From Candidatus Daviesbacteria bacterium (GTDB taxonomy: Bacteria; Patescibacteriota; Microgenomatia; Daviesbacterales; UBA10151), in NCBI GenBank assembly GCA_016187025.1, contig JACPKM010000004.1, forward strand, positions 163,637 through 227,636: 64,000 bases of DNA. The letters are read 5' to 3'. Made by a program: the position numbers and the translations under genes. The notes under the pieces are model-generated. The model searched no databases and was not told where the DNA came from. It saw only the letters and a list, made by a program, of their open reading frames with translations. This document shows positions 1 to 64,000 of this stretch, piece after piece (positions within the stretch are counted from its first letter, which is position 1; every line of letters starts with the position of its first letter).

Positions 1-404
1 GGGCAAGAGTAGATGAGGCAAATGTTGAAAAGAAGAAAGCTGAATTTCTCTACAGAGATGTAGATTCGCCAGCTGGCGAATTTAACTTTATGGATCCTGT
101 CTCTTTTGAGCAATTTACTATTTCTTCACAAGTAATTGGGGATCAAGCCAAATATTTAAAAGACGGCTTAGAGGTAATGTTAATTGTGTCAGATGGCGAG
201 GCCTTGGGTTTAGAGCTTCCCATGAGCTTAGTTTATACGATTTCCGAAACCGGTCCCGGAGAAAAAGGAAATACAGTTTCCAATGTTTTCAAAGAAGCAA
301 TTCTTGATAATGGACTGGTTGTTAAAGTGCCTATGTTTATGAAATCTGGAGAAAGAGTTAAAATAGATACTAGATCTGGAGAATATGTAGAAAGGGTGAA
401 ATAA
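1..404 (+). CDS. efp: Elongation factor P, C-terminal part (5' end lies outside the window)
   Basis: The frame is open from nt 3 with no stop. The translation ...FMDPVSFEQF...GEYVERVK matches the EF-P OB-fold domains II-III pattern. The listed ORF 90..404 is just the first in-frame Met. Confidence 0.75.
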   Translation, partial: ARVDEANVEKKKAEFLYRDVDSPAGEFNFMDPVSFEQFTISSQVIGDQAKYLKDGLEVMLIVSDGEALGLELPMSLVYTISETGPGEKGNTVSNVFKEAILDNGLVVKVPMFMKSGERVKIDTRSGEYVERVK

Positions 405-427
405 CAGATCGTGTATAATCAGAAAAT

Positions 428-1321
428 ATGGCCAAAAAGATAACTAAAGCTTTAATACCAGCTGCAGGGTTTGGAACACGTTTTTTACCCCAAACAAAGG
501 CAATGCCAAAGGAAATGCTTCCAATTGTAGACAAACCGGTTATTCAATATGTAGTAGAGGAAATTGTTGCCTCAGGAATTGAAAACATAGTAATAGTTAC
601 AGGTGCTACCAAAAGGGCTATAGAGGACCATTTTGACGTTCCAAATGAGGATTTGGTACAAAATCTGGTAAACGGTAAAAAAGCTGCACTTTTAGAACAA
701 ATTGAACATATCTCCAATATGGCAAACTTTATCTATGTTCGTCAAAAAGGACCGTATGGAAATGGAACTCCAGTGCTTTGTGGTGAATCCGTGATAGAAG
801 ATGAGCCGTTCGCAGTAATTTGGGGTGATGAGTTCATCTATGCTGAGCCCCCAAGACTTAAACAGATGATTGATGTTCACGAAAAATTCGGTGGAATCGT
901 AATCTCTGGAGTGAAAATTGAGAAGAAAGAAGATCTTAAACGTTATGGAATAGCGGACTTAGAGCCGGTTGAAGGAAATGTCTACAAAATTAAATCTATA
1001 GTTGAAAAACCTGATCCTGACAAAGCTCCGTCAAATATTGCAACCCATGGTGCCTATATTCTGCCTCCTGAAATCTTTAGTGCTTTAAAAAGACTTACTC
1101 CTGGACAAGGTGGTGAAATTTGGCTCGTCGACGCTATAAACCTTTTAAAAAAAGAAGGAGTACCTTTGTACGCTGTAGAGATTGAAAATGGAAAATACTA
1201 CGACACAGGCAATAAATTGGAGTATATGAAAACAGTAGTTGATTTAGCTAAGTCTCATCCTGAAATAGGGGAAGAATTTACTAAATACTTAGAAGATTTA
1301 ATTAAAAAGTCTCAAAACTAA
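428..1321 (+). CDS. galU: UTP--glucose-1-phosphate uridylyltransferase
   Basis: N-terminal KALIPAAGFGTRFLPQTKAMPKEMLPIVDKPVIQY is the GalU nucleotide-binding signature. Length is 297 aa. Confidence 0.85.
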   Translation: MAKKITKALIPAAGFGTRFLPQTKAMPKEMLPIVDKPVIQYVVEEIVASGIENIVIVTGATKRAIEDHFDVPNEDLVQNLVNGKKAALLEQIEHISNMANFIYVRQKGPYGNGTPVLCGESVIEDEPFAVIWGDEFIYAEPPRLKQMIDVHEKFGGIVISGVKIEKKEDLKRYGIADLEPVEGNVYKIKSIVEKPDPDKAPSNIATHGAYILPPEIFSALKRLTPGQGGEIWLVDAINLLKKEGVPLYAVEIENGKYYDTGNKLEYMKTVVDLAKSHPEIGEEFTKYLEDLIKKSQN

Positions 1322-1744
1322 TACTATTCCTGTAACTGTTAAAACCTGGTTTAGTATACCAACCTGCATTGTTTTTGTTTTGCCCTGAAGACTAGACTGT
1401 ATTTTGTAAATTAGACCAAAAGGAGGAAACTTCCAACCAAAAAACCAGTATGGTGCTTCTAATATATCCCAAATTTCAGATGCTAAAACTGCTGCTGAAA
1501 AATACCAAAAATCAATATTTCTGCCAAATAATAAATAGGCCAAGAGAAAACCGAATACCAGATCAAAAGTGGCTTCTAAAAACAACCTTAATTTAGTTTT
1601 TTGTCTCCATCCCCAGCCAAAGTCCCAGTGTGGAATTAAATCAAGCAAAGGATGCGAAACTGCAGATAGAGTTATTCCTAATACAGGGTTTTGCATCGAG
1701 GCTGCTATTGCGCCTCCAACTAATGCATGTGCGGTAGCGGTCAT
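1298..1744 (-). CDS. Hypothetical polytopic membrane protein
   Basis: 148 aa with several hydrophobic segments and conserved His/Asp/Trp residues. It sits convergent to galU with a 24-nt 3' overlap. Confidence 0.4.
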   Translation of the reverse strand: MTATAHALVGGAIAASMQNPVLGITLSAVSHPLLDLIPHWDFGWGWRQKTKLRLFLEATFDLVFGFLLAYLLFGRNIDFWYFSAAVLASEIWDILEAPYWFFGWKFPPFGLIYKIQSSLQGKTKTMQVGILNQVLTVTGIVLVLRLFN

Positions 1745-1810
1745 GTTCTTCTTAGTATATCAATCTTTGTCAATTTGATTCAAGTTATTTCTTATGCTAA
1801 GCTTACCATC

Positions 1811-2752
1811 ATGTTTCCCGTGTTGTTTTCCATAGGTAAGGTTTCTATTTCATCCTTTGGTTTTTTCTTAGCTGCTGCATTTTTATATTCTATCTTTTTA
1901 ATTTGGAGACAGGCAAGAGCTGCAGAAATGGATGAAGAAAGAGTGCTGGATTTGAGTTTACTGACATTTTTAGGCGGTTTCCTAGGAGCCAGAGTCTATT
2001 TCATCTTGGAAAACCTGCAATTTTTTGGACTGGATATAGTGAAAATGTTTCATTTTTTAAAATACCCTGGTGTTTCTTTTTGGGGTGGATTTCTTGGTGG
2101 TTGGATAAGTCTGTATTATCTTTCCAGGCGCTTTAAATTGGATTTTTGGCAGATGGCTGATATTGGGTCAGTTGCTTTTTTAGGAGGTTTGATAGTAGCC
2201 GATATCGGATGTCTACTGGGTGGATGCAGTGTAGGGATCAAATCTAGTTTTTTAGGTATTGAGATGGTAGGGGTGGTTGACAAGAGGTTCCCTGTTCAAT
2301 TACTTGAGGCAGTGTTGTTTTCCTTGATTTTGCTCAAAATCTGGCCAAGTGTAACTCATTTTCACCTAAGAGGGAAAATAGTTAGCTCAGTTTTAATATT
2401 TATTGGTATAGTGAAATTTGCAACTGAGTTTTTAAGGGACAGTCAAGGTACAGGTTTTATTTTTTCAATTGTTTTGATTGCACTGGGTATTGCAGTTTTA
2501 TATAAAGTAGTGAATGTATCACTAAGATCCGGAAAGAGGGATTTTACAAAAGATCTTAAAAACCTAGTTTCCTTTCCGATAAGATTTGTAAGAAATAAGC
2601 AATTAAGAGTTGATATATTCCAAAAACTACACAAGAGTTGGTATAATTACATGGTAAATTTTTCATGGAAATGGAAGATTTTGGCCAAAAATCTTTCTTT
2701 CAATAGATTATTAAGGAGGATACATGTTAGACCTAAAATCGAAAACAGTTAA
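1811..2752 (+). CDS. lgt: Prolipoprotein diacylglyceryl transferase
   Basis: LGGFLGARVYFILEN and multiple G-rich TM helices match the Lgt family. I favour the internal start MFPVLF at 1811 over the listed start at 1727. Confidence 0.65.
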   Translation: MFPVLFSIGKVSISSFGFFLAAAFLYSIFLIWRQARAAEMDEERVLDLSLLTFLGGFLGARVYFILENLQFFGLDIVKMFHFLKYPGVSFWGGFLGGWISLYYLSRRFKLDFWQMADIGSVAFLGGLIVADIGCLLGGCSVGIKSSFLGIEMVGVVDKRFPVQLLEAVLFSLILLKIWPSVTHFHLRGKIVSSVLIFIGIVKFATEFLRDSQGTGFIFSIVLIALGIAVLYKVVNVSLRSGKRDFTKDLKNLVSFPIRFVRNKQLRVDIFQKLHKSWYNYMVNFSWKWKILAKNLSFNRLLRRIHVRPKIENS

Positions 2753-3077
2753 ATTAATCAAAAATAAGCTACTTAGGCAAAAGAGTGAAGTTGAGGTAAA
2801 CCTAAAAGAAGTGGAGCAAGATGACCCAGCATTGGAAACAGTGGTAGAATCCAGTGAACCCGGGACTGACTCCTATATTGCTGAAACTCACACCAGATCG
2901 GTTATTTTAATGAGTAACTTGAAAAAGATAAGAGAAAATATAAAAAAATCCTTGGAAAAAATCAAAAGTGGAATTTATGGAAAATGCGAGAAATGTGGAA
3001 AACAGATAGAAACCGCCCGTTTGATTGTAATGCCTACAGCAGACTACTGTGTTTCTTGTAATAATAAAAAGAAGTGA
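2724..3077 (+). CDS. DksA/TraR-family C4 zinc-finger protein
   Basis: C-terminal CEKCGKQI...ADYCVSC four-Cys motif follows a coiled-coil region. A perfect SD AAGGAGG at 2713..2719 lies 5 nt upstream of the ATG. Confidence 0.7.
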   Translation: MLDLKSKTVKLIKNKLLRQKSEVEVNLKEVEQDDPALETVVESSEPGTDSYIAETHTRSVILMSNLKKIRENIKKSLEKIKSGIYGKCEKCGKQIETARLIVMPTADYCVSCNNKKK

Positions 3078-3091
3078 TCTGATACAAGAAA

Positions 3092-3120
3092 CCGAGGGCC
3101 AAAAAGCCCTCGGAAATTTT
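3092..3120. terminator. Intrinsic terminator hairpin between convergent genes
   Basis: ccgagggc-caaaaa-gccctcgg forms an 8-bp GC-rich stem, followed by aaatttt. Confidence 0.5.
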
Positions 3121-3142
3121 CCTTACCAAATTCACCTAAAAC

Positions 3143-3472
3143 CTAATCTGTGTGCCAAGGCAGCCTTGCCTTTGGATTGCTCCAGAAATAAGCAAGATAT
3201 AATGCTACTGCAAAACCACCTGCTAAAAATGACCATAAATTAGTACCCTCCAAGTTAGCGTTCCATGGTAGAACCAATCCTCCTTGACCCGAGGCCAAAC
3301 CCAGAACATATAATGCAATTAAAACATTAACAAAACCCCAAATAACATTAAGCTCTGGTGAAGAAACCCTTTTGAAAGGAGTCATATGTTTTTGGCCGGT
3401 AATTCCTTTTACCAGATGCGGAATTGAATTCCAGGCAAAAAAACCTGCAACAAAATACCAAAGAAGTTCCAA
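3143..3472 (-). CDS. Small hypothetical membrane protein
   Basis: 109 aa with three predicted hydrophobic helices. Confidence 0.4.
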   Translation of the reverse strand: MELLWYFVAGFFAWNSIPHLVKGITGQKHMTPFKRVSSPELNVIWGFVNVLIALYVLGLASGQGGLVLPWNANLEGTNLWSFLAGGFAVALYLAYFWSNPKARLPWHTD

Positions 3473-3524
3473 AACTATTCACCTCCTTTCAGTTATACTA
3501 TTATCATCATGAGCATAATAAGAA

Positions 3525-4400
3525 TTGATTGTCAAATTAGAAAAATTTTTATGCTTAAGCTACAATAAAATTATGGTAAGAATAAAACTAGCCGTGAGAC
3601 AAACAAAGTTAATAAAGTTGCCTGGAAGTGATTTAATAAAACAAATTTTGGAATATGTACAGGTAGAAAGATTGCGCCCTCAGGTAAAAAAAGCAGCTTT
3701 GAAAGCAAGAAAAGGGGAAATAATCCTCATACCGGCTGATGGTGTATATAATCTTTCTACCAATGGCACCTTACCTCATGCTGTAGAAACCAGTAGAGCA
3801 ATCAAGCAAAGGACTAAAGCACATAGAGAAGGCATGATAACCCCTCCAAAAAAGCTTTTAAGATATATAGATTTAAAAACGCTAAAAGAACTTAACGGAA
3901 TCGGGTTTGAGGTAATAGATAAATTATATAAAGCCGGTCAAATAGGCTTAATTATCCCTTGTTTAGAAGAAGTTACTCCTTCGCACCTTATTACTTACCA
4001 TGAAATCAATGGCAAACAGATTCCTACTGTTTTGAATGTTTGGAATTACAAATGCAAAATTTGGCAGCTACTCGATAAAGAATTTTCGAAAGACCCTAAT
4101 ATGCTTTGGGTGGGAACATCGGCAAATATTAGCAATAATCCTTCTATTACTGATTTTGCCACAGCTATTGAAACTTTTGGCCAGATGGTTTCAGCTGCTA
4201 TAAAGGACCCCAGAGAGCATAGACATATTTATACTGGTTCATATACTGTTATAAATTTGGCAAAAAAAATACCTGAGGTTCATAGGATAGGGTCTATCGA
4301 CCCAAATAAGCATCCTGAAAAGTTTAATAAGCTTGTGAAAGTATTAGCAAGTAGTAAAATCAACTTGGTAATCCCGTCCGATACAAAAAAAACCAATTGA
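3525..4400 (+). CDS. YrdC/Sua5-family (L-threonylcarbamoyladenylate synthase-like) protein
   Basis: ILIPADGVYNL resembles the PTDTVYGL motif and WVGTSANISN resembles the TSANxSG motif of the YrdC fold. An N-terminal extension is present and the true start may be the internal Met at 3573. Confidence 0.45.
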   Translation: MIVKLEKFLCLSYNKIMVRIKLAVRQTKLIKLPGSDLIKQILEYVQVERLRPQVKKAALKARKGEIILIPADGVYNLSTNGTLPHAVETSRAIKQRTKAHREGMITPPKKLLRYIDLKTLKELNGIGFEVIDKLYKAGQIGLIIPCLEEVTPSHLITYHEINGKQIPTVLNVWNYKCKIWQLLDKEFSKDPNMLWVGTSANISNNPSITDFATAIETFGQMVSAAIKDPREHRHIYTGSYTVINLAKKIPEVHRIGSIDPNKHPEKFNKLVKVLASSKINLVIPSDTKKTN

Positions 4401-4442
4401 AGGCACTTTCATCCCAAGAGTAGTCTGGTTTATACTGTATAT

Positions 4443-5924
4443 ATGCTGATAGGGATAATTGCTTTAACAGTTTTACTTTTGGTAGTTGTTCTAATCCTGA
4501 AACAGCTATATCAAAAGTTTAATAAGCAAGTTGCCAAGCTATCCTATCAAAATAGACTACTGCAAGCTTTAAGACACCTAGATATTGCAGCTCTTTCTAC
4601 TACTGAGTTAGAACCTATCTGTCAACAAATAGTCAATGCCATAAGAGGAGAGCTGGGGTATTTTTTTGGTGCAGTGGCGCTAATAGATGAGAGGTTAGGG
4701 GGGTTAAGAAGAATCGCAATCTCAGAGGATCCTAGGCTAAAAGAAGTTCTCCGCCGTTTACCTATAGAATACAGCAAACAAGTAGTGCCTTTTGATAGAA
4801 AAGATAATACTTTAATACAAGTAATCACAGATCAAAAAAGTAGGTATACTGATCGGCTATTTGATTTACAAAGGGGTGTTTTCTCGCCTGACATTTCTGA
4901 TAATATGCAATCAACTCTGAGCATGAAGGGTTTTTTTGTGTACCCTTTGGTTACCAAAAGAAGGGTGCTTGGTATCATGTATTATTGCACTACGGTTCCA
5001 AAAGAAAAGTTTTCTAGTTTTGAGTTTGATGTGATGGATGAGTTTAGTAGAGAAGTGGCCCGTGTTTTGGATAACGCCCTGTTGTATCAAGATCTAAAGC
5101 AAACTACAGGTGAGCTTAGTGTTGCTAATACAAGGCTTAAAGATCTCGATAAACTAAAAGATGATTTCGTATCAGTTGCTTCACATGAGTTGAGAACTCC
5201 TATGACTGCAATCCGTTCATATGCATGGATGGCTCTTAACCGCTCTAATGTAGTTCTATCACCTCAACTGGAGAAATATTTAATAAGAATTTTAATCTCT
5301 ACCGAGCGCTTAATTAACCTTGTTAATGACATGTTAAATATTTCCAGGATTGAATCAGGTAGAATTGAGATAAACCCAGAACCAGTGGATATGATCTCTC
5401 TTTGCAGAGATATTATTGACGAAGTCTATTATTCTAAGGTTTCCGAGAGAAATATCAATTTTATCTTACTAGAAGAGCGTTTACCTAAAGTGTTTGCTGA
5501 CCCTGAAAAATTTAGACAAGTGCTTTTAAATATTGTGGGTAATGCGCTTAAATTCTCTCCAAAAGGAGGGAAAATTACCATAGGATTTTTAACTGATGGT
5601 AAGGTAGTGGAAACATATGTTCAAGATGAGGGGCCGGGTATTAGCAAAGAAGATTTAGGTAGATTATTTACTAAGTTTGGCAGGCTAGATAACTCCTATA
5701 CTGCTACAGCTACATCTGGTGGAACCGGTTTGGGTTTGTACATTTCAAAAAATCTGGTAGAGCTAATGCATGGTAAGATTTGGGCCAGTTCAAAAGGTCT
5801 TGGTAAAGGAGCTACTTTTGCTTTATGTCTACCCATTGCTTCTGAGGAGGTAATAAAAAATGCCGAAAAGTTTCATATAAAACCATCAGGAGAAGTTAGA
5901 GGTTTAGAGCCTGTTGCAATTTAG
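4443..5924 (+). CDS. Sensor histidine kinase (N-terminal TM anchor, GAF-like domain, HisKA, HATPase_c)
   Basis: H-box SHELRTPMTAIRSY, N-box NIVGNALKFS, G-boxes DEGPGI and GGTGLGLYISKNLVELMHG. Confidence 0.85.
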   Translation: MLIGIIALTVLLLVVVLILKQLYQKFNKQVAKLSYQNRLLQALRHLDIAALSTTELEPICQQIVNAIRGELGYFFGAVALIDERLGGLRRIAISEDPRLKEVLRRLPIEYSKQVVPFDRKDNTLIQVITDQKSRYTDRLFDLQRGVFSPDISDNMQSTLSMKGFFVYPLVTKRRVLGIMYYCTTVPKEKFSSFEFDVMDEFSREVARVLDNALLYQDLKQTTGELSVANTRLKDLDKLKDDFVSVASHELRTPMTAIRSYAWMALNRSNVVLSPQLEKYLIRILISTERLINLVNDMLNISRIESGRIEINPEPVDMISLCRDIIDEVYYSKVSERNINFILLEERLPKVFADPEKFRQVLLNIVGNALKFSPKGGKITIGFLTDGKVVETYVQDEGPGISKEDLGRLFTKFGRLDNSYTATATSGGTGLGLYISKNLVELMHGKIWASSKGLGKGATFALCLPIASEEVIKNAEKFHIKPSGEVRGLEPVAI

Positions 5925-5968
5925 CCCTGTAACGAGTAAAAATAAGGTAGCAAGCCTTTGTTAAAAAT

Positions 5969-6352
5969 ATGGATAATAGTCAAAAAAGAATTTTAGTTGT
6001 TGAGGATGACCAATTTTTAAGAGAGTTCTATCAGGAACTTTTGATGGGTGAGGGTTATAACGTAGATGTAGCAGCAGATGGAGAAATAGCTTTCCAAAAG
6101 GCTCATGAAGGAGGATACAACTTAATCCTTTTGGATATAATGTTACCTAAAAAAGATGGCCTTCAAGTTATGCGGGATCTAAGGATTCACTCTCCACTCA
6201 AGCCAAATGGTCCGATTATTGCTCTAACTAATTTAGGCCATGATGTTGTAATCAAACAATGCTTTGAGCTGGGAGCCAGCGGTTATTTAATAAAATCTGC
6301 TTTAAATCCCGATCAAGTATTAACAGAGGTCCGTTCATATTTGCAAAAGTAG
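5969..6352 (+). CDS. Single-domain response regulator (CheY-like receiver, no output domain)
   Basis: ILVVEDD...LILLDIMLPKKDG...conserved K; 127 aa. Confidence 0.8.
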   Translation: MDNSQKRILVVEDDQFLREFYQELLMGEGYNVDVAADGEIAFQKAHEGGYNLILLDIMLPKKDGLQVMRDLRIHSPLKPNGPIIALTNLGHDVVIKQCFELGASGYLIKSALNPDQVLTEVRSYLQK

Positions 6353-6370
6353 TCTTCTTTTTAATCCATT

Positions 6371-7144
6371 ATGGAAAATAATCCCTATACACTTCAGGTA
6401 ATTTATGAAGATGAGTATATTTTAGTAATTAATAAACCAGCTCATTTGATCACTGCCAAAACAGATACTGGTAATCAAACAACTATTGAGGATTTATTAG
6501 CAAAAGATTTTAAAATAGATACAGAAAATGCAGGTTTAGTTCATCGGCTCGACAAAGAAACTTCGGGTTTGCTGGTTGTAGCAAAAACTCCTCAAGCACG
6601 CGCGAACATTCAGGATCAGTTTAAAGAGAGGCTTGTTAAAAAAGAATACTTAGCCTTAGCACATGGTTTTATATCTGAAAAAGGCGAGATAAATTTGGCA
6701 ATTGGTAGAAATCCTTTTAGGCATGATAAGTTTTCTGCAATCGAAGATGGAAGAGAGTCAGTAACAGAATACGAACCAATTGAGAAAAAAGCGATAAGCG
6801 CACAATTAAGAAGTGTTTTAAAAGAGCAGTTAGGTAAGCAAAAGTTTAAAAAAATGGAGCAAATGAATTATGGAAAATTTACCTATCTTAAATGTAAACC
6901 AAAGACTGGACGGACCCATCAAATTAGAGTACATTTAAAGTATATCAACCATCCAATAGTTGGGGATAGTAAATACGGTGGGCGGAAAACCCAAAAGATT
7001 GATTCTATTTGGTGCCCAAGGCAATTTTTACATGCAGCAAAATTGGAATTTTATCACCCCATAACAGCTGGTTGGTTGGAATTTGAAAGTGATTTACCAG
7101 AAGATTTAGTAAAAGCTCTAAATTTGTTAGGTAAACATCAGTAA
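6371..7144 (+). CDS. RluA-family 23S/tRNA pseudouridine synthase
   Basis: Catalytic motif HRLDKETSGLLVVAKT; family-typical length. Confidence 0.8.
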   Translation: MENNPYTLQVIYEDEYILVINKPAHLITAKTDTGNQTTIEDLLAKDFKIDTENAGLVHRLDKETSGLLVVAKTPQARANIQDQFKERLVKKEYLALAHGFISEKGEINLAIGRNPFRHDKFSAIEDGRESVTEYEPIEKKAISAQLRSVLKEQLGKQKFKKMEQMNYGKFTYLKCKPKTGRTHQIRVHLKYINHPIVGDSKYGGRKTQKIDSIWCPRQFLHAAKLEFYHPITAGWLEFESDLPEDLVKALNLLGKHQ

Positions 7145-7151
7145 TTTATTC

Positions 7152-8858
7152 ATGGACAATATATTCGTTCAACTTGCGGCAATTTTAGGCTCATCATCGA
7201 TACTAGGCTATATTACTCATAAGTTAAAACTACCCATACTTATTGCCTATCTTTTGGTGGGTTTGGTCATAGCAACCGTAACAATTTTTAATCTTAAAGA
7301 TTCTGAGGTTTTACGGTTTCTACCTGAAATCGGTATTGCTTTTGTTTTATTTCTGGTAGGAATGGAACTAGATCTAAGAGAAATTAAAAAATTTGGCAGG
7401 CCAATAATTATAGCCTCAATTTTACAAATACTAATTTCTTCTTTTGCTGGTTTTGCCATAGCCGGAGCATTTGGTTTTGGCATGATTGAATCTATATATT
7501 TGGGAGTAGGACTATCATTTTCTTCAACAATAGTTGTTATAAAGCTGCTTTTGGAAAAAAATGACTTAACTTCCTTATATGGAAAGCTTTCGGTTGGCAT
7601 TTTGCTTATGGAGGATTTAATTGCTGTTTTGATCTTGCTTGGACTGACAGTATCTCCATCTTTTTTCAATTTTGGATTTCAGCAAACCTTTCCGATTGTG
7701 TCATTTGTTTTTAAGGTATTTATTTTATTTGCAGCTACTGTTTTGATAAACAGATATGTGCTACCAAAAATTTTTGATGAAGTTTCTGAGTCGGTAGAAT
7801 TGCTCTTTTTGTCTGCAATTGCATGGTGTTTTGTTTATGTAGCTTTTGCTCTTGCCTTGGGTTTTTCAGTGGTCATAGGAGCATTTTTGGCAGGTATAGG
7901 ATTGGCATCTTCCCCATATCACTATCAGATTCAAGGTAAGGTTAAGCCTTTAAGAGATTTTTTCCTAACTTTATTCTTTGTTTATTTAGGCACGCAAGTG
8001 AATTTTTCAGATTTAAAAAATGTATATCCGGCAATAATAGCTTTTACATTATATGCAGTAGTTGCCAAGCCAATTATCTTTTTACTGGTTTTAGGTAGTT
8101 TCGGATTCAGAAAACACACGATGTTTCAAACTGCTATAAATTTATCAAACATTTCAGAATTTTCTTTAATTGTACTTTTAGTAGGGCTTCAGATGGGTTT
8201 TGTCAGCAGTTCATCTTTGACAGTGATTGCAGTTTCACTAATTCTTTCTACAATCATATCCTCACTTTTAATCTCTAAATCTGTGGCAGTATACAAATAC
8301 ATGAAATCATTAATTTCATTTTTTGAAAGAAGAACTCCCCATAAACTAGTGCAAGATACCAGCAATTATGATTTAAAAGACCATGTAGTAATAATAGGTT
8401 CACAGCATGTAGGAGAAAGTTTGGTTAAATACTTTCAAAAAGAAAGTATCCAGATGGTAGTTTTGGATTTTAATCCATACCAGGTTGAAAGGTTGTTACT
8501 GGGTAAAATACCTGTTGTGTTTGGAGATATGGGAGATCCTGAAGTTTTGGAGATACTAAACTTAAGTGAGGCTAAAATGATTATTTCAACAGTTCCCAAC
8601 TTGGCAGATAATAAATTATTGATTGAAGAAATAAAGGATAGAAGCCTAAATATTCCTTTAATAATCCGCGCAGATACTATTAAGGAAGCAAAGGAGTTAT
8701 ATAAATTTGGGGCAACTTTTGTCTTTGTACCAGATTTGGTTTCAGGAGATTTCTTAGTAGAGATGTTAAAAAACCACTTAGAGGATAGGGGATATTTTAA
8801 GGAAAGGCCTAAGGTAGAGATGGAGAAGTTATCGCGTAAAAATCTAGCCTGGGAATAG
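7152..8858 (+). CDS. CPA2 (Kef-type) monovalent cation:proton antiporter with C-terminal RCK/TrkA-N domain
   Basis: About 12 TM helices, then VVIIGSQHVGESL, a Rossmann-type RCK domain. Confidence 0.75.
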   Translation: MDNIFVQLAAILGSSSILGYITHKLKLPILIAYLLVGLVIATVTIFNLKDSEVLRFLPEIGIAFVLFLVGMELDLREIKKFGRPIIIASILQILISSFAGFAIAGAFGFGMIESIYLGVGLSFSSTIVVIKLLLEKNDLTSLYGKLSVGILLMEDLIAVLILLGLTVSPSFFNFGFQQTFPIVSFVFKVFILFAATVLINRYVLPKIFDEVSESVELLFLSAIAWCFVYVAFALALGFSVVIGAFLAGIGLASSPYHYQIQGKVKPLRDFFLTLFFVYLGTQVNFSDLKNVYPAIIAFTLYAVVAKPIIFLLVLGSFGFRKHTMFQTAINLSNISEFSLIVLLVGLQMGFVSSSSLTVIAVSLILSTIISSLLISKSVAVYKYMKSLISFFERRTPHKLVQDTSNYDLKDHVVIIGSQHVGESLVKYFQKESIQMVVLDFNPYQVERLLLGKIPVVFGDMGDPEVLEILNLSEAKMIISTVPNLADNKLLIEEIKDRSLNIPLIIRADTIKEAKELYKFGATFVFVPDLVSGDFLVEMLKNHLEDRGYFKERPKVEMEKLSRKNLAWE

Positions 8859-8879
8859 AATTGGGTAAAATGTAGCTTA

Positions 8880-10076
8880 ATGAATAGATTTAAAATTTTG
8901 CACAAAGATAAAAGTAGTCGGGTTGGTATTTTAAAAACAGCCCACGGAGAGATTGAAACACCTAATTTTATTCCAGTTGGCACTCAAGCCTCTGTAAAGG
9001 CTGTTTCTCCGAGAGATTTAAAAGAGCTAGGAGCTCAGGTAGTTTTGGCTAACACCTACCATCTAATGCTTCGTCCAGGTGCAAATTTAATAGAGGAGAT
9101 GGGTGGGTTGCATAAGTTTATGGGTTGGAACGGCCCGGTAATGACAGATTCAGGGGGCTTTCAGGTGTTTTCTTTAGGGTTGGCATTGGAACATGGCGTA
9201 GGGAAATTTTTACAAAACGAGTTTACTAAATCAAAACCCAGACTGAATAAAGTAACCGAAGAAGGAGTTATTTTTCAATCTCACATAGATGGTTCAAAAT
9301 ATACTTTGGATGCAGAAAAAAGCATAGATTTACAGGTTAAATTAGGGGCAGATTTAATTGTTGCCTTTGATGATTTGGAGTCACCACTTCACAGTTTTGA
9401 TGAAACCTTAAAATCGCTGGAACTGACTGAGAGGTGGGAGCAAAGAAGCCTTAAGGCTTTTAAAAAATATGCTAAAGCAGGTCAACTGCTTTATGGGGTA
9501 ACTCATGGAGGTGTTTTTGAAGATCTCAGGATTAGGTCCGCCAAGTTTGTTGACAAACACTTTGATGCAATAGCCTTGGGAGGGGCTCACGAGGATCGCA
9601 AAACCCTCTATAAAGTTGTAGAGTGGACTGTTGGTAGTATCTCTGAGGAAAAACCAAGGCATCTTCTAGGTATCGGTGAGGTGGAAGATCTGTTTAATTG
9701 TGTAGAAAGAGGGATAGATCTGTTTGACTGTGCAGCCCCCACCAGACGGGCAAGAAACGGTTCTTTATATGTTTCACCTGGTTCTGGAGATTATTCTTCT
9801 TTAAAAGGGTATCAGGCAAAAAATTACACTATTAACATTAAAACTTCTAAATTTTCTAAAGATAAAAATCCAATTGATAAAAATTGCAAATGTTTGTGTT
9901 GTACCAACTTTACCAGAGCCTATTTGCATCATTTATACTCTACTGGAGAAATTTTATACCATGAGCTGGCAAGTATTCATAATTTGTTTTTTGTAATTGA
10001 TTTAATGAAGAAGATAAGAGAGAGTATTGGCAACAACCGGTTTGATACATTAAAAAACTCATGGATTTCCTTTTAA
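8880..10076 (+). CDS. tgt: Queuine tRNA-ribosyltransferase
   Basis: N-terminus GILKTAHGEIETPNFIPVGTQASVK and zinc motif CKCLCCTNFTRAYLHHL. Confidence 0.85.
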   Translation: MNRFKILHKDKSSRVGILKTAHGEIETPNFIPVGTQASVKAVSPRDLKELGAQVVLANTYHLMLRPGANLIEEMGGLHKFMGWNGPVMTDSGGFQVFSLGLALEHGVGKFLQNEFTKSKPRLNKVTEEGVIFQSHIDGSKYTLDAEKSIDLQVKLGADLIVAFDDLESPLHSFDETLKSLELTERWEQRSLKAFKKYAKAGQLLYGVTHGGVFEDLRIRSAKFVDKHFDAIALGGAHEDRKTLYKVVEWTVGSISEEKPRHLLGIGEVEDLFNCVERGIDLFDCAAPTRRARNGSLYVSPGSGDYSSLKGYQAKNYTINIKTSKFSKDKNPIDKNCKCLCCTNFTRAYLHHLYSTGEILYHELASIHNLFFVIDLMKKIRESIGNNRFDTLKNSWISF

Positions 10077-10112
10077 AAAGCTAGGGCGATTATCTCAACC
10101 CTAGCTTTTTAA
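10077..10112. terminator. Bidirectional intrinsic terminator
   Basis: aaagctaggg-cgattatctcaa-ccctagcttt forms a 10-bp stem, followed by ttttaaaa. It lies between convergent tgt and the Pro-rich ORF. Confidence 0.55.
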
Positions 10113-10133
10113 AATTCTTCATAATTAAAGAAT

Positions 10134-10409
10134 CTACATTCCGCCCATTCCTTGATTACCACCTGTTTGATCTCCACCGGTAGGATTTTCACCTCCCATA
10201 GGAGGAGCAGGGTTACTTATTGGTTGCTGCTCAACTGGAGCTGGTTCTGGAGCTTCCATTGGAACTGGTTGCTCAGTCACAGGTGCTGCAGGAGCAGAAG
10301 TTGGCATACCAACTGCTGGAGTTGCTGGTTGATCAGCTGGCGTTGGGTCAGCTGGCATTTGTGGTTGTGGAGCGTTTGGATCAGATGCTCCACCTTGATT
10401 TGGGTCCAT
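10134..10409 (-). CDS. Small Pro/Ala/Gln/Gly-rich intrinsically disordered protein
   Basis: Perfect SD AAGGAGGTGA (minus strand, 10417..10426) lies 7 nt upstream of the ATG at 10409. The 91-aa product is low-complexity (PAPAAPV...GGNQGMGGM). The listed ORF begins at an upstream GTG that would contain the SD. Confidence 0.5.
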   Translation of the reverse strand: MDPNQGGASDPNAPQPQMPADPTPADQPATPAVGMPTSAPAAPVTEQPVPMEAPEPAPVEQQPISNPAPPMGGENPTGGDQTGGNQGMGGM

Positions 10410-10526
10410 TAATAAATCACCTCCTTTTATAAAGACTTTTTTCACGATAACTTAATCAAAATTAGAAGTCAATCCACATAAATTTATATGTAACTTGTTG
10501 CGCTTAGATCTAAGGTATGTCTACAA

Positions 10527-11615
10527 TTGAATAATAGGGGTGACTTGATTTTTATGCCCAAAAGACCTGTCCGGAAAAAAAGTAAAACCAATTGGAAGAT
10601 TGCCCGATTTGATAATAAGCTTCACAAGAAAAATAAACTAGCCTTTGGTGTACTAGGTCTGCTGATATTTATTTTACTAATAGGTCAGACAGTAAATGCT
10701 GTATATAAACTATTTTCCCCTATAAACAACGAAAGAGAATCAAAGCGGCCATATAGTATAAGCAAAGATTTTAATATCAACTTAGTATTCAAAAGTAACC
10801 CATTTTCGCTGGTTAACTTTAATGCTGAAGAAAAAACAGTCACCCTCATAAATATTCCGGATGATATATATATCGATGTTCCTGGAGGCTTTGGTATCTG
10901 GCAAGTGAGGGCAATTCATAATTTAGGTGATACAAACAAGATCTTTGGAGGATGGAGTTTACTTAAAAGATCTTTTTCTAATCTATTTGGGTTACCAATT
11001 GATGGATATGTGGATTTAAAAAGCCAAAACACAAAAACAGGCACAGAAATTATCGATTCTTTAAGACAAAATCCTCTTAATGTTTGGTCGATACTATCTA
11101 ATGTAGAGGCTGATTTAACACCATGGGAGTTAATTAACCTAAAATTAATCTTTTCAGGTGTTCGTTTTGATAAAGTACAAACCATAGATTTGAAAAAATT
11201 CAAGCTTCTTGAAGAAAGCAAACTTGGGGATAGTACACCAATTCTGGTTGCAGATCCTTTTAAACTTGATAGCGCTGATATAGATTTTGTAGATAGAAAG
11301 ATCAGAAAAGAGCAGTTGGGTATTGCTATATTTAATGCAACAGATCATCCAGGACTTGCTCAAAAAGCTGCCAGAATAGTTAAAAATATTGGCGGTAATG
11401 TCATAGTAACTGGAAATACCATAAAAAAAGTAAAAGATACACAGGTTCTGACGCAAGATGACGAGGAGTCAGAGACAAAAAAGAGGTTAATGCAGATTTT
11501 TACCCGTAAATGTTTTAAAGATGAAGGATGTGATAGAATTACTGATGATCCTGAGGTGAATAGTTCGCGCGCTAAGATAAATATCATTCTCGGTGAAGAT
11601 TTTTATAGTTTTTAA
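10527..11615 (+). CDS. LytR-CpsA-Psr (LCP) family cell-envelope glycopolymer transferase
   Basis: N-terminal TM helix, then TVTLINIPDDIYIDVPGGFGIWQVRAIHNLGD...GLPIDGYVDL, matching the LCP core pattern. Confidence 0.55.
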   Translation: MNNRGDLIFMPKRPVRKKSKTNWKIARFDNKLHKKNKLAFGVLGLLIFILLIGQTVNAVYKLFSPINNERESKRPYSISKDFNINLVFKSNPFSLVNFNAEEKTVTLINIPDDIYIDVPGGFGIWQVRAIHNLGDTNKIFGGWSLLKRSFSNLFGLPIDGYVDLKSQNTKTGTEIIDSLRQNPLNVWSILSNVEADLTPWELINLKLIFSGVRFDKVQTIDLKKFKLLEESKLGDSTPILVADPFKLDSADIDFVDRKIRKEQLGIAIFNATDHPGLAQKAARIVKNIGGNVIVTGNTIKKVKDTQVLTQDDEESETKKRLMQIFTRKCFKDEGCDRITDDPEVNSSRAKINIILGEDFYSF

Positions 11616-11633
11616 TAAATCTGCCTCTGATTT

Positions 11634-12377
11634 ATGATTCTTTGGCTAATATTATTCTTCTTGGTAATTGGAATTTCCCTTGTGTTGGCTTACCAGTCAA
11701 TGCAGGATTATTACGAAAGCCCTGTTTTTGCAAAGATTGAATATAGTCCATTTTTGGTCCGGCTACCTCAAAACTTTACAGTACAACTACTCGATAAGCT
11801 CCATACTGAAATTGCTAAAAAAGATTTTATATTAAGTATCGAGAGGCTGTTTAAGGGTGGCAAAACCGCACTTGTTTTATATGGACCAAGAGATATTTTA
11901 TTAAAATTTAGTAATCAGTTAAACTTACTTGAGCTTGAGGACTATACCAATATAGATAAAAACAGTATACAAGCCTGGGAAGCTGGGCCAAAAAATAATC
12001 AATCTTTTGATATTTCAGTTAATACTGATGTTTTTCAAAATCTACCACCGCTTTTGACAAATGAGCAGTTTTGGTGGCAAATAACCCTTCGGGCATCATC
12101 AAAACAGGCCAACAAATCAAAAGATAATACTCAGACCAGAGGACAAGTCTTTCAGGGACAAATCAGATCTGTTTTTTTTACTGAGGATTCAGGTAGAAGA
12201 TCTAAAATATCTGCCCAGTTGCAAGACTTGCTAAATGGTCAGTTGGTAAAAATTCCTCAACCCTTTACCAGTGGTCAAATCTTTGATTTCTATAAACAGA
12301 GAACTTTAGCAATAGGCCGGGGGGATCTTTTGATCCTACCTTCAGAGAGTTGGATAGTTTTATCAAGGGTTATCTAA
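11634..12377 (+). CDS. Hypothetical membrane-anchored protein
   Basis: N-terminal TM helix and a 220-aa soluble part with no recognisable motif. It lies 18 nt after the LCP gene. Confidence 0.4.
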   Translation: MILWLILFFLVIGISLVLAYQSMQDYYESPVFAKIEYSPFLVRLPQNFTVQLLDKLHTEIAKKDFILSIERLFKGGKTALVLYGPRDILLKFSNQLNLLELEDYTNIDKNSIQAWEAGPKNNQSFDISVNTDVFQNLPPLLTNEQFWWQITLRASSKQANKSKDNTQTRGQVFQGQIRSVFFTEDSGRRSKISAQLQDLLNGQLVKIPQPFTSGQIFDFYKQRTLAIGRGDLLILPSESWIVLSRVI

Positions 12378-13204
12378 ACTTCTTGTTCTTCTGCTTCTTC
12401 GTACTCAGAGTTTTCACTATCACTTGTAGAATCATAAGAGGTAATAATTTCTGCAGTTGAGGAAGCAGGGTGAAAGTCCAGAAACGAAGGTTGATTTTTG
12501 AATCTCTTAGAGCGGAAAGCCTCTCTTATAAGTACAGTTAGTGAGTTTACTTTAACTGATTTGATATAGGTGTTGTATTTGTTTCCACCCTTAATAAGCC
12601 TTACAAGTCTATGAGATACATCATCTGGTAGGATGCCTAAATAGCTGCCATGCTGATCCAAAACAGTTATTTTGCGGTTTTTAATCTGTAACTCAACCTG
12701 CATACCACAATACGCTTTTGATAATTTTTGCGGTTCAGCAACCTTGGAAAGAGTTACGATTTTAGTTTTGCCAGGTTCTTGCAAAAATAACGAAGCAGTA
12801 AATTTTCTTAACTCTCCGTTTTGAACAAAATTATTTTGACTTACCATATTGTTTACTTCACCACTTTTTGAGGATTTTAAGATTTTTAAGTTTTTTGTAG
12901 CAATGGGGTTATATGGATCAGATTTTAAGGCTAGGTTGTAAAACTTTTTTGCTTGTTCGATTTTACCGAGTTCCATATAAGCTCTACCTAGGCGGGTTAG
13001 AGCATCTACGTTTTCAGGTTCAAGGCCGATAATTTGCTGGTTTAGTTTAACTGCTTCTTGCCAATTTGAGTTGAGAGCTGCATCAATTGCTAGTCGATAG
13101 AGTTGGGAAGAGGAGAGTGTGGAGTCGTCCATCGCTAAGTATGTGAGTATAAGTAGATGGATCCTGATTGTCAATGCTTCGTATTTACTTAGGGAAAGCA
13201 CCAA
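12374..13204 (-). CDS. TPR-repeat protein with acidic C-terminal tail
   Basis: About three TPR-like helix pairs (AVKLNQQIIGLEPENVDALTRLGRAYMELGKIEQAKKFYNLALKSDPYNP). C-terminus is SENSEYEEAEEQEV. Confidence 0.5.
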   Translation of the reverse strand: MVLSLSKYEALTIRIHLLILTYLAMDDSTLSSSQLYRLAIDAALNSNWQEAVKLNQQIIGLEPENVDALTRLGRAYMELGKIEQAKKFYNLALKSDPYNPIATKNLKILKSSKSGEVNNMVSQNNFVQNGELRKFTASLFLQEPGKTKIVTLSKVAEPQKLSKAYCGMQVELQIKNRKITVLDQHGSYLGILPDDVSHRLVRLIKGGNKYNTYIKSVKVNSLTVLIREAFRSKRFKNQPSFLDFHPASSTAEIITSYDSTSDSENSEYEEAEEQEV

Positions 13205-13213
13205 TCCTTATTC

Positions 13214-13242
13214 TTGAAAAATTGATTCTCACAAGATAAGAT
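13214..13242 (+). promoter_or_regulatory. Candidate sigma70-like promoter for yebC (TTGAAA-N17-TAAGAT), leaderless geometry
   Basis: Hexamers are spaced 17 nt. The -10 box ends 8 nt before the ATG at 13251. Confidence 0.3.
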
Positions 13243-13250
13243 TTACCAGT

Positions 13251-14006
13251 ATGTCAGGGCATTCTAAATGGTCAACTATAAAGCGCCAAAAAGGCGTAGC
13301 AGATATCAAAAAGGGCTTAACTTTTACTAAGCTTGCAAATGCTATTACCTTGGTAGCTAAGTTAACCAATTCAGGAGACCCTAACTCCAATCCCAGGCTT
13401 CGCACTATTTTGGAAGAAGCCAGAGAGGTAAATATGCCTAAAGAAAATATCCAGAGGGCTATAGACAGAGGCTTGGGTAATCTTCCAGGGCAAATTATTG
13501 AAGAAGTAACTTATGAGGGTTTTGGGCCCGCTAAAGTGGCATTTTATATTGAAGGGGTAACAGACAATAAGTTAAGAACTTTACAAGAGATCAAAAACCT
13601 ATTTGAAAGAAGCGGGGGATCTCTAGGTAGCCAAGGGAGCACATCCTATATGTTTGATAAAAAGGGTGAGATTAGGGTGAAATCCAAAGGTGGTAGCAAA
13701 GATGATGAGATGTTGGAGCTAATTGATTTGGGTGCAGGGGACGTGGAGGAGTTTGAGGAGGATAATATACAAAAGTATTTAGTCTATGTGGAAAGCCCAG
13801 AATTAAATACTATGAGTATTAATATTACTCAGGCCGGATTTGTAGTAGAATCTGCAGCAATTGTCTTTAAACCCAATATATTGACTGAGGTTACTGATAA
13901 AGAAAATGCTCAAAAGGTTTTGGAATTTACCGGGAAGCTAGAGGAGCATGATGATATTCAAAAGGTGTTTGCAAACTTTGATATTCCAGATAATCTGCTT
14001 GACTAA
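13251..14006 (+). CDS. yebC: YebC/PmpR-family transcriptional regulator
   Basis: MSGHSKWSTIKRQKG N-terminal signature; 251 aa. Confidence 0.85.
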   Translation: MSGHSKWSTIKRQKGVADIKKGLTFTKLANAITLVAKLTNSGDPNSNPRLRTILEEAREVNMPKENIQRAIDRGLGNLPGQIIEEVTYEGFGPAKVAFYIEGVTDNKLRTLQEIKNLFERSGGSLGSQGSTSYMFDKKGEIRVKSKGGSKDDEMLELIDLGAGDVEEFEEDNIQKYLVYVESPELNTMSINITQAGFVVESAAIVFKPNILTEVTDKENAQKVLEFTGKLEEHDDIQKVFANFDIPDNLLD

Positions 14007-14015
14007 ATTTAATAT

Positions 14016-14045
14016 TTGCGAAGTTTAGTGAATCTGTTATATTAG
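14016..14045 (+). promoter_or_regulatory. Candidate promoter of the purine operon (TTGCGA-N17-ATATTA)
   Basis: The -10 box ends 6-7 nt before the ATG at 14052, giving a leaderless-like geometry. Confidence 0.3.
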
Positions 14046-14051
14046 CAGCTA

Positions 14052-15182
14052 ATGAAAAAACTGCATTATGAGTCTTCGGGTGACAACTATAAATTTAAGG
14101 ACCCTTTTAAGCTAATTGCGCTAAACTATTCACAAAAAACAAAAAATAATTTAAAAAGGTTTAAAAGATATGGACTTGAGATTGTGGATGTTTCACAAAG
14201 CCGGGGTGAATCTGCCTACCGTATCCAAATAAAATCTGGTAAGCTTTCAGATTTTCAATTGGCTCATGTGGAGGAAAGCATTGGAACAAAAAACATTATT
14301 GCAGATGAGCTGGCAACTATCTATGGAAAGAGCTTTTATTTTAATAGTGCAATAGATAATGCTGCTTGTATCTTTAACGATTTATCAACCTGTGGTGCTT
14401 TTCCTTTAACTTTTATGCTGCATGTAGCAGCTTACCCTAATGAGTGGTATGCAGATTTAGACAGGTGGAAAGGGTTAATAGAAGGTACAGCAGCAGCGTG
14501 TGATATGGCTGGTGCATCTTGGGGGGGAGGAGAGTCAGCAACTGACAGAGATATTATAATCAAAGGAAAATCACTATTATCCGGTTCTGCTACAGGTATT
14601 ATTTTTCCATCATCAAAGGCATTATCAGAAGAAAATCTTAGAGATGGAGATAGAATCATTCTGCTTAAAAGCAGTGGAGTTCATGCCAATGGAATAACTC
14701 TTTTAAGACGCGAGCTTCTAAAAAGGCTTCCAAAAGGCTATAAAACAAAGCTATCTGATGGTTCAACATATGGGGAAGCTTTAATTACGCAAACGGTAAT
14801 ATATTCAAAATTAGTAGAAGAGGCTATTTTAAATTGTGATGTGCATTATGCAGTTCATATTACTGGGCATGGATGGAGAAAAATTATGAGAGCAAAAAAA
14901 CCATTTTGTTATATGATTGAGGGGATCCCTGTGCCTCAACCAATTTACGGTTTAATCAAAAAATATTCTGACTCTTCTGAGAAAGATATGTATGATACCT
15001 ACAATATGGGAGCTGGATTTGCTTTATTTGTTCCAAGAGAAAGTGTTCAAAAAATTATGCAAATTGCCAAGAAAAACAAAATTCAGGCACTAGATGCAGG
15101 GTTTGTACAAAAAGGTCCTAAGCAAGTAGTAATAAAACCCTTGGGGTTAACCTTTACTACAGAAGATATGAGTATTAGGTAG
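14052..15182 (+). CDS. purM: Phosphoribosylformylglycinamidine cyclo-ligase (AIR synthase), divergent N-terminus
   Basis: PurM-family blocks are present: ESIGTKNI, FNDLSTCGAFPL, GGGESATDR, DGDRIILLKSSGVHANGITLLRR, HITGHGW, MYDTYNMGAGFALFVP. Confidence 0.7.
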   Translation: MKKLHYESSGDNYKFKDPFKLIALNYSQKTKNNLKRFKRYGLEIVDVSQSRGESAYRIQIKSGKLSDFQLAHVEESIGTKNIIADELATIYGKSFYFNSAIDNAACIFNDLSTCGAFPLTFMLHVAAYPNEWYADLDRWKGLIEGTAAACDMAGASWGGGESATDRDIIIKGKSLLSGSATGIIFPSSKALSEENLRDGDRIILLKSSGVHANGITLLRRELLKRLPKGYKTKLSDGSTYGEALITQTVIYSKLVEEAILNCDVHYAVHITGHGWRKIMRAKKPFCYMIEGIPVPQPIYGLIKKYSDSSEKDMYDTYNMGAGFALFVPRESVQKIMQIAKKNKIQALDAGFVQKGPKQVVIKPLGLTFTTEDMSIR

Positions 15183-15248
15183 CTAAATTTCACCTCTTTC
15201 ATTTTTTAGAGGGTTTGTATATATTGATAAGCATTCACCTAACAACTC

Positions 15249-17297
15249 ATGGGGAAGGGCACAGACAATGATTATATTAATCATGAAATACTAGGGGAAA
15301 AGTGCGGGGTTTTTGGGGTACTAGGGAAAGGCTTTGAAGCAGCTCGTTTGGTGCATCCTGGTTTATGGGCGCTTCAACATAGAGGGCAAGAGTCTTCAGG
15401 TATCGCTTCCTCTGATGGAAAAAGAATCCACTCTAAATCAGGTATAGGACTGGTAGCTCATGTTTTCCAAGAAGAGGACATAAAAAAATTGAAGGGATTT
15501 TTGGCAATTGGGCATAACCGTTATTCAACTTCAGGTTCATCAACTGAGCATTGCCAGCCTGTTGTCCGCTCAGCTGGTAAGAGGCAATCAATTGCTCTTG
15601 CTCATAATGGTAACCTACCATCAACTAAAGCCTTAGAAGACTTCTTAAAGAGTAAAAAAGTATCCATAAAAGGATTAAATGATTCAGAGATGATGACTGA
15701 GGCGATTGCATATTTTATGAGACAAGGATCTTCTTTGGTAAATGCTATTAAAAAAGCCTACCCGTTATTTACAGGGGTTTTTTCTCTTTTGGTGATGGAT
15801 AAAAGCAAAATTGTAGCCCTAAGAGATAGTAAAGGGATTAGACCATTGTGTATTGGAAAGCTAGATAAAGGTTTTGTTTTTGCCTCCGAAACATGTGCAC
15901 TAGATACAGTAGGGGCAGAATACTTACAAGAGGTGAAACCAGGGGAGATGGTGGTATTGAGCAAAAATGGTCTAAATTGTATTCAGCTGGAAAAGGGAGA
16001 AGAAAAACTTGATATATTCGAGTTTATTTATTTTGCCAGGCCTGATTCTGTTTTACTGGGAAAAAGCCTTGATCAAATAAGGCAAAATCTTGGTAAAGAG
16101 CTTGCCAAAGAATATCCTATTAAAGCAGATGTGGTGATTCCTGTACCTGATTCGGCAATACCTGCAGCACTGGGATTTTCTAAAGAATCTGGTATTCCTT
16201 TTGAGATGGCATTGATTAAAAACCGTTATATACATAGAACATTTATTCATCCAGAGGAACATATTCGAGGAAAAATCGTACAAATTAAACTAAACCCAAT
16301 GCCGCATTTAATAAAAGGCAAAGATGTAATCGTTATTGATGATTCTATAGTAAGAGGTACAACCTCAAGGCAATTAATAAACATGCTAAAGAAATCCGGA
16401 GCAAAAAAAATACATTTGATGGTAAGCTCTCCTCCGGTCAGGTTTCCGGATTTTTATGGAATCAACACTCCAGATCAAAATGAGTTAATTGCAGCAAAAA
16501 TGAGTATCGAAGAGATTAGAAAAACAATCGGAGCAGATTCTCTCAACTATCTGTCATACAAGGGATTGGTAAAAGCAACCGGATTACTAGAGAGTTCGTT
16601 TTGTATGTCGTGCCTTAATGGCACTTATCCTGTAGATATTGGCGAAAAAGCAAAAACTGTCAGATATAATGTTGCCACAAATGGGATCCCCAAAAAAAGA
16701 CTTGCTGTATTAATCTCCAATAAAGGAACAGGGACAAATTTACAAGCAATCATAGATGGTATAGAAAGTGGAAAAATAAATGGTCAAATTGCAGTGGTTA
16801 TTTCTGATACAGAGCAGTCTTTAGGATTAAATAGAGCAAAAAAATATAATATAGAAATTGCTATTAATAAGAAAAAAGAAGACTTGCTAAACTTACTAAA
16901 AAAATACAACCCTGATTTTATTTGTTTAGCCGGATGGAAACAAATAATTACATTTGATGTTATTAAACATTTTTCCAACAAAGTTTTAAATGTTCATCCT
17001 GGATTAATTCCTGAGAAAATAAACGGATTTGTTAAAAATCCTGATGGTACAAAAGCTCTTTGGAATAAGGGTAAGTTAACAGATCTAGCTATCCAAAACT
17101 TTTTAAAGGCAAAAGCAACTTATGCAGGATCAACAGTGCATTTTTTATCAGAAGAGTTTGATTTTGGATTGGTGTTAGGGAGGGCATTTGTTAAAACAGC
17201 CCCAAAAGATAATGTGGAGTCTTTGTACCAGAGGCTAAAGAGCAAAGAACATGAAATTTATGTGGAGGCTTTATCAAAGTTATGCCGGGAATGTTAG
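15249..17297 (+). CDS. Fusion protein: amidophosphoribosyltransferase (PurF) plus phosphoribosylglycinamide formyltransferase (PurN)
   Basis: N-terminus has CGVFGV...LQHRGQESSGIA (Ntn glutaminase) and a PRTase domain. The C-terminal ~210 aa have RLAVLISNKGTGTNLQAII...LNVHPGLIP (PurN). Confidence 0.85.
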   Translation: MGKGTDNDYINHEILGEKCGVFGVLGKGFEAARLVHPGLWALQHRGQESSGIASSDGKRIHSKSGIGLVAHVFQEEDIKKLKGFLAIGHNRYSTSGSSTEHCQPVVRSAGKRQSIALAHNGNLPSTKALEDFLKSKKVSIKGLNDSEMMTEAIAYFMRQGSSLVNAIKKAYPLFTGVFSLLVMDKSKIVALRDSKGIRPLCIGKLDKGFVFASETCALDTVGAEYLQEVKPGEMVVLSKNGLNCIQLEKGEEKLDIFEFIYFARPDSVLLGKSLDQIRQNLGKELAKEYPIKADVVIPVPDSAIPAALGFSKESGIPFEMALIKNRYIHRTFIHPEEHIRGKIVQIKLNPMPHLIKGKDVIVIDDSIVRGTTSRQLINMLKKSGAKKIHLMVSSPPVRFPDFYGINTPDQNELIAAKMSIEEIRKTIGADSLNYLSYKGLVKATGLLESSFCMSCLNGTYPVDIGEKAKTVRYNVATNGIPKKRLAVLISNKGTGTNLQAIIDGIESGKINGQIAVVISDTEQSLGLNRAKKYNIEIAINKKKEDLLNLLKKYNPDFICLAGWKQIITFDVIKHFSNKVLNVHPGLIPEKINGFVKNPDGTKALWNKGKLTDLAIQNFLKAKATYAGSTVHFLSEEFDFGLVLGRAFVKTAPKDNVESLYQRLKSKEHEIYVEALSKLCREC

Positions 17298-18598
17298 GAA
17301 AAACAGTTCTTATTACAGATGGTGGAGGAAGAGGTGCTGCCTTAGTTGATAAATACGGCCAAAGCAAATATGTAAAAAAAATTATTGTCGTTCCTGGAAA
17401 TGACTTAATGCAAATAAATACTAAAACCCAAGTTAAAATCTTTCCTGATTTGAAAACCACCAGCATTTCAGAAATTTTACAAATCTGCAAAAAAGAAAAA
17501 GTAGATTTAGCAGATGTCGCTCAAGATAATGCCGTAGAAGTTGGGCTGACAAATGAATTAGAAAAAATTAATATTACTGTGGTTGGTCCTACTAGAGAAG
17601 CTGGACAAATTGAATGGGATAAAGCTTGGGCAAGAGAATTTATGGAAAGAAATAATCTGCCATCTCCAGCTTTTAAAATATGCACATCTGAAAGAGAAGG
17701 AATGGATTTTTTAAAAAAACAAAAAGATTCCTCATGGTTTATAAAAGCCTCAGGTCTCGCAGAAGGTAAAGGTGCACTTCCTGCTAGAAATAATGCAGAG
17801 GGTATAGAGAAAATAAAACAGTTGAAAAGTTTTGGCAAAGCAGCGCAAACTTACTTAATTGAGGAATGGTTGGTAGGTGAAGAGTTTTCAGCATTTGCTT
17901 TGTGTGATGGGAAAGACTTTATTTTTGTTGGTTGTGCACAGGATCATAAAAGAGTAAATAATTTTGACCAAGGAGAAAATACAGGCGGTATGGGATGTGT
18001 TTCAAATCCCTTATTAATAACAGACTCTATAAAAAAACAAATTAACACAATTTTTAGAAAAACTATTAATGGACTGATTAAAGAAAAACGAGATTATAAA
18101 GGTGTTTTATACTTGGGGGGAATGGTAGTTTTAGGGAAAGTTTATATTATTGAGTTTAACGCTAGATGGGGAGATCCAGAAGCACAAGTAATTTTACCAG
18201 GTATCAAAAATGATTTATATAAAGTAAGTTTGGCAATTTCCAATGGAAAATTAAATAATCTAAAAATTAAAACAGATCATTTAGTACGGGTTATTGTAAC
18301 CGCAGCATCAAAGGGTTACCCTGTTGATTACTCAAAAGCCAAAGGTAAAAAGATTTTTGGTATTAGTGAGGCTGTTGGTATTAAAGGAGTGAGCTTATAT
18401 GGGGCTGGAATTAAAAGAGTGGGAAAAGATTATTTAGTAAACGGTGGAAGAGTTTTATATACTGTAGGCTCTGGAAAAAACGTTATTGAAGCAAGGATGA
18501 AAGCATATCAGGTAATGAGTTTGATAAGCATTGAAGAAAATAATTTACACTACAGAACAGACATTGGTTGGAGAGATGTTGAGCGAATGAGAAATTAA
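17282..18598 (+). CDS. purD: Phosphoribosylamine--glycine ligase
   Basis: KTVLITDGGGRGAAL N-terminus and an ATP-grasp body. Confidence 0.85.
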   Translation: MPGMLGKTVLITDGGGRGAALVDKYGQSKYVKKIIVVPGNDLMQINTKTQVKIFPDLKTTSISEILQICKKEKVDLADVAQDNAVEVGLTNELEKINITVVGPTREAGQIEWDKAWAREFMERNNLPSPAFKICTSEREGMDFLKKQKDSSWFIKASGLAEGKGALPARNNAEGIEKIKQLKSFGKAAQTYLIEEWLVGEEFSAFALCDGKDFIFVGCAQDHKRVNNFDQGENTGGMGCVSNPLLITDSIKKQINTIFRKTINGLIKEKRDYKGVLYLGGMVVLGKVYIIEFNARWGDPEAQVILPGIKNDLYKVSLAISNGKLNNLKIKTDHLVRVIVTAASKGYPVDYSKAKGKKIFGISEAVGIKGVSLYGAGIKRVGKDYLVNGGRVLYTVGSGKNVIEARMKAYQVMSLISIEENNLHYRTDIGWRDVERMRN

Positions 18599-18602
18599 AA
18601 TT

Positions 18603-19385
18603 ATGTATACCATAGATGGTAAGAAACTAGCATCAATAAGGGAAGAAAAACTTAAAGAGAGGATTAAAAGATTAAAGATATGTCCTAAAGTTGTCAGTAT
18701 TTTGGTGGGAAATGATCCTGCTTCGGTAATGTACACCAACATGAAACAAAAAAAGGCCAAAGATGTCGGGATCGATTTTAAGCCCTTAAGACTGCCTGCA
18801 CAAACCACACCCAAAAGAGTAGTGACAGAAATCGAAAGGTTGAATAAGGATGAAGATATTGATGGAATTATGATTCAACTTCCCTTACCGGAAAAATATT
18901 TTTCTAAAAACCTAACCCCAAAAATTATTCAAAAAATAGATCCCCAAAAAGATATTGACGGTTTAACGGGAAAGGGGAAATTTATTCAAGCAACTGTGAA
19001 GGCTGTTGTAACAATTTTATCTTCAGAAAAAGAGCTTGGTAAAAATAAAAGGACTGTAGTTGTGGGAGGAGTAAGGGGAATGGTAGGAGTAGGGTTGGTT
19101 AATGAATTAAAGCGTTTGGGGGAGGAAGTTGAAGGGATAAGCAAATCTGATCCTCAATTAAAAAATAAAACCAAGAAGGCAGATATATTAATTTCTGCAA
19201 CAGGAGTAAAGAATATCATAACAGCTGAGTTAGTTAAAAAAGGAACTGTAGTGATTGATGTTTCGTATGACGTTGATTTTAAAGATGTTTCAAAATTTGC
19301 TAGTAAGATAACTCCAGTTCCAGGTGGTGTAGGACCGATGACAGTAGTTTGCTTGATGGAGAATATCTGGGAGAAGTATTTATGA
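18603..19385 (+). CDS. folD: Bifunctional methylene-THF dehydrogenase / methenyl-THF cyclohydrolase
   Basis: SILVGNDPASVMYTNMKQKKAKDVGI...IMIQLPLP. Confidence 0.85.
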   Translation: MYTIDGKKLASIREEKLKERIKRLKICPKVVSILVGNDPASVMYTNMKQKKAKDVGIDFKPLRLPAQTTPKRVVTEIERLNKDEDIDGIMIQLPLPEKYFSKNLTPKIIQKIDPQKDIDGLTGKGKFIQATVKAVVTILSSEKELGKNKRTVVVGGVRGMVGVGLVNELKRLGEEVEGISKSDPQLKNKTKKADILISATGVKNIITAELVKKGTVVIDVSYDVDFKDVSKFASKITPVPGGVGPMTVVCLMENIWEKYL

Positions 19386-22300
19386 TAGTAAGAGTTGAGG
19401 TTACATCAAAAATCATCGATTCCCGAGCCGAAGTTTTGAAAAATAAAATAAAAGGATTGGGTTTTAGAAATAGGATTAGAGACGTTAAGATTGCCGATGT
19501 CTATACACTGGAAAAGACCTTTACTAAAAAGCAATTAGAGAAAATAACACAAGCCGTTACAAATCCTGTGTCACAACAGTCTTATACTAAATTTGACAGT
19601 AAATCAAATAATATAGAAAAATTTCTACCAGTAGAAAAAGGTTTTACTCTGGCAATAGAGGTAGGGTTTTTACCAGGCGTGACTGATAATGTGGGGGCAA
19701 CCACCAAAGAGATAATAGAGGATTTGTTAAAACTTAAGTTTAAACGCACAGAAGGAGTTTATTCTTCACAGTTAATTTTTATACTAGGTAATCTTTCTAA
19801 GATGGATGCTGTAAATATAGCTGAGAGCTTAGTAAACCCCCTAATCCAAAGAATTCATGTTAAAAGCTTTGATGAATTTATGACAAGCCATGGGATGGAC
19901 TTAGTAGTGCCAAAAGTAAAAATAGATAAAAAGCCCGCTGTTTTAGAAGTTGACTTGGATGTAGATGATGATGAATTAATCATGATAGGAAAGCAGGGAA
20001 TAATGGACCCAAATGGAATAAGAAGAGGTCCTCTGGCCCTAGATTTATCTTATATGAGGGCTATCCAAAGGTATTTTCAAAAAATAGGAAGAAAACCAAC
20101 TGATGTTGAAATTGAATCGATTGCTCAAACTTGGTCTGAACATTGTAAACACACAGTCTTTAGTGACAGGATTGATGATATTAAAGAAGGGTTATTTAAA
20201 GCTTATATAAGGAAAGCAACTGAAAAGATCCGTAAACAAAAATCGGCCAAAGGCCGATGGTCCTCCGGACGAGATTATTGTGTTTCTGTATTTGGTGATA
20301 ATTCAGGAGGAATAGAATTTGACGAGAATTATTTAGTTACTCATAAGGTTGAAACCCACAATACCCCCTCTGCTTTAGATCCTTTTGGCGGATCTATCAC
20401 AGGAATAGTTGGAGTAAACAGAGATACAATTGGTTTTGGGTTAGGAGCAAAGCCGATAGCCAATGTTTACGGTTTTTGCCTGGCTGATCCAAGAGATTCT
20501 GAATTGCTGTATAAGGGGCCCCATTACACACAAAAGATGCTTTCCCCCAGAAGAATCATGGAGGGAGTAATTGCCGGAGTTAACGCTGGCGGAAATCAGT
20601 CTGGAATTCCTACACCACACGGGTTTTTATATTTTGATCATCGCTATAAGGGTAAGCCGTTGGTTTTTGTAGGTACTATTGGTTTAATACCCAAATCAGA
20701 TAATAGCAGGATACTATACGAGAAGAAAGCTCAAGTTGGTGATTATATTGTTATGATTGGAGGAAGGGTTGGGATCGATGGGGTTCATGGAGCGACTTTT
20801 TCATCTGAAGCCTTGGATAGTGGTTCTCCGGTAACAGCGGTGCAGATTGGCGATCCTATTACACAAAAGAAGTTTTCCGATGCAATAGTAAAGGAAGCGC
20901 GGGATTTAAACTTATACAACAGTATTACAGATAATGGGGCAGGAGGCTTATCTTGTTCGGTTGCCGAAATGGCCAAGGAGTCAAATGGCTGCAAGGTTTA
21001 CTTAGACAAAGTCCCGTTAAAGTATCCCAATCTTTCCCCTTGGCAGACTTGGATTTCAGAATCTCAAGAAAGAATGACATTATCTGTTCCAAAAAATAAA
21101 TGGAAGAAATGCTTGAATTTAATGAGAAGAAGAGGGATAGAGGCAACGGTAATTGGAAAGTTTAATGATTCAGGAAAGTGTCAAGTATATTATAAGAGTA
21201 AAATTGTCATGGATATAGATTTAGAGTTTTTGCATGGTGGTCTACCAAAAAGACCAATGTTAACCTCTTTTACCAAACCTGCACATATAGAACCTGAAAT
21301 TCCTCAACTTAGCAATCTTTCAGAAATACTGGAAGAGATGTTGCAAAGGTTGAATTTAACCAGCTTTGAGTTTGTATCAACTCAATATGATCACGAAGTG
21401 CAGTCAAACTCTGTGATCAAGCCTCTACAGGGTAGAGGAAGAGTTAATGGTGATGCTGTAATTATTAAGCCGCTTATTACCTCAAATAAAGGTTTGGTAA
21501 TTACAAGTGGATTGTATCCTACTTATAGTGATATCGATACTTACTATATGGCAGCAGCATCTATTGATACTGCCATCAGAAATGCAGTTGTAGCTGGGGC
21601 AAATCCTAACTCTTTGGCAATTTTAGATAATTTTTGCTGGGCCTCAAGTAATGAGTTGGAGATGTTAGGACAGTTAAAGAAAGCGGCGCAGGCTTGTTAT
21701 GATTTTGCCACTGCTTATAAAACACCATTTATTTCCGGTAAGGATAGTATGTTTAATGATTTTAAAGGATTTGATGAACATGGTAATAGAATAAAAGTTT
21801 CTATACCACCAACCCTGTTAATTTCAGCCATAGGAACAATTGATGATATCACCAAATCAGTATCTATTGATCTGAAGTTACCGGGCGATTTAGTTTACAT
21901 TTTAGGAGATACAAAAGAGGAGTTGGGTGGATCAGAATATTACGCATATTGGGGGGACAAGTTTAAGAAAAGATATATTGGTAATACAGTACCTATCACT
22001 ACAGCTGCTAAAAATCTGAAACTCTACCACAAATATTTTATATGTGTCGGGAAAGAACTAATCTCCTCTGCAATTGGTATAGGAAGGGGTGGATTAGGAG
22101 TTGCTTTAGCTAAAAAGTCAATTTCCGGTTTAGTTGGTTTAGATATTAACCTGAAAGAATTAGCAGATAATAACAAAAGAGATGACTTTGCACTTTTTTC
22201 AGAGTCACAAGGAAGAATTATTGTCTCTATTGCCCCGCAAAATAAGGAAAAGTTTGAAAGACTGATGAAAGGATGTAGTCATACACTTATTGGTGTTGTA

Positions 22301-22408
22301 AGAGAGGATAATAAATTTACAGTGAAAGGAAAGAAGGGAAATATGATTATAAACACTGATGCAATGCATTTATTAAAAAATTATAAGAAAACCTTTAAAA
22401 ATTATTAA
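19382..22408 (+). CDS. FGAM synthase subunit PurL with fused N-terminal PurS-like domain(s)
   Basis: The ATG at 19382 overlaps the folD stop (ATGA). The first ~80 aa are PurS-like (VRVEV...GF..IRDVKIADVYTLE). The PurL core starts near WSEHCKHTVF. AIRS-type domains are duplicated. Confidence 0.8.
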   Translation: MIVRVEVTSKIIDSRAEVLKNKIKGLGFRNRIRDVKIADVYTLEKTFTKKQLEKITQAVTNPVSQQSYTKFDSKSNNIEKFLPVEKGFTLAIEVGFLPGVTDNVGATTKEIIEDLLKLKFKRTEGVYSSQLIFILGNLSKMDAVNIAESLVNPLIQRIHVKSFDEFMTSHGMDLVVPKVKIDKKPAVLEVDLDVDDDELIMIGKQGIMDPNGIRRGPLALDLSYMRAIQRYFQKIGRKPTDVEIESIAQTWSEHCKHTVFSDRIDDIKEGLFKAYIRKATEKIRKQKSAKGRWSSGRDYCVSVFGDNSGGIEFDENYLVTHKVETHNTPSALDPFGGSITGIVGVNRDTIGFGLGAKPIANVYGFCLADPRDSELLYKGPHYTQKMLSPRRIMEGVIAGVNAGGNQSGIPTPHGFLYFDHRYKGKPLVFVGTIGLIPKSDNSRILYEKKAQVGDYIVMIGGRVGIDGVHGATFSSEALDSGSPVTAVQIGDPITQKKFSDAIVKEARDLNLYNSITDNGAGGLSCSVAEMAKESNGCKVYLDKVPLKYPNLSPWQTWISESQERMTLSVPKNKWKKCLNLMRRRGIEATVIGKFNDSGKCQVYYKSKIVMDIDLEFLHGGLPKRPMLTSFTKPAHIEPEIPQLSNLSEILEEMLQRLNLTSFEFVSTQYDHEVQSNSVIKPLQGRGRVNGDAVIIKPLITSNKGLVITSGLYPTYSDIDTYYMAAASIDTAIRNAVVAGANPNSLAILDNFCWASSNELEMLGQLKKAAQACYDFATAYKTPFISGKDSMFNDFKGFDEHGNRIKVSIPPTLLISAIGTIDDITKSVSIDLKLPGDLVYILGDTKEELGGSEYYAYWGDKFKKRYIGNTVPITTAAKNLKLYHKYFICVGKELISSAIGIGRGGLGVALAKKSISGLVGLDINLKELADNNKRDDFALFSESQGRIIVSIAPQNKEKFERLMKGCSHTLIGVVREDNKFTVKGKKGNMIINTDAMHLLKNYKKTFKNY

Positions 22409-22414
22409 ATCTTT

Positions 22415-23278
22415 ATGAAAAAACCTAATATATTAGTATTTTCTGGATACGGATTAAACTGTGAAGAGGAAACAAAATTTGCCTTTGAAAAAGCAGGAGG
22501 TGCTGCAGACATTGTCCACATTAACGATTTAATAGAAGGACTTGTAAGTATTGGTAATTATCAAATTTTGGCTTTTCCTGGAGGTTTTGCATACGGTGAT
22601 GACACAGGTTCTGGAAATGCGTATGCCAATAAGCTAAAAAATCACTTGTGGAAAGATATAGTTAAATTTATTAGTCAAGGAGGGTTAATAATAGGAATTT
22701 GTAATGGATTTCAGATATTGGTTAATTTAGGCCTTCTCCCAGCATTAAACAAAAAATACGGTGAAAGACAGGTAGCCTTACTTCATAACAGCTCAGCAAG
22801 ATATATAGATAGATGGGTTGATTTAAAAGTAGAAAATAAGTCTCCCTGGCTTGTTGGGATTAATAAACTTTCTGCACCGATATCACATGGTGAAGGAAGG
22901 CTTTATGTATCAGAGGAAGTATTAAAACAACTGAAAGAAAAAAGTCTAATAGCCCTAAGGTATTTCAAAGGAGAGGTATGCAATTACCAGAATTTAGAAT
23001 CTAATCCGAATGGATCAATTGATAATATAGCAGGGCTTAGTGATGAGACTGGTAGAATACTGGGATTAATGCCTCATCCTGACCGAGCACTATTTTTTAC
23101 ACAGCTGCCAAATTGGCCATTACTGAAGGAAAAACTGAAAAGAGAACAAAAGCCACTGTTCCCTGAGGGACAAGGTTTACAAATCTTTAAAAATGGTGTT
23201 AACTATTTTGCAAATATTAAAGAAGGCTTAAGCAAAAACGAGATCTTCTCTTCTTTGCCCGTTACCAATAGCCATTAA
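22415..23278 (+). CDS. purQ: FGAM synthase glutaminase subunit
   Basis: NILVFSGYGLNCEEE...GICNGFQIL...PHPDRA class-I GATase triad. Confidence 0.85.
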   Translation: MKKPNILVFSGYGLNCEEETKFAFEKAGGAADIVHINDLIEGLVSIGNYQILAFPGGFAYGDDTGSGNAYANKLKNHLWKDIVKFISQGGLIIGICNGFQILVNLGLLPALNKKYGERQVALLHNSSARYIDRWVDLKVENKSPWLVGINKLSAPISHGEGRLYVSEEVLKQLKEKSLIALRYFKGEVCNYQNLESNPNGSIDNIAGLSDETGRILGLMPHPDRALFFTQLPNWPLLKEKLKREQKPLFPEGQGLQIFKNGVNYFANIKEGLSKNEIFSSLPVTNSH

Positions 23279-24520
23279 TCGGGCATCAGGTATAGTTGCA
23301 ACAATTCCTAGAACATATTTTCTAGCCTTTTCTGGCAGATCATTTAAGTCTGTTATACCCGCTAAATCCTCGTTCCATCCTGGGTAGCAATCTTCGTTTC
23401 CATAAGCAGCCTGACATCGTTCAAAGTCCCTAAGGTTTGAGGGAATATGGTGTATTTCTTTACCATCTAAAATATAACTATTACAAACCATTAAATCTCC
23501 CATACAGGATAGGTTATCCAGTCTTGTAATTACTATATCAGTAAAGCCATTTACATATTGTGATTGTCCAGCTGCTACTCCATCAAACCATCCAAGCCTT
23601 CTGGGTCTTCCAGAAACAACTCCAAACTCATGGGCGCTTTTTCTAAGTCTATCTGCACCTTCATCAAATCGTTCAGTTGGCATTGGTCCACCACCTACTC
23701 TTGTTTGGTAAGCTTTGAAAACTCCAATTGCCTGAGTTAGCCACCTTGCACCAATTCCTGCACCTGCGAGCAATCCATTTATTGTAGTATTGGATGAAGT
23801 TACCATGGGATATGTTCCATCATCTACACTAAGCAGTGTTCCTTGAGCCCCTTCAATCAAGACCCGTCCATTTGAACCTGTAATGTGCCGATAAAGGAAT
23901 TCGGATGTTTCCATCACTAGGGGCGTCAAGACATGTTGCGCCTCTCCTAAAAGATTCTCATAATATCCTGGATCAAATTGGGGAGAATTGGCAAGGTCAG
24001 GATGGTAACCCCTCTTATTTTTTAAAACACGGGCAATTTTACCAAGGCATTCTTCAGGATCAGCTAAATCTTCTGCCCTAATACCTACACGATTAGCTTT
24101 ATCTGCGTAAGCGGGTCCTATTCCTCTTTTGGTTGTTCCGATAGCTTGTGCTCCTTTGGAGTTTTCTTCATGACCGTCTTCTAACTGATGATATTCAAAA
24201 ACTAGGTGGGCTTTGGGGCTTATTCTTAAATTACTGGTAGAAATACCCCTTTCATGGAGTGCAGCCATCTCCCTAATTAAACCTGCTGCATTTACGACAG
24301 TACCTTGTCCTAAAATATTTATAGTTTTGGGGTTAAAGATTCCGGCAGGGATTAAATTGAGGGCAAACATACCTTTTCCATTAACTACAGTATGCCCGGC
24401 GTTGTCGCCTCCCTGGGCTCTGACTACAACTGTTGCACCTTGTGCCAGTTGGTCAACAACCTTACCCTTACCTTCGTCTCCCCATTGACCTCCAGCAACT
24501 GCGATTACTTCTGCGCTCAT
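23228..24520 (-). CDS. purA: Adenylosuccinate synthetase
   Basis: GGQWGDEGKGKVVD and AGHTVV motifs. It converges on purQ with a 51-nt 3' overlap. Confidence 0.9.
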   Translation of the reverse strand: MSAEVIAVAGGQWGDEGKGKVVDQLAQGATVVVRAQGGDNAGHTVVNGKGMFALNLIPAGIFNPKTINILGQGTVVNAAGLIREMAALHERGISTSNLRISPKAHLVFEYHQLEDGHEENSKGAQAIGTTKRGIGPAYADKANRVGIRAEDLADPEECLGKIARVLKNKRGYHPDLANSPQFDPGYYENLLGEAQHVLTPLVMETSEFLYRHITGSNGRVLIEGAQGTLLSVDDGTYPMVTSSNTTINGLLAGAGIGARWLTQAIGVFKAYQTRVGGGPMPTERFDEGADRLRKSAHEFGVVSGRPRRLGWFDGVAAGQSQYVNGFTDIVITRLDNLSCMGDLMVCNSYILDGKEIHHIPSNLRDFERCQAAYGNEDCYPGWNEDLAGITDLNDLPEKARKYVLGIVATIPDARLMAIGNGQRREDLVFA

Positions 24521-24618
24521 AGTCTAGATAGAATAAAGAGTTTAGCAAGACAAATCTAAAAAAACAAGATTTAACTTAATCTCTAGACAAAATTCTAACA
24601 ATAAGTTTAAAATAGGCC

Positions 24619-25635
24619 ATGAAATTCTCCAGCACTTACATAGTTACTCTTGGTTCACACTCTGCTTTACAAATTTTAAAAGGAGCAAAGGATGAAGGTT
24701 TTAAAACAGCAGTGGTTTGTACTCCTAAACAAACAACTCTCTATAGAAACTATGATAAATTTATAGACGAGATAATCCAGATAGATTCTTGGGCTTCTTT
24801 TCCTCAAATGGAAAAAAGACTAATAAAGCAAAATTCCATCATTGTTCCACACGGGTCATTTGTAGCGTATTTGGGAATGGAAAGAAACAAACAAATGAGA
24901 GTACCGTATTTTGGAAACAAACTTGTTTTGGATTGGGAATCAAATAGAAAAATGCAAAGAGAATGGATGATAGCAGCAGATGTCAAGGTTCCTCACAAGT
25001 TTAAAAAGGGAGATAAAATTGATCGTCCTGTGATAGTTAAGTCTCATGGAGCCCAAGGTGGAAAAGGATATTTTGTTGCCAAAAATCAAAAAGAACTGGA
25101 TGAAAAATTGAAAGTTTTTAGTGAAGAAAAATTTATAGTACAAGAGTATGTTATCGGTGTGCCAGTGTATATACATTTTTTTTATTCTCCACTAACAGAA
25201 AAATTAGAAGTGATGAGTGTTGATAAGAGATATGAGACAAATGTTGATTCATTGGGCCGAATTCCAGCCAGGAACCAAAAAGGATTAAAAATAGAGCCTA
25301 CCTTTGAGGTGGTAGCAAATATTCCAATGGCCATAAGGGAATCAATGTTGGCAGAAGCAATGGCAATGGGTGATAGAGTAATAAATGTTTCTAAAAAACT
25401 GGTTCCACCAAAAGGATTATTTGGTCCTTTTTGTCTGGAAACAATTATCACCTCAACTGATGAAATTTATGTAATGGAAATTTCAGCAAGAATTGTTGCC
25501 GGAACAAACTGTTTTATTGACGGTTCCCCTTATACATATTTGCTTTATGATGAACCAATGAGCACCGGAAGACGGATTGCCCGGGAAATAAAGTTGGCAA
25601 TAAAGAAGAAAAGATTAAAGGAAGTATTAGACTAA
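24619..25635 (+). CDS. purP: Archaeal-type FAICAR synthetase (formate-dependent AICAR formylating ATP-grasp), paralog 1
   Basis: N-terminus TLGSHSALQILKGAKDEGF and overall length match PurP. Confidence 0.65.
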   Translation: MKFSSTYIVTLGSHSALQILKGAKDEGFKTAVVCTPKQTTLYRNYDKFIDEIIQIDSWASFPQMEKRLIKQNSIIVPHGSFVAYLGMERNKQMRVPYFGNKLVLDWESNRKMQREWMIAADVKVPHKFKKGDKIDRPVIVKSHGAQGGKGYFVAKNQKELDEKLKVFSEEKFIVQEYVIGVPVYIHFFYSPLTEKLEVMSVDKRYETNVDSLGRIPARNQKGLKIEPTFEVVANIPMAIRESMLAEAMAMGDRVINVSKKLVPPKGLFGPFCLETIITSTDEIYVMEISARIVAGTNCFIDGSPYTYLLYDEPMSTGRRIAREIKLAIKKKRLKEVLD

Positions 25636-25638
25636 ATC

Positions 25639-26733
25639 ATGAATAATCAATCACTTACCATTGCAGTACTAGGGTCTCATTCCGCTCTGGATGTTTGCCG
25701 GGGAGCAAAAGATTTAGGATTTAACACCTTAGTTATTTGCGAGAAAGGAAAAGAAAAAACTTATCAGAAGTTTTATAGATCCCAAGATGAGTTAGGTTGT
25801 GTTGACGGAGTGCTAGTTTTAGAAAAATTTGCAGATATATTAAAACCAGCTGTCCAGGAAGAACTAAGAAAAAGAAATTGCATATTTATTCCTCATAGAT
25901 CATTTGAAGTCTATTTAAACTTTGATTACAAAGCAATTGAGGAAAAATTTAAAGTGCCAATTTTTGGAAATAAATTCTTACTAAAAATTGAAGAGCGGGG
26001 AGTGAAACCTAATCAATACGACCTTTTAGAAAAAGCCAAAATAAGGATACCCAAGCAATTTAGCGATCCTAAAAAAATAGATAGATTGTGTATTATCAAA
26101 GTCCTAGAAAAAGAAAGAGGTTTTGAAAGAGCCTTCTTTTTGTGTGACTCTTATAAAGAGTATCAAAAGCAAGTAGAAGAAAAATTAGATAAAGGAATTT
26201 TTACTAAAGAACAATTAGATAAATGTGTAATTGAGGAATTTATGATCGGTGTACAAGTAAACTTAAATTATTTTTTCTCTCCAGTAGATAAAAGATTAGA
26301 GCTTCTAGGGACAGATACCAGAAGGCAAACCAATATTGAAGGATTAATTAAAACACCTGCTCCTTATCAGCAATCAATCATGGAAAAAGTAAATATAAAA
26401 TACGAGGAAGCAGGACATATTGCTGTGACAGTCTTGGAATCAATGCTTGAGCAAATTTTTGAGTTAGGGGAAAGATTTGTTAGAGTTTCTCAAAAGTTAA
26501 TACCACCTGGAGTGATTGGCCCTTTTGCCCTGCAAGCAGTAATTGTTCCAGGCCCTCCCAAAAAAGATATTATTGTTTTTGATGTTTCGCCAAGAATGCC
26601 GGGTAGTCCCGGAACTTTTGCTACACCATATAGTGGGTATTTATTTAGGCAAAATATCTCTGTTGGAAAAAGAGTTGCAATGGAAATTAAGAATGCTTTA
26701 GAAAAGAATAATTTAGAAAAAATTACAACATGA
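25639..26733 (+). CDS. PurP-family ATP-grasp protein, paralog 2
   Basis: AVLGSHSALDVCRGAKDLGF is a paralog of the upstream gene. Confidence 0.6.
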   Translation: MNNQSLTIAVLGSHSALDVCRGAKDLGFNTLVICEKGKEKTYQKFYRSQDELGCVDGVLVLEKFADILKPAVQEELRKRNCIFIPHRSFEVYLNFDYKAIEEKFKVPIFGNKFLLKIEERGVKPNQYDLLEKAKIRIPKQFSDPKKIDRLCIIKVLEKERGFERAFFLCDSYKEYQKQVEEKLDKGIFTKEQLDKCVIEEFMIGVQVNLNYFFSPVDKRLELLGTDTRRQTNIEGLIKTPAPYQQSIMEKVNIKYEEAGHIAVTVLESMLEQIFELGERFVRVSQKLIPPGVIGPFALQAVIVPGPPKKDIIVFDVSPRMPGSPGTFATPYSGYLFRQNISVGKRVAMEIKNALEKNNLEKITT

Positions 26734-28121
26734 ATATGAAAAACCTTTCAACCTACCAATCTCCCTTTTCTTGGCGTTATGGGTCAGATAGCATGCGACA
26801 GATTTGGTCTGAGGAAAATAAATACAGAATATGGAGAAAGGTTTGGGTAACTCTTGCTAAAGCTCAATACACACAAGGCCTGCTGACGAAAAAAGAATTT
26901 GATGATTTGGAAAAACACCAAGACGATATCAATATAAAAAGAATTTTAGAAATAGAACAGAGCACACAGCATGATGTTGTGGCTGCAATTAAAGAGTTTG
27001 CAGAGAAGGCTAAAGTGGGTGGAGGAAAAATACATTTGGGTGCTACCAGTATGGACATTAACGATAACGCGGATGTTCTAAGAGTTCAGGAAGCGTTAAA
27101 GTTAATCGAGGGTCAGCTAAGAAGCCTTGTTAAAAAATTCTTAGAAAAGGGGGGAAAATATTCAGATCTTGCCTGTATGGGTTACACTCATCTTCAACCT
27201 GCTGAACCCACAACTTTAGGATACAGACTTTGTTTTTATATCCAGGATCTACTAACTGATCTAGAGTTTCTAAAGTTTGTTAAAAATAATTTAAAAGGGA
27301 AAGGGATAAAAGGGGCTGTGGGTACATCTGCAAGTTATGTCAAACTTTTAAATAAAATAGGTGTAGAAAAGATGGAAAATGAGGTAATGGATATATTGGG
27401 GATTAGCGCTGTTGAAATATCAAACCAGACGGCTCCCAGAAAAATAGAATATTTGATAGGAAGTCTTCTCGCATCAATCTCACAGACTTTATATAAGTTT
27501 GCGTTTGATCTAAGAATAATGCAATCTCCCGGATTTGGTGAGTGGCAAGAACCTTTTGGAAAAACGCAGGTCGGGTCATCCGCTATGCCTTTTAAGAAAA
27601 ATCCCTGGAAAGCAGAGCAAATTTGCTCGTTATCCAGAGTTGTTGTAAGTTTATCACGGGTTCTTTGGGATAATGCAGCAAACATGGGTTTAGAAAGAAC
27701 TTTGGATGATTCAGCTAACAGAAGAGTAGTTATCCCAGAAATATTTCTAACAACAGATGAGATATTGAATATTGCCAATAATATTTTGGATGGATTAATC
27801 GTAAATGAAAAAAAAGTTACAGAAAACTTAAACAAGTATTGGCCATTTTCTGTAACTGAGGCAATTTTAATAGAGGTCGTTAAAAAAGGAGCAGACAGGC
27901 AAAAGATGCATGAGGTTTTAAAGGGTATTGCCATGAGCGCATGGCAGGAAATATCGAATGGGGAAGAGAATCCTATGAAAGATCTTTTGGAAAATGATCC
28001 GGATCTAAGTAAATATTTATCATCAGAAGAGTTAGATCAGCTATTTGATGTAAAATCACACTTGGGAAATGCCCCGGAAAAAACCAAAAGATTTTGCAAA
28101 AGAGTCAAAAAATATGTTTAG
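26730..28121 (+). CDS. purB: Adenylosuccinate lyase
   Basis: Fumarate-lyase signature GATSMDINDNADVLR...SSAMPFKKNP. Confidence 0.85.
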   Translation: MNMKNLSTYQSPFSWRYGSDSMRQIWSEENKYRIWRKVWVTLAKAQYTQGLLTKKEFDDLEKHQDDINIKRILEIEQSTQHDVVAAIKEFAEKAKVGGGKIHLGATSMDINDNADVLRVQEALKLIEGQLRSLVKKFLEKGGKYSDLACMGYTHLQPAEPTTLGYRLCFYIQDLLTDLEFLKFVKNNLKGKGIKGAVGTSASYVKLLNKIGVEKMENEVMDILGISAVEISNQTAPRKIEYLIGSLLASISQTLYKFAFDLRIMQSPGFGEWQEPFGKTQVGSSAMPFKKNPWKAEQICSLSRVVVSLSRVLWDNAANMGLERTLDDSANRRVVIPEIFLTTDEILNIANNILDGLIVNEKKVTENLNKYWPFSVTEAILIEVVKKGADRQKMHEVLKGIAMSAWQEISNGEENPMKDLLENDPDLSKYLSSEELDQLFDVKSHLGNAPEKTKRFCKRVKKYV

Positions 28122-28473
28122 ATTATGGGGGAAAGTTAAAAGAGGTCAAAGCAGGGGAAAGAAGTTGGGGTTTCCAACTGCAAACATTAATTTACATAAT
28201 AAAATGGCCCAGGGGGTGTATGTGTCTAAGATAAAGATTAAATCCCAGTTTTTTACTGCCCTAACATTTATCGGCAATGCTACTACATTTAATGAGGAAA
28301 ATTATTTAGCAGAAAGTTATATTTTGAATTTTGATAAAGATATATACGGCGAGTTTATAAGCGTTTATTTATTGAAAAAGATTAGGGGTAATATTAAGTT
28401 TAAAACGGCAAATGATTTGATTAAACAGATGAAAAAAGATGAAAAGCAGGCATTAGAATACTTTAAACAATAA
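28114..28473 (+). CDS. Monofunctional riboflavin kinase (RibF kinase domain only)
   Basis: GRG..LGFPTANI-type motif (RGQSRGKKLGFPTANI). I favour the internal Met at 28114, overlapping the purB end, over the listed start at 28069. Confidence 0.6.
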   Translation: MFRLWGKVKRGQSRGKKLGFPTANINLHNKMAQGVYVSKIKIKSQFFTALTFIGNATTFNEENYLAESYILNFDKDIYGEFISVYLLKKIRGNIKFKTANDLIKQMKKDEKQALEYFKQ

Positions 28474-28476
28474 GTT

Positions 28477-29070
28477 ATGTTTAGCGGAATCATAGAGAAA
28501 AAAACTAAAGCAATAGAGCTGAATAAAAACAAAAACAGCATAATATTAACTTTTGCTAGGCCTAAAAAATGGAGGCTTTCAGAAGGGGAGAGTATATGTA
28601 TAGATGGTATTTGCTCAACAGTGAGTAAGATCACCTCAGATACTTTTTCTGTTTATTATATGAGTGAGACACTGAGTAAAACTCATTTAATATTTGTTGA
28701 CGGTAGTCATGAATTTAATTTGGAACAGAGCTTAAGGTTAACTAGTTTAGTGGGCGGGCATCTTGTTTCCGGTCATATAGATACTGTAGGTAAGGTTGTG
28801 AATATTAGTAAAAAGGAAGACTCATCTGTTGTAAAGATTGAAATTCCTCCAGAGTTTTCAAGATACATTATTTATAAAGGATCTATCTGTGTAAATGGTG
28901 TTAGTTTAACTGTAGTTAATATAGACAAAAACGTATTTACGGTTTCACTGATTCCTTATACATTAGCTAAAACTAATTTAGGATCTCTTAAAGTAGAGGA
29001 TTTAGTGAATATTGAAGTTGATTTACTAGCAAAATACCTGGAGAAATTAACTAAAACTGAGAAAAGATGA
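28477..29070 (+). CDS. ribE: Riboflavin synthase alpha chain
   Basis: MFSGIIE...GESICIDGICSTV and the repeated lumazine-binding half GSICVNGVSLTV. Confidence 0.8.
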   Translation: MFSGIIEKKTKAIELNKNKNSIILTFARPKKWRLSEGESICIDGICSTVSKITSDTFSVYYMSETLSKTHLIFVDGSHEFNLEQSLRLTSLVGGHLVSGHIDTVGKVVNISKKEDSSVVKIEIPPEFSRYIIYKGSICVNGVSLTVVNIDKNVFTVSLIPYTLAKTNLGSLKVEDLVNIEVDLLAKYLEKLTKTEKR

Positions 29071-30194
29071 AAAACAAAATTGGAATTGTAGGTGGTGGGC
29101 AACTGGGAAAAATGTTAACCCTTGAGGCTAAAAGATTAGGTTTTACAGTAGTGATCCTTGATCCAACTAGAAAAAGTCCTGCAGCTCAGGTATCAGATTA
29201 TCAACTAGTGGCAGATTTTAAAAATGAAAAAGCTATTAAACGGTTGGCTGAGCTTACAGATTACATAACTTTTGAAATAGAGCTTGCTAATGCAGATATT
29301 TTAAATGAAATTTCTAAACTAGGAGCAAAGGTTAATCCATCTGCAAAAACGTTAAATATTATTAAAGATAGGCTGAAACAAAAAGAGTTTCTTGTAAAAA
29401 ATAATATTCCAGTAGCGCCTTTTAGAAATGTCAACAACAGAGAAAATATTTTAGAATCAGCCAAAAAACTGGGATATCCGATTTTATTAAAGGCCCGGCT
29501 GGATGCATATGATGGTAGAGGAAATGTATTAATAAAAGACGAAAAAGAAATTGATGATGCTTTAGAAAAGTTGGTGGATAGAGAACTTTTCTTAGAAGGG
29601 TTTGTTTCATTTAAGAAAGAGCTTGCTGTGATGATTGCAAGAAGCTCAAAAGGTGAAATAGCTGTGTATCCAGTAGTGGAAACAGTTCACAAAAATAGTA
29701 TTTGTCATACGGTTTTTGCACCAGCTCCTGTTGATACTGCTATACAAAAAAAAGCAAAAAATCTAGCAATAAAGGTTATAAAGGTTTTAAAGGGTGCAGG
29801 GGTCTTTGGAATTGAAATGTTTTTGACTAAAGATAATAAAGTATTGGTAAATGAAATAGCTCCAAGAGTCCATAATTCAGGTCATTACTCAATTGAGGCT
29901 TGTTTAACTTCTCAATTTGAACAACATATACGGGCAATAACAGGACTACCTTTAGGAAGAACTGACATGGTTGTTTCTGCTGCTGTAATGATAAATATTT
30001 TAGGTGAAAGACATGGGCAATCAGAATTAAAGGGTTTAGAAAAAGCCTTAAAGCTGCCTAATGTTTCTGTACATATATATGGCAAGACTGAGACAAGGAT
30101 AGAAAGAAAAATGGGTCATATTACTGCTATTGATTCCTCTTTAAAGAAAGCGTATAACAAGGCATTAATAGCAAGAAAACTGATTTCAATTTAA
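29067..30194 (+). CDS. purK: N5-carboxyaminoimidazole ribonucleotide synthase
   Basis: [22 protein letters not shown] and an ATP-grasp body. Confidence 0.85.
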
Positions 30195-30718
30195 TGAAGA
30201 GCGCGAATCCTTTAGTTGGCATTATTATGGGATCTGATTCAGATTTGTCAGTTATGTCTGAGGCAGCCAAGATACTGGATGAGTTTAATATTCCTTATGA
30301 GCTGATGATAGTATCTGCACACCGTACTCCAGATAGGATGTATACATTCGCAAAGCAAGCACAAAGCAGAGGAGTGAAGGTAATCATTGCAGGAGCAGGT
30401 GGCTCTGCACATCTGCCTGGAATGACAGCTTCGCTTACTTCACTTCCTGTAATTGGTGTTCCTATTCAAACAAAAACACTTTCTGGCATAGATTCGCTTT
30501 ATTCTATTGTACAAATGCCTCCTGGAGTTCCTGTTGCTACTGTTGGAATAAATGCTGCTTTAAATGCCGGGCTTTTGTCAGTAAAAATTTTGGCAATATA
30601 TGATGAAAAGCTATTAAAAAAGCTTGAAGAATACTCAAAATCCTCAGAAAGCTCGGTTGTTGCAAAATCCTCTAAACTAGAAAAAATTGGTTTTGAAAAA
30701 TATTTAAAAGCAAAATAA
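30194..30718 (+). CDS. purE: N5-CAIR mutase
   Basis: [14 protein letters not shown]...SAHRTPDRM...[10 protein letters not shown]. Confidence 0.9.
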
Positions 30719-31701
30719 TGGTTCAAGCAAAAATAATTCTTTCTGCTTTGCCGAAAGTATTAAAAGAAGTTGATATTCCAGGTTTGGGAAAAAAGTATCA
30801 AGGTAAAGTAAGAGATTATTATATTCTCAACTCAGAACGAATAATTATTACTACAGACCGGCAATCTGCCTTTGATGTGATATTGGGATGCATTCCATTT
30901 AAAGGTGCAGTATTAAACCAGCTTGCTGCTTTCTGGTTTAATAAAACAAAAAAAATTATCCCAAATCATTTAATTTCCGTTCCGGATCCGAATGTTTCTC
31001 TTGTTAAAAGCTGCACTGGAATTCCGATAGAAATGATAGTTAGGGGATATATTTCTGGTGTGACAAATACCTCAATTTGGGGCTCATACCAGAAAGGAGA
31101 GAGGATGATTTACGGGGTTAAGTTTCCCGATGGCTTAAGAAAGAATCAAAAGTTAAGAGACCCTGTTATTACTCCGACAACTCATGGGGGTGGTAAAAAT
31201 GGACATGACGAAAGATTAACCAGAAAAGAAATTTTAGAAAGGAAGCTTATCTCACCTAAACTCTACAAGCAAATGGAGGAAACAAGCCTCGAGCTTTTTA
31301 AGTTTGGGTCAAAACTGTGTGCAAAGCAGGGACTTATTTTAGTTGATACGAAATACGAGTTTGGACTGGATGAAAACAGCAACCTGATGTTGATGGATGA
31401 AATGCACACTCCAGATTCCTCAAGGTTTTGGATAGAGAAAACTTACAAGGATAGATTTGCAAAAGGTATAGAACCGGAAAACTTTGATAAAGAGTTTTTA
31501 CGGCTTTGGTATGCCCAAAGGGGATATAAAGGAGATGGCAATCCTCCCAAAATGAGCAAAGACTTAATTGTGGCCTTGGCTGAAAGATATATAGCAGTTT
31601 ATGCAAAGTTAACAGATAAAAAGTTTAAACTTTTTAAATATCCTATTGAAAAAAGAATAGAAAAAAACCTTCGTCCCATTATTAAGACCTATAGTAAATG
31701 A
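30718..31701 (+). CDS. purC: SAICAR synthetase (long form)
   Basis: GKVRDYY...TDRQSAFD and the downstream PurC core; 327 aa. Confidence 0.85.
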   Translation: MVQAKIILSALPKVLKEVDIPGLGKKYQGKVRDYYILNSERIIITTDRQSAFDVILGCIPFKGAVLNQLAAFWFNKTKKIIPNHLISVPDPNVSLVKSCTGIPIEMIVRGYISGVTNTSIWGSYQKGERMIYGVKFPDGLRKNQKLRDPVITPTTHGGGKNGHDERLTRKEILERKLISPKLYKQMEETSLELFKFGSKLCAKQGLILVDTKYEFGLDENSNLMLMDEMHTPDSSRFWIEKTYKDRFAKGIEPENFDKEFLRLWYAQRGYKGDGNPPKMSKDLIVALAERYIAVYAKLTDKKFKLFKYPIEKRIEKNLRPIIKTYSK

Positions 31702-31746
31702 CTAATCTTTCCTAATTGTATTAAAAGATGTAAGATAGGTTTTCGT

Positions 31747-32277
31747 ATGACTATACTAGGTATTGACCCAGGTACAGCTACAACAGGGTTTGGGGTAATA
31801 AAGATACCTGATGACATTATCGGCAGAGAATTTGATTACGGAATAGAACTTATAAACTACGGTAATATCAGTACTCCAAAAGACCGCTTAATGCAAGATA
31901 GGTTACTGATGATACATAGGCAGTTAAATGAAGTGATTGAAAAATATAAACCAGATGCAATTGCTTTGGAGATGCTATTTTTTGGGGCTAATTCCAGAAC
32001 CGCAATATCGGTAGGGCAAGCAAGGGGAGTTGCGCTACTTTGCGCTGCAGAACATAGAATTCCTTTACAAGATTATACTGGGTTACAAGTAAAGCTTATG
32101 GTTGCAGGAGGGGGTAGAGCTGATAAAAAGCAAGTACAAGAAGCAGTAAGAAAATGGCTAGGAAAAAATGGAGAAAAGCGTGCACAATTTGGAAAACTAA
32201 AAGGCGGACATTTAGATGATGCAATAGATGCAGTTGCGATAGCTATCTGTCATGTGCTAAAACTAGCAGCAAAGTAA
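31747..32277 (+). CDS. ruvC: Holliday junction resolvase
   Basis: ILGIDPGTATTGFGVI and the catalytic acidic residues. Confidence 0.85.
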   Translation: MTILGIDPGTATTGFGVIKIPDDIIGREFDYGIELINYGNISTPKDRLMQDRLLMIHRQLNEVIEKYKPDAIALEMLFFGANSRTAISVGQARGVALLCAAEHRIPLQDYTGLQVKLMVAGGGRADKKQVQEAVRKWLGKNGEKRAQFGKLKGGHLDDAIDAVAIAICHVLKLAAK

Positions 32278-32286
32278 GGTCCTGTA

Positions 32287-33081
32287 ATGACAAACTTTCA
32301 ATTGTTTATTCTAAACAAAAGACAAAAAATCATCATAGCATCTGCTATCTTAACCCTTGGTTTGCTTTCTACCCAGTTGGTTGATTTTAATCTGCGATTT
32401 AAGTTTATGGCAGGGCTTGGTGTAGCTGCCTATCTTCTATCACTATGGGCTTTGTGGGAGGGAATTAATAAAACTAAAGCCATGACTTTGATGATTTTAC
32501 CGGTCTTTTTTACCTTAGCTGTTGCAAGCTTTTATTTTCTGCTTCCTATCAGATGGTTAACCAGGCTACCAGTAGCTTTATTCTTTGGATTTATGTTTTA
32601 TTTGCTACTACTTGCTCAAAATGTATTTAACGTTGCCTCAATTAGAACCATACCTTTATATAGAGCTGCCTCAACGGCAGCTTTTCTTTTTACTCTTTTA
32701 TCTGCATTCTTCTTATATAACGTTATATATGCTTTTAATATGATGTTTTTAATTAATGGTTTAGCAGTGTTTTTACTGAGTTTTCCGCTTATTTTGCAGG
32801 TATTGTGGTCTTTGGAGATGGAAGAAAAGATTTCAGCTTCGATAACCATTCAAAGCTTTATATTAAGTCTAATCTTGGCAGAGTTAGCAGTTGTATTATC
32901 ATTTTGGCCTTTGGTGACAACAATATGGTCATTAACTCTGTCATCGGCAATGTATGTATTGTTAGGCTTGGCAACTCATATGTTAAGAGCAAGAATCAGT
33001 AGGAGAGCGGTGGGAGAGTACCTGATAATAGGGGCCCTAGTTTTAGTATTTGCCTTTTTTACTACTTCCTGGTCTGGTTAA
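32287..33081 (+). CDS. Hypothetical polytopic membrane protein
   Basis: At least 7 hydrophobic helices and no recognisable motif. Confidence 0.4.
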   Translation: MTNFQLFILNKRQKIIIASAILTLGLLSTQLVDFNLRFKFMAGLGVAAYLLSLWALWEGINKTKAMTLMILPVFFTLAVASFYFLLPIRWLTRLPVALFFGFMFYLLLLAQNVFNVASIRTIPLYRAASTAAFLFTLLSAFFLYNVIYAFNMMFLINGLAVFLLSFPLILQVLWSLEMEEKISASITIQSFILSLILAELAVVLSFWPLVTTIWSLTLSSAMYVLLGLATHMLRARISRRAVGEYLIIGALVLVFAFFTTSWSG

Positions 33082-33888
33082 TGAACTACCCCGCAGCAGA
33101 GCTGCGAGGTATCGCAAGCGAAAGTTCTTGTTACCAAGTTGTAACCGCGCAGTAAACTGCTCGGTATTATGTAACAATAAATACTTTTTTAGCTTCAAAG
33201 AAAAAATTTACAAACAATCTAACGATAGAGGAGTAGGGTGTGAAAATTCAGTAAGAATATCGTGAAAATAAAATACTATGAGACTTTCGCGTACCAAGAA
33301 ACTTTTTACTCCTGTGTGGATAACTTATTGCTTAAAAATTTGCACTAGATTGATATAGTTGCTAATTGCAGGCCCCGCTCCCCGGAGGAGAGGGCTAATA
33401 ATACTTCCTAATTTACACTAACCTAAAAGGAAAGAAGCTTGTAAGCTTTGTTATTTTGGTCTTTTCCTGAAATATACTCCTTTCTGCTAGGCCACCCAGA
33501 CTTACCTATATATTAACGTCGTACAATGTATCTTATACGACGTTCAGAAAGGATTTGCCAGAGGAGAGGTTATGTGGTTAAGCTAAGAGTTACTAATGCA
33601 AAATTTAAAATTTTTAACATGTATTTTTAATGCCTAATTTTAGCTGCAATTCTTCCATTTTTTTACTGATGATTTTTTTACAATGTCCGCTTTTTTACTA
33701 AATATCTTAGTTTTTACTTTGGCGCTCTATAGAGCGCTAAACTTGGATGATGGTAGATACTGCTAGTCCCCTAATCAACCGTTTTTGAGGCCTTTACGGG
33801 CTTCGTGCCTGAGAGGTCTCTTGATGTCGGACAATATTAACCATCTATTGACAAACTACTATTAAAAGTGTCAATCTGAAGTCAAGCT
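33082..33888. other. Unusually long (~800 bp) gene-free interval rich in palindromes/hairpins
   Basis: No ORF has coding character. It contains the perfect 16-bp palindrome gcgctctatagagcgc (33722..33737), a 9-bp-stem hairpin aacgtcgta...tacgacgtt (33515..33544), aagcttgtaagctt, cgcagc-aga-gctgcg, and TTGACA...tgtcaa just before the ATG at 33889. Confidence 0.4.
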
Positions 33889-36735
33889 ATGTTTGACAAT
33901 CTAAGAGATAGTTTTTCAAAGAAAAACCTAATTAATCTATTGCTTCTTGGTATTTTAGTTCTGGCTGTTCCCCTATCTGTGGATCTGGTAAGACGCCAAC
34001 AGGTATTTAAGTCATTTGCACTGGGTGAATCAATAGAGCTTTTGTCCAATAAGTGCGTAAAAACAAGAGATGGAAAGCAAGTAGTTGTTTGCCCGGAGAT
34101 ATCCTTTAAGATTACTCCTCCCAGGGAATTTTTAGCAAGCAATAATTCCCTAAGTAAAAGTTTAGCCTTAAATCAAAGTATTCTTGGCACGGTTTATGCT
34201 GGCCATCCGGAAGGGACAGAAGGATGGTATTGTGCAGATAATCAGATTTGGCATGATAAAGCTGATGGAAACCATGAGTTCTGGGAAGATTGTGGGTCAG
34301 ACAAGGAGTGTGTTAGTATTTCTCCTCCACCTGGTTATTCTCAAGACGCAGAGTGTCGAATAAGGCAACAAGAACCAGAGCAGCAAGAATCTCAGCCACG
34401 AGAGCCTCAATGTGAATGGAGAGATTTACGAAACGAATGCACAGCCTGTAATGAGGCAAGAAAAATAGAAAAAAAAGTTTGTGATGGAAATGACACCGGA
34501 GAAACAAGAATTGCCCAAGAAGGTGTAAGCGATTCTGGATGTAGTAGCTGGTGTTCAAATCAACCAGAGCAAGAGCAGCAGCCAAGTGGAGGTACAGGTC
34601 CGCAGTGGTGTTCTGGGTATGTGCAAGACTGCTGGGAAGATGTAAATGGAGATGGTATTGAGGAAAGAGGTACTCAATGGTGCTCTGGAGGGGTAAATGA
34701 GGGAGGAAACTGCGCTTGGGATCCTCAAGTCACTACTTGTGGTGTTTGCGAAATAATAGACACTTCCTCTGGACAGACCTACTCACCAGGAGGCCAGTCA
34801 CAGCAGCAATGTAACGGTGATGTAACTGTTGATACTCTCGCTCCGACAGGAGTGGATTATTTAGTTAGCGAAAAAATCGTTACTAATGAAAAAGATGGTA
34901 CAAGATATAAGGCCTACACTACAGAAGACAAACGAAATAATAAAACTTGTGGTTATGAATATTTCCAATATATTTCCACTCTGAGCGATGGCAAATACTG
35001 TGCAAATTACGTTTTTGGCCCGTGGGATAATCAGCAGGTTTGTAAAGATGTTGCTGTTCCTCCGGCTCCAGATTCATCAGGTTGTACCACTGGTTCTGCA
35101 GGATCTATTACCCAACAACAGGCAGAGTGTGTAATTGGAAAAAGAAGTGATTTACTTTCATTTTTTAGAAATAATGGTTGGTGTACTGATAAGAAAGAAA
35201 ATTATCAGGGAATAGTTAATAACTGGATGGGTATAAATACCCAGAATGATAAAGATCAAGTTGCAAGCTGCCTAGGGTCAACACCATCTTCTTGCACAAC
35301 AGGGTCTGCAGGAACAGTTACTCTAGAACAGGCAAAATGTGTGTTAGGCAAAAGAAGTGATATTTTAACTTTTTACAGATCTAATAGTTGGTGTACTGAT
35401 AAAGAGGACAACTACCCAGGAATTATAAACAACTGGATGGGTATTAACAACCAAAATGATAAAAATCAGGTTGCAAGCTGCTTTAGTCAACCCTCATCTA
35501 CTTGTTCCATCAAGTTACAAAGGAGCGGTACTTCCGGTTGGAGCCAAGCACTTACTGTAAAAGTGAACGATCGAGTTAAAATAGCTGCTTTAAACTCATT
35601 AGATCAAGCTATCCCGGGCGTAAATCTTAGTGTTTCCGGTCCAAATAATTTCTCAAGAAGCTTGTCAAATCAGCAAGAATTGACGCTTTCTACGCAAGGG
35701 ACATATAGTATAACTGCCAGAGGTGGTAGTTGTGACAGCGCCAGTGCTGCAACGCTGACTGTTTCTCCTTCAGACCAGTCAGATACTCAAATTGAGTTTA
35801 GAATTGCAGAAGAAAGAGCGGATTTAAGCAAGCAAAACTTTATTAAAATTCCTGCTGGCCGACAACATGAAGTGATAAACCATACTTTAGCCAACACAAC
35901 TCCTGGTAAAAAGTTTATGTGGGTAGAGTTTAAAAAAGGCGACCAGTTTTCCTCCCCTATCTCTGCCGAAATAGAATATGTTGGACCTGCGCCTCAAATT
36001 GACACTTTGTCATGTAATCTAGATATAGCTGGTAAGGGTTTGGTGTTTGAAATAGAGGGTAATAACTTTAGTGCAAATCAAGGTCGTTTAACTGCAAATA
36101 ATACACAAGTTACAATTACTGAATGGATTCATAATAAGATTAAAGGTAATATAGAAAATCCTTCCTTCTCCCCTACTGCCGGGCAATCTTATCAAGTAGT
36201 TGTTACTAGAAACGATGGTGAGAGTTTCCAGCAAAACTGTCTAATTGGTATTTCGCAAATTATTCTTGGAGTAAAACCTGTTTGTGTAGCCCCCAACAGA
36301 AACATTGCCAATGTGGAAGTAGCCATTAAAGAGGCAAGTGCAAGTGGAAATGCAGTACGGGAAACAGTTGAAATAGATAAAGAGGGAGTTATTAAAAACT
36401 TAAAGACTAAACTACAAGGCCCAACCGATGGAAAGCCCGGTAAAAGATATAAAATATCTGTAAAAGCTCCTCAATACCTAAGACGTCATGGTTTATTTAC
36501 TGCAGCTAGCGGTACAACAGTTCTACCTGGCCTTAGTTTACCATGGGGGGATATCTGTCCTACCAGCGGAGATGGTATTATAAATAGTATAGATAAGTCT
36601 TGTCTCAACCAACAATGGGGTAAGGTTGCTTCGACAGCCAAGGTTTGCGACTGTAATGGCGATGGAGTTTGCAATGCTTTTGAATGGGGTTATATGAAAC
36701 TTAATTTTAACGATGTAAATGATGCTGAATTATAA
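33889..36735 (+). CDS. Large (948 aa) secreted/anchored Cys-rich protein with internal tandem repeats and C-terminal dockerin-like module
   Basis: N-terminal signal anchor LINLLLLGILVLAVPL. It is cysteine-rich, with paired QWCSG motifs. The C-terminus PTSGDGIINSIDKSCL...DCNGDGVCNAFEWGYM resembles the duplicated Ca-binding loop plus helix of type-I dockerins. Confidence 0.55.
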   Translation: MFDNLRDSFSKKNLINLLLLGILVLAVPLSVDLVRRQQVFKSFALGESIELLSNKCVKTRDGKQVVVCPEISFKITPPREFLASNNSLSKSLALNQSILGTVYAGHPEGTEGWYCADNQIWHDKADGNHEFWEDCGSDKECVSISPPPGYSQDAECRIRQQEPEQQESQPREPQCEWRDLRNECTACNEARKIEKKVCDGNDTGETRIAQEGVSDSGCSSWCSNQPEQEQQPSGGTGPQWCSGYVQDCWEDVNGDGIEERGTQWCSGGVNEGGNCAWDPQVTTCGVCEIIDTSSGQTYSPGGQSQQQCNGDVTVDTLAPTGVDYLVSEKIVTNEKDGTRYKAYTTEDKRNNKTCGYEYFQYISTLSDGKYCANYVFGPWDNQQVCKDVAVPPAPDSSGCTTGSAGSITQQQAECVIGKRSDLLSFFRNNGWCTDKKENYQGIVNNWMGINTQNDKDQVASCLGSTPSSCTTGSAGTVTLEQAKCVLGKRSDILTFYRSNSWCTDKEDNYPGIINNWMGINNQNDKNQVASCFSQPSSTCSIKLQRSGTSGWSQALTVKVNDRVKIAALNSLDQAIPGVNLSVSGPNNFSRSLSNQQELTLSTQGTYSITARGGSCDSASAATLTVSPSDQSDTQIEFRIAEERADLSKQNFIKIPAGRQHEVINHTLANTTPGKKFMWVEFKKGDQFSSPISAEIEYVGPAPQIDTLSCNLDIAGKGLVFEIEGNNFSANQGRLTANNTQVTITEWIHNKIKGNIENPSFSPTAGQSYQVVVTRNDGESFQQNCLIGISQIILGVKPVCVAPNRNIANVEVAIKEASASGNAVRETVEIDKEGVIKNLKTKLQGPTDGKPGKRYKISVKAPQYLRRHGLFTAASGTTVLPGLSLPWGDICPTSGDGIINSIDKSCLNQQWGKVASTAKVCDCNGDGVCNAFEWGYMKLNFNDVNDAEL
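35083..35481 (+). repeat. Intragenic tandem duplication (2 copies, ~189 bp each, period ~210 bp) encoding a ~63-aa Cys module
   Basis: Copy 1 (35083..35271) and copy 2 (35293..35481) both begin tg(t/c)ac.ac.gg.tctgcagga and end gttgcaagctgc. Protein repeat: C-TTGSAG-x-T-xxQA-x-C-V-x-GKRSD-x-L-xF-x-R-xN-xWCTDK-xx-NY-xGI-xNNWMGIN-xQNDK-xQVASC. Confidence 0.8.
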
Positions 36736-36825
36736 CGTAAACGTTACAAGAAGTTTACGATGTAATCTAAACGATTATAACGTAAACGTTACAAGAAGTT
36801 TACGATGTAATCTAAACGATTATAA
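36736..36825. repeat. Perfect 45-bp x2 intergenic tandem direct repeat
   Basis: cgtaaacgttacaagaagtttacgatgtaatctaaacgattataa occurs twice back-to-back, at 36736..36780 and 36781..36825. The unit end ttataa is also present at 36730..36735. Each unit holds a 7-bp inverted repeat cgtaaac/gtttacg. Confidence 0.9.
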
Positions 36826-36827
36826 CT

Positions 36828-37463
36828 ATGGATAGTCCTGCCAACAACCAATTAGTAAACAACACATATTTTGAGGGGTCAAAATCTAGATTCAGACTGT
36901 TTAGAATAAAGTTATGGCCTTTTGGGGTATATGCAGTATTGGGACTGGTTCTTCTGGTTGAAATTGTATTAGGTATACAACAGTTAATTAAACCTCCCCC
37001 CTCACTACAGCCCTCGCAGCCTATTTCAGGTGGTAAGATTGCCCTTGTATCCTCTGCAAAAGAATATAAGCTGGGAGATGAGGTAACAGTTTCTGTTAAA
37101 GTATCTACCTCAGGTAATCCGACATATGGGGTAGATTTAGTTGTTATTTACGATCCCAAGGTCCTTGAAGCAACCTCCAGTTCTTTTTTTGAAAAGGGCA
37201 CAATTTATTCAGAATACCCTTTAGCAAGCTTGGATACACAAAATGGAGTTATTAAGGTTTCAGGTATTGCTTCAGGCAATCAAAAAGGTTTTAATGGAAG
37301 TGGGACCCTTGCAAGTTTAAAGTTTAAGGCCAAATCAGCAGGCAATACAACACTGAAGGTAGATTATAAAAAAGATGCGACAAATGAAAGTAATATAATT
37401 GAATCAACTGAGGCCAAAGATATCTTAGACAAGACTTATGACCTGAAATTAACCGTTAAATGA
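36828..37463 (+). CDS. Membrane-anchored cohesin-like domain protein
   Basis: N-terminal TM anchor. The following ~140-aa beta-rich domain (KLGDEVTVSVKVSTSG...VDLVVIYDPKVLEA...GSGTLASLKFKAKSAGNTTLKVDY) matches the cohesin type-I pattern (V.V.V.....G..LAxIxFKAK.AG...L). Confidence 0.5.
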   Translation: MDSPANNQLVNNTYFEGSKSRFRLFRIKLWPFGVYAVLGLVLLVEIVLGIQQLIKPPPSLQPSQPISGGKIALVSSAKEYKLGDEVTVSVKVSTSGNPTYGVDLVVIYDPKVLEATSSSFFEKGTIYSEYPLASLDTQNGVIKVSGIASGNQKGFNGSGTLASLKFKAKSAGNTTLKVDYKKDATNESNIIESTEAKDILDKTYDLKLTVK

Positions 37464-38191
37464 CTATGAAAAAAATCATTTCCATTTTCATCTTAACTTC
37501 TGTCTTTTTAATTTTACCGCTACCTGTTTTTGCAGCTACTCTTTCTTTGTCCCCTTCCACCGGTAATTTTAACAAAGGCTGTGATGTTACAGTTGATATA
37601 AACTTAAACACAGAAGGAGTGCAAACAGATGGGACAGATGCAATTGTTTTATATGACTCTTCACGCTTAACCGCTAATCAGATTGTTTCCGGCCAAATCT
37701 ATTCAGATTATCCTGGAAATAATATCGATGAGCAGTCGGGCAAGATAACTATTTCAGGTTTATCATCTGTAAGCAGTGCCTTTTCCGGTAGTGGCACTTT
37801 TGCAAAAATTAACTTTACTGTTAAAGATAATGCTTCGGTAGGGGTAACGCAAGTAAAATTTGATTTTGACTCAAATGATAAATCCAAAACTACAGATTCT
37901 AATGTGGTTGAAAGAGGTACTGTAGCAGATGTATTAAGCTCAGTAGTAAATGGAAATTATACTATTGGTTCCGGTGCCTGCACTGTTCAAGGAAGCCCTC
38001 CGACTATTGTAGTTACCCCTCCTGTTTCTCAAGGCGGGATCTCTACTCCATCAGGAGCAGTAAAAACTCCTGTCAAAACAATAGATGATATGGTGGGTGG
38101 TAAAACCGGCTCTCAGGAATTTAGTTATATGCTGGCAATACTTGGGGTAACAATGGCAGTACTGGGAGTGTTAGGGTTTGCTCTTCTTTAA
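37460..38191 (+). CDS. Secreted cohesin-like domain protein with C-terminal TM anchor
   Basis: Signal peptide ends ...LPVFA-ATL. Cohesin-like core LSLSPSTG...CDVTVDINL...DAIVLYDSSRL...GSGTFAKINFTVKDNASVGVTQVKFDF. C-terminal hydrophobic helix MLAILGVTMAVLGVLGFALL. ATGA overlap with the upstream gene. Confidence 0.5.
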   Translation: MTMKKIISIFILTSVFLILPLPVFAATLSLSPSTGNFNKGCDVTVDINLNTEGVQTDGTDAIVLYDSSRLTANQIVSGQIYSDYPGNNIDEQSGKITISGLSSVSSAFSGSGTFAKINFTVKDNASVGVTQVKFDFDSNDKSKTTDSNVVERGTVADVLSSVVNGNYTIGSGACTVQGSPPTIVVTPPVSQGGISTPSGAVKTPVKTIDDMVGGKTGSQEFSYMLAILGVTMAVLGVLGFALL

Positions 38192-38199
38192 AACAATGT

Positions 38200-39147
38200 A
38201 TGATTCTGTCGGCATTAATTACAGATTTTTTAGAGTATTTGGAGTTGGAAAGAAATACTTCACAATTAACAATTAAAAACTACGACCACTATTTAAAGCG
38301 GTTCCTGGATTTTGCCCATTCGACAAGCTCAGGGCAGGCCGGAGACATTGATCCAAAAGAGATAGATCTTAATCTAATCAGAAAATATAGGTTGTATCTG
38401 TCCCATTATGTAGACCCTAAAACGGGTAAAGGTTTAAAAAGGGTTACGCAAAATTATTTTATGATAGCCTTAAGGGCTTTTTTAAGGTATTTGGCAAAAA
38501 ATGATATCGCTACCCTTTCGCCTGAAAAAGTAGAGTTAGGTGAGAGAGAGCCTCGGCCGTTCAAGGTTTTGGAAGAAGGTCATCTAAAGCAACTGCTGGA
38601 TGCACCGGACACCACAAAAAAAGAAGGAATTAGAGACAGAGCGCTTCTTGAAACTCTTTTTTCTACAGGACTGCGGGTTTCAGAGCTTGCCTCTTTAGAC
38701 TGTAATCAAATTAATCTAAACAGAGGTGAATTTGGAGTGGTGGGAAAAGGTGGAAAAGAGCGGGTGGTGTTTTTGTCTGATGCAGCTTCTTTTTGGCTTG
38801 CTAAATATTTAGAAAACCGTAAAGATACCTTTAAGCCGCTATTTATCAGATATCAGGGTAAGGTTATCACTGACAATTCTGGTGAAGCAATGAGGCTGTC
38901 AGCAAGATCTATTGAAAGAATAGTTGAAAAATATGTTAAAAGGTTAGGTTTGCCGATAAAAGCTACTCCTCATACACTAAGACATTCGTTTGCCACAGAT
39001 TTGCTAATAAATGGAGCAGATATTAGATCAGTTCAAGAGATGCTGGGGCATTCTAATATTTCCACCACCCAGATCTACACCCATGTCACCAACAAGCATT
39101 TAAAGGATGTTCATAAAGCTTTCCACAGCGGGAATAAGGAAGAATAG
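38200..39147 (+). CDS. Tyrosine site-specific recombinase (XerC/XerD family)
   Basis: R...HTLRHSFATDLL...LGHSNISTTQIYTHV with catalytic Tyr; 315 aa. Confidence 0.85.
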   Translation: MILSALITDFLEYLELERNTSQLTIKNYDHYLKRFLDFAHSTSSGQAGDIDPKEIDLNLIRKYRLYLSHYVDPKTGKGLKRVTQNYFMIALRAFLRYLAKNDIATLSPEKVELGEREPRPFKVLEEGHLKQLLDAPDTTKKEGIRDRALLETLFSTGLRVSELASLDCNQINLNRGEFGVVGKGGKERVVFLSDAASFWLAKYLENRKDTFKPLFIRYQGKVITDNSGEAMRLSARSIERIVEKYVKRLGLPIKATPHTLRHSFATDLLINGADIRSVQEMLGHSNISTTQIYTHVTNKHLKDVHKAFHSGNKEE

Positions 39148-39255
39148 CTGTAACCCTATAGCTACTGCATAAAACCATATTTGACCGCGTTAACTTGAAT
39201 TATCTAACCAAATGATATAGACTTATAGTTTCAAATTATTGCATATTGTGATTAT

Positions 39256-40398
39256 ATGGTAGAAACAGGAAACAGCAGTGATTTTAAAATCACAGTAAAT
39301 AATTCACCAAATTCCCCGGGACTGTTAGAGGGAGCATACCTATTGGAACTGGAGGTTGGTGGTAATATTTCGAGTCATCCAACTGTGCAAAGGGTTGCCC
39401 GGGTGGTGGCAGGGATGGGTTATATGATGAGATGGGCTGAGTTGATGTCGGGTTTGGCTGCTGCTGTACTCCCGGAAAATCCCAAAGATTTATTGGATTT
39501 ACGGCAAAGAGCGCATGGTTTAATGATTGATACTGATAGGGGTATCGGATATGCTAGGCAACTCACTCGGGAGGCAGAGTCGCTTGTTGAAGCTGATAAC
39601 TCATCAGAATCCGATTTAGCTGAACCTGAAGCATTACTTGATAAGGTAAAAGCTTTCGGAAGTTTTATAGTTCCTATGTGGGTGCATGATATGAATAACC
39701 ATTTAACAGCAGCTAGTGGTATGGTGTATTGCATGCACAAAAATCCGGCAAGGTTGGAATATCCTAATTTCCGCGAGAGTATCATCGATTCTTTTTCCCT
39801 TATCCACAAAGAGCTATTACAAGAGGCGTTAAACCAAGATCCTGCGCTTTATTCTTTAAAATTCACTTCTTTATCTAGACTGAGTATGCTGATTAATATC
39901 GTACTTAGCACAGTACGTAAAAACAGTATGCAAAATATAAGGGCTGTTAACTCTGAATTTACCAACCTTCCCCAAGAGATCATATTAAGAGGTGATGTTT
40001 ACTTACTATATCAACTACTAAAACAGTGTGCAGGCAATAGTGCCAAGCAGGCTCGTTTCAAAGGCGAGAGTTACCCAACAGAGTTCGGTATAACCACCCA
40101 ACTGGCTGCAGATGGGAATACAGCTATTATGTATTGTGATGATAATGGTTCAGGGTATAGTAAGTTAATGATAGAAAAGGGGTTTATAGGTGCGTTAAGA
40201 GAGAGACAGGCTGGTAATATTCAGGCTCAAGGGTACAGGGATAATCGTGTACCAACCACTGGTTTTGCGATGGCAATGTTGACAGAGAAAGCTGAAAGAG
40301 CAGGGATTAAGGTCGAGCCTGCCAGGCGGACAGATAAAAACGGAAAAGTCATACCTGGCGCTAGAACAGCTATTTATGTGCCTGTTTTATCTAATTAA
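39256..40398 (+). CDS. Orphan soluble histidine kinase-like protein (unknown N-terminal domain, DHp, GHKL ATPase)
   Basis: H-box HDMNNHLTAASG, N-box LLKQCAGNSAKQA, D-box DDNGSGY, G-box TTGFAMAM. No TM helices. Local GC is visibly above the neighbours. Confidence 0.5.
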   Translation: MVETGNSSDFKITVNNSPNSPGLLEGAYLLELEVGGNISSHPTVQRVARVVAGMGYMMRWAELMSGLAAAVLPENPKDLLDLRQRAHGLMIDTDRGIGYARQLTREAESLVEADNSSESDLAEPEALLDKVKAFGSFIVPMWVHDMNNHLTAASGMVYCMHKNPARLEYPNFRESIIDSFSLIHKELLQEALNQDPALYSLKFTSLSRLSMLINIVLSTVRKNSMQNIRAVNSEFTNLPQEIILRGDVYLLYQLLKQCAGNSAKQARFKGESYPTEFGITTQLAADGNTAIMYCDDNGSGYSKLMIEKGFIGALRERQAGNIQAQGYRDNRVPTTGFAMAMLTEKAERAGIKVEPARRTDKNGKVIPGARTAIYVPVLSN

Positions 40399-40448
40399 CC
40401 ATATGGATGGTATCACCTGCCAGTACAAATCTGCTAATATTTTAGTTA

Positions 40449-40985
40449 ATGCTCAATTTTTTAAAGCTTTTTATTTTTATTCTGATTGTTATTTTTTCAT
40501 ACTTTTTAATTCAGTCTACCGATACCTCGCTTTTATCTGACAGGTCTTTGTTTCTAAAGTCCTTGGTTGCCTTAGTAAGCGGGGTTTTTTACACCTCTTT
40601 TCTAACTTCTCCGCTGGCAGTTGTGATACTAGTAGTTTTGGGCCAAACCACAAATATCTTTTCAGTTACACTTTTAGCAGGGATAGGAGCTGTGGCTGGT
40701 GATATGTTAATAGTTAAATCTTTCAGATTTATATTTAGGCAGCTATCTTTTGTCTCGCACTCCAACTCTTTTAATAACCTAAAAAAGCAGTTTATAAAAT
40801 ATCATCTTGATATATTATCTTTAATTATTGGAATAGTGATTGTGGCCTCCCCTTTTCCTGATGAGTTAGGTTTAATAATGCTTGGTGCTTCCAAGCTATC
40901 CTATTTTAAATTGGCTATCTTAACATTTGTCGTAAACAGTGTTGGGATATTAATAATCTTAACAATAGTTAAAGGGATATCATGA
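40449..40985 (+). CDS. Small hypothetical membrane protein (4-nt overlap with the P-type ATPase)
   Basis: 178 aa with about 5 TM helices. Confidence 0.4.
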   Translation: MLNFLKLFIFILIVIFSYFLIQSTDTSLLSDRSLFLKSLVALVSGVFYTSFLTSPLAVVILVVLGQTTNIFSVTLLAGIGAVAGDMLIVKSFRFIFRQLSFVSHSNSFNNLKKQFIKYHLDILSLIIGIVIVASPFPDELGLIMLGASKLSYFKLAILTFVVNSVGILIILTIVKGIS

Positions 40986-43315
40986 GTAGCTCAGGATTAA
41001 CTACTATTCAAGCGCAACAACTTATAATTCAATATGGCTTAAATAAGTTACCTGAAAAAAAAGGGTCAACTGTAATTCAGCTTATCTTTTCCCAAATTAA
41101 AAACTATCTTTTCTTACTTTTACTAATAGCCTCCATTATATCTTTTGTTGTCGGGGATCCTCTTGATGGGGTATTAATATTGGGGATATTACTACTTAAT
41201 ACCATCTTGGGTTTTTGGCAGGAATATAAAGCATCTAAAGAGTTAGAAGCTTTGCGAAAGCTTGAGGTGCTAAACTCCCGGGTAATAAGGGATGGTCAGG
41301 AAATTGAGATTTCCTCGTTTAAACTGGTCCCAGGTGATCTGGTTATTTTAGAATCTGGGGATAAAATTCCGGCAGATGGAAAAGTTTTGGAGTCTGTGTC
41401 TCTTGCTGTTAACGAATCCTCTTTAACCGGTGAATCTTTGCCTGTAATGAAAACAGAAAAGGAGGGAGAAAATGATCTCTATTTTGGTACGATCGTCTCT
41501 TCAGGCAGGGGTAAGTTCCAGGTTACATATACCGGTGTTAACACAAAATTTGGAAAGATTGCTCTGACCTTGGCTGATGTGGAAGAAGAGGTTACACCTT
41601 TGGAAAAGTCTTTAAACAGTTTAGGTAAAAAGATCGGTCTAGGAGCCTTAGTTGTTTCTATAGCCCTTTTTGTGTTTGGGGTATTGCAGGGTAATTCGCT
41701 AATAGATGAGTTTTTTAATTCAACCGCGCTGCTGGTTGCTGCTGTTCCGGAGGGCTTACCGGCAGTTGTGACGATAGTCCTGGCTTTGGGGGTGCACAAG
41801 ATGTACAAGAGGAAAGCTCTTGTTAGAAAGATGGTGGCGGTTGAGAGTTTGGGAGCGGCAACAGTTATCTGCTCTGATAAAACAGGAACCTTAACTCAAA
41901 ACCAGATGGTAGTAAAAGAGGTTAAAACCCATCAGGTTAATGAAAAAGAGCTAATAAAGTGTGCGGTTTTGTGTAATAGCTCCAGTTTGGTAGTCAAAGA
42001 AAATCATGGAGGATTTGATATCTTAGGCGATACCACAGAAGGCGCACTCCTTTTATGGGTTAAAGAAAAAGGGGTCGATTATGAACTTTTAAGGTCCAAA
42101 GGTGAGCTGGTTGATGAGAATCCATTTAATCTAAAATCCAGGATGATGAGTGTTGTTTGGAGAGACATGGGCAAGGATGTAACTTATGTTAAAGGAGCTC
42201 CTGAATCGATTTTACCAAAGACAGATTTGTCAGAAGAGCAGATTGAAAAAGTGGAGCAAGATTATAAGAGGATGGCGAGTAAGGGTTTACGGGTGTTGGC
42301 TTTTGCGTCCGGGAAAGAAGGCTCACCTCTTAATTTTTTGGGGATAATCGGTATTGCTGATACGCCCCGGATTGAGGCAAAGGTTGTTATAGAACGTGCC
42401 CGTCAGGCAGGGATTAAGGTGATAATGGTTACAGGGGATAACGAGCTAACAGCCAAAGCAATAGCAGAAGAGATTGGTTTGATTAGGGAGGGTGAGGAGG
42501 TGATAACCGGTGCACAGCTTGATGAATTAACAGATGAGGAGTTTGTGATGCGCCTTAGTAAGATACGGATCTTTGCCAGGATCCAACCAGAGCAAAAGCT
42601 TAGGATTGTGCGAGTTTATCAATCCTCAGGTGAGGTGGTGGCTGTAACCGGCGATGGGGTTAACGATTCTCTAGCTTTAAAACAGGCGCATGTTGGGGTG
42701 GCTATGGGTCAAACAGGCACAGATGTTGCCAAGGAGGCCTCTGATATAGTATTGCTGGATGATAACTTCTCTACCCTAATCTCTGCAATAGAGCAGGGCC
42801 GGCTAATCTACAGTAATATTTTGAAGGTTGTTAAATTTTTACTGGCCGGTAATCTTTCTGAAATTTTATTAATTATTGGGGCAAGTATTTTATCTTTACC
42901 CACCCCCCTTTTCCCTGCCCAAATCTTATGGATTAATTTTGTAACTGACGGATTTCCGGCTTTGGCTTTAGGGACAGATAATGCTTCTGCAAATCTGATG
43001 AAAACCCCACCAAGGAAAAAGTGGTCAGTTTTGCTTAGTAACAGCACTCTTTTGTACATTTTTATTGGGGGGCTGGTAATGGCAGCAATCTCTTTAATAG
43101 GTTTTTATATAAGCTTACAGCTTTTTGGAGTGCAAACTGCCCGCTCCTCTGCATTTACATTGGTGGTGATCTCACAAATGTTTTTTGTGTTTATCTTAAG
43201 AAAACACCATTCACTTCTTTCTAACAAAAAACTAGTTCTTTCAGTAGGATTTGTGCTTTTGATGCAAGCACTAATACTAACTTTTGAGCCTCTAAAAACA
43301 CTATTTAAAGTTTAA
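40982..43315 (+). CDS. P-type cation-transporting ATPase (type IIA, Ca2+-ATPase-like)
   Basis: PAD, ICSDKTGTLTQN, TGDN, VTGDGVNDSLALKQA motifs, with 10 TM helices. Confidence 0.85.
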   Translation: MSSSGLTTIQAQQLIIQYGLNKLPEKKGSTVIQLIFSQIKNYLFLLLLIASIISFVVGDPLDGVLILGILLLNTILGFWQEYKASKELEALRKLEVLNSRVIRDGQEIEISSFKLVPGDLVILESGDKIPADGKVLESVSLAVNESSLTGESLPVMKTEKEGENDLYFGTIVSSGRGKFQVTYTGVNTKFGKIALTLADVEEEVTPLEKSLNSLGKKIGLGALVVSIALFVFGVLQGNSLIDEFFNSTALLVAAVPEGLPAVVTIVLALGVHKMYKRKALVRKMVAVESLGAATVICSDKTGTLTQNQMVVKEVKTHQVNEKELIKCAVLCNSSSLVVKENHGGFDILGDTTEGALLLWVKEKGVDYELLRSKGELVDENPFNLKSRMMSVVWRDMGKDVTYVKGAPESILPKTDLSEEQIEKVEQDYKRMASKGLRVLAFASGKEGSPLNFLGIIGIADTPRIEAKVVIERARQAGIKVIMVTGDNELTAKAIAEEIGLIREGEEVITGAQLDELTDEEFVMRLSKIRIFARIQPEQKLRIVRVYQSSGEVVAVTGDGVNDSLALKQAHVGVAMGQTGTDVAKEASDIVLLDDNFSTLISAIEQGRLIYSNILKVVKFLLAGNLSEILLIIGASILSLPTPLFPAQILWINFVTDGFPALALGTDNASANLMKTPPRKKWSVLLSNSTLLYIFIGGLVMAAISLIGFYISLQLFGVQTARSSAFTLVVISQMFFVFILRKHHSLLSNKKLVLSVGFVLLMQALILTFEPLKTLFKV

Positions 43316-43854
43316 TGGTCTGGTGATGTTTCCCGTTGTGAGTTCAGAACGAAAAGATTTATATTGGAAATGACCCTTCCGTCCGGTGTTATTAAGGCGG
43401 GATTTGAGTCTGCTGTTCTGTCTACTGGACTTCTTGAAGTTTCAACCCATTCAACTGTTGTTAAGCCTGTGGGGAATGCGCGTATTGTTAAACTTGGCAA
43501 GTCGTTAATTACCCGGTGAGCAGGGTCAACATGCAGAATTTGTCTAAGGAGTGAGTAGACAGGTTGACGATTAAATTTATCTATCAGTGGACTTCTTCTC
43601 CTTCTTTCATCATATAGAATCAGATCCAAAGAGGCAGCAGGACGCTCTCTTTTAGCTACAATAGCAAGAGCAAGAGATGTAAGATGGGCAGCAATCAAGA
43701 TTTGGGTAAGCGCTGAGCAGGAAAACGCATTTCTTCCTTGCAATGCTCCAATTGAGCCAGGGTCTGAAAAAAGCATTAAACCAGCTTTCCTTGCTGATTG
43801 AAATAATTGAGAGGTTAACTGTTCTACTCCAACTTCTTGTTCACAAAGCGGCAT
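43312..43854 (-). CDS. Hypothetical protein (elevated GC)
   Basis: 180-aa ORF with no motif I can place. Converges on the ATPase with a 4-nt overlap. Confidence 0.35.
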   Translation of the reverse strand: MPLCEQEVGVEQLTSQLFQSARKAGLMLFSDPGSIGALQGRNAFSCSALTQILIAAHLTSLALAIVAKRERPAASLDLILYDERRRRSPLIDKFNRQPVYSLLRQILHVDPAHRVINDLPSLTIRAFPTGLTTVEWVETSRSPVDRTADSNPALITPDGRVISNINLFVLNSQRETSPDH

Positions 43855-43883
43855 GACTTATGAATTATATCATCTAGTGGGTT

Positions 43884-44276
43884 TTAAATTTGCTCTATAG
43901 GTTTTGCCAGTGAGGCGAAATTTTCTTCAATCATTTGGTTTTTATTCCACCATATTTTTTCTCTCTCTGACACCCACGGCCCTTCATATAAAATTACTTT
44001 TCCATACCAACCCTGACATTCTTCAATATTTTCAGCTCTTTTGATAATATATTCTCCCCTTTTGTTATCAAATATATTTTGTCCTGAAGGATAAAGACAG
44101 TAGAGATGTCCGCTTGCATTTTGTGCTCTATCTCCTGAATGCCAAAGCACAGTTCCCAGTCTTGCTCTTAGTACTGGTGAGTCATTGATTTTTGCAGTTT
44201 TTTCAGTAAAGCTTGTGACTACCAAAAAATACCACAAGTTAAAAAAAATATATGTAATAAGAATTAGTTTAAACAT
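43884..44276 (-). CDS. Hypothetical N-terminally anchored protein
   Basis: N-terminal TM helix followed by a Trp-rich soluble domain. Confidence 0.35.
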   Translation of the reverse strand: MFKLILITYIFFNLWYFLVVTSFTEKTAKINDSPVLRARLGTVLWHSGDRAQNASGHLYCLYPSGQNIFDNKRGEYIIKRAENIEECQGWYGKVILYEGPWVSEREKIWWNKNQMIEENFASLAKPIEQI

Positions 44277-44350
44277 AAAAACTACAGGATTATATCAGAA
44301 ATTATATCTGAAGTATAATAAATTTTAGGTAAAAAATGGGTAAGAATAGA

Positions 44351-44563
44351 TTAAAGGGTTTTTCCTGCCAGCCCGTAAACTAAAAAGTCCTGAAAAAATC
44401 CAGGTGCCTGTAAAGGCCAGCTGATAATTACCATATAATAGCCAGGTGAAAGAAAAGATAAAGGCGGCCAGCGGTAATAAAGAGCAAAGAGCAAAGCGAA
44501 AAAGAATCCAACCATAAAATAGGCAATTGCCAGCTTGCTTATTAACGGCTGAAATCTAATCAT
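44351..44563 (-). CDS. Small membrane protein co-transcribed downstream of gyrA
   Basis: 70 aa with two TM helices and a 4-nt overlap with the gyrA start. Confidence 0.3.
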
Positions 44564-47091
44564 TGCACCTCCTTTTCTTTAGTTGAAACAACAGCAGCAG
44601 CTGCAACCTTTTCTCCATCTCTTACCCTCATCAAAATAACACCTTGAGTTTGACGTTGAAGAGTTGGAACCTGCCTTAAATCCATTTTAATAATCTGTCC
44701 TTTGTTTGAGGTCAGCACTAGTGTATCCATCTTATCATCAACTATTTGGGCTGTAACAATATTTCCTGTTTTTGAAGTGATTTGAGCTGCTTTCACACCT
44801 TGTCCTCCCCTCCCCTGTCTGGACCAAGATGATGTTTTGGTTTTTTTACCCAAACCATTTTCTGTAATAACCACTAGCTCTCCTTCATCTACACCTATAA
44901 TATTTAAAGAGACTACAGTATTACCTTTTTCTAACTTGATGCCTCTCACACCTGATGTGTCTCTGTGAGTTGGTTTAACCTGGGATTCTGAGAATCTAAT
45001 TGATTGGCCTTTTTCAGAAACTATAACTATATCGTTTTTTCCGGTGGTGGCATGTACCCAGCCAAGATAATCATCAGTATCTAATTTAATAGCTACTAAC
45101 CCATTTTTTCTGATATTGGCATACTCTTCAATAGGAGTCTTTTTGACAGATCCATTTTGGGTACACATAAACATAAATTTGGCAGTTTCATTTTTCCCTC
45201 TGGTCGTTAAAACTGCAGTCACTTTTTCCCCTTGATCAATATTTATTAAGTTAACAATTGCCTGGCCTTTTGCTGCTCTTTGGGTTTCTTGTATTTCCCA
45301 AACCTTGATTTGAAATACGCGGCCTTTGTCAGTGAAAAAAAGTACGTTGTCGTGGGTTTGAGTATAAAAGATATGAGAGACAGCATCGGTTTCTTTGGTG
45401 GATATTCCCATTACGCCTTTGCCACCCCTTTGCTGCGTTCTAAACGACATTGGCGACTGGCGCTTGATGTAACCGCCTTCAGTTATGGTGACAATTGTTG
45501 TTTCATTGGCCACCAAGTCTTCTTCTGAAAACTCACCCACCTTTTGTTTATAGACTCTGGTTCTTCTTGCATCAGCGTATTTTTCTTTTATCTTTTGCAA
45601 CTCATCTTTTATTACTTTTAATATTTTTTCCGGGTGTGCTAGTAAATCTTCTAAATAGGCAATAGTTTCGCGGACCATGGCCAGCTCATCTTCAATTTTT
45701 TGTCTTTCAAGTGCAGCCAGTCTACGAAGCTGCATATCCAAAATAGCTACAGCCTGAAGCTCGCTTAATTTGAACTTGGCCATCAAATTACCTCTTGCAT
45801 CATCAGAGTCCTTACTCTTTTTAATTGTTGCAATTACCTCATCAATATTATCAACAGCGATTTTTAATCCTTCTAAAATATGTTCTCTTGCTTTTGCCTC
45901 AGCCAGCTCAAACTCAGCCCGTCTTCTGACTACCATTTGTCTGTGATGAACAAATTCTTCCAAAATATGTTTAAGTGTTAAAAGATGAGGCACGCCATCC
46001 ACAAGGGCAACTAGATTAACATTAAAAACAGATTGCATAGAAGTATATTTGTAAAGGTTGTTTAAAATTGATTTAGGCTTGCCGTCTCTTTTTAGATCCA
46101 TCACAATTCTAACCATTTGTTTTCTGTCTGACTCATCTCTTAGATCGGCGATTCCTTCAAGCTTTTTATCTTTGACTAGATCCGCAATCCTTGCAATTAA
46201 GGTAGCTTTATTAACTTGGTAAGGCAATTCTGAGACTATAATCTGAACTTTACCAGAGGTAGCTTCATCTATTTCTGCTTTGGCTCTGGTTACAACTCTT
46301 CCTCTGCCGGTTGCATAGGCTGCCTGAATTTCAGTTTGGTCATAAATGGATGCACCGGTTGGAAAATCAGGGCCTTTTATAAACTTCATTAAATCCTCAA
46401 CTGTAGTGTCAGATTTAAACTTTTCCACTTGATTGCTATCTGGTGTAACTGCAGTTTCATTACCTGGTTTTAGAGGATGGTCAATCATGTAAACTATTGC
46501 ATCGCAAACTTCCCCTAAATTATGAGGTGGGATTTGTGTTGCCATACCAACTGCGATACCAGATGCTCCGTTAAGTAATAAATTAGGAGTCACTGATGGA
46601 AGTAGTATTGGTTCTTGTTCTGTTCCTGAGTAATTATCAACAAAGTCTACAGTTTGCTTATTAATATCCCGGAGTAACTCATCTGCTATTGCCGAAAGAC
46701 GCGCTTCGGTGTAACGCATCGCCGCCGGACTATCGCCATCAATCGACCCGAAATTTCCCTGGCCATCGATTAGGGGGTATCTCATCGAGAAATTTTGAGC
46801 CATTCTAACCATTGCCTCATAAACTGGTGCGTCACCGTGAGGGTGGTAGTTTTTCAAAACCTCACCTACAACTGCAGCTGATTTCTGGTATCTCGCAGAA
46901 TGTGATAGGCCTTGTTTGTGCATTGCATAAACAATCCTTCTTTGCACAGGTTTTAACCCATCTCTGACATCAGGTAAGGCACGGGAGACAATAACAGACA
47001 TCGCATAATCAAGGTATGATCTTTGCATCTCTTCGATAATAGGAGCTGGTTGAATTTTGCCTAAGTTTTTATCTATTGGTTTGTCATCCAT
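44560..47091 (-). CDS. gyrA: DNA gyrase subunit A
   Basis: [17 protein letters not shown], active-site Tyr region AAMRYTE, and C-terminal beta-pinwheel repeats. Confidence 0.9.
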
Positions 47092-47172
47092 AGTTTGAAG
47101 CTAAGAAAAAGCCCTTTTCGGGCATTAATATTTTAGCATTTTTACTAGATAAATACCAGGCTAGACTAAACT

Positions 47173-48300
47173 CTAAATAGCTAGTCTTTTAGTGGAAGGA
47201 TTAAGTTGCACAAGAAGCTCGTAAGGAATCTTGCCGGTAATAGAAGCTGATTTAATTATTGAGTTTTTATCGTCTGGATCTTGGGAGAAAATGATCACCT
47301 CTTGCCCAACTTGTGGATTTTTTACTTGTGATAGATTGATGATGCAAAGATTCATGCTTACCCTACCTATAATTGGACAAAACTTTTCTTGAACTTTAAC
47401 AAATCCTTTATTTGATAACCTTCGGTCTATTCCATCATTGTATCCTGCAGGAAGTATGCCAATTAACATATCAGAGGGAATACTAAATGTTCCATCATAC
47501 CCAACTTTTCCACCTTTACTGATCCTTTTTATCTGAACAATCCTAGTTTTAAAAGTTAATGCAGGTTTTAAATTTTCACTTTCAGAAACTCCATATAGAT
47601 TTAAGCCTACCCTGGCAAGATTTGATATCTTTGACAGTTTTTTTAAATCTGAGTTTAACAATCCATCAGAGTTTGCTAAATGGATCCATTTGGGTTTAAT
47701 GCCTTCTCTCTTACAAACTTCTAAAGCCTTTTCAAAGTTTTTTAATTGACTCAAATACAATGGGTCTTTTGCATTTTTAACTGATGCTAGATGTGACATA
47801 ATCCCTTCGATTTTTAGGTTGCTATATTTTTTAAGCTGTATTAAAAATTCCGGAAGATCTTCAAGTTGAACTCCTTCCCGATGCATCCCTGTGTCTACAA
47901 AAAGATGAACTGGCGAGCTGGGTTGGTATTTATTAATACTTTCTGCAAGCTCCAAACTCCACAAGGCAAAAGAAAATGGTAGCTTTTTTACTTTTAAATT
48001 ATTGGGGTTTATATATCCCATTATCAAAATCGGGCTTTTGATACGAGCTTTTAAAAGCTCATATGCCTCATAAATGCTGTCAACGCAAAAAAAAGGACAA
48101 TTTTGCGAGTCCAAGACTTTGGCAACATTAATTAACCCATGCCCATAAGCATTACTTTTTAGCACAGGAGCAATTTTAATTTTTGGACTCAGAGATGATA
48201 AGAACCTAAGATTTGTAAGCAATCTCTCCTCCGATACTTCTATTAAATTTAACGGTTGGTAAGTATTAAGTCCTAAAAGGGTACGTATTTTGTCAATCAT
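47173..48300 (-). CDS. alr: Alanine racemase
   Basis: PVLKSNAYGHG PLP-binding Lys motif; 375 aa. Confidence 0.85.
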   Translation of the reverse strand: MIDKIRTLLGLNTYQPLNLIEVSEERLLTNLRFLSSLSPKIKIAPVLKSNAYGHGLINVAKVLDSQNCPFFCVDSIYEAYELLKARIKSPILIMGYINPNNLKVKKLPFSFALWSLELAESINKYQPSSPVHLFVDTGMHREGVQLEDLPEFLIQLKKYSNLKIEGIMSHLASVKNAKDPLYLSQLKNFEKALEVCKREGIKPKWIHLANSDGLLNSDLKKLSKISNLARVGLNLYGVSESENLKPALTFKTRIVQIKRISKGGKVGYDGTFSIPSDMLIGILPAGYNDGIDRRLSNKGFVKVQEKFCPIIGRVSMNLCIINLSQVKNPQVGQEVIIFSQDPDDKNSIIKSASITGKIPYELLVQLNPSTKRLAI

Positions 48301-49195
48301 ATTTTTTCTTAGCAGTTTCAGTCAAAGTCCTAACAAGTTTTGGAAATTTTATTCCAGCTTCTTGGGCAGCTTTAGGAAAAAGGCTTTCTGAAGTTAATCC
48401 TGGGATTGTATTTACTTCTAAAACATATGGTATTCCTTCTGCAACTATGAAATCAATTCTTGAGTACTGTCCTAAATTTAAATCTTTATGTATTTTAAGG
48501 GCTATTTGCTGAACAATCTTACGTGTTTTTGGCAGTATAGACGGAGCATTAGGTATTTCTTGGGTTGCTCCGGAGTATTTATTTTTGTAATCAAACCATT
48601 TTCCTTGGGGCGGAATAATTTCTAGTATTGGCAAAGGTTTATCATTTAATATTCCTACCGTTACCTCTACCCCTCCTAAAAATCTTTCAATAAAAAGCTT
48701 GTATTTTGATTTAAGCAGTGATTGAACAAATACTTTACCTAGATCTTTTTCCGATTCAAGAATAACTACTTCTCTTGATGATCCTCCATTGGAGGTTTTT
48801 AAAACAGATGGAAAACCAAACTTTAAGATATCCTTACTGTTTTTAACTATTCTCCACTCAGAAGTTGAAACATTTTCTTTCCTGCAGAATTTTTTAAATG
48901 GAATTTTATACCAGCCTTTTTTAAACCCTTTCCAACTTCCACCCACAAATGGTTTGTCTAATTTAGAAAGGAACTTTTGAAGTTCTCCCCCCTCCCCTTC
49001 TTCGCCATGTAATGCAGGAAAAAATAAATCAAAATCCTTTGAGATCTTTTTTAGCTGACGGTATCCTTTTTTAAGATCAAAAAGAGTAACATTAAATCCA
49101 TTTTCTTCTAAACCCAACTTAACCTGTTTAGCAGAAATAAGTGATATTTTCCTTTCTGAATTCCTGCTTCCAGTAATTATCAATACTTTTTTCAT
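48293..49195 (-). CDS. ddl: D-alanine--D-alanine ligase
   Basis: ATP-grasp with C-terminal LEVNTIPGLTSESLFPKAA. Confidence 0.8.
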   Translation of the reverse strand: MKKVLIITGSRNSERKISLISAKQVKLGLEENGFNVTLFDLKKGYRQLKKISKDFDLFFPALHGEEGEGGELQKFLSKLDKPFVGGSWKGFKKGWYKIPFKKFCRKENVSTSEWRIVKNSKDILKFGFPSVLKTSNGGSSREVVILESEKDLGKVFVQSLLKSKYKLFIERFLGGVEVTVGILNDKPLPILEIIPPQGKWFDYKNKYSGATQEIPNAPSILPKTRKIVQQIALKIHKDLNLGQYSRIDFIVAEGIPYVLEVNTIPGLTSESLFPKAAQEAGIKFPKLVRTLTETAKKKYD

Positions 49196-50502
49196 TTAAA
49201 CATCTGCTCAACTAGCTTATTAAACTTTCTGCCTCTGTCAAACTCATTTTGGAATAGATTGAATGAAGTTGCAGCCGGAGAGAAAAGCACTACATCTCCT
49301 GATTGAACAATTCTTTTTACATCAGTTAGTAATTGTTCAAGGTTATTATAAGTACCCATAATTTTATCTGATCTTTTAGTCAGGCCTTTAATTAACTCAG
49401 TTGAGTCTCCTTCCAAAAAAAACGCTTTTTTGACTTTCTCATCAAAGATTTTTGCATACTCATCATAAGGCATATTTTTGTTCATTCCTCCAGCAATCAA
49501 GATGCAATCAGGATACGACATTAAAGCCTTAATTCCTGCATCTGGTCCTGTAGAGGTTGTATCATTAATTATTTTTACCCCTCGCCAGGTTTTAATTAAC
49601 TGTTGTCTAAACGGCACACCGCTAAAATTTGATAATATTTTTAAAGCGAAAGTTTTACCTATACCAAAGACATCGCTTACTTTTAGTGCAGCCGCAATAT
49701 TGAGAAGATTGTGCTCACCTTTAATATTTGGCTCAAAATCTTGTGGTAAATCATCTAATGAAAAATAGTCAATTTTACCTTTAAAGTTTTCAGTAAACTG
49801 TTTTTTGCTTGTTACTGGGTCATTTCTTCTTAAGAATATAAAGTCATTCTGAGATTGGTATTTTCCAATAACATTTTTTGCTCTTATATATTCATCCATA
49901 GTTTGATAATAATTAAGGTGATCTGGGGTAATATTTGTAATAACAGCCCATTTGGGAGAAACTTGATGCCGATCAAAACTTTCTAAGTTAAAAGACGAAA
50001 GCTCTAAAATAACTATGGTTTCTGGTGTAACCTGATCTATAGTATCCAAAACACTTATTCCTATATTTCCTGCCAGGATAACAGGTAAGTTACTGGAGCT
50101 TAGAGCTTGGTATATTAAAGATGCGGTAGTGGATTTTCCTTTTGTCCCAGTTACCCCTATGATTTGGGAAGGTTTGACATATTCTAAAAATATTCCCATA
50201 TCCATCTCAACTCTTTTACCGATCTTTTTTGAATATTCTATAAACTCATTACCTGGTTTTACAGAAGGGTTTTTAATGATTAAATCCGCCCAATCAATGT
50301 CTTCGTTTCTGTGCTCTCCAAATACATATTCAATATCAGGAAAATCTCTTAGTAGATCAAGCGAAGGTTGAAGTAATTCTTTTGATTTTAGGTCAGTCAC
50401 GCGGACATGTGAGCCATTTTTAGCAAAAAACTTAGCACTCCCTACCCCACCTTGATTTAACCCAAGCCCAAAGATTAATACTTTCTTTTCCTTAAAGTCC
50501 AT
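49192..50502 (-). CDS. murD: UDP-N-acetylmuramoyl-L-alanine--D-glutamate ligase
   Basis: VLIFGLGLNQGG...GVTGTKGKSTT P-loop; Mur ligase domains. Confidence 0.85.
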   Translation of the reverse strand: MDFKEKKVLIFGLGLNQGGVGSAKFFAKNGSHVRVTDLKSKELLQPSLDLLRDFPDIEYVFGEHRNEDIDWADLIIKNPSVKPGNEFIEYSKKIGKRVEMDMGIFLEYVKPSQIIGVTGTKGKSTTASLIYQALSSSNLPVILAGNIGISVLDTIDQVTPETIVILELSSFNLESFDRHQVSPKWAVITNITPDHLNYYQTMDEYIRAKNVIGKYQSQNDFIFLRRNDPVTSKKQFTENFKGKIDYFSLDDLPQDFEPNIKGEHNLLNIAAALKVSDVFGIGKTFALKILSNFSGVPFRQQLIKTWRGVKIINDTTSTGPDAGIKALMSYPDCILIAGGMNKNMPYDEYAKIFDEKVKKAFFLEGDSTELIKGLTKRSDKIMGTYNNLEQLLTDVKRIVQSGDVVLFSPAATSFNLFQNEFDRGRKFNKLVEQMFK

Positions 50503-51037
50503 TTTCTCTTAGCCTTTCTGATACTTTGTTCACTATCTCTTTTCTTATTTCCACTTGTCCTTCGTCTAACATCTGTGCCCATGTTTTATTAGAGTTTTTA
50601 GGAATAAAGATTGGATCCCATCCAAAGCCGGATGTTCCTTGGGGCTTTTGCGCGATATATCCTTCAACTTTATGGGTAAATAGTTCAAGTGAAGTTCCAT
50701 CATATAAACCAAAGCAGAATTCTGCAATAGCTGTACGATCATCAAGTCCATTTAGTAGTTTACACAATCCCTCGTTTCCGACCTCTTTTAAAAACCATTT
50801 AATTAAAGGTCCAGGTAGTTTACCTAGAGCGTTGAAAATAAGTGAGGTGTCTTCTATTAAGACAGGTTGACCAAGATGGCTAAAAGCTGATTTTGCTTTG
50901 TGCTCGACTATTTCTTCTACATTAAGTGACTGAATTTCTGTTACATCAAGGTCATAGTGTTCTATTGGAAAATCGATATAGTGTGTCAAATCATTAAATT
51001 TATCTTTATTGCCGGTTACAAAAGTAATAGATTTCAT
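50492..51037 (-). CDS. Non-canonical purine NTP pyrophosphatase (HAM1/RdgB family)
   Basis: FVTGNKDK and GFGWDPIF motifs. Confidence 0.8.
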   Translation of the reverse strand: MKSITFVTGNKDKFNDLTHYIDFPIEHYDLDVTEIQSLNVEEIVEHKAKSAFSHLGQPVLIEDTSLIFNALGKLPGPLIKWFLKEVGNEGLCKLLNGLDDRTAIAEFCFGLYDGTSLELFTHKVEGYIAQKPQGTSGFGWDPIFIPKNSNKTWAQMLDEGQVEIRKEIVNKVSERLRENGL

Positions 51038-52308
51038 GATACTAATTTCCTTGCTAAAGTATCTATATCTCCTGCTCCCATGAAAAACAAAATATCACCA
51101 TCTTTTATCTCTTTACCCAAAGTTTCTCTTAACTCCTCAGGATTATTATATTTTATGTGTGATTTATTAATCGCTTGGGCAAGTTGTTCTGACTTCACTA
51201 AACCGTTATCCACTTCTCTGCTTGGATAGATATCCAAAATTACAATACTATCAACTGGTAGAGTTCTAAATACCTTTACAAATTCATTAAATAAAGCTTT
51301 AGTTCTAGAAAACATGTGAGGCTCATAAAATAACCAAATTCTATTTTTAGGAAATTTTTCTCTTGCTGCTTGCATTGTTACCTTAATCTCCGTTGGGTGA
51401 TGACCAAAATCTGAATAAACCTTTGCGCCTCTGTATTCTCCTAGATATTCAAACCTTCTGCCAATACCTTGGAAAGTAGACAGAGTATGGTTTATGGTAG
51501 ATGGTTCAATGTTTAGTAATAAACCAACTTGCTGTACTGCTCTAGCGTTTAAGATATTATAAATACCTGGAATTTTCAGAGTAAACATAAATTCATTTTT
51601 AGAGAAATCAAGACAAGTGATGCTACTTTCTTTCATAACATCTTTTAAAAGGTGGGCTATATTTTCATCCATTAAATTGCCTACAATATAATTTTTAGTC
51701 TGCAGGAAAAACTTTTTGTAAGATTCTTTTAGCTGCTCAAAGCTTTTAAAATATTCTGGATGATCCATTTCTATATTTGTAACAACTGTAATGTCGGGAT
51801 GGTAATTTAAAAAGTTATCATTAAACTCATCTGCTTCTACCACAAAATATTTACCTTCCCCTATTCTAAAGTTTGCACCCCATTCCGGTACGATAGCGCC
51901 TAATTCTACTGTTGGATCAAGGCCTGCTTTTTCAAGCATTAGCCCAATCATAGCAGTGGTGGTGGACTTACCATGTGTGCCGCAAACTGCAATCACAATT
52001 TTACCCTTCATTAAATACTTTCCCATAAACTCCTGCCAGGATAAAATTTGAATCCCCCTTTTTCTTGCTTCTTCTAACTCTGGGTTTTTTGGATCTAAAT
52101 AGGTAATAGCTGGTGTGATGACTAAAAGGCCAATATCTTTTATATGCTCTGGAGAATGACCGCTTTGCAGCATACTTTTGTCAAAACCGGTTGTAAACTC
52201 ATTATGAGGATGTATATCACAGCCTGTTACCTCAAAACCTTGTGATGTTGCAATTGCTGCAGCAGCTGAGGCTCCACTTCCTCCTATACCAAGAAAATGT
52301 ATTTTCAT
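51034..52308 (-). CDS. murC: UDP-N-acetylmuramate--L-alanine ligase
   Basis: IHFLGIGGSG...GTHGKSTTTAMI. Confidence 0.85.
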   Translation of the reverse strand: MKIHFLGIGGSGASAAAAIATSQGFEVTGCDIHPHNEFTTGFDKSMLQSGHSPEHIKDIGLLVITPAITYLDPKNPELEEARKRGIQILSWQEFMGKYLMKGKIVIAVCGTHGKSTTTAMIGLMLEKAGLDPTVELGAIVPEWGANFRIGEGKYFVVEADEFNDNFLNYHPDITVVTNIEMDHPEYFKSFEQLKESYKKFFLQTKNYIVGNLMDENIAHLLKDVMKESSITCLDFSKNEFMFTLKIPGIYNILNARAVQQVGLLLNIEPSTINHTLSTFQGIGRRFEYLGEYRGAKVYSDFGHHPTEIKVTMQAAREKFPKNRIWLFYEPHMFSRTKALFNEFVKVFRTLPVDSIVILDIYPSREVDNGLVKSEQLAQAINKSHIKYNNPEELRETLGKEIKDGDILFFMGAGDIDTLARKLVS

Positions 52309-53054
52309 TTTTGCTTCATTAATAAATTCGCTATTTTTAACTCCTCCGGAGTATTAATACCTACCCATTCTGCAGGGTTATCTAGCTTATACAAGCTGAT
52401 TTTGTCCCTATTTTGACGGGCAATTTCTAACAGATCTGTTAATAGATACTCCCCATTTTCGCTCAGTGATACCTTACCAATATTTTCCTTGGTCCAAGCA
52501 AAATCAAAAACGTATGCCCCGCAGCCTATTTCATTGCTTTTTTTACCTGAGTTTATATAACGGAAGTTCTCCACGATCTCTAAAAAGTTTCCGTCTTTAT
52601 CCCTGAATATCTTTGCAACTGTGTTGTCTTCCTTTTTAATTAAAGTCATCATAGTAATGCTTGGCTTGTGTTTCAAATGAGAGCTTATGAATTTAGTTAA
52701 AGTTTGTTTAGAATAAAATACTGAATCATCTGCACCTACTACCAGTATTGCATCCGGTGAGCCTTTTATCTCTTCCAATGCACACTTTACTGCATCAGCT
52801 GTCCCAAGAGGTGTTTGTTGATATACAAAGTTTAGATTAAATTGTTCCTCGATCTGTTTTTTTACTAAATCTCCCTGATATGATATGACAACGTAAATAT
52901 TTTTTGATGAGATAACTTTTGAGAGGTTGTTTATAGAATGAAAAACCATTGGTTTGTCTGCCACAGGATGTAGTACCTTTACAAGGTCGGCTTTCATCCG
53001 GGTTCCCTTTCCAGCAGCCATGATTACCGCAGCAATATTTTGATTTAAACTCAT
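52305..53054 (-). CDS. GlmU-like sugar-1-phosphate nucleotidyltransferase (N-terminal pyrophosphorylase domain only)
   Basis: AAVIMAAGKGTRMKADLVKVLHPVADKPMV and LGTADAV match the GlmU N-domain. The left-handed beta-helix acetyltransferase domain is absent. Confidence 0.6.
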   Translation of the reverse strand: MSLNQNIAAVIMAAGKGTRMKADLVKVLHPVADKPMVFHSINNLSKVISSKNIYVVISYQGDLVKKQIEEQFNLNFVYQQTPLGTADAVKCALEEIKGSPDAILVVGADDSVFYSKQTLTKFISSHLKHKPSITMMTLIKKEDNTVAKIFRDKDGNFLEIVENFRYINSGKKSNEIGCGAYVFDFAWTKENIGKVSLSENGEYLLTDLLEIARQNRDKISLYKLDNPAEWVGINTPEELKIANLLMKQK

Positions 53055-53074
53055 TGAAGGAAATTATAGCAAAT

Positions 53075-55087
<2,013 letters not shown>

Positions 55088-55159
55088 TTAGCACATAAAG
55101 CAAGCATTAGCAAATATCTGTGATTAAATTAGGTTGCTCTAACAAGCTAATCAGCTATT

Positions 55160-55798
55160 TCAGGTTGGCAGAACCAAAAAAAGATATTCTAAGACTGCTC
55201 TGATGTTTACATTCGATTCTTTCCATTTTTCAGCCTCCTGTAAATGCTTGAGGAATAAGATAACTTTTTTCTCCTGTGGATTTTTTGCCAATTTTTCATG
55301 AAATATCTCTGTCAAACACAGTAGAATCAGATCCCTTTCTTTGGTTTGTTCTATAAAGGCAAACTGTTCTACCAGAGTAGATGTTAGTATTTTTTCTACC
55401 TCTGCTTTTAACCTTTGCTCTTTTTGTGTTTGGTTAATTTTTAAAAATTCAATTTGACATCTTGATAAAACAGTTGGCAAAAAATTTGATTGACCACGGG
55501 CTCCTATTAAAAAAGATGTATTCTCTGGTAACTCTTCCAAGGTTTTAAGGAGGGCATTTTGAGCCTCAGTAGTAAAATTTTCTCCACCTTCAACAATTAC
55601 TACTTTTCCTTTGGCCTCTAAGGGTTTGGTTGAAAGATGATTTTTAATCTTTTTTGCCTGATCTATGCCAAGTTTTACATCTTTTTCCAAATATAAAATA
55701 TCCGGATGGTTTCTTTTGAGGCCAAGGTCAAGCAGCAGTTTATTAATTTGTTCTTCTAATTGTTGGGGGGATTTAGAAATTAAAACTTTTGCAATCAC
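55160..55798 (-). CDS. Short DNA polymerase III delta-prime (clamp-loader) like protein
   Basis: GKVVIVEGGENFTTEAQNALLKTLEE and PTVLSRCQ (SRC motif). At 212 aa it lacks the N-terminal P-loop region. Confidence 0.5.
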   Translation of the reverse strand: MIAKVLISKSPQQLEEQINKLLLDLGLKRNHPDILYLEKDVKLGIDQAKKIKNHLSTKPLEAKGKVVIVEGGENFTTEAQNALLKTLEELPENTSFLIGARGQSNFLPTVLSRCQIEFLKINQTQKEQRLKAEVEKILTSTLVEQFAFIEQTKERDLILLCLTEIFHEKLAKNPQEKKVILFLKHLQEAEKWKESNVNIRAVLEYLFLVLPT

Positions 55799-55846
55799 AC
55801 TTAACCCTTTTTAGCACAAATTCCTGGGTAAAACAATAATTTGTAA

Positions 55847-55875
55847 TTGACACTTTGGAAGAGTTTGCCCATAAT
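55847..55875 (+). promoter_or_regulatory. Near-consensus sigma70 promoter of the pilB-pilT-pilC operon (TTGACA-N17-CATAAT)
   Basis: Perfect -35 hexamer and a 5/6 -10 box, with exactly 17-nt spacing. Confidence 0.5.
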
Positions 55876-55910
55876 GAAAATAGGTCCTGTTGAATGCAGG
55901 AAATTTGATT

Positions 55911-57629
55911 ATGCTTGATACTACTGCCCAAAAAAATGGTAATACTAGTTTGGAAGATATTTTATTTGAACAGGGATTGCTAACTAAAGACCAGCTGGCC
56001 ACTCTTAAGTTAGAAAGCATTAATTCCGGTCAGCCAGTAGAAAAGATTTTAATCCAGCATAACTTAGTTCCCTATGAAAAGATTATTCAAGCTAAGGCTC
56101 AGCTTTGGAACATTCCCTATGTGAGGCTAGAGGGTAAAGCGATTGCATCTGATGCTTTAAATTTAATACCAGAAGGAGTAGCAAGAAAAAATAAATTAAT
56201 TCCCTTTGGGCGCAGCAACGATCAGTTGTGGGTGGCAATGGCAGATCCACTGGATGTTCAAGTAATTCAGTTTATTGAGAAAAAAAGCGGAATGAGGATA
56301 AAGCCTTTTTTAGGTCTGCCCGAAGATATTGTAAAAGCAATTAATGATCAGTACTCACAAAGCTTAACATCGGATGTAACTTCGGCTTTAAAAGAAGTGG
56401 CCTCAGTGAGACAAGACATACAAACAGAGTTAACTCCGGAAGTAATTAGAGAAGCTCCGGTTTCCAATATTGTTAATCAGTTGGTGGAATATGCAGTAAA
56501 AACCAGGTCATCAGATATTCATATTGAACCCATGGAAGATCATACAAGAGTAAGATACAGAATTGACGGTATCTTACACGAGAAGATTCTTCTTCCCCGG
56601 GGGGTTCATGATGCTTTAGTTTCTAGGGTAAAAATCTTGGCTATATTAAAAATAGATGAAAAAAGACTTCCTCAAGACGGAAGGTTTACTTTTAACTATG
56701 GTAAAGAAGTGATAGATTTGCGTATTTCCATTATACCAACTGTGTTTGGTGAGAAAGTAGTCATGAGGTTATTACCCAAATCCAGCGCTGCTCCGACCCT
56801 AATTGAGCTGGGGCTGCGGGGCTCCTCCTTAAAAAGCTTTGAGGTTCAACTTTTAAGAACCCATGGTATTATCTTAGTCTGTGGTCCGACCGGTTCAGGT
56901 AAAACTACTACTCTTTATTCGGTTTTATCAAAAGTATCTACTACCAAAGTAAATGTTTTGACAATTGAGGATCCAGTTGAGTATCAGATTCCAGGCGTTA
57001 ACCAGGTCCAGGTTAATCCGCCTATCGGACTTACATTTGCTGCAGCTTTAAGAAGTTTTTTACGGCAAGACCCAAATACCATAATGGTTGGAGAGATCCG
57101 GGATACTGAAACAGCTGAGTTGGCTGTTCAGGCAGCATTGACCGGCCACCAGGTATTTTCAACAGTCCACACTAACTCAGCATCAGGAGCTGCCCCAAGA
57201 CTTTTGGATATGGGTGTAGAAACATTTTTACTTACCTCAGCATTAAATGCAGTGTTAGGGCAGCGGGTTGTAAGACAGGTTTGTCTTCATTGCCGTATTG
57301 CGTATGATCCACCCCAGGAAGTTGTTGAAAACGTTAAGTCATCATTGGGCCAGCTATTTCCCGTTAAAAGTGCGGATAACTTTAAGCTTTATAAGGGCCA
57401 GGGATGTAAAGAATGTAATAATGTTGGTTATTTGGGAAGAATTGGGATATTTGAGGTGTTGGTGGTAACTGATAAGTTAGCAAAGCTGATACTACAGCAT
57501 TCCTCAGCATCAGAGATAGAAAAAGAGGCTATTTCAGAGGGTATGATTACAATGAAACAGGATGGTTACTTAAAAGCCCTGGAAGGTATAACCACACTTG
57601 AGGAGGTATTAAGAGTTGCGCAGGATTAA
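55911..57629 (+). CDS. pilB: Type IV pilus assembly ATPase (GspE/PilB family)
   Basis: N-terminal GSPII_E_N-like domain, Walker A GPTGSGKTT, and tetracysteine CLHC...CKEC. I prefer the ATG at 55911, preceded by AGGAA 8 nt upstream, over the listed TTG at 55890. Confidence 0.8.
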   Translation: MLDTTAQKNGNTSLEDILFEQGLLTKDQLATLKLESINSGQPVEKILIQHNLVPYEKIIQAKAQLWNIPYVRLEGKAIASDALNLIPEGVARKNKLIPFGRSNDQLWVAMADPLDVQVIQFIEKKSGMRIKPFLGLPEDIVKAINDQYSQSLTSDVTSALKEVASVRQDIQTELTPEVIREAPVSNIVNQLVEYAVKTRSSDIHIEPMEDHTRVRYRIDGILHEKILLPRGVHDALVSRVKILAILKIDEKRLPQDGRFTFNYGKEVIDLRISIIPTVFGEKVVMRLLPKSSAAPTLIELGLRGSSLKSFEVQLLRTHGIILVCGPTGSGKTTTLYSVLSKVSTTKVNVLTIEDPVEYQIPGVNQVQVNPPIGLTFAAALRSFLRQDPNTIMVGEIRDTETAELAVQAALTGHQVFSTVHTNSASGAAPRLLDMGVETFLLTSALNAVLGQRVVRQVCLHCRIAYDPPQEVVENVKSSLGQLFPVKSADNFKLYKGQGCKECNNVGYLGRIGIFEVLVVTDKLAKLILQHSSASEIEKEAISEGMITMKQDGYLKALEGITTLEEVLRVAQD

Positions 57630-57632
57630 GCT

Positions 57633-58685
57633 ATGATTATATCTCAGCTACTGGAACTAACGATTGCTAGAAATGCCTCTGACTTGCATCTTTCAGTGGG
57701 TTTTCAACCTACCCTCAGGATACATGGAGACCTTGTTCCTATTCAGGGTACAGAGCCAATTACTCCATCTGTAATAGAGAGCTTGATAATCCCACTTTTA
57801 AACAAAGTGCAACTGGATATATTCAACGAGAAATGGGAGCTTGATTTTTCTTATGCTTTAGGAGATAAGGGTAGATTTAGGATTAATTTATACCGTCAAA
57901 AAGGTAATGCTGCTGCAGCTTTAAGGCTTATTCCTGCTAGAATTCCTCCTTTGGAAGAGTTGGGGTTTCCTGATGTGGTTGCAAAGTTGTCTGATCTTAG
58001 GCAGGGCTTTGTACTTGTAACCGGCCCTACAGGGCATGGAAAGTCCACTACTTTGGCCTCTCTAATAAACAAAATTAACCTAAACCGGGCTGCACATATT
58101 GTAACTATTGAAGATCCAATTGAGTATGTATACCCCATGGGTAAATCTTTGCTGGAACAAAGAGAGATGTTTCTGGATACCAAAAGCTGGAATAATTCTT
58201 TAAGAGCGCTGCTCCGGGAAGATCCGGATGTGGTATTGGTTGGTGAGATGAGGGATTTGGAGACTATTTCTTCAGCTATAACCGTAGCAGAAACCGGACA
58301 TTTGGTTTTTGCCACCCTGCATACAAACTCTGCTGCCCAATCTGTTGACAGGGTGATTGATGTATTTCCGGAAGCACAACAACCGCAAATACGCTTACAG
58401 CTGGCATCAAACCTGGAAGCAATCATCTCTTTAAGGCTTGTACCAACAATTAATCCAGGCAGGACAATTGCCAATGAGATACTTTTTGCCACCCCTGCTG
58501 TAAGAAATATCATCAGAGAGGGAAAAACTTATATGATTGACAATTTAATTCAAACCTCAGCAGAGTTAGGAATGATTTCTTTGGAAAGCTCTTTGGCCAA
58601 CTTAGTCAAAACAGGAAAAATTTCCACTGAGACTGCAACATCTTTTGCGCTGCGTCCTGATGTGTTAGCTAAATTACTCAAATAA
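57633..58685 (+). CDS. pilT: Twitching-motility retraction ATPase
   Basis: LVTGPTGHGKSTT, and 350 aa without an N-terminal extension. Confidence 0.85.
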   Translation: MIISQLLELTIARNASDLHLSVGFQPTLRIHGDLVPIQGTEPITPSVIESLIIPLLNKVQLDIFNEKWELDFSYALGDKGRFRINLYRQKGNAAAALRLIPARIPPLEELGFPDVVAKLSDLRQGFVLVTGPTGHGKSTTLASLINKINLNRAAHIVTIEDPIEYVYPMGKSLLEQREMFLDTKSWNNSLRALLREDPDVVLVGEMRDLETISSAITVAETGHLVFATLHTNSAAQSVDRVIDVFPEAQQPQIRLQLASNLEAIISLRLVPTINPGRTIANEILFATPAVRNIIREGKTYMIDNLIQTSAELGMISLESSLANLVKTGKISTETATSFALRPDVLAKLLK

Positions 58686-58694
58686 CTTATTTAT

Positions 58695-59897
58695 ATGGCT
58701 GAATATACATATAAAGCAAAGGATTTAAAAGGGGTTGAGCATATTGGTGAGATAAAGGCTTCTGACCAGCATATGGCAGCATTGGTCCTTCGTAAGAGAG
58801 GCTTGGTTGTAATCACTCTTTCATCCGGTAAAACGTCTACACTGGGTTTTTTAGATCAATTCTTTAACAAAGTGAGTTTTACGGAGTTAGTGGTAATGAC
58901 CAGGCAGCTTGCTACGATGGTAAGTTCAGGATTGGTACTGTCACAAGCAATAGATATATTAGAAGAACAGCAAACAAATAAAAGATTAAAAAAAATTCTG
59001 GGGGAGATGTCTCAAGACATTAAAGGAGGGTTAAGTTTGGCTCAATCTATGGGTAAATTCCCGGAAGTTTTTCCACACTTGTATATAAATTTAATCAAAA
59101 GCGGAGAAACATCCGGAAAACTGGATAAAGTTTTGATGCAAATGGCTGATGGTTTGGAGAAGGACCGTGAGTTTAAAGCCAGGATCAAGGGGGCGCTAAT
59201 TTATCCGGTGATAGTTATTTCGATGATGGTTGTAGTAATGATTATTATGATGGTGTTTGTTATCCCCAGGTTAACAAATTTGTATGAGCAGTCGGAGATG
59301 GAGTTGCCTTTGCCAACTAAAATACTAATTGGGGTATCTAACCTTTTTCTTAATTACTGGTGGTTGATGATAGCTATAGTTATCGGTGGTGTGATTGGAA
59401 TAAACCGCTGGTCAAAAACCCCTGATGGGCAGGTTAGGTTAGACAGTCTCAAATTAAAGATTCCGGTTGCAGGAAAAATTATTGCCTATTCTATTTTGAC
59501 CAACTTTAACCGGACTTTTGGGCTGTTAGTTTCTGCCGGTATTCCTTTACTTGAGGCTATTGGAATAGTTACAGAACAAATTGATAATTCAGTGTATAAA
59601 ACTTCTCTTAAAAATGCCTATAAAGGGGTTGAAAGAGGCCTTGCTTTTTCATCCTTACTACAGGATAACGTTTTCCCCCGCCTTATCCCGCAGATGATCA
59701 AAGTTGGTGAAGAAACAGGTAAAGTGGATGAAATTTTTTTCAAACTGGCTGATTATTTTGAATCAGAAACAGACCATTTGGTAAAAAATCTGACAGTTGC
59801 AATTGAACCGGTAGTATTGGTAATTTTGGGAATTGGAGTAGGATTTGTGGTGATGTCTATTATCTTGCCTATCTACAAATTGACTACATCTTTTTAA
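58695..59897 (+). CDS. pilC: Type IV pilus inner-membrane platform protein (GspF/PilC family)
   Basis: Duplicated GspF domains, 3 TM helices, 400 aa. Confidence 0.85.
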   Translation: MAEYTYKAKDLKGVEHIGEIKASDQHMAALVLRKRGLVVITLSSGKTSTLGFLDQFFNKVSFTELVVMTRQLATMVSSGLVLSQAIDILEEQQTNKRLKKILGEMSQDIKGGLSLAQSMGKFPEVFPHLYINLIKSGETSGKLDKVLMQMADGLEKDREFKARIKGALIYPVIVISMMVVVMIIMMVFVIPRLTNLYEQSEMELPLPTKILIGVSNLFLNYWWLMIAIVIGGVIGINRWSKTPDGQVRLDSLKLKIPVAGKIIAYSILTNFNRTFGLLVSAGIPLLEAIGIVTEQIDNSVYKTSLKNAYKGVERGLAFSSLLQDNVFPRLIPQMIKVGEETGKVDEIFFKLADYFESETDHLVKNLTVAIEPVVLVILGIGVGFVVMSIILPIYKLTTSF

Positions 59898-59950
59898 AAG
59901 ACAATCTCATTTGACATAAATTAGTAAAAAGTGGTTTAGTTAAATTAGCT

Positions 59951-60625
59951 ATGACAAAGATACAAAAAAGGTTACTCATAATTTTTTTGCTGCTGCCGGT
60001 TATAGTTGTTGCGGGTGCTTTCATTTACACCCTATGGCAGGATTACTTTCCCGGTGAGCAAAAGCTGAAGACTACAGAGGCTAAACCTCAACAATCTTTA
60101 AGGTTTCCTGTTACCTATTCTTCTATAATACCAGGGTGGAATCTGTTATCGACCCTCTCCAATGACAAAGATAGTAATAACTATCAGAATATTAAAAATG
60201 CACATCAGGAATTTGAACAAATCCTAGCCTCCTGGGGCCTGTGGAATCAAGATGCTGTTTATACTAACTCCGGCTCTTCCCCTGTTACGGTAAAGAGTTT
60301 AGAGATTAAAGCAGTTACAGAGCCAAAACACTTATTCCGGTCTTTTAACAAGGACCAAGTTCTTGAAGCAGCAGTAAGTGAAGAATATGATTTATCCAGC
60401 CAGAAACTGACCCTGTTACTATTTGTTTCACCTACGCTTCTGGAAGGTGACTTTGAGGGACAGGGAGGAATGCTTTCTGCAAAGATCAACAAGATAACCC
60501 TGGCAAGGCTTTATCAGCTGACCCATAAAGATATCTCCGAAGAGCAGGCTTTGCCAACAGCAGAAAACTTAATGTTAAATAAGTTGGCCAGACAGCAACT
60601 GTTTTATCTGGTCAGAAGAAACTAA
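59951..60625 (+). CDS. Hypothetical bitopic membrane protein downstream of pilC (possible pilus assembly accessory)
   Basis: A single N-terminal TM helix. Only its position suggests a role. Confidence 0.3.
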   Translation: MTKIQKRLLIIFLLLPVIVVAGAFIYTLWQDYFPGEQKLKTTEAKPQQSLRFPVTYSSIIPGWNLLSTLSNDKDSNNYQNIKNAHQEFEQILASWGLWNQDAVYTNSGSSPVTVKSLEIKAVTEPKHLFRSFNKDQVLEAAVSEEYDLSSQKLTLLLFVSPTLLEGDFEGQGGMLSAKINKITLARLYQLTHKDISEEQALPTAENLMLNKLARQQLFYLVRRN

Positions 60626-60628
60626 TAA

Positions 60629-61123
60629 TTGACTGCAAGATCGGTTCAGGAATACAATGAACACATGAAAAATCTTAACAAAAAAAGATTATTCTTCCCA
60701 GTCTTTCTAGCCCTAGCTTTAGGTACTTCCTGGATCTCTTACCAGAATGGTTTGAGCCAAGGTATGGAAGAGGCCAAATCTTTTCAACCAAAACAATCTG
60801 TTCTAGCCTCAAAGATAAGGATAGGGCCTGACTCTATAGTAAAAACCCAGCAGGCTTTAGCAGTGGGAAGAATCACCAATAAAGACAATGATGGTATTAC
60901 CTTGCGCGGTGAGGATGGAAAAGAATCTACCTTCAAACTCTCCCCTGATGTAAGTGTCTATACAAATTCCACTTCTTCAGCCTCTCCTCCTAAACCAACA
61001 AAAGAGAAAGCTGCAATTAAGCTAAACCAAAAGGCTATAATTGATTTACAACTTCAAGGAGAAGAATATTTAGTGATAAATATTTCATATATTCCAGAGG
61101 ATCCTACAGTAAAGAAACCATAG
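60629..61123 (+). CDS. Hypothetical bitopic membrane protein
   Basis: N-terminal TM helix. There is no prepilin G-F/T-L-I-E motif. Confidence 0.3.
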   Translation: MTARSVQEYNEHMKNLNKKRLFFPVFLALALGTSWISYQNGLSQGMEEAKSFQPKQSVLASKIRIGPDSIVKTQQALAVGRITNKDNDGITLRGEDGKESTFKLSPDVSVYTNSTSSASPPKPTKEKAAIKLNQKAIIDLQLQGEEYLVINISYIPEDPTVKKP

Positions 61124-61155
61124 GCTTGGGCTGAAAGAGTAAATATCGCTGGTTA

Positions 61156-62526
61156 TTATTTTTTAAAGAAAACTTTTCCATTTAAAATAAGCCATGCCCA
61201 AAGCGGTATAAATTCTATTATCTTTCCGTCTATTTTCTTCTTGTCAGCGTAGTTTTTCGTTAATATTATTCCTTTCTCTTTACCAAATTCGGCTAAACTT
61301 TCTATCATGCTTTCTATTTCCCGTTCATGTGGTTGGTCAGTATAGGAAACATTGAAAAACGCCAGATCTGGATTCATAGTAACAAAATCTATTTCTTTCT
61401 TCCCTTTCCAATAGTAAATAGCTGCGTTTTGTTTTCGAAGCTCCATATAGACTATATTTTCTGCACATTGGCCAAGGTCAGGCCGGAGAAGCGGTACATT
61501 AAAGTTTCTAAGGCCATTATCAACCATATAAATTTTTCTAGGCCGCTGAATATCTTGTGTTTCTTTGGTTTTATATGAAAAATGCTTACTTTCAAAAAAA
61601 AGGTAAGCCCGTTGAAAAAAATCAAGGTACGTTTTGGTAGTTTCAACAGAAAGCTTTTGTGGGTGAGAAAGACTGCTATAGGTATGTGTCTTGGTGAAAT
61701 CAGACATTATTTGAAGTCCTAATATCTCTACTTCTTGTTGGTTCCTGACTCCATTTGGTACGACAACATCACGGGTTACTGTATCCCGGTAGTAACTGGA
61801 AGCTAATTCCCGTTTTACTTCTTCATCTTCTGCTAAGACTATTTCCGGATAACCTCCTTCTTTAAGATAATTACCTAAATGATGGAGAATACTTGTTTGT
61901 TGGGGGAAGTTAGCTTGTCTCAAAGATTCTATACTTGCTTCCCCTTCTACTGCCACTCCTTTTATTGAGAGGTATTCATAAAAATTAAGAGGATAGACGT
62001 CTACTTGAACATTTCTTCCAGTCAATACTGTAGCTGATTCAGATTCAACCAGAGACTTTCTTGATCCAGAAAGAATAAACTTGATGGGTTCTTGCCTTTC
62101 GTATTTACTGCTTATCCAACGGTTAAACTCTTTAACACCCTGAATTTCGTCTAAGAATAAATAGACTTTGCCTTGTGGATTGTAGGTTTCTAAGTAGTAG
62201 TTTAGTAAATCCTCAACTAATTTCCAGCCTAAATTGAGGTATTGCTGTACTAAAATATCCTCTAAAAAGAGATAGACAACATTTTTAGCCGGAACATTCT
62301 TCCCGGCAATCAGGTGCTGCATTAATTGGTGCATAAGTGTTGATTTTCCAGCACGGCGTACACCTGTAAGCGTTATTACATGGCGAAGATCCATGAGTTT
62401 TTTTATCCGGTTAAGGTATTTCTCACGGGGAACGGTACTAACCCATTTTCCGCGGGAAGGATCAGTAAAGTGAGGATTCCAGGTCGTTAGAAGGGTATTT
62501 AGAACTTCTCTATCCACAGAATACAT
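61156..62526 (-). CDS. AAA+ ATPase of the AAA_14 / DUF4143 family
   Basis: Walker A GVRRAGKST, Walker B LFLDEIQ, and the C-terminal DUF4143-like region. Confidence 0.75.
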   Translation of the reverse strand: MYSVDREVLNTLLTTWNPHFTDPSRGKWVSTVPREKYLNRIKKLMDLRHVITLTGVRRAGKSTLMHQLMQHLIAGKNVPAKNVVYLFLEDILVQQYLNLGWKLVEDLLNYYLETYNPQGKVYLFLDEIQGVKEFNRWISSKYERQEPIKFILSGSRKSLVESESATVLTGRNVQVDVYPLNFYEYLSIKGVAVEGEASIESLRQANFPQQTSILHHLGNYLKEGGYPEIVLAEDEEVKRELASSYYRDTVTRDVVVPNGVRNQQEVEILGLQIMSDFTKTHTYSSLSHPQKLSVETTKTYLDFFQRAYLFFESKHFSYKTKETQDIQRPRKIYMVDNGLRNFNVPLLRPDLGQCAENIVYMELRKQNAAIYYWKGKKEIDFVTMNPDLAFFNVSYTDQPHEREIESMIESLAEFGKEKGIILTKNYADKKKIDGKIIEFIPLWAWLILNGKVFFKK

Positions 62527-62611
62527 TATACGCTATTGAGGCTAAATCGTCAAGTGTAATAGAAGGTTTATACATAAAACCTTACGTTATACTGGAAGGT
62601 TTTTACTTCTC

Positions 62612-62908
62612 TTAGACATAAGTTACTTCTTGTAAAACCTCTTGTCTGATTGCAGGTTTAAGTGCTTTTTTCGTCACCAAGTCAACTTTTTTACCGATAA
62701 TCTTACTCAGGAACTCCTCAAGTTCTATAAATTTAAAAAATCCTAAAGGCTCAGAAAACTCAACCAATACATCAACATCACTAGACTGTGTATTTTGTCC
62801 TCTTGCTACCGAGCCAAACACACCTATATCTTTAACGTTATAGGTATTTCTAAGAAAGTCTATATGTTTATTTATAATATTCTTGATCTGCTTTACATCT
62901 GTTCTCAT
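62612..62908 (-). CDS. Minimal nucleotidyltransferase (MNT, Pol-beta superfamily; HepT/MNT-type antitoxin-like), orphan
   Basis: GVFGSVARGQNTQSSDVDVLVEF matches the GS..D.D motif. No HepT/DUF86 partner lies within 90 bp. Confidence 0.7.
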   Translation of the reverse strand: MRTDVKQIKNIINKHIDFLRNTYNVKDIGVFGSVARGQNTQSSDVDVLVEFSEPLGFFKFIELEEFLSKIIGKKVDLVTKKALKPAIRQEVLQEVTYV

Positions 62909-63040
62909 GTTCTAATTATACCCTAAATGTGGTATATTATGTAAAGGTGAATATGTACGTTATAGCCTGAATTGTAATTTAGCCTTAGGTAAGACTTAAA
63001 CTTGCAGTTTATCCATAGGTTAGAAAATAGTTATAACCGC

Positions 63041-63063
63041 AGGATAAATTTGTAATTTATCCT
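63041..63063. promoter_or_regulatory. Perfect 10-bp inverted repeat operator-like palindrome (aggataaatt-tgt-aatttatcct) abutting a TATAAT box
   Basis: The 23-bp dyad ends 63063. TATAAT spans 63063..63068 and the first ATG of the downstream ORF is at 63085. Confidence 0.5.
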
Positions 63064-63084
63064 ATAATATGATATATTAATCTA

Positions 63085-64000
63085 ATGTCAGATATAGAAC
63101 GGGGTGCGGGTAAAAAACCATATCCATTGACTACTAAAGAGTTAATTTTTTCCGGAATCCTGCCGGATTTACTAGATTCAGCTAAAAAGTGGATTCCAAG
63201 ACAACTGCCTTCCCTATCCACTGTTGCAGCCGGACTAGGCTATTTTGCCTCATCTGGGATAGTCCATGCAGACCAGACCATAACAGCCCCTTATTGCCAA
63301 CCTGGACAAAAACCTGAATTTGTCCTTGGTTTCAAATCTATTACTGATGCAGTTATAGAAGATACAGGTGATCCTGGCTCTGTGGGAGCTCCCCTGGAAT
63401 GTGAACATACCAACCCGGATAATGGGGATGCTTTGCAGAAAACAAGCACAGGGTTAACCTTTTATAGAAAATCCACCAATACCCCTACATTTACTAATGG
63501 ATATGACCATTGGGCTCTGGTAGCAAATGAGGGCCTTGTCAAATGGACAGGGGAAAGTATTGACCCGCCAGGCCTGGGTGCACTGCCAGGAGGACCAGGG
63601 GCAGTAGTATCTGAACCTCCCATTTGCAAACCATTTAACATATTCGATAGATCCCCATCTCTCAAAAGAAGGATCTTTTCTCCTGAGCAGATTACTGTTA
63701 TGGATAATATTGCCCTTAAAGGGACAGATGAAGATAGAAATTATATGAAACATCTTCTGGGTTTTGTTAAAAAAGACCCTGCTTCCTATGCTTTAGTTAC
63801 TAAAAATATTGTTTCATTAGAAATGGTAGATGTGGTAGATCCTACAGGCAGAAACACAACTCCTGATAATATCGTCGTTAATAGTAAACTTACAGAAGGG
63901 ACAACATCATTATCTCACAGATCCATGAACGCTGTTTCTTATAATGAAGCGGATGTTTTTGATAATGCAACAGCTCTGGTGATACGTGCGAAGTCTGCTG
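63085..64000 (+). CDS. Hypothetical protein, 3' end beyond window (not in supplied ORF track because it has no stop in the window)
   Basis: I translated 305 codons from the ATG at 63085 without a stop. There is an in-frame stop at 63070. Composition is coding-like. An internal hydrophobic stretch LSTVAAGLGYFASSGIVHA is present. Confidence 0.5.
   Translation, partial: MSDIERGAGKKPYPLTTKELIFSGILPDLLDSAKKWIPRQLPSLSTVAAGLGYFASSGIVHADQTITAPYCQPGQKPEFVLGFKSITDAVIEDTGDPGSVGAPLECEHTNPDNGDALQKTSTGLTFYRKSTNTPTFTNGYDHWALVANEGLVKWTGESIDPPGLGALPGGPGAVVSEPPICKPFNIFDRSPSLKRRIFSPEQITVMDNIALKGTDEDRNYMKHLLGFVKKDPASYALVTKNIVSLEMVDVVDPTGRNTTPDNIVVNSKLTEGTTSLSHRSMNAVSYNEADVFDNATALVIRAKSA

Follow-up and report, generated by a model that had tools for sequence, protein, structure and literature searches.

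The window – the whole stretch of 64,000 nucleotides that was analyzed, from a Candidatus Daviesbacteria bacterium – contains an operon of purine synthesis genes on its forward strand; Daviesbacteria belong to the candidate phyla radiation (CPR). According to the ORF list and the domain scans, the operon includes a fused purF-purN gene (15249..17297, stop codon included), which starts with ATG and encodes a protein of 682 aa. NCBI nr holds exactly this protein under the name 'amidophosphoribosyltransferase [Candidatus Daviesbacteria bacterium]'. The gene that follows is purD (17282..18598; TIGR00877, 360.3 bits, cutoff 288). That PurD is the next gene, with a 16-nt overlap, as had been stated in the original prediction, is borne out by the ORF coordinates and the TIGR00877 match; a second in-frame purD ATG at 17291 would give an overlap of 7 nt. 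Upstream lies a purM-like gene (14052..15182) with AIRS and AIRS_C domains, whose TIGR00878 score of 144.4 bits is below the cutoff of 236; it holds the same position in the split relatives, i.e. those with separate purF and purN genes. On the downstream side (18603..23278), domain scans identify folD (18603-19385), a purL with a PurS-like N-terminus (19349-22408), and purQ (22415-23278), in an order that is likewise found in the split relatives L001 and L003. For purine, PRPP or ZTP riboswitches, no Rfam match at gathering thresholds was obtained in the whole window, and consensus scans for promoters and terminators between 13 and 24 kb returned counts equal to the shuffled expectation.

PurF catalyzes the first step of the pathway, in which PRPP and glutamine are converted to phosphoribosylamine. 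In the fused protein, the PurF domain with its Ntn glutaminase and PRTase halves spans aa 19-461 (15303..16631), as delimited by TIGR01134, phmmer and Foldseek. The TIGR01134 model purF is matched over its full length (1-432 of 432) and reaches 461.7 bits (cutoff 350), and Pfam Pribosyltran scores 38.3 bits against 26.3. PurF of Bacillus subtilis is the best match in both sequence (1AO0, 399 bits in phmmer) and structure (1gph/1ao0, TM 0.89-0.90 in Foldseek), and it shares with the window protein the propeptide before Cys1 and the PRPP-binding loop. The catalytic Cys19 (codon 15303-15305) corresponds in the alignment to Cys1 of the mature B. subtilis enzyme and is invariant in all 41 fused homologs. 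The TIGR01134 and 1AO0 alignments both begin at this residue, which suggests that the N-terminal propeptide M1-K18 (15249..15302) would be cleaved off, exposing Cys19. A propeptide of 17 residues had been predicted; the propeptide itself stands, its length does not, since 18 residues precede Cys19. The length of this N-terminal extension varies among the 41 homologs, with E17 and K18 conserved, and the AF2 model assigns residues 1-18 a pLDDT below 50. In B. subtilis, the propeptide has 11 residues. The PRPP-binding loop VIVIDDSIVRGTT (aa 360-372, 16326..16364) is the same as the B. subtilis motif in the alignment and conforms to the type I PRTase pattern hydrophobic-DD-S/T-x-x-x-G-x-T; its residues D364, D365, S366, I367, V368, R369, G370 and T372 are invariant in the 41 fused homologs.

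Apart from the 18-residue propeptide and the C-terminal PurN domain, the window protein differs from B. subtilis PurF at the positions of the [4Fe-4S] cluster. Aligned with 1AO0, the ligands Cys236 and Cys382 correspond to Asp255 (16011..16013) and Asp401 (16449..16451), and the ligands Cys437 and Cys440 to a retained pair, Cys452-x-x-Cys455 (16602..16613). The four-Cys set of the B. subtilis type (Cys236, 382, 437, 440) is therefore incomplete, two of the four being Asp. Asp occupies position 255 in 41 of 41 fused homologs, and Cys is found at position 452 in 37 and at position 455 in 35 of the 41. Across 233 PurF domains, 154-157 have Asp at positions 255 and 401, and most of the rest (67-74) have Cys. 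As judged from the alignment, the Asp residues at two of the four Fe-S ligand positions make the cofactor and the stability of the protein uncertain and to this extent count against its reading as a bifunctional PurF-PurN enzyme.

PurN catalyzes the third step, the 10-formyl-tetrahydrofolate-dependent conversion of the stable intermediate GAR to FGAR. The PurN domain (aa 483-679, 16695..17285) is delimited by PF00551, TIGR00639, PDB sequence matches and Foldseek. The original prediction of a full GAR formyltransferase domain with the motif LNVHPGLIP holds: the motif lies at aa 580-588, and Formyl_trans_N (PF00551) is covered end to end (model 1-181 of 181 on aa 483-675; 108.7 bits, cutoff 26.1). 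All 18 PDB sequence matches of the C-terminal domain are PurN/GART proteins, and Foldseek superimposes it on 3auf, 3p9x and 2ywr with TM 0.78-0.84 and an rmsd of about 2 A. The residues Asn581-Val-His583 of the NxHP catalytic motif (16989..16997) align with NIHPS of solved PurNs, and Asp638 (17160..17162) aligns with the Asp of human, Aquifex and Symbiobacterium PurN, as the third residue of the catalytic triad, which in E. coli consists of Asn106, His108 and Asp144. Among the 41 fused homologs, His583 and Asp638 are invariant, and Asn581 is present in 40. This domain has its N-x-H-P motif, its catalytic Asp and the Formyl_trans_N fold in common with the stand-alone PurNs of E. coli (1CDE/1C2T), Aquifex (2YWR) and Symbiobacterium (3AUF). 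In contrast to these, the window domain has no start codon of its own, scores below the TIGR00639 cutoff, and carries some 19 additional residues after HPGLIP with the conserved pattern NPDGT..WN.GK. This loop insertion, EKINGFVKNPDGTKALWNKGK (17013..17075), has no counterpart in human GART when the two are aligned by HMMER and extends the spacing from the catalytic His to Asp to 55, compared with 36-39 in canonical PurNs. P598, D599 and N606 are invariant in the insertion, W605 nearly so. The insertion is lineage-specific and is found in the split and PurN-PurD-fused relatives as well.

Could the C-terminal domain be a PurN-like formyltransferase that acts on another acceptor, or serve PurF as a regulatory or folate-sensing module, with GAR formylated elsewhere? 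The TIGR00639 score (126.6 bits on aa 483-679) is below the equivalog cutoff of 150.1, the insertion adjoins the active-site loop, and the later formylation step is assigned in this cluster to PurP-like enzymes that depend on formate, which points to an unusual one-carbon usage. Yet PurN is the best match by far – PurU and Fmt score 47.9 and 44.7 bits – and the PDB sequence matches, the structural similarity and the conserved Asn/His/Asp triad agree with it. The genomic context also argues for a role in GAR formylation with 10-formyl-THF: split relatives encode the same divergent protein where purN belongs, between purF and purD, folD is part of the operon, and no PurT or other PurN candidate was found in the cluster. 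We consider a different role very unlikely, and the domain is predicted to be a GAR formyltransferase, with the below-cutoff score and the loop insertion near the catalytic His weighing against this assignment. A PurT-like match at 29067-30194 was rejected, because it represents PurK (448 bits against 200).

The two domains are joined by the linker KAKTVRYNVATNGIPK (aa 467-482, 16647..16694), which varies in length and sequence in 42 aligned fused proteins and whose residues 474-478 have an AF2 pLDDT below 50. At the exact fusion point lies an A7 homopolymer (CCC AAA AAA AGA, 16692..16698), and such a run on the junction raises the question of a sequencing or assembly frameshift in a genome that in truth has separate purF and purN genes. 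With one A more or fewer, the product would be PurF alone and end after 487 or 491 aa, and close relatives are indeed split: at the fusion point they read ..AA ATG AAA A.., a 2-nt TG indel away from the window sequence. An artefact of this kind is nevertheless essentially refuted. The 2049-nt gene is identical, with 0 mismatches, on three independently assembled contigs (SRR12113422, SRR12113424 and SRR12113385) and in the NCBI MAG; two relatives with 74-75% identity keep the in-frame junction NGIPKKR(L/V)AVLIS despite synonymous differences; and no in-frame ATG, GTG or TTG exists between residues 466 and 482 from which a separate PurN could start. About 100 fused clusters with diverse linkers argue in the same direction. 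The in-frame junction, for which the original prediction had called for a frameshift check, is hence genuine.

The same homopolymer might give rise to two products from the fused ORF, free PurF besides PurF-PurN, through transcriptional or translational slippage or through proteolysis of the linker. The three closest fused relatives all keep the A7 run at their junctions, and a shift by one base in either direction would yield a PurF-only protein that ends 5-9 residues later. On the other hand, A7 is the expected remnant of an ATGA junction and codes for a conserved Lys-Lys; the distant fused genes L004 and L086 have no homopolymer at the junction; and after a shift PurN would go untranslated, as it has no start codon. 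A second product is therefore highly improbable in our view.

With the frame secured, the claim that PurF and PurN share one ORF of 682 aa is confirmed: the ORF is as described, both domains are matched, and their catalytic residues are kept. At least two complete catalytic domains in one uninterrupted, conserved reading frame are what marks a multifunctional purine enzyme, and this is what the gene contains. The AF2 model folds the domains of the PurF-PurN protein confidently (mean pLDDT 85.1). Taken together, these sequence-based results make it quite probable that the gene encodes a bifunctional enzyme, consisting of PurF (step 1), a short and flexible linker and PurN (step 3), which would descend from adjacent, translationally coupled genes that became joined. 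Both activities are presumably present in the 682-aa protein. Each domain would work at its own active site: Cys19, freed by removal of the 18 preceding residues, and the PRPP loop on the PurF side, and Asn581, His583 and Asp638 on the PurN side. The intermediate step 2 would be supplied by PurD from the overlapping downstream gene.

The fused architecture is widespread among related organisms. Out of 353 gathered proteins, 102 are PurF-PurN fusions according to architecture classes assigned by summed HMM coverage; they amount to about 100 protein clusters from Daviesbacteria, Levybacteria, Microgenomates and Saccharibacteria. Within Daviesbacteria, neighboring split purF and purN genes are the majority state (78 split PurFs). 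In the split form, the gene order is the same and the two genes overlap by 4 nt at an ATGA stop/start; L001 has a purF of 514 aa and L003 one of 469 aa, each with a purN of 199 aa. A scan of GTDB with the PurN-domain alignment gave mostly canonical PurNs with 30-38% identity among the matches listed; the six close loci among them, which do not amount to a census, are split (L005, L006, L007, L009 and L010) or, in the case of L008, a PurN-PurD fusion. The organism labels of some binned MAGs look unreliable, e.g. 'Gammaproteobacteria' on a CPR-type gene.

When 233 PurF domains are placed in a neighbor-joining tree, fused proteins group by clade, yet the fused state requires at least 9 changes, compared with about 75 in shuffles. 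The clade of the window protein is the sister of the 78-member split Daviesbacteria clade and is nested among fused clades. This topology – of a distance tree built from a biased sample – favors an ancestral fused state with one putative fission in the main Daviesbacteria clade. One fusion stands apart: P0128, from a GC-richer lineage, joins PurF to a canonical PurN without the insertion, in an operon of the order purL-like (AIRS)-purQ-purM-purCE-purFN-purD-purH. The canonical PurN and the different operon point to an independent origin of this fusion.

Most simply, the fusion would have originated when two neighboring genes, already coupled in translation, became one. In the Microgenomates operon purM-purF-purN-purD-(folD)-purSL-purQ, purF and purN are such neighbors, and it is presumably for this reason that the fusion arose. 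A 2-nt TG indel would suffice to convert the split A-ATG-A overlap into the continuous AAA AAA A frame, and the conversion could run in either direction. The transition between the two states is thus a clean example of how overlapping stop and start codons ease both fusion and fission.

As to the benefit of the fusion, the original prediction proposed substrate channeling. Channeling bifunctional enzymes catalyze consecutive reactions with a common intermediate; here, the joined reactions are steps 1 and 3, and PurD is encoded separately. It is PurD that consumes the labile phosphoribosylamine in step 2, and PurN, which acts on GAR, neither makes nor uses it. Because the two steps are not consecutive, the covalent link itself passes no intermediate between the sites, and taken alone the fusion is no indication of channeling. 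What remains of the proposal is the hint of an association given by sister fusions: besides PurF-PurN (102), related small-genome lineages contain PurN-PurD (19), PurF-PurD (11) and PurF-PurN-PurD (2: P0008 and P0304). The covalent link certainly provides 1:1 co-expression and co-localisation, and the benefit presumably lies in such stoichiometry or co-localisation rather than in channeling. That the fusion is kept in many lineages alongside the other three combinations could reflect selection for proximity instead of a neutral join.

A further-reaching interpretation is that PurF, PurD and PurN form one complex, a minimal bacterial 'purinosome', in which a selected PurF-PurN scaffold docks PurD so that phosphoribosylamine is handed from PurF to PurD, and GAR from PurD to PurN, with neither being released. 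It would be in line with the occurrence in relatives of covalent fusions for each pair among the three enzymes, with the 16-nt overlap of purD and the fused gene, and with the invariant residues of the PurN insertion. For the E. coli enzymes, Wang et al. reportedly presented in 1998 a docking model in which PurF and PurD form a channeling complex. As reviewed in PMC10912719 (section 4.2), the kinetics of Rudolph & Stubbe 1995 support channeling of phosphoribosylamine from PurF to PurD in E. coli, and a stable complex has never been found. That proposed, transient complex concerns the same labile intermediate, and the relatives possess covalent PurF-PurD and PurF-PurN-PurD proteins; in the window, by contrast, PurD is unfused, and the fused partner PurN has no part in phosphoribosylamine turnover. 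Moreover, the genes are neighbors in just this order, so these fusions are mutationally the easiest and call for no functional explanation; the majority of Daviesbacteria have no fusion at all; the linker is variable and disordered; and the PurN insertion is equally conserved in unfused PurNs. AF2 predicts no confident inter-domain geometry, with a pTM of 0.69 for PurF-PurN and of 0.53 for the triple fusion, although pTM values by themselves leave room for a real interface. We therefore regard the complex as unlikely, yet with better prospects than the alternatives discussed above. It is likewise a tentative and rather unlikely suggestion that the natural PurF-PurN, PurN-PurD, PurF-PurD and PurF-PurN-PurD fusions are Rosetta-stone evidence for a bacterial complex of the first three purine enzymes that channels phosphoribosylamine. 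If it were true, such proteins, chiefly the triple fusion P0008, would represent a stable and structurally tractable PurF-PurD complex, of the kind looked for in E. coli from 1995 onwards. In any case, these four architectures offer natural covalent constructs with which to probe the old but physically unconfirmed idea that phosphoribosylamine is channeled between PurF and PurD.

The preferred reading, a bifunctional PurF-PurN enzyme, adds to a familiar class of proteins. Multifunctional purine enzymes and their assemblies (GART, PAICS, ATIC, the purinosome) are textbook cases of pathway organisation, and PurF is not known to belong to any eukaryotic multifunctional purine protein. Animal GART (GARS-AIRS-GART, i.e. 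PurD-PurM-PurN) and fungal Ade5,7 (PurD-PurM) likewise consist of covalently joined enzymes of de novo purine synthesis, with a PurN-type domain or its pathway neighbors. They differ from the window protein, which is bacterial (CPR), has PurF (step 1) as the partner in the order PurF then PurN, and leaves PurD and PurM to separate genes. The steps of GART (2, 3 and 5) are not all consecutive either, and its domains are on flexible linkers (background in PMC10912719). The halobacterial PurN-PurH1 protein is another prokaryotic fusion of PurN to a non-adjacent purine step and was identified solely through comparative genomics (PMC3261824). Its partner is an AICAR formyltransferase, and two folate-dependent steps are thereby combined; PurF-PurN lacks such a shared-cofactor logic.

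In the literature on PurF-PurN, purFN, PurF-PurD or CPR purine fusions, we found no description of the architecture; the results were unrelated papers along with the known halobacterial PurN-PurH1 and eukaryotic fusions. The earlier suspicion that the architecture is undescribed hence agrees with the published record as far as we found it, but the architecture is common in sequence databases, with its roughly 100 clusters. As far as could be found, PurF-PurN is a real, undescribed variant within the established class of multifunctional purine enzymes, and a fusion that involves the committed-step enzyme PurF has no prior description that we could find. Taken by itself, the join is most easily explained as a side effect of overlapping genes in a streamlined genome, and it overturns nothing. 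It does have a practical consequence: the databases name all gathered PurF-PurN clusters merely 'amidophosphoribosyltransferase', and name-based reconstructions of CPR pathways could miss step 3 in these proteins of about 680 aa.

The gene at 15249-17297 (+) begins with ATG and encodes a single polypeptide of 682 aa in the ORF list; the in-frame PurF-PurN fusion of the original prediction is upheld by matches to TIGR01134, TIGR00639 and Pfam domains. Residues 19-461 cover the whole NCBIfam equivalog model TIGR01134 (1-432) with 461.7 bits versus a cutoff of 350. Residues 483-679 match the equivalog TIGR00639 with 126.6 bits, below its cutoff of 150.1; other formyltransferase families are far weaker on this part (PurU 47.9 bits, Fmt 44.7 bits), and the Pfam model Formyl_trans_N is covered entirely (108.7 bits, cutoff 26.1). 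Among solved structures, the N-terminal part is closest to Bacillus subtilis PurF (1AO0; 399 bits, Foldseek TM 0.89-0.90), and the PDB sequence matches of the C-terminal part, 18 in all, are without exception GAR formyltransferases (Foldseek TM 0.78-0.84, rmsd ~2 Å). No solved chain spanning both parts is found among the PDB sequence and Foldseek matches. The expected motif LNVHPGLIP is present at aa 580-588, and purD is indeed the next gene with a 16-nt overlap (start 17282; TIGR00877, 360 bits). The only observation to be corrected is the propeptide length of 17: the catalytic cysteine is Cys19, hence 18 residues precede it. As an architecture the fusion is real and well supported, and both activities are predicted from the sequence.

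Because an A7 homopolymer (16692-16698) falls exactly at the junction, where one A more or less would lead to a PurF stop after 487 or 491 residues, the junction was checked for error. No stop or shift of frame was found: the same gene occurs on three contigs from three sequencing runs and independent assemblies, without a mismatch in any of them along its 2049 nt. The exact protein is also contained in NCBI nr under the title ‘amidophosphoribosyltransferase [Candidatus Daviesbacteria bacterium]’. A sequencing or assembly frameshift is further contradicted by two relatives (74-75% identity), which keep the in-frame junction NGIPKKR[L/V]AVLIS despite synonymous-site differences, and by 41 fused homologs (52-75% identity) that align over the full length, with a linker variable in length and sequence. 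Moreover, residues 466 to 482 offer no in-frame ATG, GTG or TTG from which a separate PurN could start.

The split state is found in two Daviesbacteria genomes with the gene order of the window. In L001, whose synteny extends from TGT through purQ, purF and purN encode 514 and 199 aa; in L003 they encode 469 and 199 aa, and stop and start overlap as A-ATG-A in both. The purF of L003 ends with GGC AAA TGA and its purN starts with ATG AAA AGA; the window reads CCC AAA AAA AGA. Removal or insertion of a TG dinucleotide interconverts the two states, which explains the A7 run. The fusion thus amounts to the joining of neighbouring genes that are coupled in translation, and one small indel separates it from the split state.

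From two homology searches and a search of a representative library, 353 proteins were collected, and their architectures were assigned with HMMs built for this analysis: 102 are PurF-PurN, 19 PurN-PurD, 11 PurF-PurD (in some of which a PfkB or SAICAR-synthase domain is inserted), two PurF-PurN-PurD (P0008, 1117 aa; P0304, 1411 aa) and one PurD-PurF (P0285). Daviesbacteria, Levybacteria, Microgenomates and Saccharibacteria are among the source names of the fused proteins. Several binned MAGs with CPR-type pur genes (L006, L008, L009) bear the titles ‘Gammaproteobacteria’, ‘Pseudomonadales’ or ‘Saccharibacteria’, of which the first two look like mis-binning or mislabelling. When a library of 1.84 billion proteins is clustered at 50% identity, the junction is covered by about nine clusters. 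One of them, P0128, stems from a GC-richer organism; its PurN domain, which is canonical (Pfam, 189.6 bits), and its different operon, purL-like (AIRS)-purQ-purM-purCE-purFN-purD-purH, point to an independent origin of its fusion.

In a neighbour-joining tree built from 233 PurF domains, at least 9 changes of the fused state are required versus ~75 when labels are shuffled, so that the state is clade-structured yet labile. The clade of the window (P0001-P0003) is sister to a split Daviesbacteria clade of 78 members and lies nested within a set of fused clades from Microgenomates. This placement tentatively favours an ancestral fusion that was retained, with a single fission on the way to the main Daviesbacteria line, the tree being distance-based and its sample biased.

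Cys19 and the residues of the PRPP loop (D364, D365, S366, I367, V368, R369, G370, T372) are invariant in the 41 aligned fused proteins, as are His583 and Asp638 of the PurN part, while Asn581 is found in 40; in alignment, these last three correspond to the catalytic Asn, His and Asp of solved PurNs. Purifying selection therefore acts on both active sites. Two ligand positions of the [4Fe-4S] cluster in B. subtilis PurF, Cys236 and Cys382, are occupied by Asp255 (16011-16013) and Asp401 (16449-16451), and each of the 41 close homologs has Asp at both; the second ligand pair, Cys452 and Cys455, is mostly retained. Across the 233 PurF domains the two Asp positions are mostly Asp (154-157), else mostly Cys (67-74), whether the protein is fused or not. 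The propeptide is retained although two of the four cysteine positions are Asp. The PurN part carries an insertion of ~19 residues after HPGLIP (aa 589-609, 17013-17075) with a conserved NPDGT..WN.GK motif adjoining the active-site loop, and its His-to-Asp spacing is 55 (36-39 in canonical PurNs). This insertion, absent from canonical PurNs, was not caused by the fusion, because unfused Microgenomates PurNs and PurN-PurD fusions of related genomes share it.

What does the fusion accomplish? Each domain would catalyse its own reaction, PurF yielding phosphoribosylamine (PRA) and PurN formylating GAR. Of the intermediates it is PRA that is labile, and the enzyme that consumes it is PurD rather than PurN. 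The channeling originally suggested does not follow from the fusion, since the link joins no producer-consumer pair and cannot by itself hand an intermediate between the fused sites. What it certainly provides is equimolar co-synthesis and co-localisation. AlphaFold2 models both domains confidently (mean pLDDT 85.1), whereas residues 1-18 (propeptide) and 474-478 (linker) come out disordered. Because pTM is only 0.69, and 0.53 for the natural triple fusion (mean pLDDT 87.6), no fixed inter-domain arrangement is predicted, which is weak negative evidence as it comes from pTM without a PAE map. We thus consider it probable that the protein is a bifunctional enzyme from a mutationally easy join, with a benefit of at most stoichiometry or co-localisation. 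That the fusion acts as a scaffold or for channeling among PurF, PurD and PurN seems rather unlikely. It is favoured by the existence of every pairwise fusion of the three in related lineages and by PurF-PurD channeling, which according to a review (PMC10912719, section 4.2) has been inferred from kinetics in E. coli, where a stable complex was never found; but the fused genes are simply neighbours, and Daviesbacteria mostly manage without fusion.

The window protein belongs among the multifunctional purine enzymes, a known class. The closest kinds are the eukaryotic proteins (trifunctional GART, i.e. PurD-PurM-PurN; Ade5,7; PAICS) and the halobacterial PurN-PurH1 fusion (PMC3261824), but none includes PurF, which sets the present fusion apart. 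Neither a PurF-PurN nor a PurF-PurD fusion was found described in the full-text literature searched, although most subscription-journal papers lie outside its coverage and absence is not proof. PurF-PurN proteins are common in sequence databases, labelled only as amidophosphoribosyltransferase. Public metagenome data hold further purine fusions that look undescribed (P0285, P0339-P0352, P0278/P0279, P0304, P0337, P0134; locus L085, 2951-4192). They comprise direct PurF-PurD proteins (870-905 aa, with Woesearchaeota as the name of one), PurF-PfkB-PurD, PurF-PurC-PurD, PurC-PurN, a PurD-PurF protein (P0285) whose catalytic Cys would lie inside the chain, and a prokaryotic PurC-PurE fusion that resembles animal PAICS.

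The fused gene sits in a large purine cluster that extends from 14052 to the end of purC at 31701. The first gene (14052-15182, +) is purM-like with 144.4 bits to TIGR00878 (cutoff 236) and a weak AIRS N-domain; it is strongly divergent, yet the purM operon position is kept in relatives. After purD, domain scans place folD from 18603, purQ from 22415, purA from 23228 on the opposite strand, purB from 26730, and purK, purE and purC after ribE. The purL gene (19349-22408, +; 1019 aa) has ~230 extra N-terminal residues with a weak PurS match (18.6 bits, cutoff 22.2), also faint in the L003 homolog, and is probably a second fusion, PurS-PurL, within the same operon. PurP, the formate-dependent AICAR formyl ligase, is usually called an archaeal signature enzyme. 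Two tandem PurP-like genes (24619-25635 and 25639-26733, +; 398 and 292 bits, neither reaching the equivalog cutoffs) lie inside this bacterial cluster; PurH and PurO were not found in the scanned part of the window. The stretch 28069-29070 (+), embedded between purB and purK, encodes riboflavin synthase (ribE) and a riboflavin-kinase domain of 134 aa that stands alone and matches the C-terminal half of RibF.

Elsewhere in the window, at 36828-39147 (+), a tyrosine recombinase/integrase comes after a pair of small cohesin-domain proteins encoded side by side; nearby, a 948-aa ORF and two smaller ones have no Pfam match. The cumulative GC skew peaks near 44 kb and rises again near 56 kb, coinciding with switches of the coding strand; gyrA is found at 44560-47091 (minus strand).

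Follow-up and report, generated by a model that had tools for sequence, protein, structure and literature searches.

Group II and group III PurP genes form a pair in the purine operon of a Candidatus Daviesbacteria bacterium with a direct junction to purB

In bacteria, steps 9 and 10 of the purine pathway are normally carried out by PurH, a bifunctional AICAR transformylase and IMP cyclohydrolase. PurP holds an equal position in the pathway but has an unrelated fold and uses formate and ATP where PurH uses 10-formyl-THF. The product of purB is AICAR, the substrate of PurP. To our knowledge, FAICAR synthetase activity (EC 6.3.4.23) has been seen in group I PurP (MJ0136) only and never in group II or III. 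The literature has regarded PurP as a signature of archaea, and it was found in 0 of the 1,266 bacterial genomes of a 2019 survey (PMC6486802). Groups II and III co-occurred in all 61 of the 61 archaeal OTUs having either, and a heterohexamer was speculated (PMC6486802). The group II protein PF1517 and the group III protein PF0421 of P. furiosus were each inactive alone, Sulfolobus extracts incorporated formate into IMP from AICAR, and the PurP pair adjoins purB in Crenarchaeota (PMC3261824). Many hosts of these constantly co-occurring genes have no known IMP cyclohydrolase (PMC3261824, PMC6486802). Questions about the function of groups II and III, and about the cyclohydrolase of hosts having only these two, go back to 2008-2011.

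The DNA analysed here is a 64-kb stretch, referred to as the window. Its host is a tiny groundwater bacterium, Candidatus Daviesbacteria (Patescibacteria/CPR). The window contains a complete purine operon, with two ORFs of the PurP family, PurP-A and PurP-B, inside it (Table 1). A 3-nt gap separates the PurP-A stop from the PurP-B start, and purB is translationally coupled to PurP-B. The divergent purA gene has an equivalent position across Daviesbacteria-type operons. The sigma-70-like match ends 5 nt ahead of the PurP-A ATG, within the 98 bp that separate the divergent PurP-A and purA genes. No riboswitch, such as ZTP, matched Rfam at gathering thresholds in the window, and none was found at E ≤ 1 upstream of PurP-A. 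GC and GC3 of PurP-A and PurP-B are those of the neighbouring genes. Their base composition is therefore native, and recent horizontal acquisition of the pair was rejected.

Table 1. Coordinates of the purine operon and associated features in the window
Feature	Position	Strand	Details
Upstream operon half: purM-like, purF-purN fusion, purD, folD, purS-purL fusion, purQ	14052..23278	+	
purA (adenylosuccinate synthase), divergent from PurP-A	23228..24520	-	NF002223, 459 bits vs cutoff 402
Best sigma-70-like match in region, TAGACA-18-TAAAAT	24584..24613	+	consensus match only, not functional evidence
PurP-A	24619..25635	+	338 aa, NCBI MBI2601133.1
PurP-B	25639..26733	+	364 aa, NCBI MBI2601134.1
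ATGA overlap, PurP-B stop / purB start (4 nt)	26730..26733	+	sequence of junction
purB (adenylosuccinate lyase)	26730..28121	+	TIGR00928, 408 bits vs cutoff 326
Downstream operon half: monofunctional riboflavin kinase, ribE, purK, purE, purC	28069..31701	+	

An earlier sequence-only reading had placed two genuine PurP-family genes in a bacterial purine operon. This was borne out by Pfam, by solved structures and by the exact coordinates, and the N-terminal signature it described is present in PurP-A (...IVTLGSHSALQILKGAKDEGF) and PurP-B (...IAVLGSHSALDVCRGAKDLGF). Both proteins contain DUF1246 followed by DUF1297 (family COG1759) with E values of 1e-42 to 1e-67. The Pfam scores were 142.5 and 227.2 bits for PurP-A and 143.4 and 207.5 bits for PurP-B, against gathering cutoffs of 25 and 23.8. 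The best solved structure for PurP-A was P. furiosus PF1517 (2r84; E 1e-102, 347 bits, full length) and for PurP-B it was M. jannaschii PurP (2r7k; E 2e-69). These alignments span residues 2-7 to the C-terminus in both proteins. Both scored under the cutoffs of the NCBIfam equivalogs NF009778-NF009783 (formate--phosphoribosylaminoimidazolecarboxamide ligase), with best scores of 398 bits against 580 for PurP-A and 292 against 556 for PurP-B. Judged by these profiles, the window proteins are clear homologs outside the curated archaeal equivalogs. PurP-A is named "formate--phosphoribosylaminoimidazolecarboxamide ligase" at NCBI and PurP-B "DUF1297 domain-containing protein".

The two proteins belong to different PurP subgroups. 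Residues are numbered as in MJ0136, the diagnostic criteria are those of PMC3261824 and the residue roles are those of Brown et al. 2011. PurP-A is of the group II / cluster Ib type, with Asn258 and the Gly-rich P-loop GAQGGKG. This loop has Gln where K/R is usual, and PurP-A was counted as having the cluster Ia/Ib combination of (K/R)GG(K/R)G and Asn258 (Zhang groups I/II); PurP-B does not have it. PurP-B is of the group III / cluster II type, with His258 and a Gly-poor loop, KVLEKERGFERAFFL, in place of the P-loop. This loop (EKERGFERAFF) is two residues longer, owing to an insertion at PurP-B positions 162-163. Every A copy compared has Asn258 and GAxGGxG, and every B copy has His258 and the longer E(K/R)xx(F/Y)ERAFF loop. 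Nine substitutions between A and B are fixed in each group. In PurP-B the Asn contacting the carboxamide of AICAR is changed to an invariant His258, a new invariant Arg93 lies beside the phosphate-binding Ser and Glu255 is also new, while H27, K156, E200, R228 and R314 are retained.

The locus is not a system of a new kind. With the group I protein MJ0136 (PDB 2r7k) it shares the fold and domain pair, and the formyl contacts His27 and Arg314 and the phosphate contacts Ser94 and Ser266 are present in both window proteins, and PurP-A shares Asn258 and the P-loop as well. Across the A and B copies of 29 aligned loci these four positions are H, S, S and R with few exceptions, which at the Ser positions are T, G or A in a few A copies and A in one B copy. 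MJ0136 is however a single gene product paired with PurO, whereas the window has groups II and III and PurO is absent. The closest counterparts are PF1517 (group II / Ib; PDB 2r84-2r87) and PF0421 (group III / II), which represent the same two subfamilies by residues and tree, although PF1517 and PurP-A have only moderate identity. Two adjacent genes coupled to purB are likewise found as purP-purP-purB in Sulfolobales, Pyrobaculum and Korarchaeum. Unlike the archaeal pair, that of the window is in a mesophilic CPR bacterium, its operon has the folate-dependent purN along with folD, and the operon of sister species has purH.

Both PurP genes were present in 67 of 67 related loci with enough sequence, and in all 67 one was a cluster-Ib gene and the other a cluster-II gene. 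The distance between A and B in relatives is ≤3 nt, or one pur gene lies between them. In nearly all loci compared purB is downstream of PurP-B, with or without purH between. Micrarchaeota and a clade of non-CPR bacterial MAGs have the pair as well. PurP II and III are an old two-gene module, conserved in the purine operons of Daviesbacteria and other Microgenomates. Values of dN/dS were within 0.04-0.13 for both genes (~0.05 for PurP-A), showing that PurP-A and PurP-B are under purifying selection.

The sequence-only reading had also held that the PurP genes replace purH. The absence of purH from the window was upheld by domain scans and tblastn. No MGS, AICARFT_IMPCHas or IMP_cyclohyd domain was found by Pfam/NCBIfam in any of the 61 window ORFs of at least 110 aa. 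In ORFs of this size, the PurP proteins included, there was no match to the IMP cyclohydrolase families PF02142/PF01808 (purH and purJ, MGS-like) and PF07826 (purO, Ntn-fold). A Daviesbacteria PurH searched against the window by tblastn gave nothing, even at E ≤ 10. Replacement did not hold system-wide: of 41 Daviesbacteria-type operons, 38 have a canonical purH between PurP-B and purB. The relatives' purH is bifunctional (NF002049, 524 bits against a cutoff of 402), and 3 of 3 loci found starting from PurH carry the PurP pair too, again with purH between PurP-B and purB. The proposed rationale of folate independence was not supported either. The pair is not explained by a lack of folate, because the operon itself has folD and a purF-purN fusion.

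At the insertion point, sister Daviesbacteria carry a full-length purH (about 1.5-2.4 kb) and, in some, a HAD phosphatase gene. No PurH or HAD remnants were found at the PurP-B/purB junction of the window. This direct junction was 100% identical in five independently assembled sequencing runs. A second locus, L007, is also without purH at a clean junction. The window and L007 are clean purH-deletion variants, with the window form derived; purH (with the HAD gene of some sister operons) was deleted between PurP-B and purB in the window lineage. In the nearest species representative (L005) an 804-aa PurP-B-PurB fusion, at first sight Rosetta-stone evidence, was rejected as an artefact. Its junction is a 100-N scaffold gap, and it was therefore left out as evidence of purH loss.

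The reading favoured here, with a probability of roughly 0.6, is that of an ancient II+III module which lost purH beside it in this lineage and acts as a two-subunit formate- and ATP-dependent AICAR formyltransferase. The deletion of purH leaves the PurP pair as the operon's sole candidate for converting AICAR to FAICAR. PurP-A probably activates formate with ATP (as formyl phosphate), since it keeps all features of the characterised enzyme, and would formylate AICAR from the co-translated PurB. PurP-B, with its strongly conserved but remodelled active site, probably serves as an obligatory second subunit, as it would in a hetero-hexamer. An obligatory partner would explain the constant co-occurrence and the inactivity of each P. 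furiosus protein alone. Alongside the 10-formyl-THF route of hosts with purH, the pair probably provides a second one that depends on formate. The analogy is PurT beside PurN in E. coli, where an ATP-grasp formate ligase runs parallel to a folate transformylase. PurT differs in acting at step 3 rather than 9 and in being a single protein, and redundancy has been demonstrated for PurT/PurN, not for the PurP pair and PurH. The pair together with an apparently intact purH in streamlined ~1 Mb genomes argues against simple redundancy, and its function could differ from that of purH or go beyond it. Also counting against the favoured reading are the scores under the NCBIfam equivalog cutoffs and the step following FAICAR, to which no enzyme is assigned in the window although FAICAR does not cyclise by itself (PMC6797443). 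From the sequences we infer both the enzymatic activity and the heteromer, and the same applies to the identity of the protein that performs IMP ring closure in the window genome.

Alternatively, purH (or purJ/purO) may have moved and still be encoded outside the 64-kb window, the pair being a formate-using back-up like PurT. This is possible but is considered clearly less probable than the favoured reading. The window covers 64 kb of a ~1 Mb genome, and the presence of purN and folD in the operon points to production of 10-formyl-THF. The position of purH is also fluid, since it is found ~8-9 kb upstream instead of after PurP-B in two loci (L067 and L078) and between PurP-A and PurP-B in five. 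Several negative results argue weakly against such a move. The window itself is without PurH, and none of the best 120 relatives of a Daviesbacteria PurH was on a contig of 300,714 bp, the length of the one that contains the window. Ten NCBI-sourced PurH matches were checked (five with accessions), and all were outside the MBI260xxxx block of the window genome. P0290, the closest PurH in the same sequencing runs and the only close one in these samples, has flanks just ~78% identical to the window and so comes from another species.

It is more doubtful that the pair is self-sufficient, with PurP-A making FAICAR and PurP-B closing the ring to IMP by means of His258, Arg93 and Glu255 and without a Gly-rich ATP lid. 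This refines a suggestion of the sequence-only reading that one paralog supplies the cyclohydrolase step, and it would explain total loss of purH in the window genome. Cyclisation of FAICAR is not spontaneous and needs an enzyme (PMC6797443), and 37 archaeal OTUs with II+III have no known cyclohydrolase (PMC6486802). The pair was kept while purH was deleted in the window and L007. In about 20 more bacterial loci, Curtissbacteria-type or of the non-CPR clade, the pair lies in a large pur operon and PurH is absent within ±10 kb; the one locus scanned fully is without PurO too. The exchange of the AICAR carboxamide contact Asn for an invariant His, with the new invariant Arg next to the phosphate-binding Ser, also speaks for this model. 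However, purH may lie elsewhere in such genomes, and a full purH stands beside the pair in most Daviesbacteria. Many archaea also combine II+III with PurJ, PurO or PurH, which would be redundant under this model (PMC6486802). PurP-B moreover retains the ATP-grasp core Lys156, Glu200, Asp310 and Arg314, which a cyclohydrolase would not need.

Somewhat less probable again is that PurP-B is a non-catalytic pseudoenzyme, a regulatory or scaffolding subunit, with PurP-A as sole catalyst. Loss of the Gly-rich P-loop, the inactivity of PF0421 (PMC3261824) and the absence of a functional name at NCBI would fit such a role. Against it, His27, Ser94, His258, Ser266, Arg314 and the new Arg93 and Glu255 are invariant in bacteria and archaea, the dN/dS of PurP-B is equally low as that of PurP-A, and the group II protein PF1517 is likewise inactive alone.

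The relationship of PurP-A and PurP-B was investigated with a neighbour-joining tree (numpy implementation, with bootstrap), in which they fall in separate PurP groups. The Asn258 clade of PurP-A, MJ0136 and PF1517 had 100% bootstrap, with PurP-A sister to PF1517. The His258 group was anchored in Methanomassiliicoccales/Thermoplasmatales. The A and B subtrees are parallel. Within Daviesbacteria they are discordant, as the window A copy is sister to that of L001 with 87% identity and the window B copy has 61% identity to its L001 counterpart. This discordance is awkward for a tightly co-evolving heteromer, as is proposed in the favoured reading. Support for a direction of archaeal-bacterial transfer is only weak. 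A recent tandem duplication of one acquired purP followed by divergence, as first proposed from the adjacent, co-oriented genes and their common N-terminal motif, is refuted by the diagnostic residues and the tree: the proteins are only 33% identical, each falls, with 100% bootstrap, in a separate archaeal clade as anciently diverged group II and III paralogs, and an equal A/B split occurs in Micrarchaeota, non-CPR bacteria and all described archaeal lineages (also PMC3261824, PMC6486802).

According to these results, hundreds of bacterial species, most of them Microgenomates, carry the II+III pair as a conserved operon module. Its normal neighbour is a canonical purH, and this speaks against a role that simply duplicates that of purH. 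Some close relatives have purH and others lack it at the identical operon position, a natural test case for what the enzyme pair does. If the pair were self-sufficient, PurP III would be the missing IMP cyclohydrolase of Crenarchaeota and some Thermococcales, and the independent purH deletions of the window and L007, with the purH-less Curtissbacteria-type and Vulcanimicrobiota-type operons, would be the footprint of that self-sufficiency. Mesophilic, operon-encoded proteins should be far easier to use in co-expression or in complementation of E. coli purH mutants than the hyperthermophile proteins, whose results were negative, and the old question of what groups II and III do therefore becomes more tractable.

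Two adjacent genes of the PurP family, PurP-A and PurP-B, were found in the purine operon of the window, which belongs to a Candidatus Daviesbacteria MAG (Microgenomates, Patescibacteria/CPR). Both proteins contained DUF1246 and DUF1297, the two Pfam domains composing PurP, and solved PurP structures aligned with each over the full length. The top solved-protein match was P. furiosus PF1517 for PurP-A (E 1e-102) and M. jannaschii MJ0136 for PurP-B (E 2e-69). Both scored far under the curated archaeal PurP equivalog cutoffs of NCBIfam. NCBI proteins at the locus are MBI2601132-MBI2601134, on a 300.7-kb contig; the pipeline named PurP-A formate--phosphoribosylaminoimidazolecarboxamide ligase and PurP-B "DUF1297 domain-containing protein". 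A 3-nt gap separates the two genes and PurP-B overlaps purB by 4 nt. Pfam domains, structure matches and ORF positions agreed with the sequence-only reading, which had placed two archaeal-type PurP genes here in a bacterial pur operon.

Features of the purine operon in the window (window coordinates)
Feature	Position	Strand	Remarks
purM-like gene	14052-15182	+	144 bits vs TIGR00878 cutoff 236; weak AIRS domains
purF-purN fusion	15249-17297	+	682 aa; amidophosphoribosyltransferase + folate-dependent GAR transformylase
folD	18603-19385	+	between purD and purL
PurL (purS-purL fusion)	19349-22408	+	1019 aa; N-terminal extension of ~230 aa with PurS domain PF02700, 25.9 bits vs cutoff 22.2
purA	23228-24520	-	GC 0.425 vs neighbours 0.33-0.37
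PurP-A	24619-25635	+	338 aa; ORF position as in the sequence-only reading
PurP-B	25639-26733	+	364 aa; co-directional with PurP-A; ORF position as in the sequence-only reading
Riboflavin kinase and riboflavin synthase ribE	28069-29070	+	between purB and purK; kinase monofunctional, 134 aa, matching RibF in its C-terminal half only

The operon order is purM-like gene, purF-purN fusion, purD, folD, purS-purL fusion, purQ, purA (opposite strand), PurP-A, PurP-B, purB, riboflavin kinase, ribE, purK, purE and purC, with ruvC next. The purM-like gene is a divergent PurM kept in relatives, and the purF-purN fusion is conserved in the related loci L001 and L002. The purA gene of the window shares only 34-44% identity with its counterparts at that place in other Daviesbacteria operons, against 68-87% for the flanking genes; this low identity and the high GC content suggest xenologous replacement. 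The 3' ends of purA and the convergent purQ overlap by 51 bp. In locus L007 a PRPP synthetase occupies the site of the riboflavin kinase and ribE. The best promoter-like -10 element upstream of PurP-A (24584-24619) ends 5 nt before the ATG, no obvious Shine-Dalgarno sequence was present in this interval, and the PurP-A transcript may be leaderless. Elsewhere in the window (33889-39147), two cohesin-domain proteins and a XerC/D-like tyrosine recombinase come after a 948-aa ORF that matched nothing in Pfam or NCBIfam. ORFs of 130-380 aa at 10527-11615, 11634-12377, 39256-40985, 43312-44276 and 59951-61123 had no or marginal family matches and are typical CPR hypothetical proteins.

Archaeal PurP is split into cluster Ia (group I), Ib (group II) and II (group III) (Brown et al. 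2011, PMC3261824; Cruz et al. 2019, PMC6486802). Group I includes MJ0136, the only PurP with demonstrated FAICAR synthetase activity, while PF1517 belongs to group II and PF0421 to group III. Cluster I is marked by Asn258 and a (K/R)GG(K/R)G P-loop, and cluster II by His258 and a Gly-poor loop two residues longer (PMC3261824, PMC6486802; MJ0136 numbering). The alignment combined the window proteins with 68 full-length family representatives, two PDB anchors and, from 29 related loci, both the A and the B copies. All A copies had Asn258 and GAxGGxG and all B copies His258 and E(K/R)xx(F/Y)ERAFF; His27, Ser94, Ser266 and Arg314 were common to both. In a bootstrapped NJ tree the A copies formed one clade with MJ0136 and PF1517 (100% support), nearest to PF1517, and all B copies fell among the His258 sequences, one deep representative of which is from Methanomassiliicoccales/Thermoplasmatales. 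From these diagnostic residues and tree placements PurP-A is assigned to group II and PurP-B to group III. Both paralogs therefore lie inside the PurP family, as had been proposed, but in separate old groups, and with only 33% identity between them they are not a tandem duplication. Groups II and III co-occur in 61/61 archaeal OTUs having either (PMC6486802). In Crenarchaeota and Korarchaeum the two genes are side by side and adjoin purB (PMC6486802, PMC3261824), as in the window.

PurP-A and PurP-B are both under strong purifying selection, with dN/dS of 0.04-0.13 at dS near saturation, similar to purB. Nine changes separate PurP-B from the P-loop clade (G93R, Q199E, Y208N, E230Q, V255E, N258H, E297Q, E310D and A317G), each position being at least 92% conserved inside both groups. 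G93R adjoins the phosphate-binding Ser94 and N258H alters the residue contacting the AICAR carboxamide. E297Q is not inactivating, since MJ0136 itself has Gln297. His27, Lys156, Glu200, Arg228, Glu265 and Arg314 are shared with the P-loop clade. By the fixed changes, the shared core and the low dN/dS, the PurP-B active site is remodelled yet tightly constrained, and PurP-B is no decaying copy.

With 610 clusters at 50% identity in a set of 1.84 billion representatives, the PurP family is small. When one genome was scanned for each GTDB species, 485 stretches encoding PurP-A relatives came out, of which the best 80 were fetched. By label these were Daviesbacteria, Curtissbacteria, Levybacteria, Shapirobacteria and other Microgenomates, together with a tight non-CPR MAG clade (mostly labelled Vulcanimicrobiota) and two Micrarchaeota. 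PurP-B was present in every one of the 67 loci whose sequence ran 4.5 kb or more beyond PurP-A on its downstream side, either adjoining it or with one pur gene between. The A and B subtrees were alike in coarse structure (NJ tree), which suggests that the pair moves as a unit. Its acquisition is not recent, as GC and GC3 of both window genes match those of neighbouring genes. Within Daviesbacteria the two trees disagree. The window PurP-A is sister to that of L001 (87% identity, 94% bootstrap), and the window PurP-B (25639-26733) is only 61% identical to that of L001 (11017-12099), which groups with L003 and L067 (100% bootstrap). The L001 PurP-B loop, KAQQKNVSFERGFFF, differs from that of the window. 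There seem to be two recombining PurP-B allele types in Daviesbacteria. Many MAGs under the title [quoted passage not shown] (L005, L007, L009, L011, L012, L015 and others) carried Daviesbacteria-type operons with proteins 75-83% identical, and L060 ("Saccharimonadales") and L079 ("Limnocylindrales") bore Curtissbacteria- and Levybacteria-type operons; such titles look like placeholders or mis-binnings. A 2019 survey of complete genomes confined PurP to archaea (PMC6486802), and no description of a CPR or other bacterial PurP turned up in the searchable literature.

The absence of purH, the usual bacterial gene for steps 9 (AICAR to FAICAR) and 10 (FAICAR to IMP), from the window's pur cluster was upheld. 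PurH, PurJ and PurO domains were found in no ORF of at least 110 aa over the 64 kb, and tblastn with Daviesbacteria PurH gave no match even at E<=10. The PurP-B/purB junction is real, being 100% identical in five independently assembled runs, and holds no PurH or HAD remnants. In this visible 64 kb the pair is the only candidate for step 9, and step 10 has no gene assigned to it. None of ten NCBI PurH matches checked lay within the accession block of the genome, no PurH match fell on a contig as long as that of the window, and the nearest PurH found in those samples came from another species, all three weak signs of absence.

Replacement of purH by the pair did not hold as a lineage-wide trait. 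Between PurP-B and purB the closest relative (PurP-A 87% identical, operon otherwise the same) encodes a Cof-type HAD phosphatase together with a bifunctional PurH of full length (524 bits, above the NCBIfam equivalog cutoff of 402). Within the Daviesbacteria-type loci, ascertained through PurP-A, 38/41 had purH inside the operon with spacers or overlaps of 1-4 nt. Sampling from the PurH side gave purA(-)-PurP-A-PurP-B-[HAD]-PurH-purB in all three loci, two on ~1 Mb contigs. In other lineages purH lay between the PurP genes or upstream; no purH was found within +-10 kb in Curtissbacteria-type operons and the non-CPR clade. The Daviesbacteria-type exceptions were the window, L007 (clean junction) and L005. 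An 804-aa PurP-B-PurB fusion in L005 was rejected as an artefact of a 100-N scaffold gap (12036-12135), uninformative on purH; automated annotation could take it as a fusion protein. The PurP-A tree makes the window sister to a genome with purH and puts L007 on another branch, so at least two independent purH deletions would be the simplest reading. A Cof-type HAD-IIB phosphatase adjoins purH or PurP-B in L001 (12123-12848), L011, L028, L035, L046, L067, L078 and L092, is lacking in the window, and could be a nucleotide phosphatase tied to the pathway. Folate independence is not the driver, because purN and folD lie in the same operon, which itself supplies 10-formyl-THF. Coexistence of the pair with purH in streamlined genomes argues against simple redundancy.

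PurP-A probably formylates AICAR with formate and ATP through formyl phosphate, as MJ0136 does, and PurP-B would be its obligatory partner, much as in the speculative heterohexamer of Cruz et al. (PMC6486802). Such a partnership would agree with how strictly the two co-occur, with their translational coupling and with the report that neither P. furiosus protein (group II or group III) is active by itself. In genomes with purH, the two proteins would offer a parallel formate-dependent route, comparable to PurT and PurN. Weak points are that FAICAR synthetase activity has never been demonstrated for a protein of group II or III, that the PurP-A and PurP-B trees conflict within Daviesbacteria, and that cyclisation of FAICAR depends on an enzyme (PMC6797443). 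The main alternative, ring closure to IMP by PurP-B itself, would fit the natural purH loss in the window, the ATP-free cyclisation and the invariant His exactly at the carboxamide-holding position. Crenarchaeota, with groups II and III as their sole PurPs, have no assigned IMP cyclohydrolase (PMC6797443). This role is unlikely, however, as PurP-B retains the ATP-grasp core and many archaea and most Daviesbacteria pair groups II and III with a known cyclohydrolase.

The system consists of new bacterial members of the known PurP II+III kind. Its value is practical: II+III pairs that are mesophilic and encoded in operons, and whose relatives naturally come with and without purH, are well suited to tests of PurP II/III function.

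Follow-up and report, generated by a model that had tools for sequence, protein, structure and literature searches.

Anchoring of a non-catalytic surface protein through a cohesin-dockerin contact is exemplified by Ruminococcus flavefaciens, in which the substrate-binding adhesin CttA docks via its dockerin onto the sortase-anchored single-cohesin protein ScaE, both being encoded in one gene cluster (PMC5301203). In the Saccharibacterium Southlakia epibionticum, the dockerin-domain envelope protein SEML1_0315 is essential, and the authors of that work speculate that it targets host-cell glycans (PMC10633639). Organisms that do not degrade cellulose can also carry cohesin or dockerin modules, as illustrated by a cohesin of Archaeoglobus fulgidus (PDB 2xdh) and a cohesin-like module of Clostridium perfringens (PDB 2jh2), both isolated modules within larger multi-domain proteins. 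The locus described here comes from a Candidatus Daviesbacteria MAG and was analyzed within a 64-kb window, i.e. the whole stretch of DNA studied. It is likely to be a non-cellulosomal cohesin-dockerin surface-display cassette, conserved across Candidatus Daviesbacteria, in which the pairing is predicted from sequence, structure models and gene order. A sequence-only reading had arrived at the same general view; the positions of its three ORFs (948, 211 and 243 aa), the ATGA overlap of 4 nt that joins the second to the third, and all the sequence motifs that it cited were found again. The features of the locus are the following.

33889..36735, + strand: cargo gene, 948-aa exported protein (ORF list; NCBI match)
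33913..33996, + strand: N-terminal leader of the cargo, aa ~9-36 hydrophobic (hydropathy scan; kept across family members)
35080..35493, + strand: two tandem ~65-aa Cys-framed helical domains, aa 398-465 and 468-535
35986..36537, + strand: conserved stalk, aa ~700-883 (alignment with the homologues P0002 and P0004)
36538..36732, + strand: dockerin module, aa 884-948 (Pfam Dockerin_1 below cut-off; family profile against PDB)
36729..36818, + strand: perfect tandem duplication of 45 nt, occupying the spacer that separates the cargo gene from the cohesin A gene
36828..37463, + strand: cohesin A gene, 211 aa (Pfam Cohesin, AF2 model, Foldseek)
37460..38191, + strand: cohesin B gene, 243 aa (Pfam Cohesin, hhalign paralogy)

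This cassette is a variation on the type of anchoring exemplified by CttA-ScaE, with predicted binding. As in CttA-XDoc/ScaE, a non-catalytic surface protein ends in a stalk module and a dockerin and the genes are clustered, while in both ScaE and cohesin B a signal peptide and one cohesin are followed by a C-terminal sorting signal, which in cohesin B is a signal-like sequence (PMC5301203). The dockerin of CttA likewise departs from the canonical form by insertions (PMC5301203; PMC12484212). Several traits set the Daviesbacteria cassette apart: it occurs without cellulosome, scaffoldin, CBM or CAZyme; it has two paralogous single-cohesin anchors of opposite topology instead of one anchor; its C-terminal signal, unlike that of ScaE, reads LPx(A/G/S)G or GxxxG (GGKTG in the window) and has no basic tail; its cargo head is hypervariable; and it belongs to a CPR bacterium whose genome measures ~1.1 Mb. 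By domain description, a CPR/Patescibacteria counterpart is SEML1_0315, a dockerin-bearing envelope protein of an epibiont, which is however described without a cohesin partner or cassette and belongs to another CPR class (PMC10633639). The modules of A. fulgidus and C. perfringens were both retrieved with the cohesin A model in Foldseek searches (E 5.2e-8 for 2xdh and 7.9e-7 for 2jh2); in contrast to these isolated modules, the Daviesbacteria genes make up a dedicated cassette of three genes that occurs lineage-wide, in which single cohesins are tethered to the membrane and the cargo is exchangeable.

The dockerin tail and the two cohesins

A canonical dockerin consists of two tandem ~22-residue segments, each made of a helix preceded by an EF-hand-like Ca2+ loop of 12 residues (D-x-[DN]-x-D-G-x-[IV]-N-x-x-[DE]). 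Judged by the family profile, a divergent type-I-like dockerin makes up the C-terminal ~65 aa of the cargo, with the sequence LPWGD-I-(CPT)-SGDGIINSID...QW...DCNGDGVCNAFEWGYM. Dockerin_1 (PF00404) is the best Pfam match of the large protein, although its score lies below the cut-off of 22.9 bits, both for the whole protein (17.5 bits) and for the tail alone (21.8 bits); the orthologous tails of P0002 (26.2 bits) and P0015 (23.9 bits) exceed it. The assignment is borne out at family level: a profile of 10 orthologous tails searched against PDB sequences retrieved 4fl4_A as best match (E 1.6e-9) along with 2mte/1daq (CelS, 5e-8) and 2y3n_B (5.6e-7), and ~26 of the 30 matches are dockerins or dockerin-containing proteins, with both Ca-loops aligned. 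The sequence-only reading had described two successive loops of dockerin type; loop 2 (DCNGDGVCNAFE; D-C-N-G-D-G-V-C-N-A-F-E) is canonical, and loop 1 (D-I-(CPT)-S-G-D-G-I-I-N-S-I-D) has a 3-residue Pro-containing insertion and lacks the canonical D1/N3 geometry. In most orthologues the insertion at this point measures 3-4 residues (xPxx), and two orthologues (L007 and L015) have a canonical loop 1. The locus supplies a divergent dockerin type with a loop 1 insertion.

Both downstream proteins, proposed earlier to contain cohesin-like domains of ~140 aa, exceed the cut-off of the Pfam Cohesin model PF00963 (24.1 bits), with 43.0 bits for cohesin A and 37.1 bits for cohesin B. PF00963 is present in 10 of 10 homologues of cohesin A. 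In this protein, an N-terminal TM signal-anchor (aa ~24-56), which hydropathy supports as previously proposed, is followed by a ~12-aa linker and by the cohesin domain (aa 69-210). The AF2 model (pLDDT 75.6 overall, mostly 80-94 in the domain) has 12 short strands in aa 69-210 and a fold of the type of solved cohesins, whose beta-sandwich (jelly-roll) is nine-stranded: the top 49 Foldseek matches in the PDB are all cohesins with a probability of 1.00 (best 5k39_A, 9.5e-9), with target-normalized TM values of up to 0.72. The family profile also matches the PDB cohesins 3l8q and 5g5d.

Cohesin B is a clear paralogue of cohesin A (hhalign 99.7%, E 1.8e-26), and its family profile gives weak matches to PDB cohesins (E ~0.01). 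The two are single-cohesin paralogues of opposite membrane topology. A cleavable-type signal peptide (...PVFA/AT) precedes the cohesin domain (aa ~27-170) and a ~45-aa linker rich in P, T and G, after which come a sorting-signal-like GGKTG (aa 213-217) and a hydrophobic helix (aa 220-243) ending in ...LGFALL with no basic tail. Hydropathy agrees with the signal peptide and hydrophobic helix of the sequence-only reading; what had been taken for a TM anchor rather resembles a sortase signal devoid of its basic tail. A full signal of this kind unites an LPXTG-type pentapeptide, a hydrophobic helix and a positively charged tail, with a sortase encoded in the genome; the score of cohesin B against the TIGR01167 LPXTG_anchor model is 14.3 for a cut-off of 15.9. 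This C-terminus is kept in 38 orthologues, with LPx(A/G/S)G in 19 of the 38 and a basic tail in none, and there is no sortase gene within the 64-kb window. The overlapping cohesin genes are probably co-translated.

A census of the window revealed exactly one dockerin and exactly two cohesins, side by side. Neither the three proteins nor the annotated ORFs of the 64-kb window yielded a GH, CE, PL or CBM domain, which upholds the initial remark that glycoside hydrolases are absent. A cellulosome would comprise dockerin-bearing CAZymes and a multi-cohesin scaffoldin with a CBM; neither occurs here, and each cohesin protein has one cohesin domain. The proximity of type IV pilus genes was misjudged at first: PilB/PilT/PilC-like genes lie at 55890-59897, 17.7 kb from the cassette and beyond P-type ATPase, gyrA/gyrB and Mur ligase genes, a distance that leaves a link with type IV pili unsupported.

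The cargo protein and its repeat domain

The cargo is 100% identical to the NCBI hypothetical protein HYW42_04260 of Candidatus Daviesbacteria, and a word-index search returned 3 homologues, all partial. From its N-terminus onwards it comprises a hydrophobic leader, a variable region rich in Cys, two ~65-aa helical repeats, an Ig/TIG-like stalk and the C-terminal dockerin. The earlier label of a giant Cys-rich protein is apt for the N-terminal half, which is Cys-rich (40 Cys, 4.2%, in the whole protein), and excessive for its size of 948 aa. The leader could act as a signal peptide or as a signal-anchor and is followed by a conserved LVRxQQ(I/V)xKS(R/F)A motif. The N-terminal ~300 aa are without annotation, rich in Cys, Gln and Glu, and of low complexity. 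Immediately 5' of the dockerin, the stalk comprises an IPT/TIG-like domain and a transthyretin/CarboxypepD_reg-like beta domain, a placement similar to an X-module's; P0004 gives a match to TIG (PF01833), and the transthyretin-type match in the cargo of the window is weak (aa 790-867).

The ~65-aa domain, presumably disulfide-framed, has the core C..C(V/I)..R(S/P)DIL.FY..NGW...(I/V)(V/I)NNW(M/C)GI(N/D), and no characterized relative of its fold was found. It also occurs on M23, 3D, LysM, SH3_3 and M4 proteins, and elsewhere is repeated in tandem at the C-terminus of secreted M23 peptidoglycan endopeptidases and of LysM, 3D and SH3b proteins. This co-occurrence suggests that the repeat may have a wall-binding role; this unclassified domain, which secreted M23 wall hydrolases also carry, may represent a novel module for wall targeting. 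Since its repeat accompanies M23, LysM, 3D and SH3b proteins, the displayed cargo is most probably an adhesin that binds cell wall or glycans, used for instance in contacts with a host or partner cell, and not an enzyme. Most cargos of related loci are without the repeat, so that no single cargo function applies family-wide.

Conservation of the cassette and its possible role

Conservation was assessed on 47 non-redundant dockerins, 42 of them with downstream sequence and all from one lineage. A cohesin gene lies directly 3' of the dockerin ORF in every one of the 42 informative loci, and the order A then B is kept in 40. This adjacency survives extensive remodelling of the cargo, duplication of the module (L010, L047) and inversion of the flanking Xer recombinase gene (L044, L056), and in L046/L047 dockerin and cohesin are fused within a single ORF. 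Such invariable adjacency strengthens the surface-display interpretation, which is also supported by the cohesin HMM matches, the divergent dockerin and the absence of CAZymes. Since all loci belong to one lineage and largely share the order RuvC, DUF5656, cassette, Xer, P-type ATPase and gyrA, inherited synteny could explain part of it. A Mantel test on 9 taxa showed no significant co-divergence of dockerin and cohesin (r 0.27, p 0.08; partial tests p 0.12-0.36). The cassette parts diverge much faster than their housekeeping neighbor, with mean pairwise identities of 38-61% versus 73% for Xer, and cargos range across strains and species from 500 to 1280 aa with differing domains, each cohesin pair being accompanied by 1-2 dockerin genes in tandem.

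These data bear on how the modules might be used. One could suppose that pairing does occur and that the cargo binds the peptidoglycan or S-layer of its own cell, thus tying the membrane (cohesins) to the wall (repeats) as a structural part of the envelope instead of acting as an adhesin. The other carriers of the repeat act on the bacterial wall, possibly their own, cohesin A would sit only ~12 residues from the membrane, and all the related genomes sampled contain the cassette, as expected of a core envelope component. This is nevertheless an unlikely function for heads that vary extremely in length and domains between close relatives, mostly without the repeat, and for proteins that diverge much faster than Xer; variable heads and fast divergence are typical of outward-facing proteins rather than of conserved self-structure.

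It is less probable still that the modules are unpaired, the tail being an orphan Ca-binding or stability module, or binding a partner encoded elsewhere, and the cohesin-like proteins being generic Ig-like surface proteins. Outside cellulosomes it is common to find dockerins that lack a cognate cohesin, and this explanation would account for the degenerate loop 1, for the non-significant co-divergence test and, as all loci share wider synteny, for adjacency as mere inherited gene order. It fits poorly with an adjacency that all 42 informative loci retain despite cargo replacement, duplication of dockerin-plus-cohesin units in tandem, flank inversion and a dockerin-cohesin fusion ORF, and with a 64-kb window in which the single dockerin and the two cohesins stand side by side. 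A miniature enzyme display similar to a cellulosome or amylosome, with the cargo as an unrecognized hydrolase directed for instance against the wall of a host, is highly improbable: the repeat does accompany M23 and M4 peptidases elsewhere and the N-terminal ~300 aa are unannotated, but that region is of low complexity and rich in Cys, Gln and Glu, Pfam and NCBIfam show no catalytic domain in this cargo or its dockerin-bearing relatives, and glycoside hydrolases are absent from the annotated ORFs of the window.

The preferred interpretation is surface display through cohesin-dockerin docking, the cassette probably serving to display adhesion or cell-wall-binding proteins. The cargo would first be exported by the Sec pathway, and its dockerin would then dock, in a Ca2+-dependent manner, on one or both cohesins, keeping a ~900-aa stalk-and-head protein at the cell surface. 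Export and membrane anchoring are backed by the leader, TM and signal features. Cohesin A would be held close to the membrane by its signal-anchor and ~12-aa linker, and cohesin B would be secreted, with a spacer and a sortase-signal-like end. The dockerin, the stalk and the two cohesins would form the constant part, and the N-terminal cargo would be interchangeable among strains and species.

A bolder extension, rather doubtful at present, sees a ‘plug-and-display’ system in which the cassette is a constant docking station that sets partner or host specificity lineage-wide in Daviesbacteria. A recombination-prone slot, located 3' of a conserved ~100-nt non-coding element and flanked in many genomes by two tyrosine-recombinase genes, would collect and exchange 1-5 genes for leader-bearing surface proteins, and those with the lineage-specific dockerin would mount on a two-tier cohesin pair, one membrane-proximal, the other wall-linked or distal. 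If this were true, CPR cells would gain an exchangeable adhesin repertoire made of cellulosome parts.

Partner recognition and attachment in CPR/Patescibacteria are largely unknown beyond type IV pili, and the cassette is a conserved, compact and experimentally tractable candidate for such a role. With predicted binding, it extends the cohesin-dockerin principle to dedicated enzyme-free anchoring in an ultra-small bacterium. Its three small soluble modules are suited to recombinant binding tests, and the diversity of cargos lends itself to comparison with ecology or host range. The pair could also become a synthetic-biology connector if it binds tightly and orthogonally to known pairs.

The 45-nt tandem duplication between the cargo and cohesin A genes is found in this genome alone, the spacer of related loci measuring 0-45 nt, and forms stable hairpins (RNA fold -26.3 kcal/mol, z -4.5).

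The cassette, its modules and its setting

The core of the locus consists of three adjacent genes; pilus-type genes lie further along the window:

33889-36735: ORF of the cargo/dockerin protein, 948 aa
36828-37463: ORF2, cohesin A, 211 aa
37460-38191: ORF3, cohesin B, 243 aa, with a 4-nt ATGA overlap with ORF2
55890-59897: pilus-type genes, namely a T2SSE ATPase with a MshEN domain, a PilT-like ATPase and a T2SSF platform protein

The coordinates, lengths and ATGA overlap of the three ORFs are all as the sequence-only reading had described them. Both small proteins, which it had taken for cohesins, exceed the gathering score of the Pfam Cohesin model (43.0 bits for ORF2 and 37.1 bits for ORF3, against 24.1). 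The fold expected for the first of the two ~140-aa domains is likewise recovered in the AF2 model of ORF2, which rests on 10 homologues and comprises a TM helix (aa 23-54) and a beta-sandwich (aa 69-210). In a Foldseek search of the PDB with this model, all of the top 49 matches are cohesin modules, among them cellulosomal cohesins of types I, II and III as well as the non-cellulosomal cohesin 2xdh of Archaeoglobus fulgidus. The family profile of ORF2 also matches cohesins among PDB sequences. Judging from its hhalign alignment with ORF2 (99.7%, E 1.8e-26), ORF3 is a clear paralogue of the latter; its own family profile reaches PDB cohesins weakly (E ~0.01).

Dockerin_1 is the best Pfam match of the 948-aa protein, yet it stays below the cut-off of 22.9 bits, with 17.5 bits for the whole protein and 21.8 for the isolated tail, and the family was therefore tested instead of the single sequence. 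The large upstream proteins of related loci share the tail LPxGD(I/L)xP..DGxINxxD...QW...D(F/L/C)NxDGxxNSx(D/E)WxCM...(D/E)PE, and two orthologues exceed the Pfam cut-off (P0002, tail 26.2 bits; P0015, 23.9 bits). Compared with all PDB sequences, a profile of ten tails retrieves dockerins almost exclusively, with 4fl4_A (1.6e-9), the CelS dockerin 2mte/1daq (5e-8) and 2y3n_B (5.6e-7) as best matches and both Ca-loops in register in the alignments. The dockerin claim thus holds at the level of the family, but not for the window tail measured singly against Pfam. As to the two successive loops that had been proposed, loop 2 (DCNGDGVCNAFE) is canonical, whereas loop 1 is split between positions 2 and 3 by 3-4 inserted residues that include Pro; it reads D-I-CPT-S-G-D-G-I-I-N-S-I-D in the window and is uninterrupted only in the orthologues of loci L007 and L015. 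The cassette dockerin is a divergent module.

The 948-aa protein and ORF2 correspond with 100% identity each to HYW42_04260 and HYW42_04265, hypothetical proteins of a Candidatus Daviesbacteria MAG carried on a contig of 300,714 bp; the genomes of close relatives measure ~1.1 Mb. The surroundings in the window are of housekeeping type, with purine synthesis genes, RuvC, a DUF5656 membrane protein and an Xer-type tyrosine recombinase, as well as a P-type ATPase, gyrA/gyrB and Mur ligases. As had been stated, no glycoside hydrolase was found among the annotated ORFs of the 64-kb window. The placement of the cassette next to type IV pilus genes was overstated, since these lie 17.7 kb downstream with unrelated genes between, and a functional link between the two is rejected because of this distance.

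Two neighbouring regions deserve mention in their own right. Inside the otherwise bacterial-type purine gene cluster, two tandem paralogous genes (24619-26733) join DUF1246 to DUF1297, the ATP-grasp family of archaeal-type PurP in purine synthesis. The Xer gene is immediately followed by a 380-aa ORF (39256-40398) that has no Pfam match; N-box-like GNSAKQA and G1-box-like DDNGSGY motifs, recognized by eye, suggest a divergent histidine-kinase-type ATPase domain. Related loci L003-L008 carry a small holin-like gene at this position.

Linkage of dockerin and cohesin genes across loci

Word-index homology searches were nearly empty, with 3 partial relatives for the whole 948-aa protein and none for its C-terminal 319 aa, and HMM-based searches of fetched loci were used instead. 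Loci came from exact homologue look-ups, from scanning species-representative genomes with the alignment of cohesin A and from scanning metagenomes with that of the dockerin only; they were mapped with local HMMs for dockerin, cohesin A and cohesin B. Downstream sequence is present at 42 of the loci of 47 non-redundant dockerins. A cohesin gene lies directly 3′ of the dockerin ORF in all 42, and cohesin A precedes cohesin B in 40 of them. All loci belong to one lineage and broadly keep the order RuvC, DUF5656, gap, cassette, Xer, ATPase, gyrA, so that inherited synteny contributes to the 42/42 figure.

Several observations nevertheless argue for a functional coupling of dockerin and cohesin genes beyond inherited synteny. 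Despite heavy remodelling of the N-terminal cargo (about 500-1280 aa, with differing domains), the loci keep stalk, dockerin and both cohesins. Units of dockerin gene and cohesin gene are duplicated together in L010 and L047, two tandem dockerin-bearing genes precede one cohesin pair in L026/L028, L043 and L055, and the trio is intact in L044 and L056, where the flanking Xer gene is inverted. Finally, a single 1178-aa ORF (L046 229-3762; L047 3244-6777) contains the lineage-specific dockerin (aa 916-986) followed by a cohesin of the cohesin B type (aa 1024-1178; 114 bits). Past the dockerin, about one third of dockerin proteins continue for a further 140-240 aa, in some cases with weak cohesin-like matches. 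The 64-kb window itself holds exactly one dockerin and exactly two cohesins, side by side.

Direct evolutionary evidence for dockerin-cohesin contact is not provided by co-divergence, since the Mantel test of dockerin against cohesin A or B in 9 taxa is not significant (r 0.27, p 0.08), nor are partial-Mantel tests controlling for Xer or stalk in 9 taxa. An earlier Spearman value of 0.52 is set aside for want of independence between the pairs. P0003, a dockerin-less member of the family intended as a negative control, is uninformative, its contig stopping one gene after it. Xer has the highest mean pairwise identity (73%), followed by cohesin B (61%), the dockerin (50%), cohesin A (46%) and the stalk (38%); the lower values of the cassette parts relative to Xer fit a fast-evolving surface system. 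Under the label 'uncultured Gammaproteobacteria bacterium', locus L010 (CAYLXC010000020.1) contains two dockerin/cohesin cassettes of the Daviesbacteria type, together with the typical leader; its bin assignment is probably wrong.

Export, anchoring and related systems

Two terminal regions bear on the fate of the proteins:

33889-34170: leader of the cargo protein, compared with the N-termini of large proteins in L003, L007, L010, L011, L013, L016 and L018
38096-38188: C-terminal signal of cohesin B, compared in 38 loci

The leader is common to the variable surface proteins and reads KKNLxNLLLLGILxxAxPLxVxLV(R/Q)xQQIxKS(R/K)A, followed by a conserved segment of ~45 aa. Its conserved motif lies ~13 residues past the hydrophobic core, farther than the usual signal-peptidase I site, so that a dedicated processing or sorting step is possible for leader-bearing proteins.

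Cohesin A has a conserved N-terminal signal-anchor with ~12 residues from helix to domain. In cohesin B, a cleavable signal peptide of typical form (...VFA/AT) precedes the cohesin domain, after which come a P/T/G-rich spacer and a C-terminus that is strongly conserved. The anchors had been read as an N-terminal TM helix in the former and a signal peptide plus C-terminal TM anchor in the latter; the TM helix and the signal peptide are supported by hydropathy, and the conserved C-terminus of cohesin B as a whole resembles a sortase sorting signal. The motif is LPx(A/G/S)G in 19 of the 38 orthologues (most commonly LPPAGSEQLT) and GxxxG in the other 19, including the window (GGKTG). In all orthologues it is followed by a hydrophobic helix that ends exactly in ...LGILGLALL-COOH, without a basic tail. 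Among the curated sorting-signal models of NCBIfam, LPXTG_anchor (TIGR01167) alone matches these C-termini, below threshold (14.3 against a cut-off of 15.9), and no sortase gene lies within the 64-kb window. Given these two results, cohesin B may equally be held by a simple TM anchor or attached covalently to the wall.

From the observed identity and arrangement of the modules, we infer a mechanism in which the cargo would be exported and its dockerin would dock on the membrane-tethered cohesins. Two differently tethered cohesins may give two heights or two specificities, and the variable head would contact an external ligand.

By mechanism, the closest known system is the CttA-XDoc/ScaE pair of Ruminococcus flavefaciens. 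CttA is a non-catalytic adhesin with a stalk and a dockerin with insertions, which binds ScaE, a single-cohesin protein from the same gene cluster (PMC5301203) that is sortase-anchored (PMC5301203; PMC12484212). In contrast, the Daviesbacteria cassette has neither cellulosomal context nor CAZyme or CBM, possesses two single-cohesin anchors of opposite topology, shows an atypical C-terminal signal and first Ca-loop, and is lineage-wide in a CPR bacterium. In broad terms, cohesins and dockerins outside cellulosomes are already known: PDB 2xdh and 2jh2, both among the Foldseek matches of the ORF2 model, are examples, and in a cultivated Saccharibacterium an envelope protein with a dockerin domain is essential (PMC10633639). 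A literature search found no published description of this cassette. It is a variation on a known kind of system and introduces no new principle; the observation is real, the surface-display interpretation is supported, and, as a candidate for surface display or for adhesion in CPR bacteria, the cassette can be tested directly.

Cargo slot, repeat domain and non-coding elements

The features of the variable region are as follows:

L003 1156-7956; L013 6321-9878; L016 4148-9690; L010 3929-9924; L018 4015-6788: examples of the cargo slot in related loci
Window 35080-35493: ~65-aa Cys-framed helical repeat of the cargo, also in the proteins P0016, P0018, P0020, P0030, P0032, P0026 and P0038
Window 33718-33825: conserved ~100-nt non-coding element, in the ORF-free gap 33082-33888
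Window 36729-36818: perfect 45-nt tandem duplication

The slot between DUF5656 and the cohesin pair contains 1-5 consecutive leader-bearing surface-protein genes of very different lengths. Several genomes have a second tyrosine-recombinase gene at its upstream edge, and the variable array is thus bracketed by two recombinase genes. A shufflon or invertible element as the source of cargo variability is only speculative, a search on either side of the window's cargo gene having turned up no convincing inverted repeats.

The ~65-aa repeat, without Pfam model or PDB relative, is an unclassified domain that the cassette also brings to light. Among 1.84 billion representatives, no more than 29 clusters contain it; outside Daviesbacteria-type proteins, it forms C-terminal tandem arrays on Peptidase_M23, 3D, SH3_3, LysM and M4 proteins. 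Taxonomic look-up of the clusters gave almost no names, apart from one Spirochaetales MAG and one cluster annotated MepM/NlpD.

In all related loci examined (L003, L007, L011, L013, L014, L016 and L018), the ~100-nt element comes after the DUF5656 gene. Of its 120 columns, 34 are invariant, and it has a core TCCCCTnAAAAGCCGTTTTTGGGGC..TTTACGGGCCTCGTGCCTG and a 5′ hairpin in which 3 pairs are kept through double changes. Scanned with Rfam, neither the window nor four related loci nor the upstream gap (sensitive mode) yielded a credible family. The element is present as a single copy in the 64-kb window; in several relatives an extra tyrosine-recombinase gene follows it, in the place of the cargo gene.

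The 45-nt duplication begins in the last codons of the cargo gene, stops 10 nt short of the cohesin A start codon and folds stably (-26.3 kcal/mol, z -4.5); relatives have 0-45 nt at this site. Two independent short-read contigs with this cargo gene (L001 and L002) stop ~22 nt past its stop codon, inside the repeat.

Follow-up and report, generated by a model that had tools for sequence, protein, structure and literature searches.

The perfect 45-bp tandem repeat between a dockerin-like gene and two cohesin-domain genes of Candidatus Daviesbacteria arose, with a probability of about 80%, when a degenerate copy of a small dispersed element, itself non-coding, was duplicated locally in tandem. 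The repeat was analysed in a 64,000-nucleotide stretch of DNA, referred to below as the window. Members of the same element family were found at unrelated sites directly in front of genes, and both window copies carry one private deletion that the rest of the family lacks.

Structure of the array and reality of its junction

The features of the locus were as follows.

33889..36735, + strand: gene upstream of the array, encoding a 948-aa protein (secreted or repeat type) whose C-terminus is weakly dockerin-like, stop codon TAA at 36733–36735
36729..36773, + strand: tandem copy 1, hexamer ATTATA (36729–36734) and 39-nt core (36735–36773)
36774..36818, + strand: tandem copy 2, hexamer (36774–36779) and core (36780–36818), identical to copy 1
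36819..36826, + strand: terminal partial third copy, 8 nt, ATTATAAC
36736..36759 (copy 1) and 36781..36804 (copy 2), + strand: dyad cgtaaac-N10-gtttacg, one of several mutually exclusive hairpins
36767..36768 (copy 1) and 36812/36813 (copy 2), + strand: private 1-nt deletion, canonical aatcGtaaacg against aatc-taaacg in the window
36828..37463, + strand: cohesin-domain gene 1, 211 aa with an N-terminal membrane helix (NCBI HYW42_04265, Candidatus Daviesbacteria)
37460..38191, + strand: cohesin-domain gene 2, 243 aa (Pfam)
38200..39147, + strand: XerC/D-type tyrosine recombinase, syntenic with the cohesin pair in relatives

Tandem Repeats Finder placed the array at 36729–36826 with period 45, 2.2 copies, 100% matches, 0 indels and a score of 196, which confirmed the perfect repeat described in an earlier note made from the sequence. 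The inverted repeat reported for each unit was also present, and extended into an imperfect 14-bp form, ATTATAACGTAAAC/GTTTACGATGTAAT. Its 24-nt dyad core occurred at only two places in the 64-kb window, both in the array (0 expected from shuffles). The 92-nt spacer (36736–36827) is repeat throughout except for its final T, so the statement that the repeat fills the intergenic gap held for the spacer; its boundary was misplaced, since the array begins inside the upstream ORF. The first 7 nt of the array lie in that ORF, so that copy 1 contains its last codon and stop codon (tta TAA, stop at 36733–36735). The array ends 1 nt short of the ATG at 36828. The partial third copy exists with a length of 8 nt rather than the 6 (ttataa) first given. 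The ATTATA within it is the same hexamer with which each member of the family ends, all other copies included, and the following AC matches the start of the core by chance, giving 8-nt direct repeats that flank each unit.

The gene calls were correct for the two downstream genes, both solid cohesin matches (Pfam, 6e-11 and 4e-9), but the dockerin match of the 948-aa protein was weak (E = 0.005; 17.5 bits, under the 22.9-bit cut-off).

An assembly artefact was considered, either a single extra pass through a collapsed repeat or a wrong join of two contigs; the repeated stretch (53 nt) is near the usual assembler k-mer sizes. The junction was examined in independent k=31 Logan contigs that encode identical proteins and come from four other samples. 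The downstream contigs of SRR12113383 and SRR12113385 begin inside the repeat precisely at the predicted base, each opening with the 31-mer that succeeds the branching 30-mer. This 30-mer carries the locus-specific deletion, so those reads must contain a repeat-to-repeat junction. Two more samples break upstream inside the repeat, one at the predicted base 36758 (SRR12113422) and one 2 nt before it (SRR12113430). The unit-to-unit junction is therefore real and present in the reads of several samples, and an artefact is extremely improbable. Contigs of k=31 establish the junction and not the copy number, which at the window array is strictly at least 2. For assemblers and annotators, these breaks are a warning that small-k graph contigs of such genomes end at the element.

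The dispersed element family

Searching with the exact 24-nt core gave matches in two genome contigs and seven metagenome contigs; diverged family members were missed because an exact 24-mer was required. In each matched contig the 52-nt element was 51–52/52 identical and both flanks were unrelated, and nhmmer found a single site per locus. Read on the gene-facing strand, the canonical element is TATAAT-CGTTTACGATTACATCGTAAACTTCTTGTAACGTTTACGT-TATAAT, that is, a 40-nt two-hairpin core between two TATAAT hexamers. One unit is 46 nt, comprising the core and one TATAAT, with a second TATAAT-like hexamer always directly adjoining. Copy 1 of the window matched this family at 98% (nhmmer E = 1e-15), and its hexamer ATTATA is TATAAT read on the minus strand. 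The family is so far known from 8 sites and 1 variant, all non-coding, near-identical copies with unrelated flanks as in MITEs.

Several groundwater projects contributed the Daviesbacteria-type contigs that carry the seven distinct sites outside the window. Each of these sites has one TATAAT end 6–13 nt ahead of a gene start. The genes encode a DUF4143 ATPase, a Mur ligase, a hypothetical protein, a CofE-like protein, tRNA-Ile, a 465-aa protein and PBP1A; at the tRNA-Ile site the distance to the tRNA 5' end is 9 nt. The orientation of the element relative to the adjoining hexamer was fixed at all sites. Judged by these positions, the element occupies the predicted −10 boxes of almost leaderless genes in Daviesbacteria-type genomes. 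The repeat had been read as a device of the dockerin/cohesin pair; its dispersal over seven unrelated sites and its absence from the corresponding spacer of orthologous loci contradict this.

Empty and filled sites were compared at two places. The filled PBP1A site (L017 and L026) reads ctggTATAAT, then the core, then TATAATctaaaaatATG; the corresponding empty site is cctgaTATAATttcctaatATG in an orthologue at 86% identity and cctgaTATAATtaaaggaATG in one at 84%. One TATAAT when empty thus becomes two when filled, which fits a 6-bp duplication. A 49-nt variant member was present in L026 and absent from L017, though their PBP1A proteins are 100% identical. Its empty site is tttagaT|CATTAT|acagc and the hexamers of the filled site differ (TATAAT, TATTAT), a better fit to an element-borne hexamer beside the native one. 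The variant site thus favours insertion without duplication, with only two empty sites compared in all. Both pairs show an apparently precise insertion beside a native TATAAT-like hexamer.

Copy number appeared to differ between assemblies at one of the loci. The PBP1A locus has one copy in L017 and L026, and the end of the L016 contig runs into a second copy. This tandem junction has period 46, is independent of the window array and implies at least 2 copies. A possible decayed second copy was seen in L015 (8/1000 shuffles as good). Tandem arrays of the kind known from MIRU-VNTR-type minisatellites were thus found in the window (2.2 copies) and at the L016 junction, and the other sites are single units.

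Several sites showed conservation. The element was retained at an orthologous site in L012 and L018 with flanks 89% identical. In a CofE orthologue at 84% identity (L019) only a diverged 3' half was recognized, with 22/27 matches (0/2000 shuffles as good); in CofE orthologues at 80% and 75% identity the element was absent. The retention in L012/L018 and the conserved 3' half in L019 show that some copies, at least, are constrained as promoters. This counts against the preferred reading, as does the possibility that strong selection or gene conversion produced the near-perfect identity between sites.

These observations bear on a second explanation, in which the element is a conserved promoter/operator module bound by a dedicated regulator and the window contains two operators for the cohesin genes or for an antisense RNA. 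Its palindromes would be TAACG-TAAA-CGTTA and TAATCG-TAAA-CGATTA, with centres 31 bp apart and each overlapping a −10 box. The constant position on −10 boxes immediately 5' of genes agrees with such a module, as do the conservation in L012/L018 despite flank divergence and that of the promoter-proximal half in L019. With one flanking T, the canonical element also contains a TTTACG-N17-TATAAT promoter match on the other strand, towards a divergent gene in L013, and several of the genes downstream have cell-envelope functions (Mur ligase, PBP1A, PMT_2 glycosyltransferase, cohesin). But 52/52 identity including the non-palindromic spacers is unlike the product of operator selection, close orthologues carry plain −10 boxes without the element, and a tRNA, an AAA ATPase and a CofE-like protein are also among the downstream genes. 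In the window the orientation is reversed, with the consensus −10 towards the 3' end of a gene and no start codon near, and the copies carry a hairpin-breaking deletion. A dedicated regulatory module is thus unlikely.

Origin of the array and possible effects

The private 1-nt deletion breaks the canonical perfect 9-bp stem GTTTACGAT/ATCGTAAAC, the best hairpin of the element, and shortens the unit period from 46 to 45. In minus-strand folding, the canonical element gave −14.8 kcal/mol (z −4.2) and the window unit −8.5 (z −1.5). Two hairpins are predicted in the single-stranded DNA of the element. Variant members keep them through compensatory changes, with 93% of cells paired against 21–53% in slid controls and 4 pairs with both sides changed. 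Since both window copies share the same deletion, a decayed copy was duplicated locally, in agreement with the recent duplication that had been proposed.

The orthologous loci (L005–L009) have the same order of large-protein gene, cohesin, cohesin and Xer with spacers of 20–44 nt, and the repeat was absent from the same intergenic spacer of all of them. The closest relatives are at most 51% identical. The C-terminus ...DAEL* of the 948-aa protein is colinear with ...EPEL* of the L005 orthologue, which indicates that the stop position of the upstream gene is ancestral. Because of this colinearity and the shared gene order without the repeat, the window locus appears to be the derived state. In relatives without the repeat, synteny between the XerC/D-type recombinase and the cohesin pair is kept, so the recombinase is probably unrelated to the repeat. 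No transposase was found among the 57 ORFs of the window, and likewise no other enzyme or autonomous partner element.

In the preferred reading, the last codon and stop of the dockerin-like gene (gaA TTA TAa) happened to make up a TATAAT on the minus strand, and the element would have inserted there, into a space of probably only 2 nt between the two genes (TAA-ct-ATG). This original spacing is our reconstruction. The inserted copy would next have lost one G, and the mutated unit would then have been duplicated head-to-tail to give the 92-nt spacer, either by slippage between the 8-nt terminal direct repeats ATTATAAC or by re-insertion beside its own terminal hexamer. Removal of the array leaves stop-CT-ATG, which would explain why the array "exactly fills" the gap, since the gap consists of the insertion itself. 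Such an insertion would abolish translational coupling, place extra hairpins in the polycistronic RNA and leave two −10 boxes pointing antisense. The functional consequence is probably neutral or mildly disruptive, rather than that of a designed switch, and a special regulatory explanation of the window repeat is no longer needed.

Transcription signals were scanned at 36300–37100, in and around the array; the 948-aa gene is itself preceded, further upstream, by 807 nt free of ORFs. In this range there were 0 terminator-like sites, and the sigma-70-type scan gave no + strand promoter in or near the array. The consensus −10 end of the element faces antisense in the window, into the upstream gene, and the array sits between one gene's stop codon and the next ATG, not inside a promoter or in frame. 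Rfam gave no match in the whole window at gathering thresholds and none over the repeat at E ≤ 1.

If its hairpins worked at the RNA level, by terminating or attenuating transcription or by stabilising 3' ends in REP-like fashion, the array could decouple dockerin-like from cohesin expression. The + strand RNA of the array has a predicted fold of −26.3 kcal/mol (z −3.9), on the opposite strand of the canonical element the scan scored a 9-bp hairpin with TTCTTGT after it as terminator-like, and at four other sites the element lies 11–43 nt past an upstream co-directional gene. In the window, however, the terminator-like strand is the antisense strand. The sense strand has A+T-rich stems, then GATTATAA, with no G+C-rich stem and U-run and no T-run after any stem. 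The main hairpin is weakened by the deletion, and Rfam found nothing even at the relaxed threshold. An RNA-level role is quite improbable, and the attenuator hairpins earlier suggested for separating cargo and scaffold expression were not supported.

A phase-variable switch would gain or lose 45-bp units by slipped-strand mispairing, alter promoter spacing or read-through and so toggle the cohesin scaffold genes. The perfect head-to-tail copies bounded by 8-nt direct repeats make slippage plausible, one copy against a tandem junction was seen on otherwise identical flanks at the PBP1A locus, and surface proteins are encoded downstream. The array resembles contingency loci in having perfect tandem copies by surface-protein genes, where slippage could change spacing. 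Classical contingency loci, by contrast, have many copies of 1–7-nt units, and the window has two 45-bp units from a dispersed element. The unit is generic, also standing at housekeeping genes and a tRNA; relatives run the same operon on a 20–44-nt spacer; and no variation in copy number was seen at the window locus, where the k=31 contigs show only the junction. The scan of 36300–37100 gave no + strand promoter in or near the array whose distance to the cohesin genes could be altered, against the earlier proposal that copy number changes this spacing. Slippage itself stays plausible, but the classic phase-variation architecture found no support, and such a switch is very unlikely.

Candidate-phyla (Patescibacteria) genomes are tiny and usually thought poor in mobile DNA, and small dispersed repeats in them have hardly been described. 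The element offers a handle on promoter organisation in uncultured groundwater Daviesbacteria and on whether such bacteria host an unrecognised transposition system. Its empty/filled sites and tandem copy number could provide strain-level markers for tracking metagenome populations.

A further proposal, tentative and on balance doubtful, is that the 46-nt element is mobile and active in Daviesbacteria and related candidate-phyla bacteria. It would insert strand-specifically beside the TATAAT −10 boxes of leaderless genes, possibly in a single-strand, hairpin-guided manner like IS200/IS605, and the window would be a self-targeted array at an off-target (non-promoter) TATAAT. As the element brings its own TATAAT, the host promoter would be rebuilt; as each insertion makes a new target at its own end, tandem arrays acting as variable-number repeats would result. 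If so, the element would rank among the smallest known mobile elements that seek out promoters, and could serve as a natural strain-typing marker for uncultured bacteria.

Comparison with known systems

The element is best read as a putative new family of MITE/MIRU/REP-like mini-elements. MIRUs are 40–100-bp non-coding dispersed units, intergenic in polycistronic operons and often tandem, with ends that reach into the stop and start of the neighbouring genes; empty/filled sites suggest insertion, and copy number can vary by strain (PMC3184786). The window array similarly overlaps a stop codon and ends 1 nt ahead of the next ATG. MIRUs are G+C-rich with tetranucleotide direct repeats and small in-frame ORFs, whereas the window element is A+T-rich, bounded by TATAAT and normally in promoters, not operons, with about 1–2 copies per site so far. 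Since the base compositions are opposed, sequence similarity or homology to mycobacterial MIRUs is very unlikely.

The REP2/Correia repeats of Neisseria are dispersed, have two internal stem-loops and stand immediately 5' of genes with promoter hexamers, and Correia ends create outward-firing −10-like boxes (PMC3184786). The window family is likewise dispersed, with two stem-loops and promoter hexamers just 5' of genes. Correia elements measure 100–150 bp, have long inverted repeats at their ends and show a duplication of TA, in contrast to 46–52 nt here. The window family also differs in having no ribosome-binding site or ATG, and the −10 hexamer itself is the apparent landing site. The terminal inverted repeats of MITEs are absent, and the element is bounded by direct repeats instead (ATTATA...ATTATA). 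Comparing the core terminus CGTAAACGTTAC with the reverse complement of the right end, CGTTTACGATTAC, gave no more than about 9/12 matching positions, a match owed to the near-palindromic CGTwwwACG.

IS200/IS605 elements have no terminal inverted repeats, carry a same-strand hairpin near each end and insert in fixed orientation 3' of a short sequence (PMC7290912). A search for a Y1/HUH transposase or RAYT near all copies and in the window found none. The window family resembles the PATEs of IS200/IS605 and the REP/RAYT system in having no terminal inverted repeats, predicted same-strand hairpins near both ends and apparent insertion in fixed orientation directly 3' of ATTATA (+ strand), with the peculiarity that the element itself also ends in its putative target sequence ATTATA. 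It differs in that this target, a hexamer, exceeds the tetra- or pentanucleotides known from such elements and the element is far shorter than described PATEs, which are about 270 nt (PMC7290912).

The repeat array and its genomic setting

The repeat at 36729-36826 was analyzed by Tandem Repeats Finder. It was a single perfect array with a period of 45, 2.2 copies, 100% matches, and no indels, confirming the two perfect 45-bp units described in the earlier note. The partial third copy was also present, with 8 nt instead of the 6 claimed. The repeat search gave the following units:

36729-36773, array copy 1
36774-36818, array copy 2
36819-36826, third, partial copy, ATTATAAC

The upstream ORF (33889-36735, 948 aa) ended in tta TAA within copy 1, and the next ORF began at 36828, 1 base past the array end. 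The array thus started inside the upstream ORF and ended 1 base short of the ATG. Taking the two units out of the sequence leaves ...gaa tta taA CT ATG gat, in which the stop is intact and 2 nt separate it from the cohesin ATG. The units were copies of a dispersed element composed of TATAAT, a 40-nt core, and TATAAT. Compared with the element consensus, one G was deleted (aatcGtaaacg) in both window copies, and the period was therefore 45 and not 46. A pattern search allowing up to 3 mismatches found no further site of the 24-nt dyad core in the window, with none expected by chance. With two profiles, nhmmer likewise gave no further element copies, either within the window or over 20.7 kb from what is probably the same MAG.

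The two downstream genes encoded cohesin-domain proteins (Pfam 6e-11 and 4e-9), and a XerC/D-type recombinase gene followed the pair (Pfam). The cohesin name given earlier was thus well supported, while the dockerin match of the 948-aa protein was weak (Pfam E = 0.005, under the curated cut-off). The 211-aa cohesin corresponded to NCBI HYW42_04265 of a Candidatus Daviesbacteria MAG. No close relative of the window locus that could serve as an empty-site control was found in the protein database, where the best non-identical cohesin homologue was 51% identical. Homologous loci preserved the order large protein, cohesin, cohesin, and Xer recombinase. Their first spacer was 20, 21, or 44 nt, with neither the repeat nor a similar dyad. 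The Xer recombinase was rejected as a partner of the element, since the cohesin-cohesin-Xer order also occurred in relatives lacking the repeat. At its C-terminus, the window protein (...MKLNFNDVNDAEL) was colinear with its counterpart in the orthologous locus L005 (...MREFFNQEDEPEL), with equal length and both ending in EL. The stop codon is therefore at its ancestral position, and the array is a later addition.

In four other runs, the 948-aa and 211-aa products had identical counterparts encoded on Logan contigs (k=31), and all of these contigs ended or began within the repeat. The downstream contigs opened with agtttacgatgtaatctaaacgattataac followed by t, the first 31-mer after a 30-mer needing two successors. 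Because this branching 30-mer included the locus-specific deletion, the unit-to-unit junction was present in those reads. One upstream contig ended at the last 31-mer still holding the unique base 36728, and the other ended 2 nt earlier. An assembly artefact was ruled out by these breakpoints in independent runs. Since the contigs all broke at the repeat, the copy number at the window locus is a lower bound of at least two.

Several other features of the window were observed. A 210-nt tandem repeat (35095-35481, 1.8 copies, 77% identity) inside the 948-aa gene encoded a duplicated cysteine-containing module (CTTGSAG..QQ.A.CV.GKRSD..). Directly 5' of this gene, 807 nt (33082-33888) contained no ORF of at least 100 aa, which is unusually long for such a compact genome. 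G+C-rich hairpins were present at several points of this stretch (around 33090-33160, 33370-33400, and 33515-33545, among others). It had no tRNA, and its sole Rfam match was a chance one at E <= 1. A 12.5-kb minus-strand block with reversed GC skew (about 43300-55800) held gyrA, alr, ddl, two Mur ligases, Ham1, a nucleotidyl transferase, gyrB, and a DNA polymerase III delta'-like gene. The block was bounded by gene-strand switches at ~43.3 kb and ~55.8 kb, and may have arisen by local inversion or mark a feature of replication. In an otherwise near-complete purine biosynthesis cluster (14052-31701), two paralogous DUF1246/DUF1297 genes, putatively of the archaeal PurP type, lay side by side (24619-26733). 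Such a pair in a purine cluster is notable in a candidate-phyla bacterium.

Distribution and occupancy of the dispersed element

The string CGTAAACGTTACAAGAAGTTTACG occurred without mismatch in 7 JGI metagenome contigs and in 2 contigs of the species-representative genomes. One of the two genome contigs was in a record titled Levyibacteriota, from Northern California groundwater, and the other in a record titled Gammaproteobacteria. Another element copy was in a Rifle aquifer data set. The 52-nt block ATTATAACGTAAACGTTACAAGAAGTTTACGATGTAATCGTAAACGATTATA was 51-52/52 identical in every contig found, while the flanking sequences had nothing in common on either side between contigs. Named homologues of two flanking proteins were nearly all Candidatus Daviesbacteria. 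Profile searches gave one element site per locus.

The element had no blastn match in phage and plasmid collections, and neither the exact nor the degenerate pattern was found in viral contigs; a phage or plasmid origin was rejected. Rfam gave no match over the whole window at gathering thresholds, and at E <= 1 only a chance lncRNA match outside the repeat in 33000-37000. No tRNA or tmRNA was found in the window. Full-text literature had no match for four 15-16-nt substrings of the element.

Empty and filled sites were compared at the PBP1A locus. Contigs L017 and L026 were filled and read ...gatctggTATAAT, the core, and TATAATctaaaaatATGGCTATGG. Orthologues L027 (86%) and L028/L029 (84%) were empty and read ...aaacctgaTATAATttcctaatATGGCTATGG and ...atacctgaTATAATtaaaggaATG; the core was missing there, and a single native extended -10 box was present. 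L026 additionally contained a variant member, TATAAT-CGCTCTGCGATTACATCGCGACGCTTCTTATAACGCGTTGCGT-TATTAT, cleanly inserted (49 nt) at a place that is empty in L017; the PBP1A proteins of these two contigs were 100% identical. The empty site of this variant in L017 was tttagaT/CATTAT/acagctc (slashes delimit the target hexamer), and the distal hexamer of the variant was TATAAT whatever the target. This suggests that a TATAAT-like hexamer is the landing site, next to which the element places a TATAAT of its own with no duplication of the target. At the CofE-like locus, the element was missing from the orthologues with 80% and 75% identity. An orthologue at 84% kept a diverged promoter-proximal half (22/27 matches, 0/2000 shuffles as good). 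Judged from this remnant, some old copies decay apart from the promoter part. The comparisons of empty and filled sites therefore indicated that element occupancy varies among related genomes.

Tandem copies also occurred elsewhere. L016 was 100% identical to L017 over 3463 nt, up to the element. Past the element, L017 and L026 ran into unique sequence, whereas L016 ran on into ...TTGTAACGTTTACGT-TATAAT, a preceding unit with a period of 46. This junction has the G that is missing from the window and therefore arose independently. L015 may also have had a second unit, now decayed, of which a faint match remains (19/23 matches, 8/1000 shuffles as good).

Some element-bearing contigs had further features. 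L011 (CAZYPW010000002.1) is titled 'uncultured Gammaproteobacteria', yet it had 36% G+C and a Daviesbacteria-type element. L020, a contig of almost equal length in another assembly, encoded a CofE-like protein that shared 80% identity with the one in L013, and the named relatives of the L013 protein are Daviesbacteria. L011 is thus probably a mis-binned or mislabelled contig. L012/L025 (2259-2334) and L018 (7101-7176) shared an orthologous site at which the element was 51/52 identical and the flanks were 89% identical over 909 nt. A T to G substitution, the only difference, removes a single base pair from the 9-bp stem; this identity reflects either constraint on the element or recent homogenisation. 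A DUF4143/AAA_14 ATPase gene occurred in the window (61156-62526, minus strand), followed by ~1.5 kb with no long ORF, and also directly 3' of the element in L010 (2197-3333). Another family of small repeats, whose inverted ends are TGTCATCCTGAGG...CCTCAGAATGACA and whose length is ~88 nt in L020, was also found in the same promoter-type intergenic regions of Daviesbacteria-type contigs. Its loci shared only the terminal 11-mer, and it explains part of the L017 and L026 difference upstream of PBP1A. Its sites were as follows:

L020, 9908-9995
L017, near 3539
L016, 6051 and 6071
L021, 1-32

Promoter position and folding

Read on the opposite strand, the element was TATAAT, the 40-nt core, and TATAAT. 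In each of the seven distinct sites outside the window, a start lay 6-13 nt 3' of the second TATAAT, and these gaps contained no obvious GGAGG-type Shine-Dalgarno.

Distance from the second TATAAT to the downstream start
DUF4143 ATPase, 6 nt
Mur ligase, 7 nt
CofE-like protein, 6 nt
465-aa protein, 6 nt
PBP1A, 8 nt
Hypothetical protein (two orthologous loci), 13 nt
Mature 5' end of tRNA-Ile(TAT), 9 nt

In the window genome, a TATAAT-like box ended 5-9 nt before the start codon at ~10/57 ORFs, ~2.3-fold above other offsets by our own count of window ORFs. Examples were the genes at 428, 4443, 14052, 43854 (minus strand), and 53054 (minus strand). Shine-Dalgarno-like motifs were rare at the gene starts of the window and of L022. 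These counts suggest that in this Daviesbacteria genome many transcripts have no leader or almost none, and the element position thus matches the native promoter geometry of such genes. A literature search on promoters or leaderless genes in candidate-phyla bacteria gave nothing specific. The genes downstream of the element were functionally mixed, and a coherent regulon was rejected. The other strand of the element had a promoter-like TTTACG-N17-TATAAx, scoring 10/12 in L013, where a divergent gene comes next.

The window array was exceptional. No start codon lay near its consensus -10 ends, which pointed at the end (3') of the 948-aa gene. A sense-strand TATAAC lay 1 nt from the cohesin ATG, too near to serve that gene. 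The promoter scan of 36300-37100 called no plus-strand promoter, and its sole promoter-like call was on the minus strand, outside the array. The phase variation proposed in the earlier note was not supported at this locus.

The gene-facing strand of the canonical element folded into two hairpins (-14.8 kcal/mol, z = -4.2), with similar hairpins in single-stranded DNA folding. Hairpin 1 had a perfect 9-bp stem, GTTTACGAT-TAC-ATCGTAAAC, and hairpin 2 had an 8-bp stem incorporating the -10 box. Among five distinct family members, 93% of cells paired, compared with 21-53% in slid registers, and 4 pairs were altered on both sides. As evidence for hairpin conservation this is modest, given few sequences and a structure derived from one of those compared. 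The window deletion disrupted the 9-bp stem (-8.5 kcal/mol, z = -1.5). On the gene-facing strand, the first hairpin with TTCTTGT scored terminator-like. The sense strand had no terminator-like site in 36300-37100, against the attenuator hairpins suggested earlier.

Origin of the array and comparison with known repeats

The simplest history of the array would have three steps. The element would have inserted at the minus-strand TATAAT made by the last codon and the stop, and would then have lost one G. Duplication of the mutated unit would have followed, either through slippage between its terminal direct repeats of 8 nt or because the element re-inserted at the hexamer that ends it. Such insertion, G loss, and unit duplication would account for the exact gap filling, the stop-codon overlap, and the identical copies. 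As for expression, any translational coupling would be lost, the ATG, which lacks a ribosome-binding site, would be closely preceded by predicted A+T-rich hairpins (-26 kcal/mol for the array), and there would be two -10 boxes in antisense direction.

Among the 57 window ORFs, Pfam found housekeeping functions only, besides the syntenic Xer recombinase, and no transposase or mobile-element gene. The element resembled IS200/IS605-derived ends-only elements in insertion logic, with a fixed orientation beside a short specific sequence, and also in having a hairpin near each end and no inverted termini (PMC7290912). No enzyme was found, and the element is at most a candidate member of that family. 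The element lacked the terminal inverted repeats of a MITE. It was classified as a new family within the known kind of small dispersed intergenic repeats. In MIRU-type minisatellites, operon spacers contain units of 40-100 bp whose ends overlap the flanking genes, and empty and filled sites occur; Neisseria REP2 is a promoter-bearing dispersed repeat with two stem-loops directly 5' of genes; and Correia elements have outward-firing promoters at their ends (PMC3184786). The genomic behaviour of the element was nearest to that of MIRU-type minisatellites, Neisseria REP2-like promoter-bearing repeats, and Correia elements.
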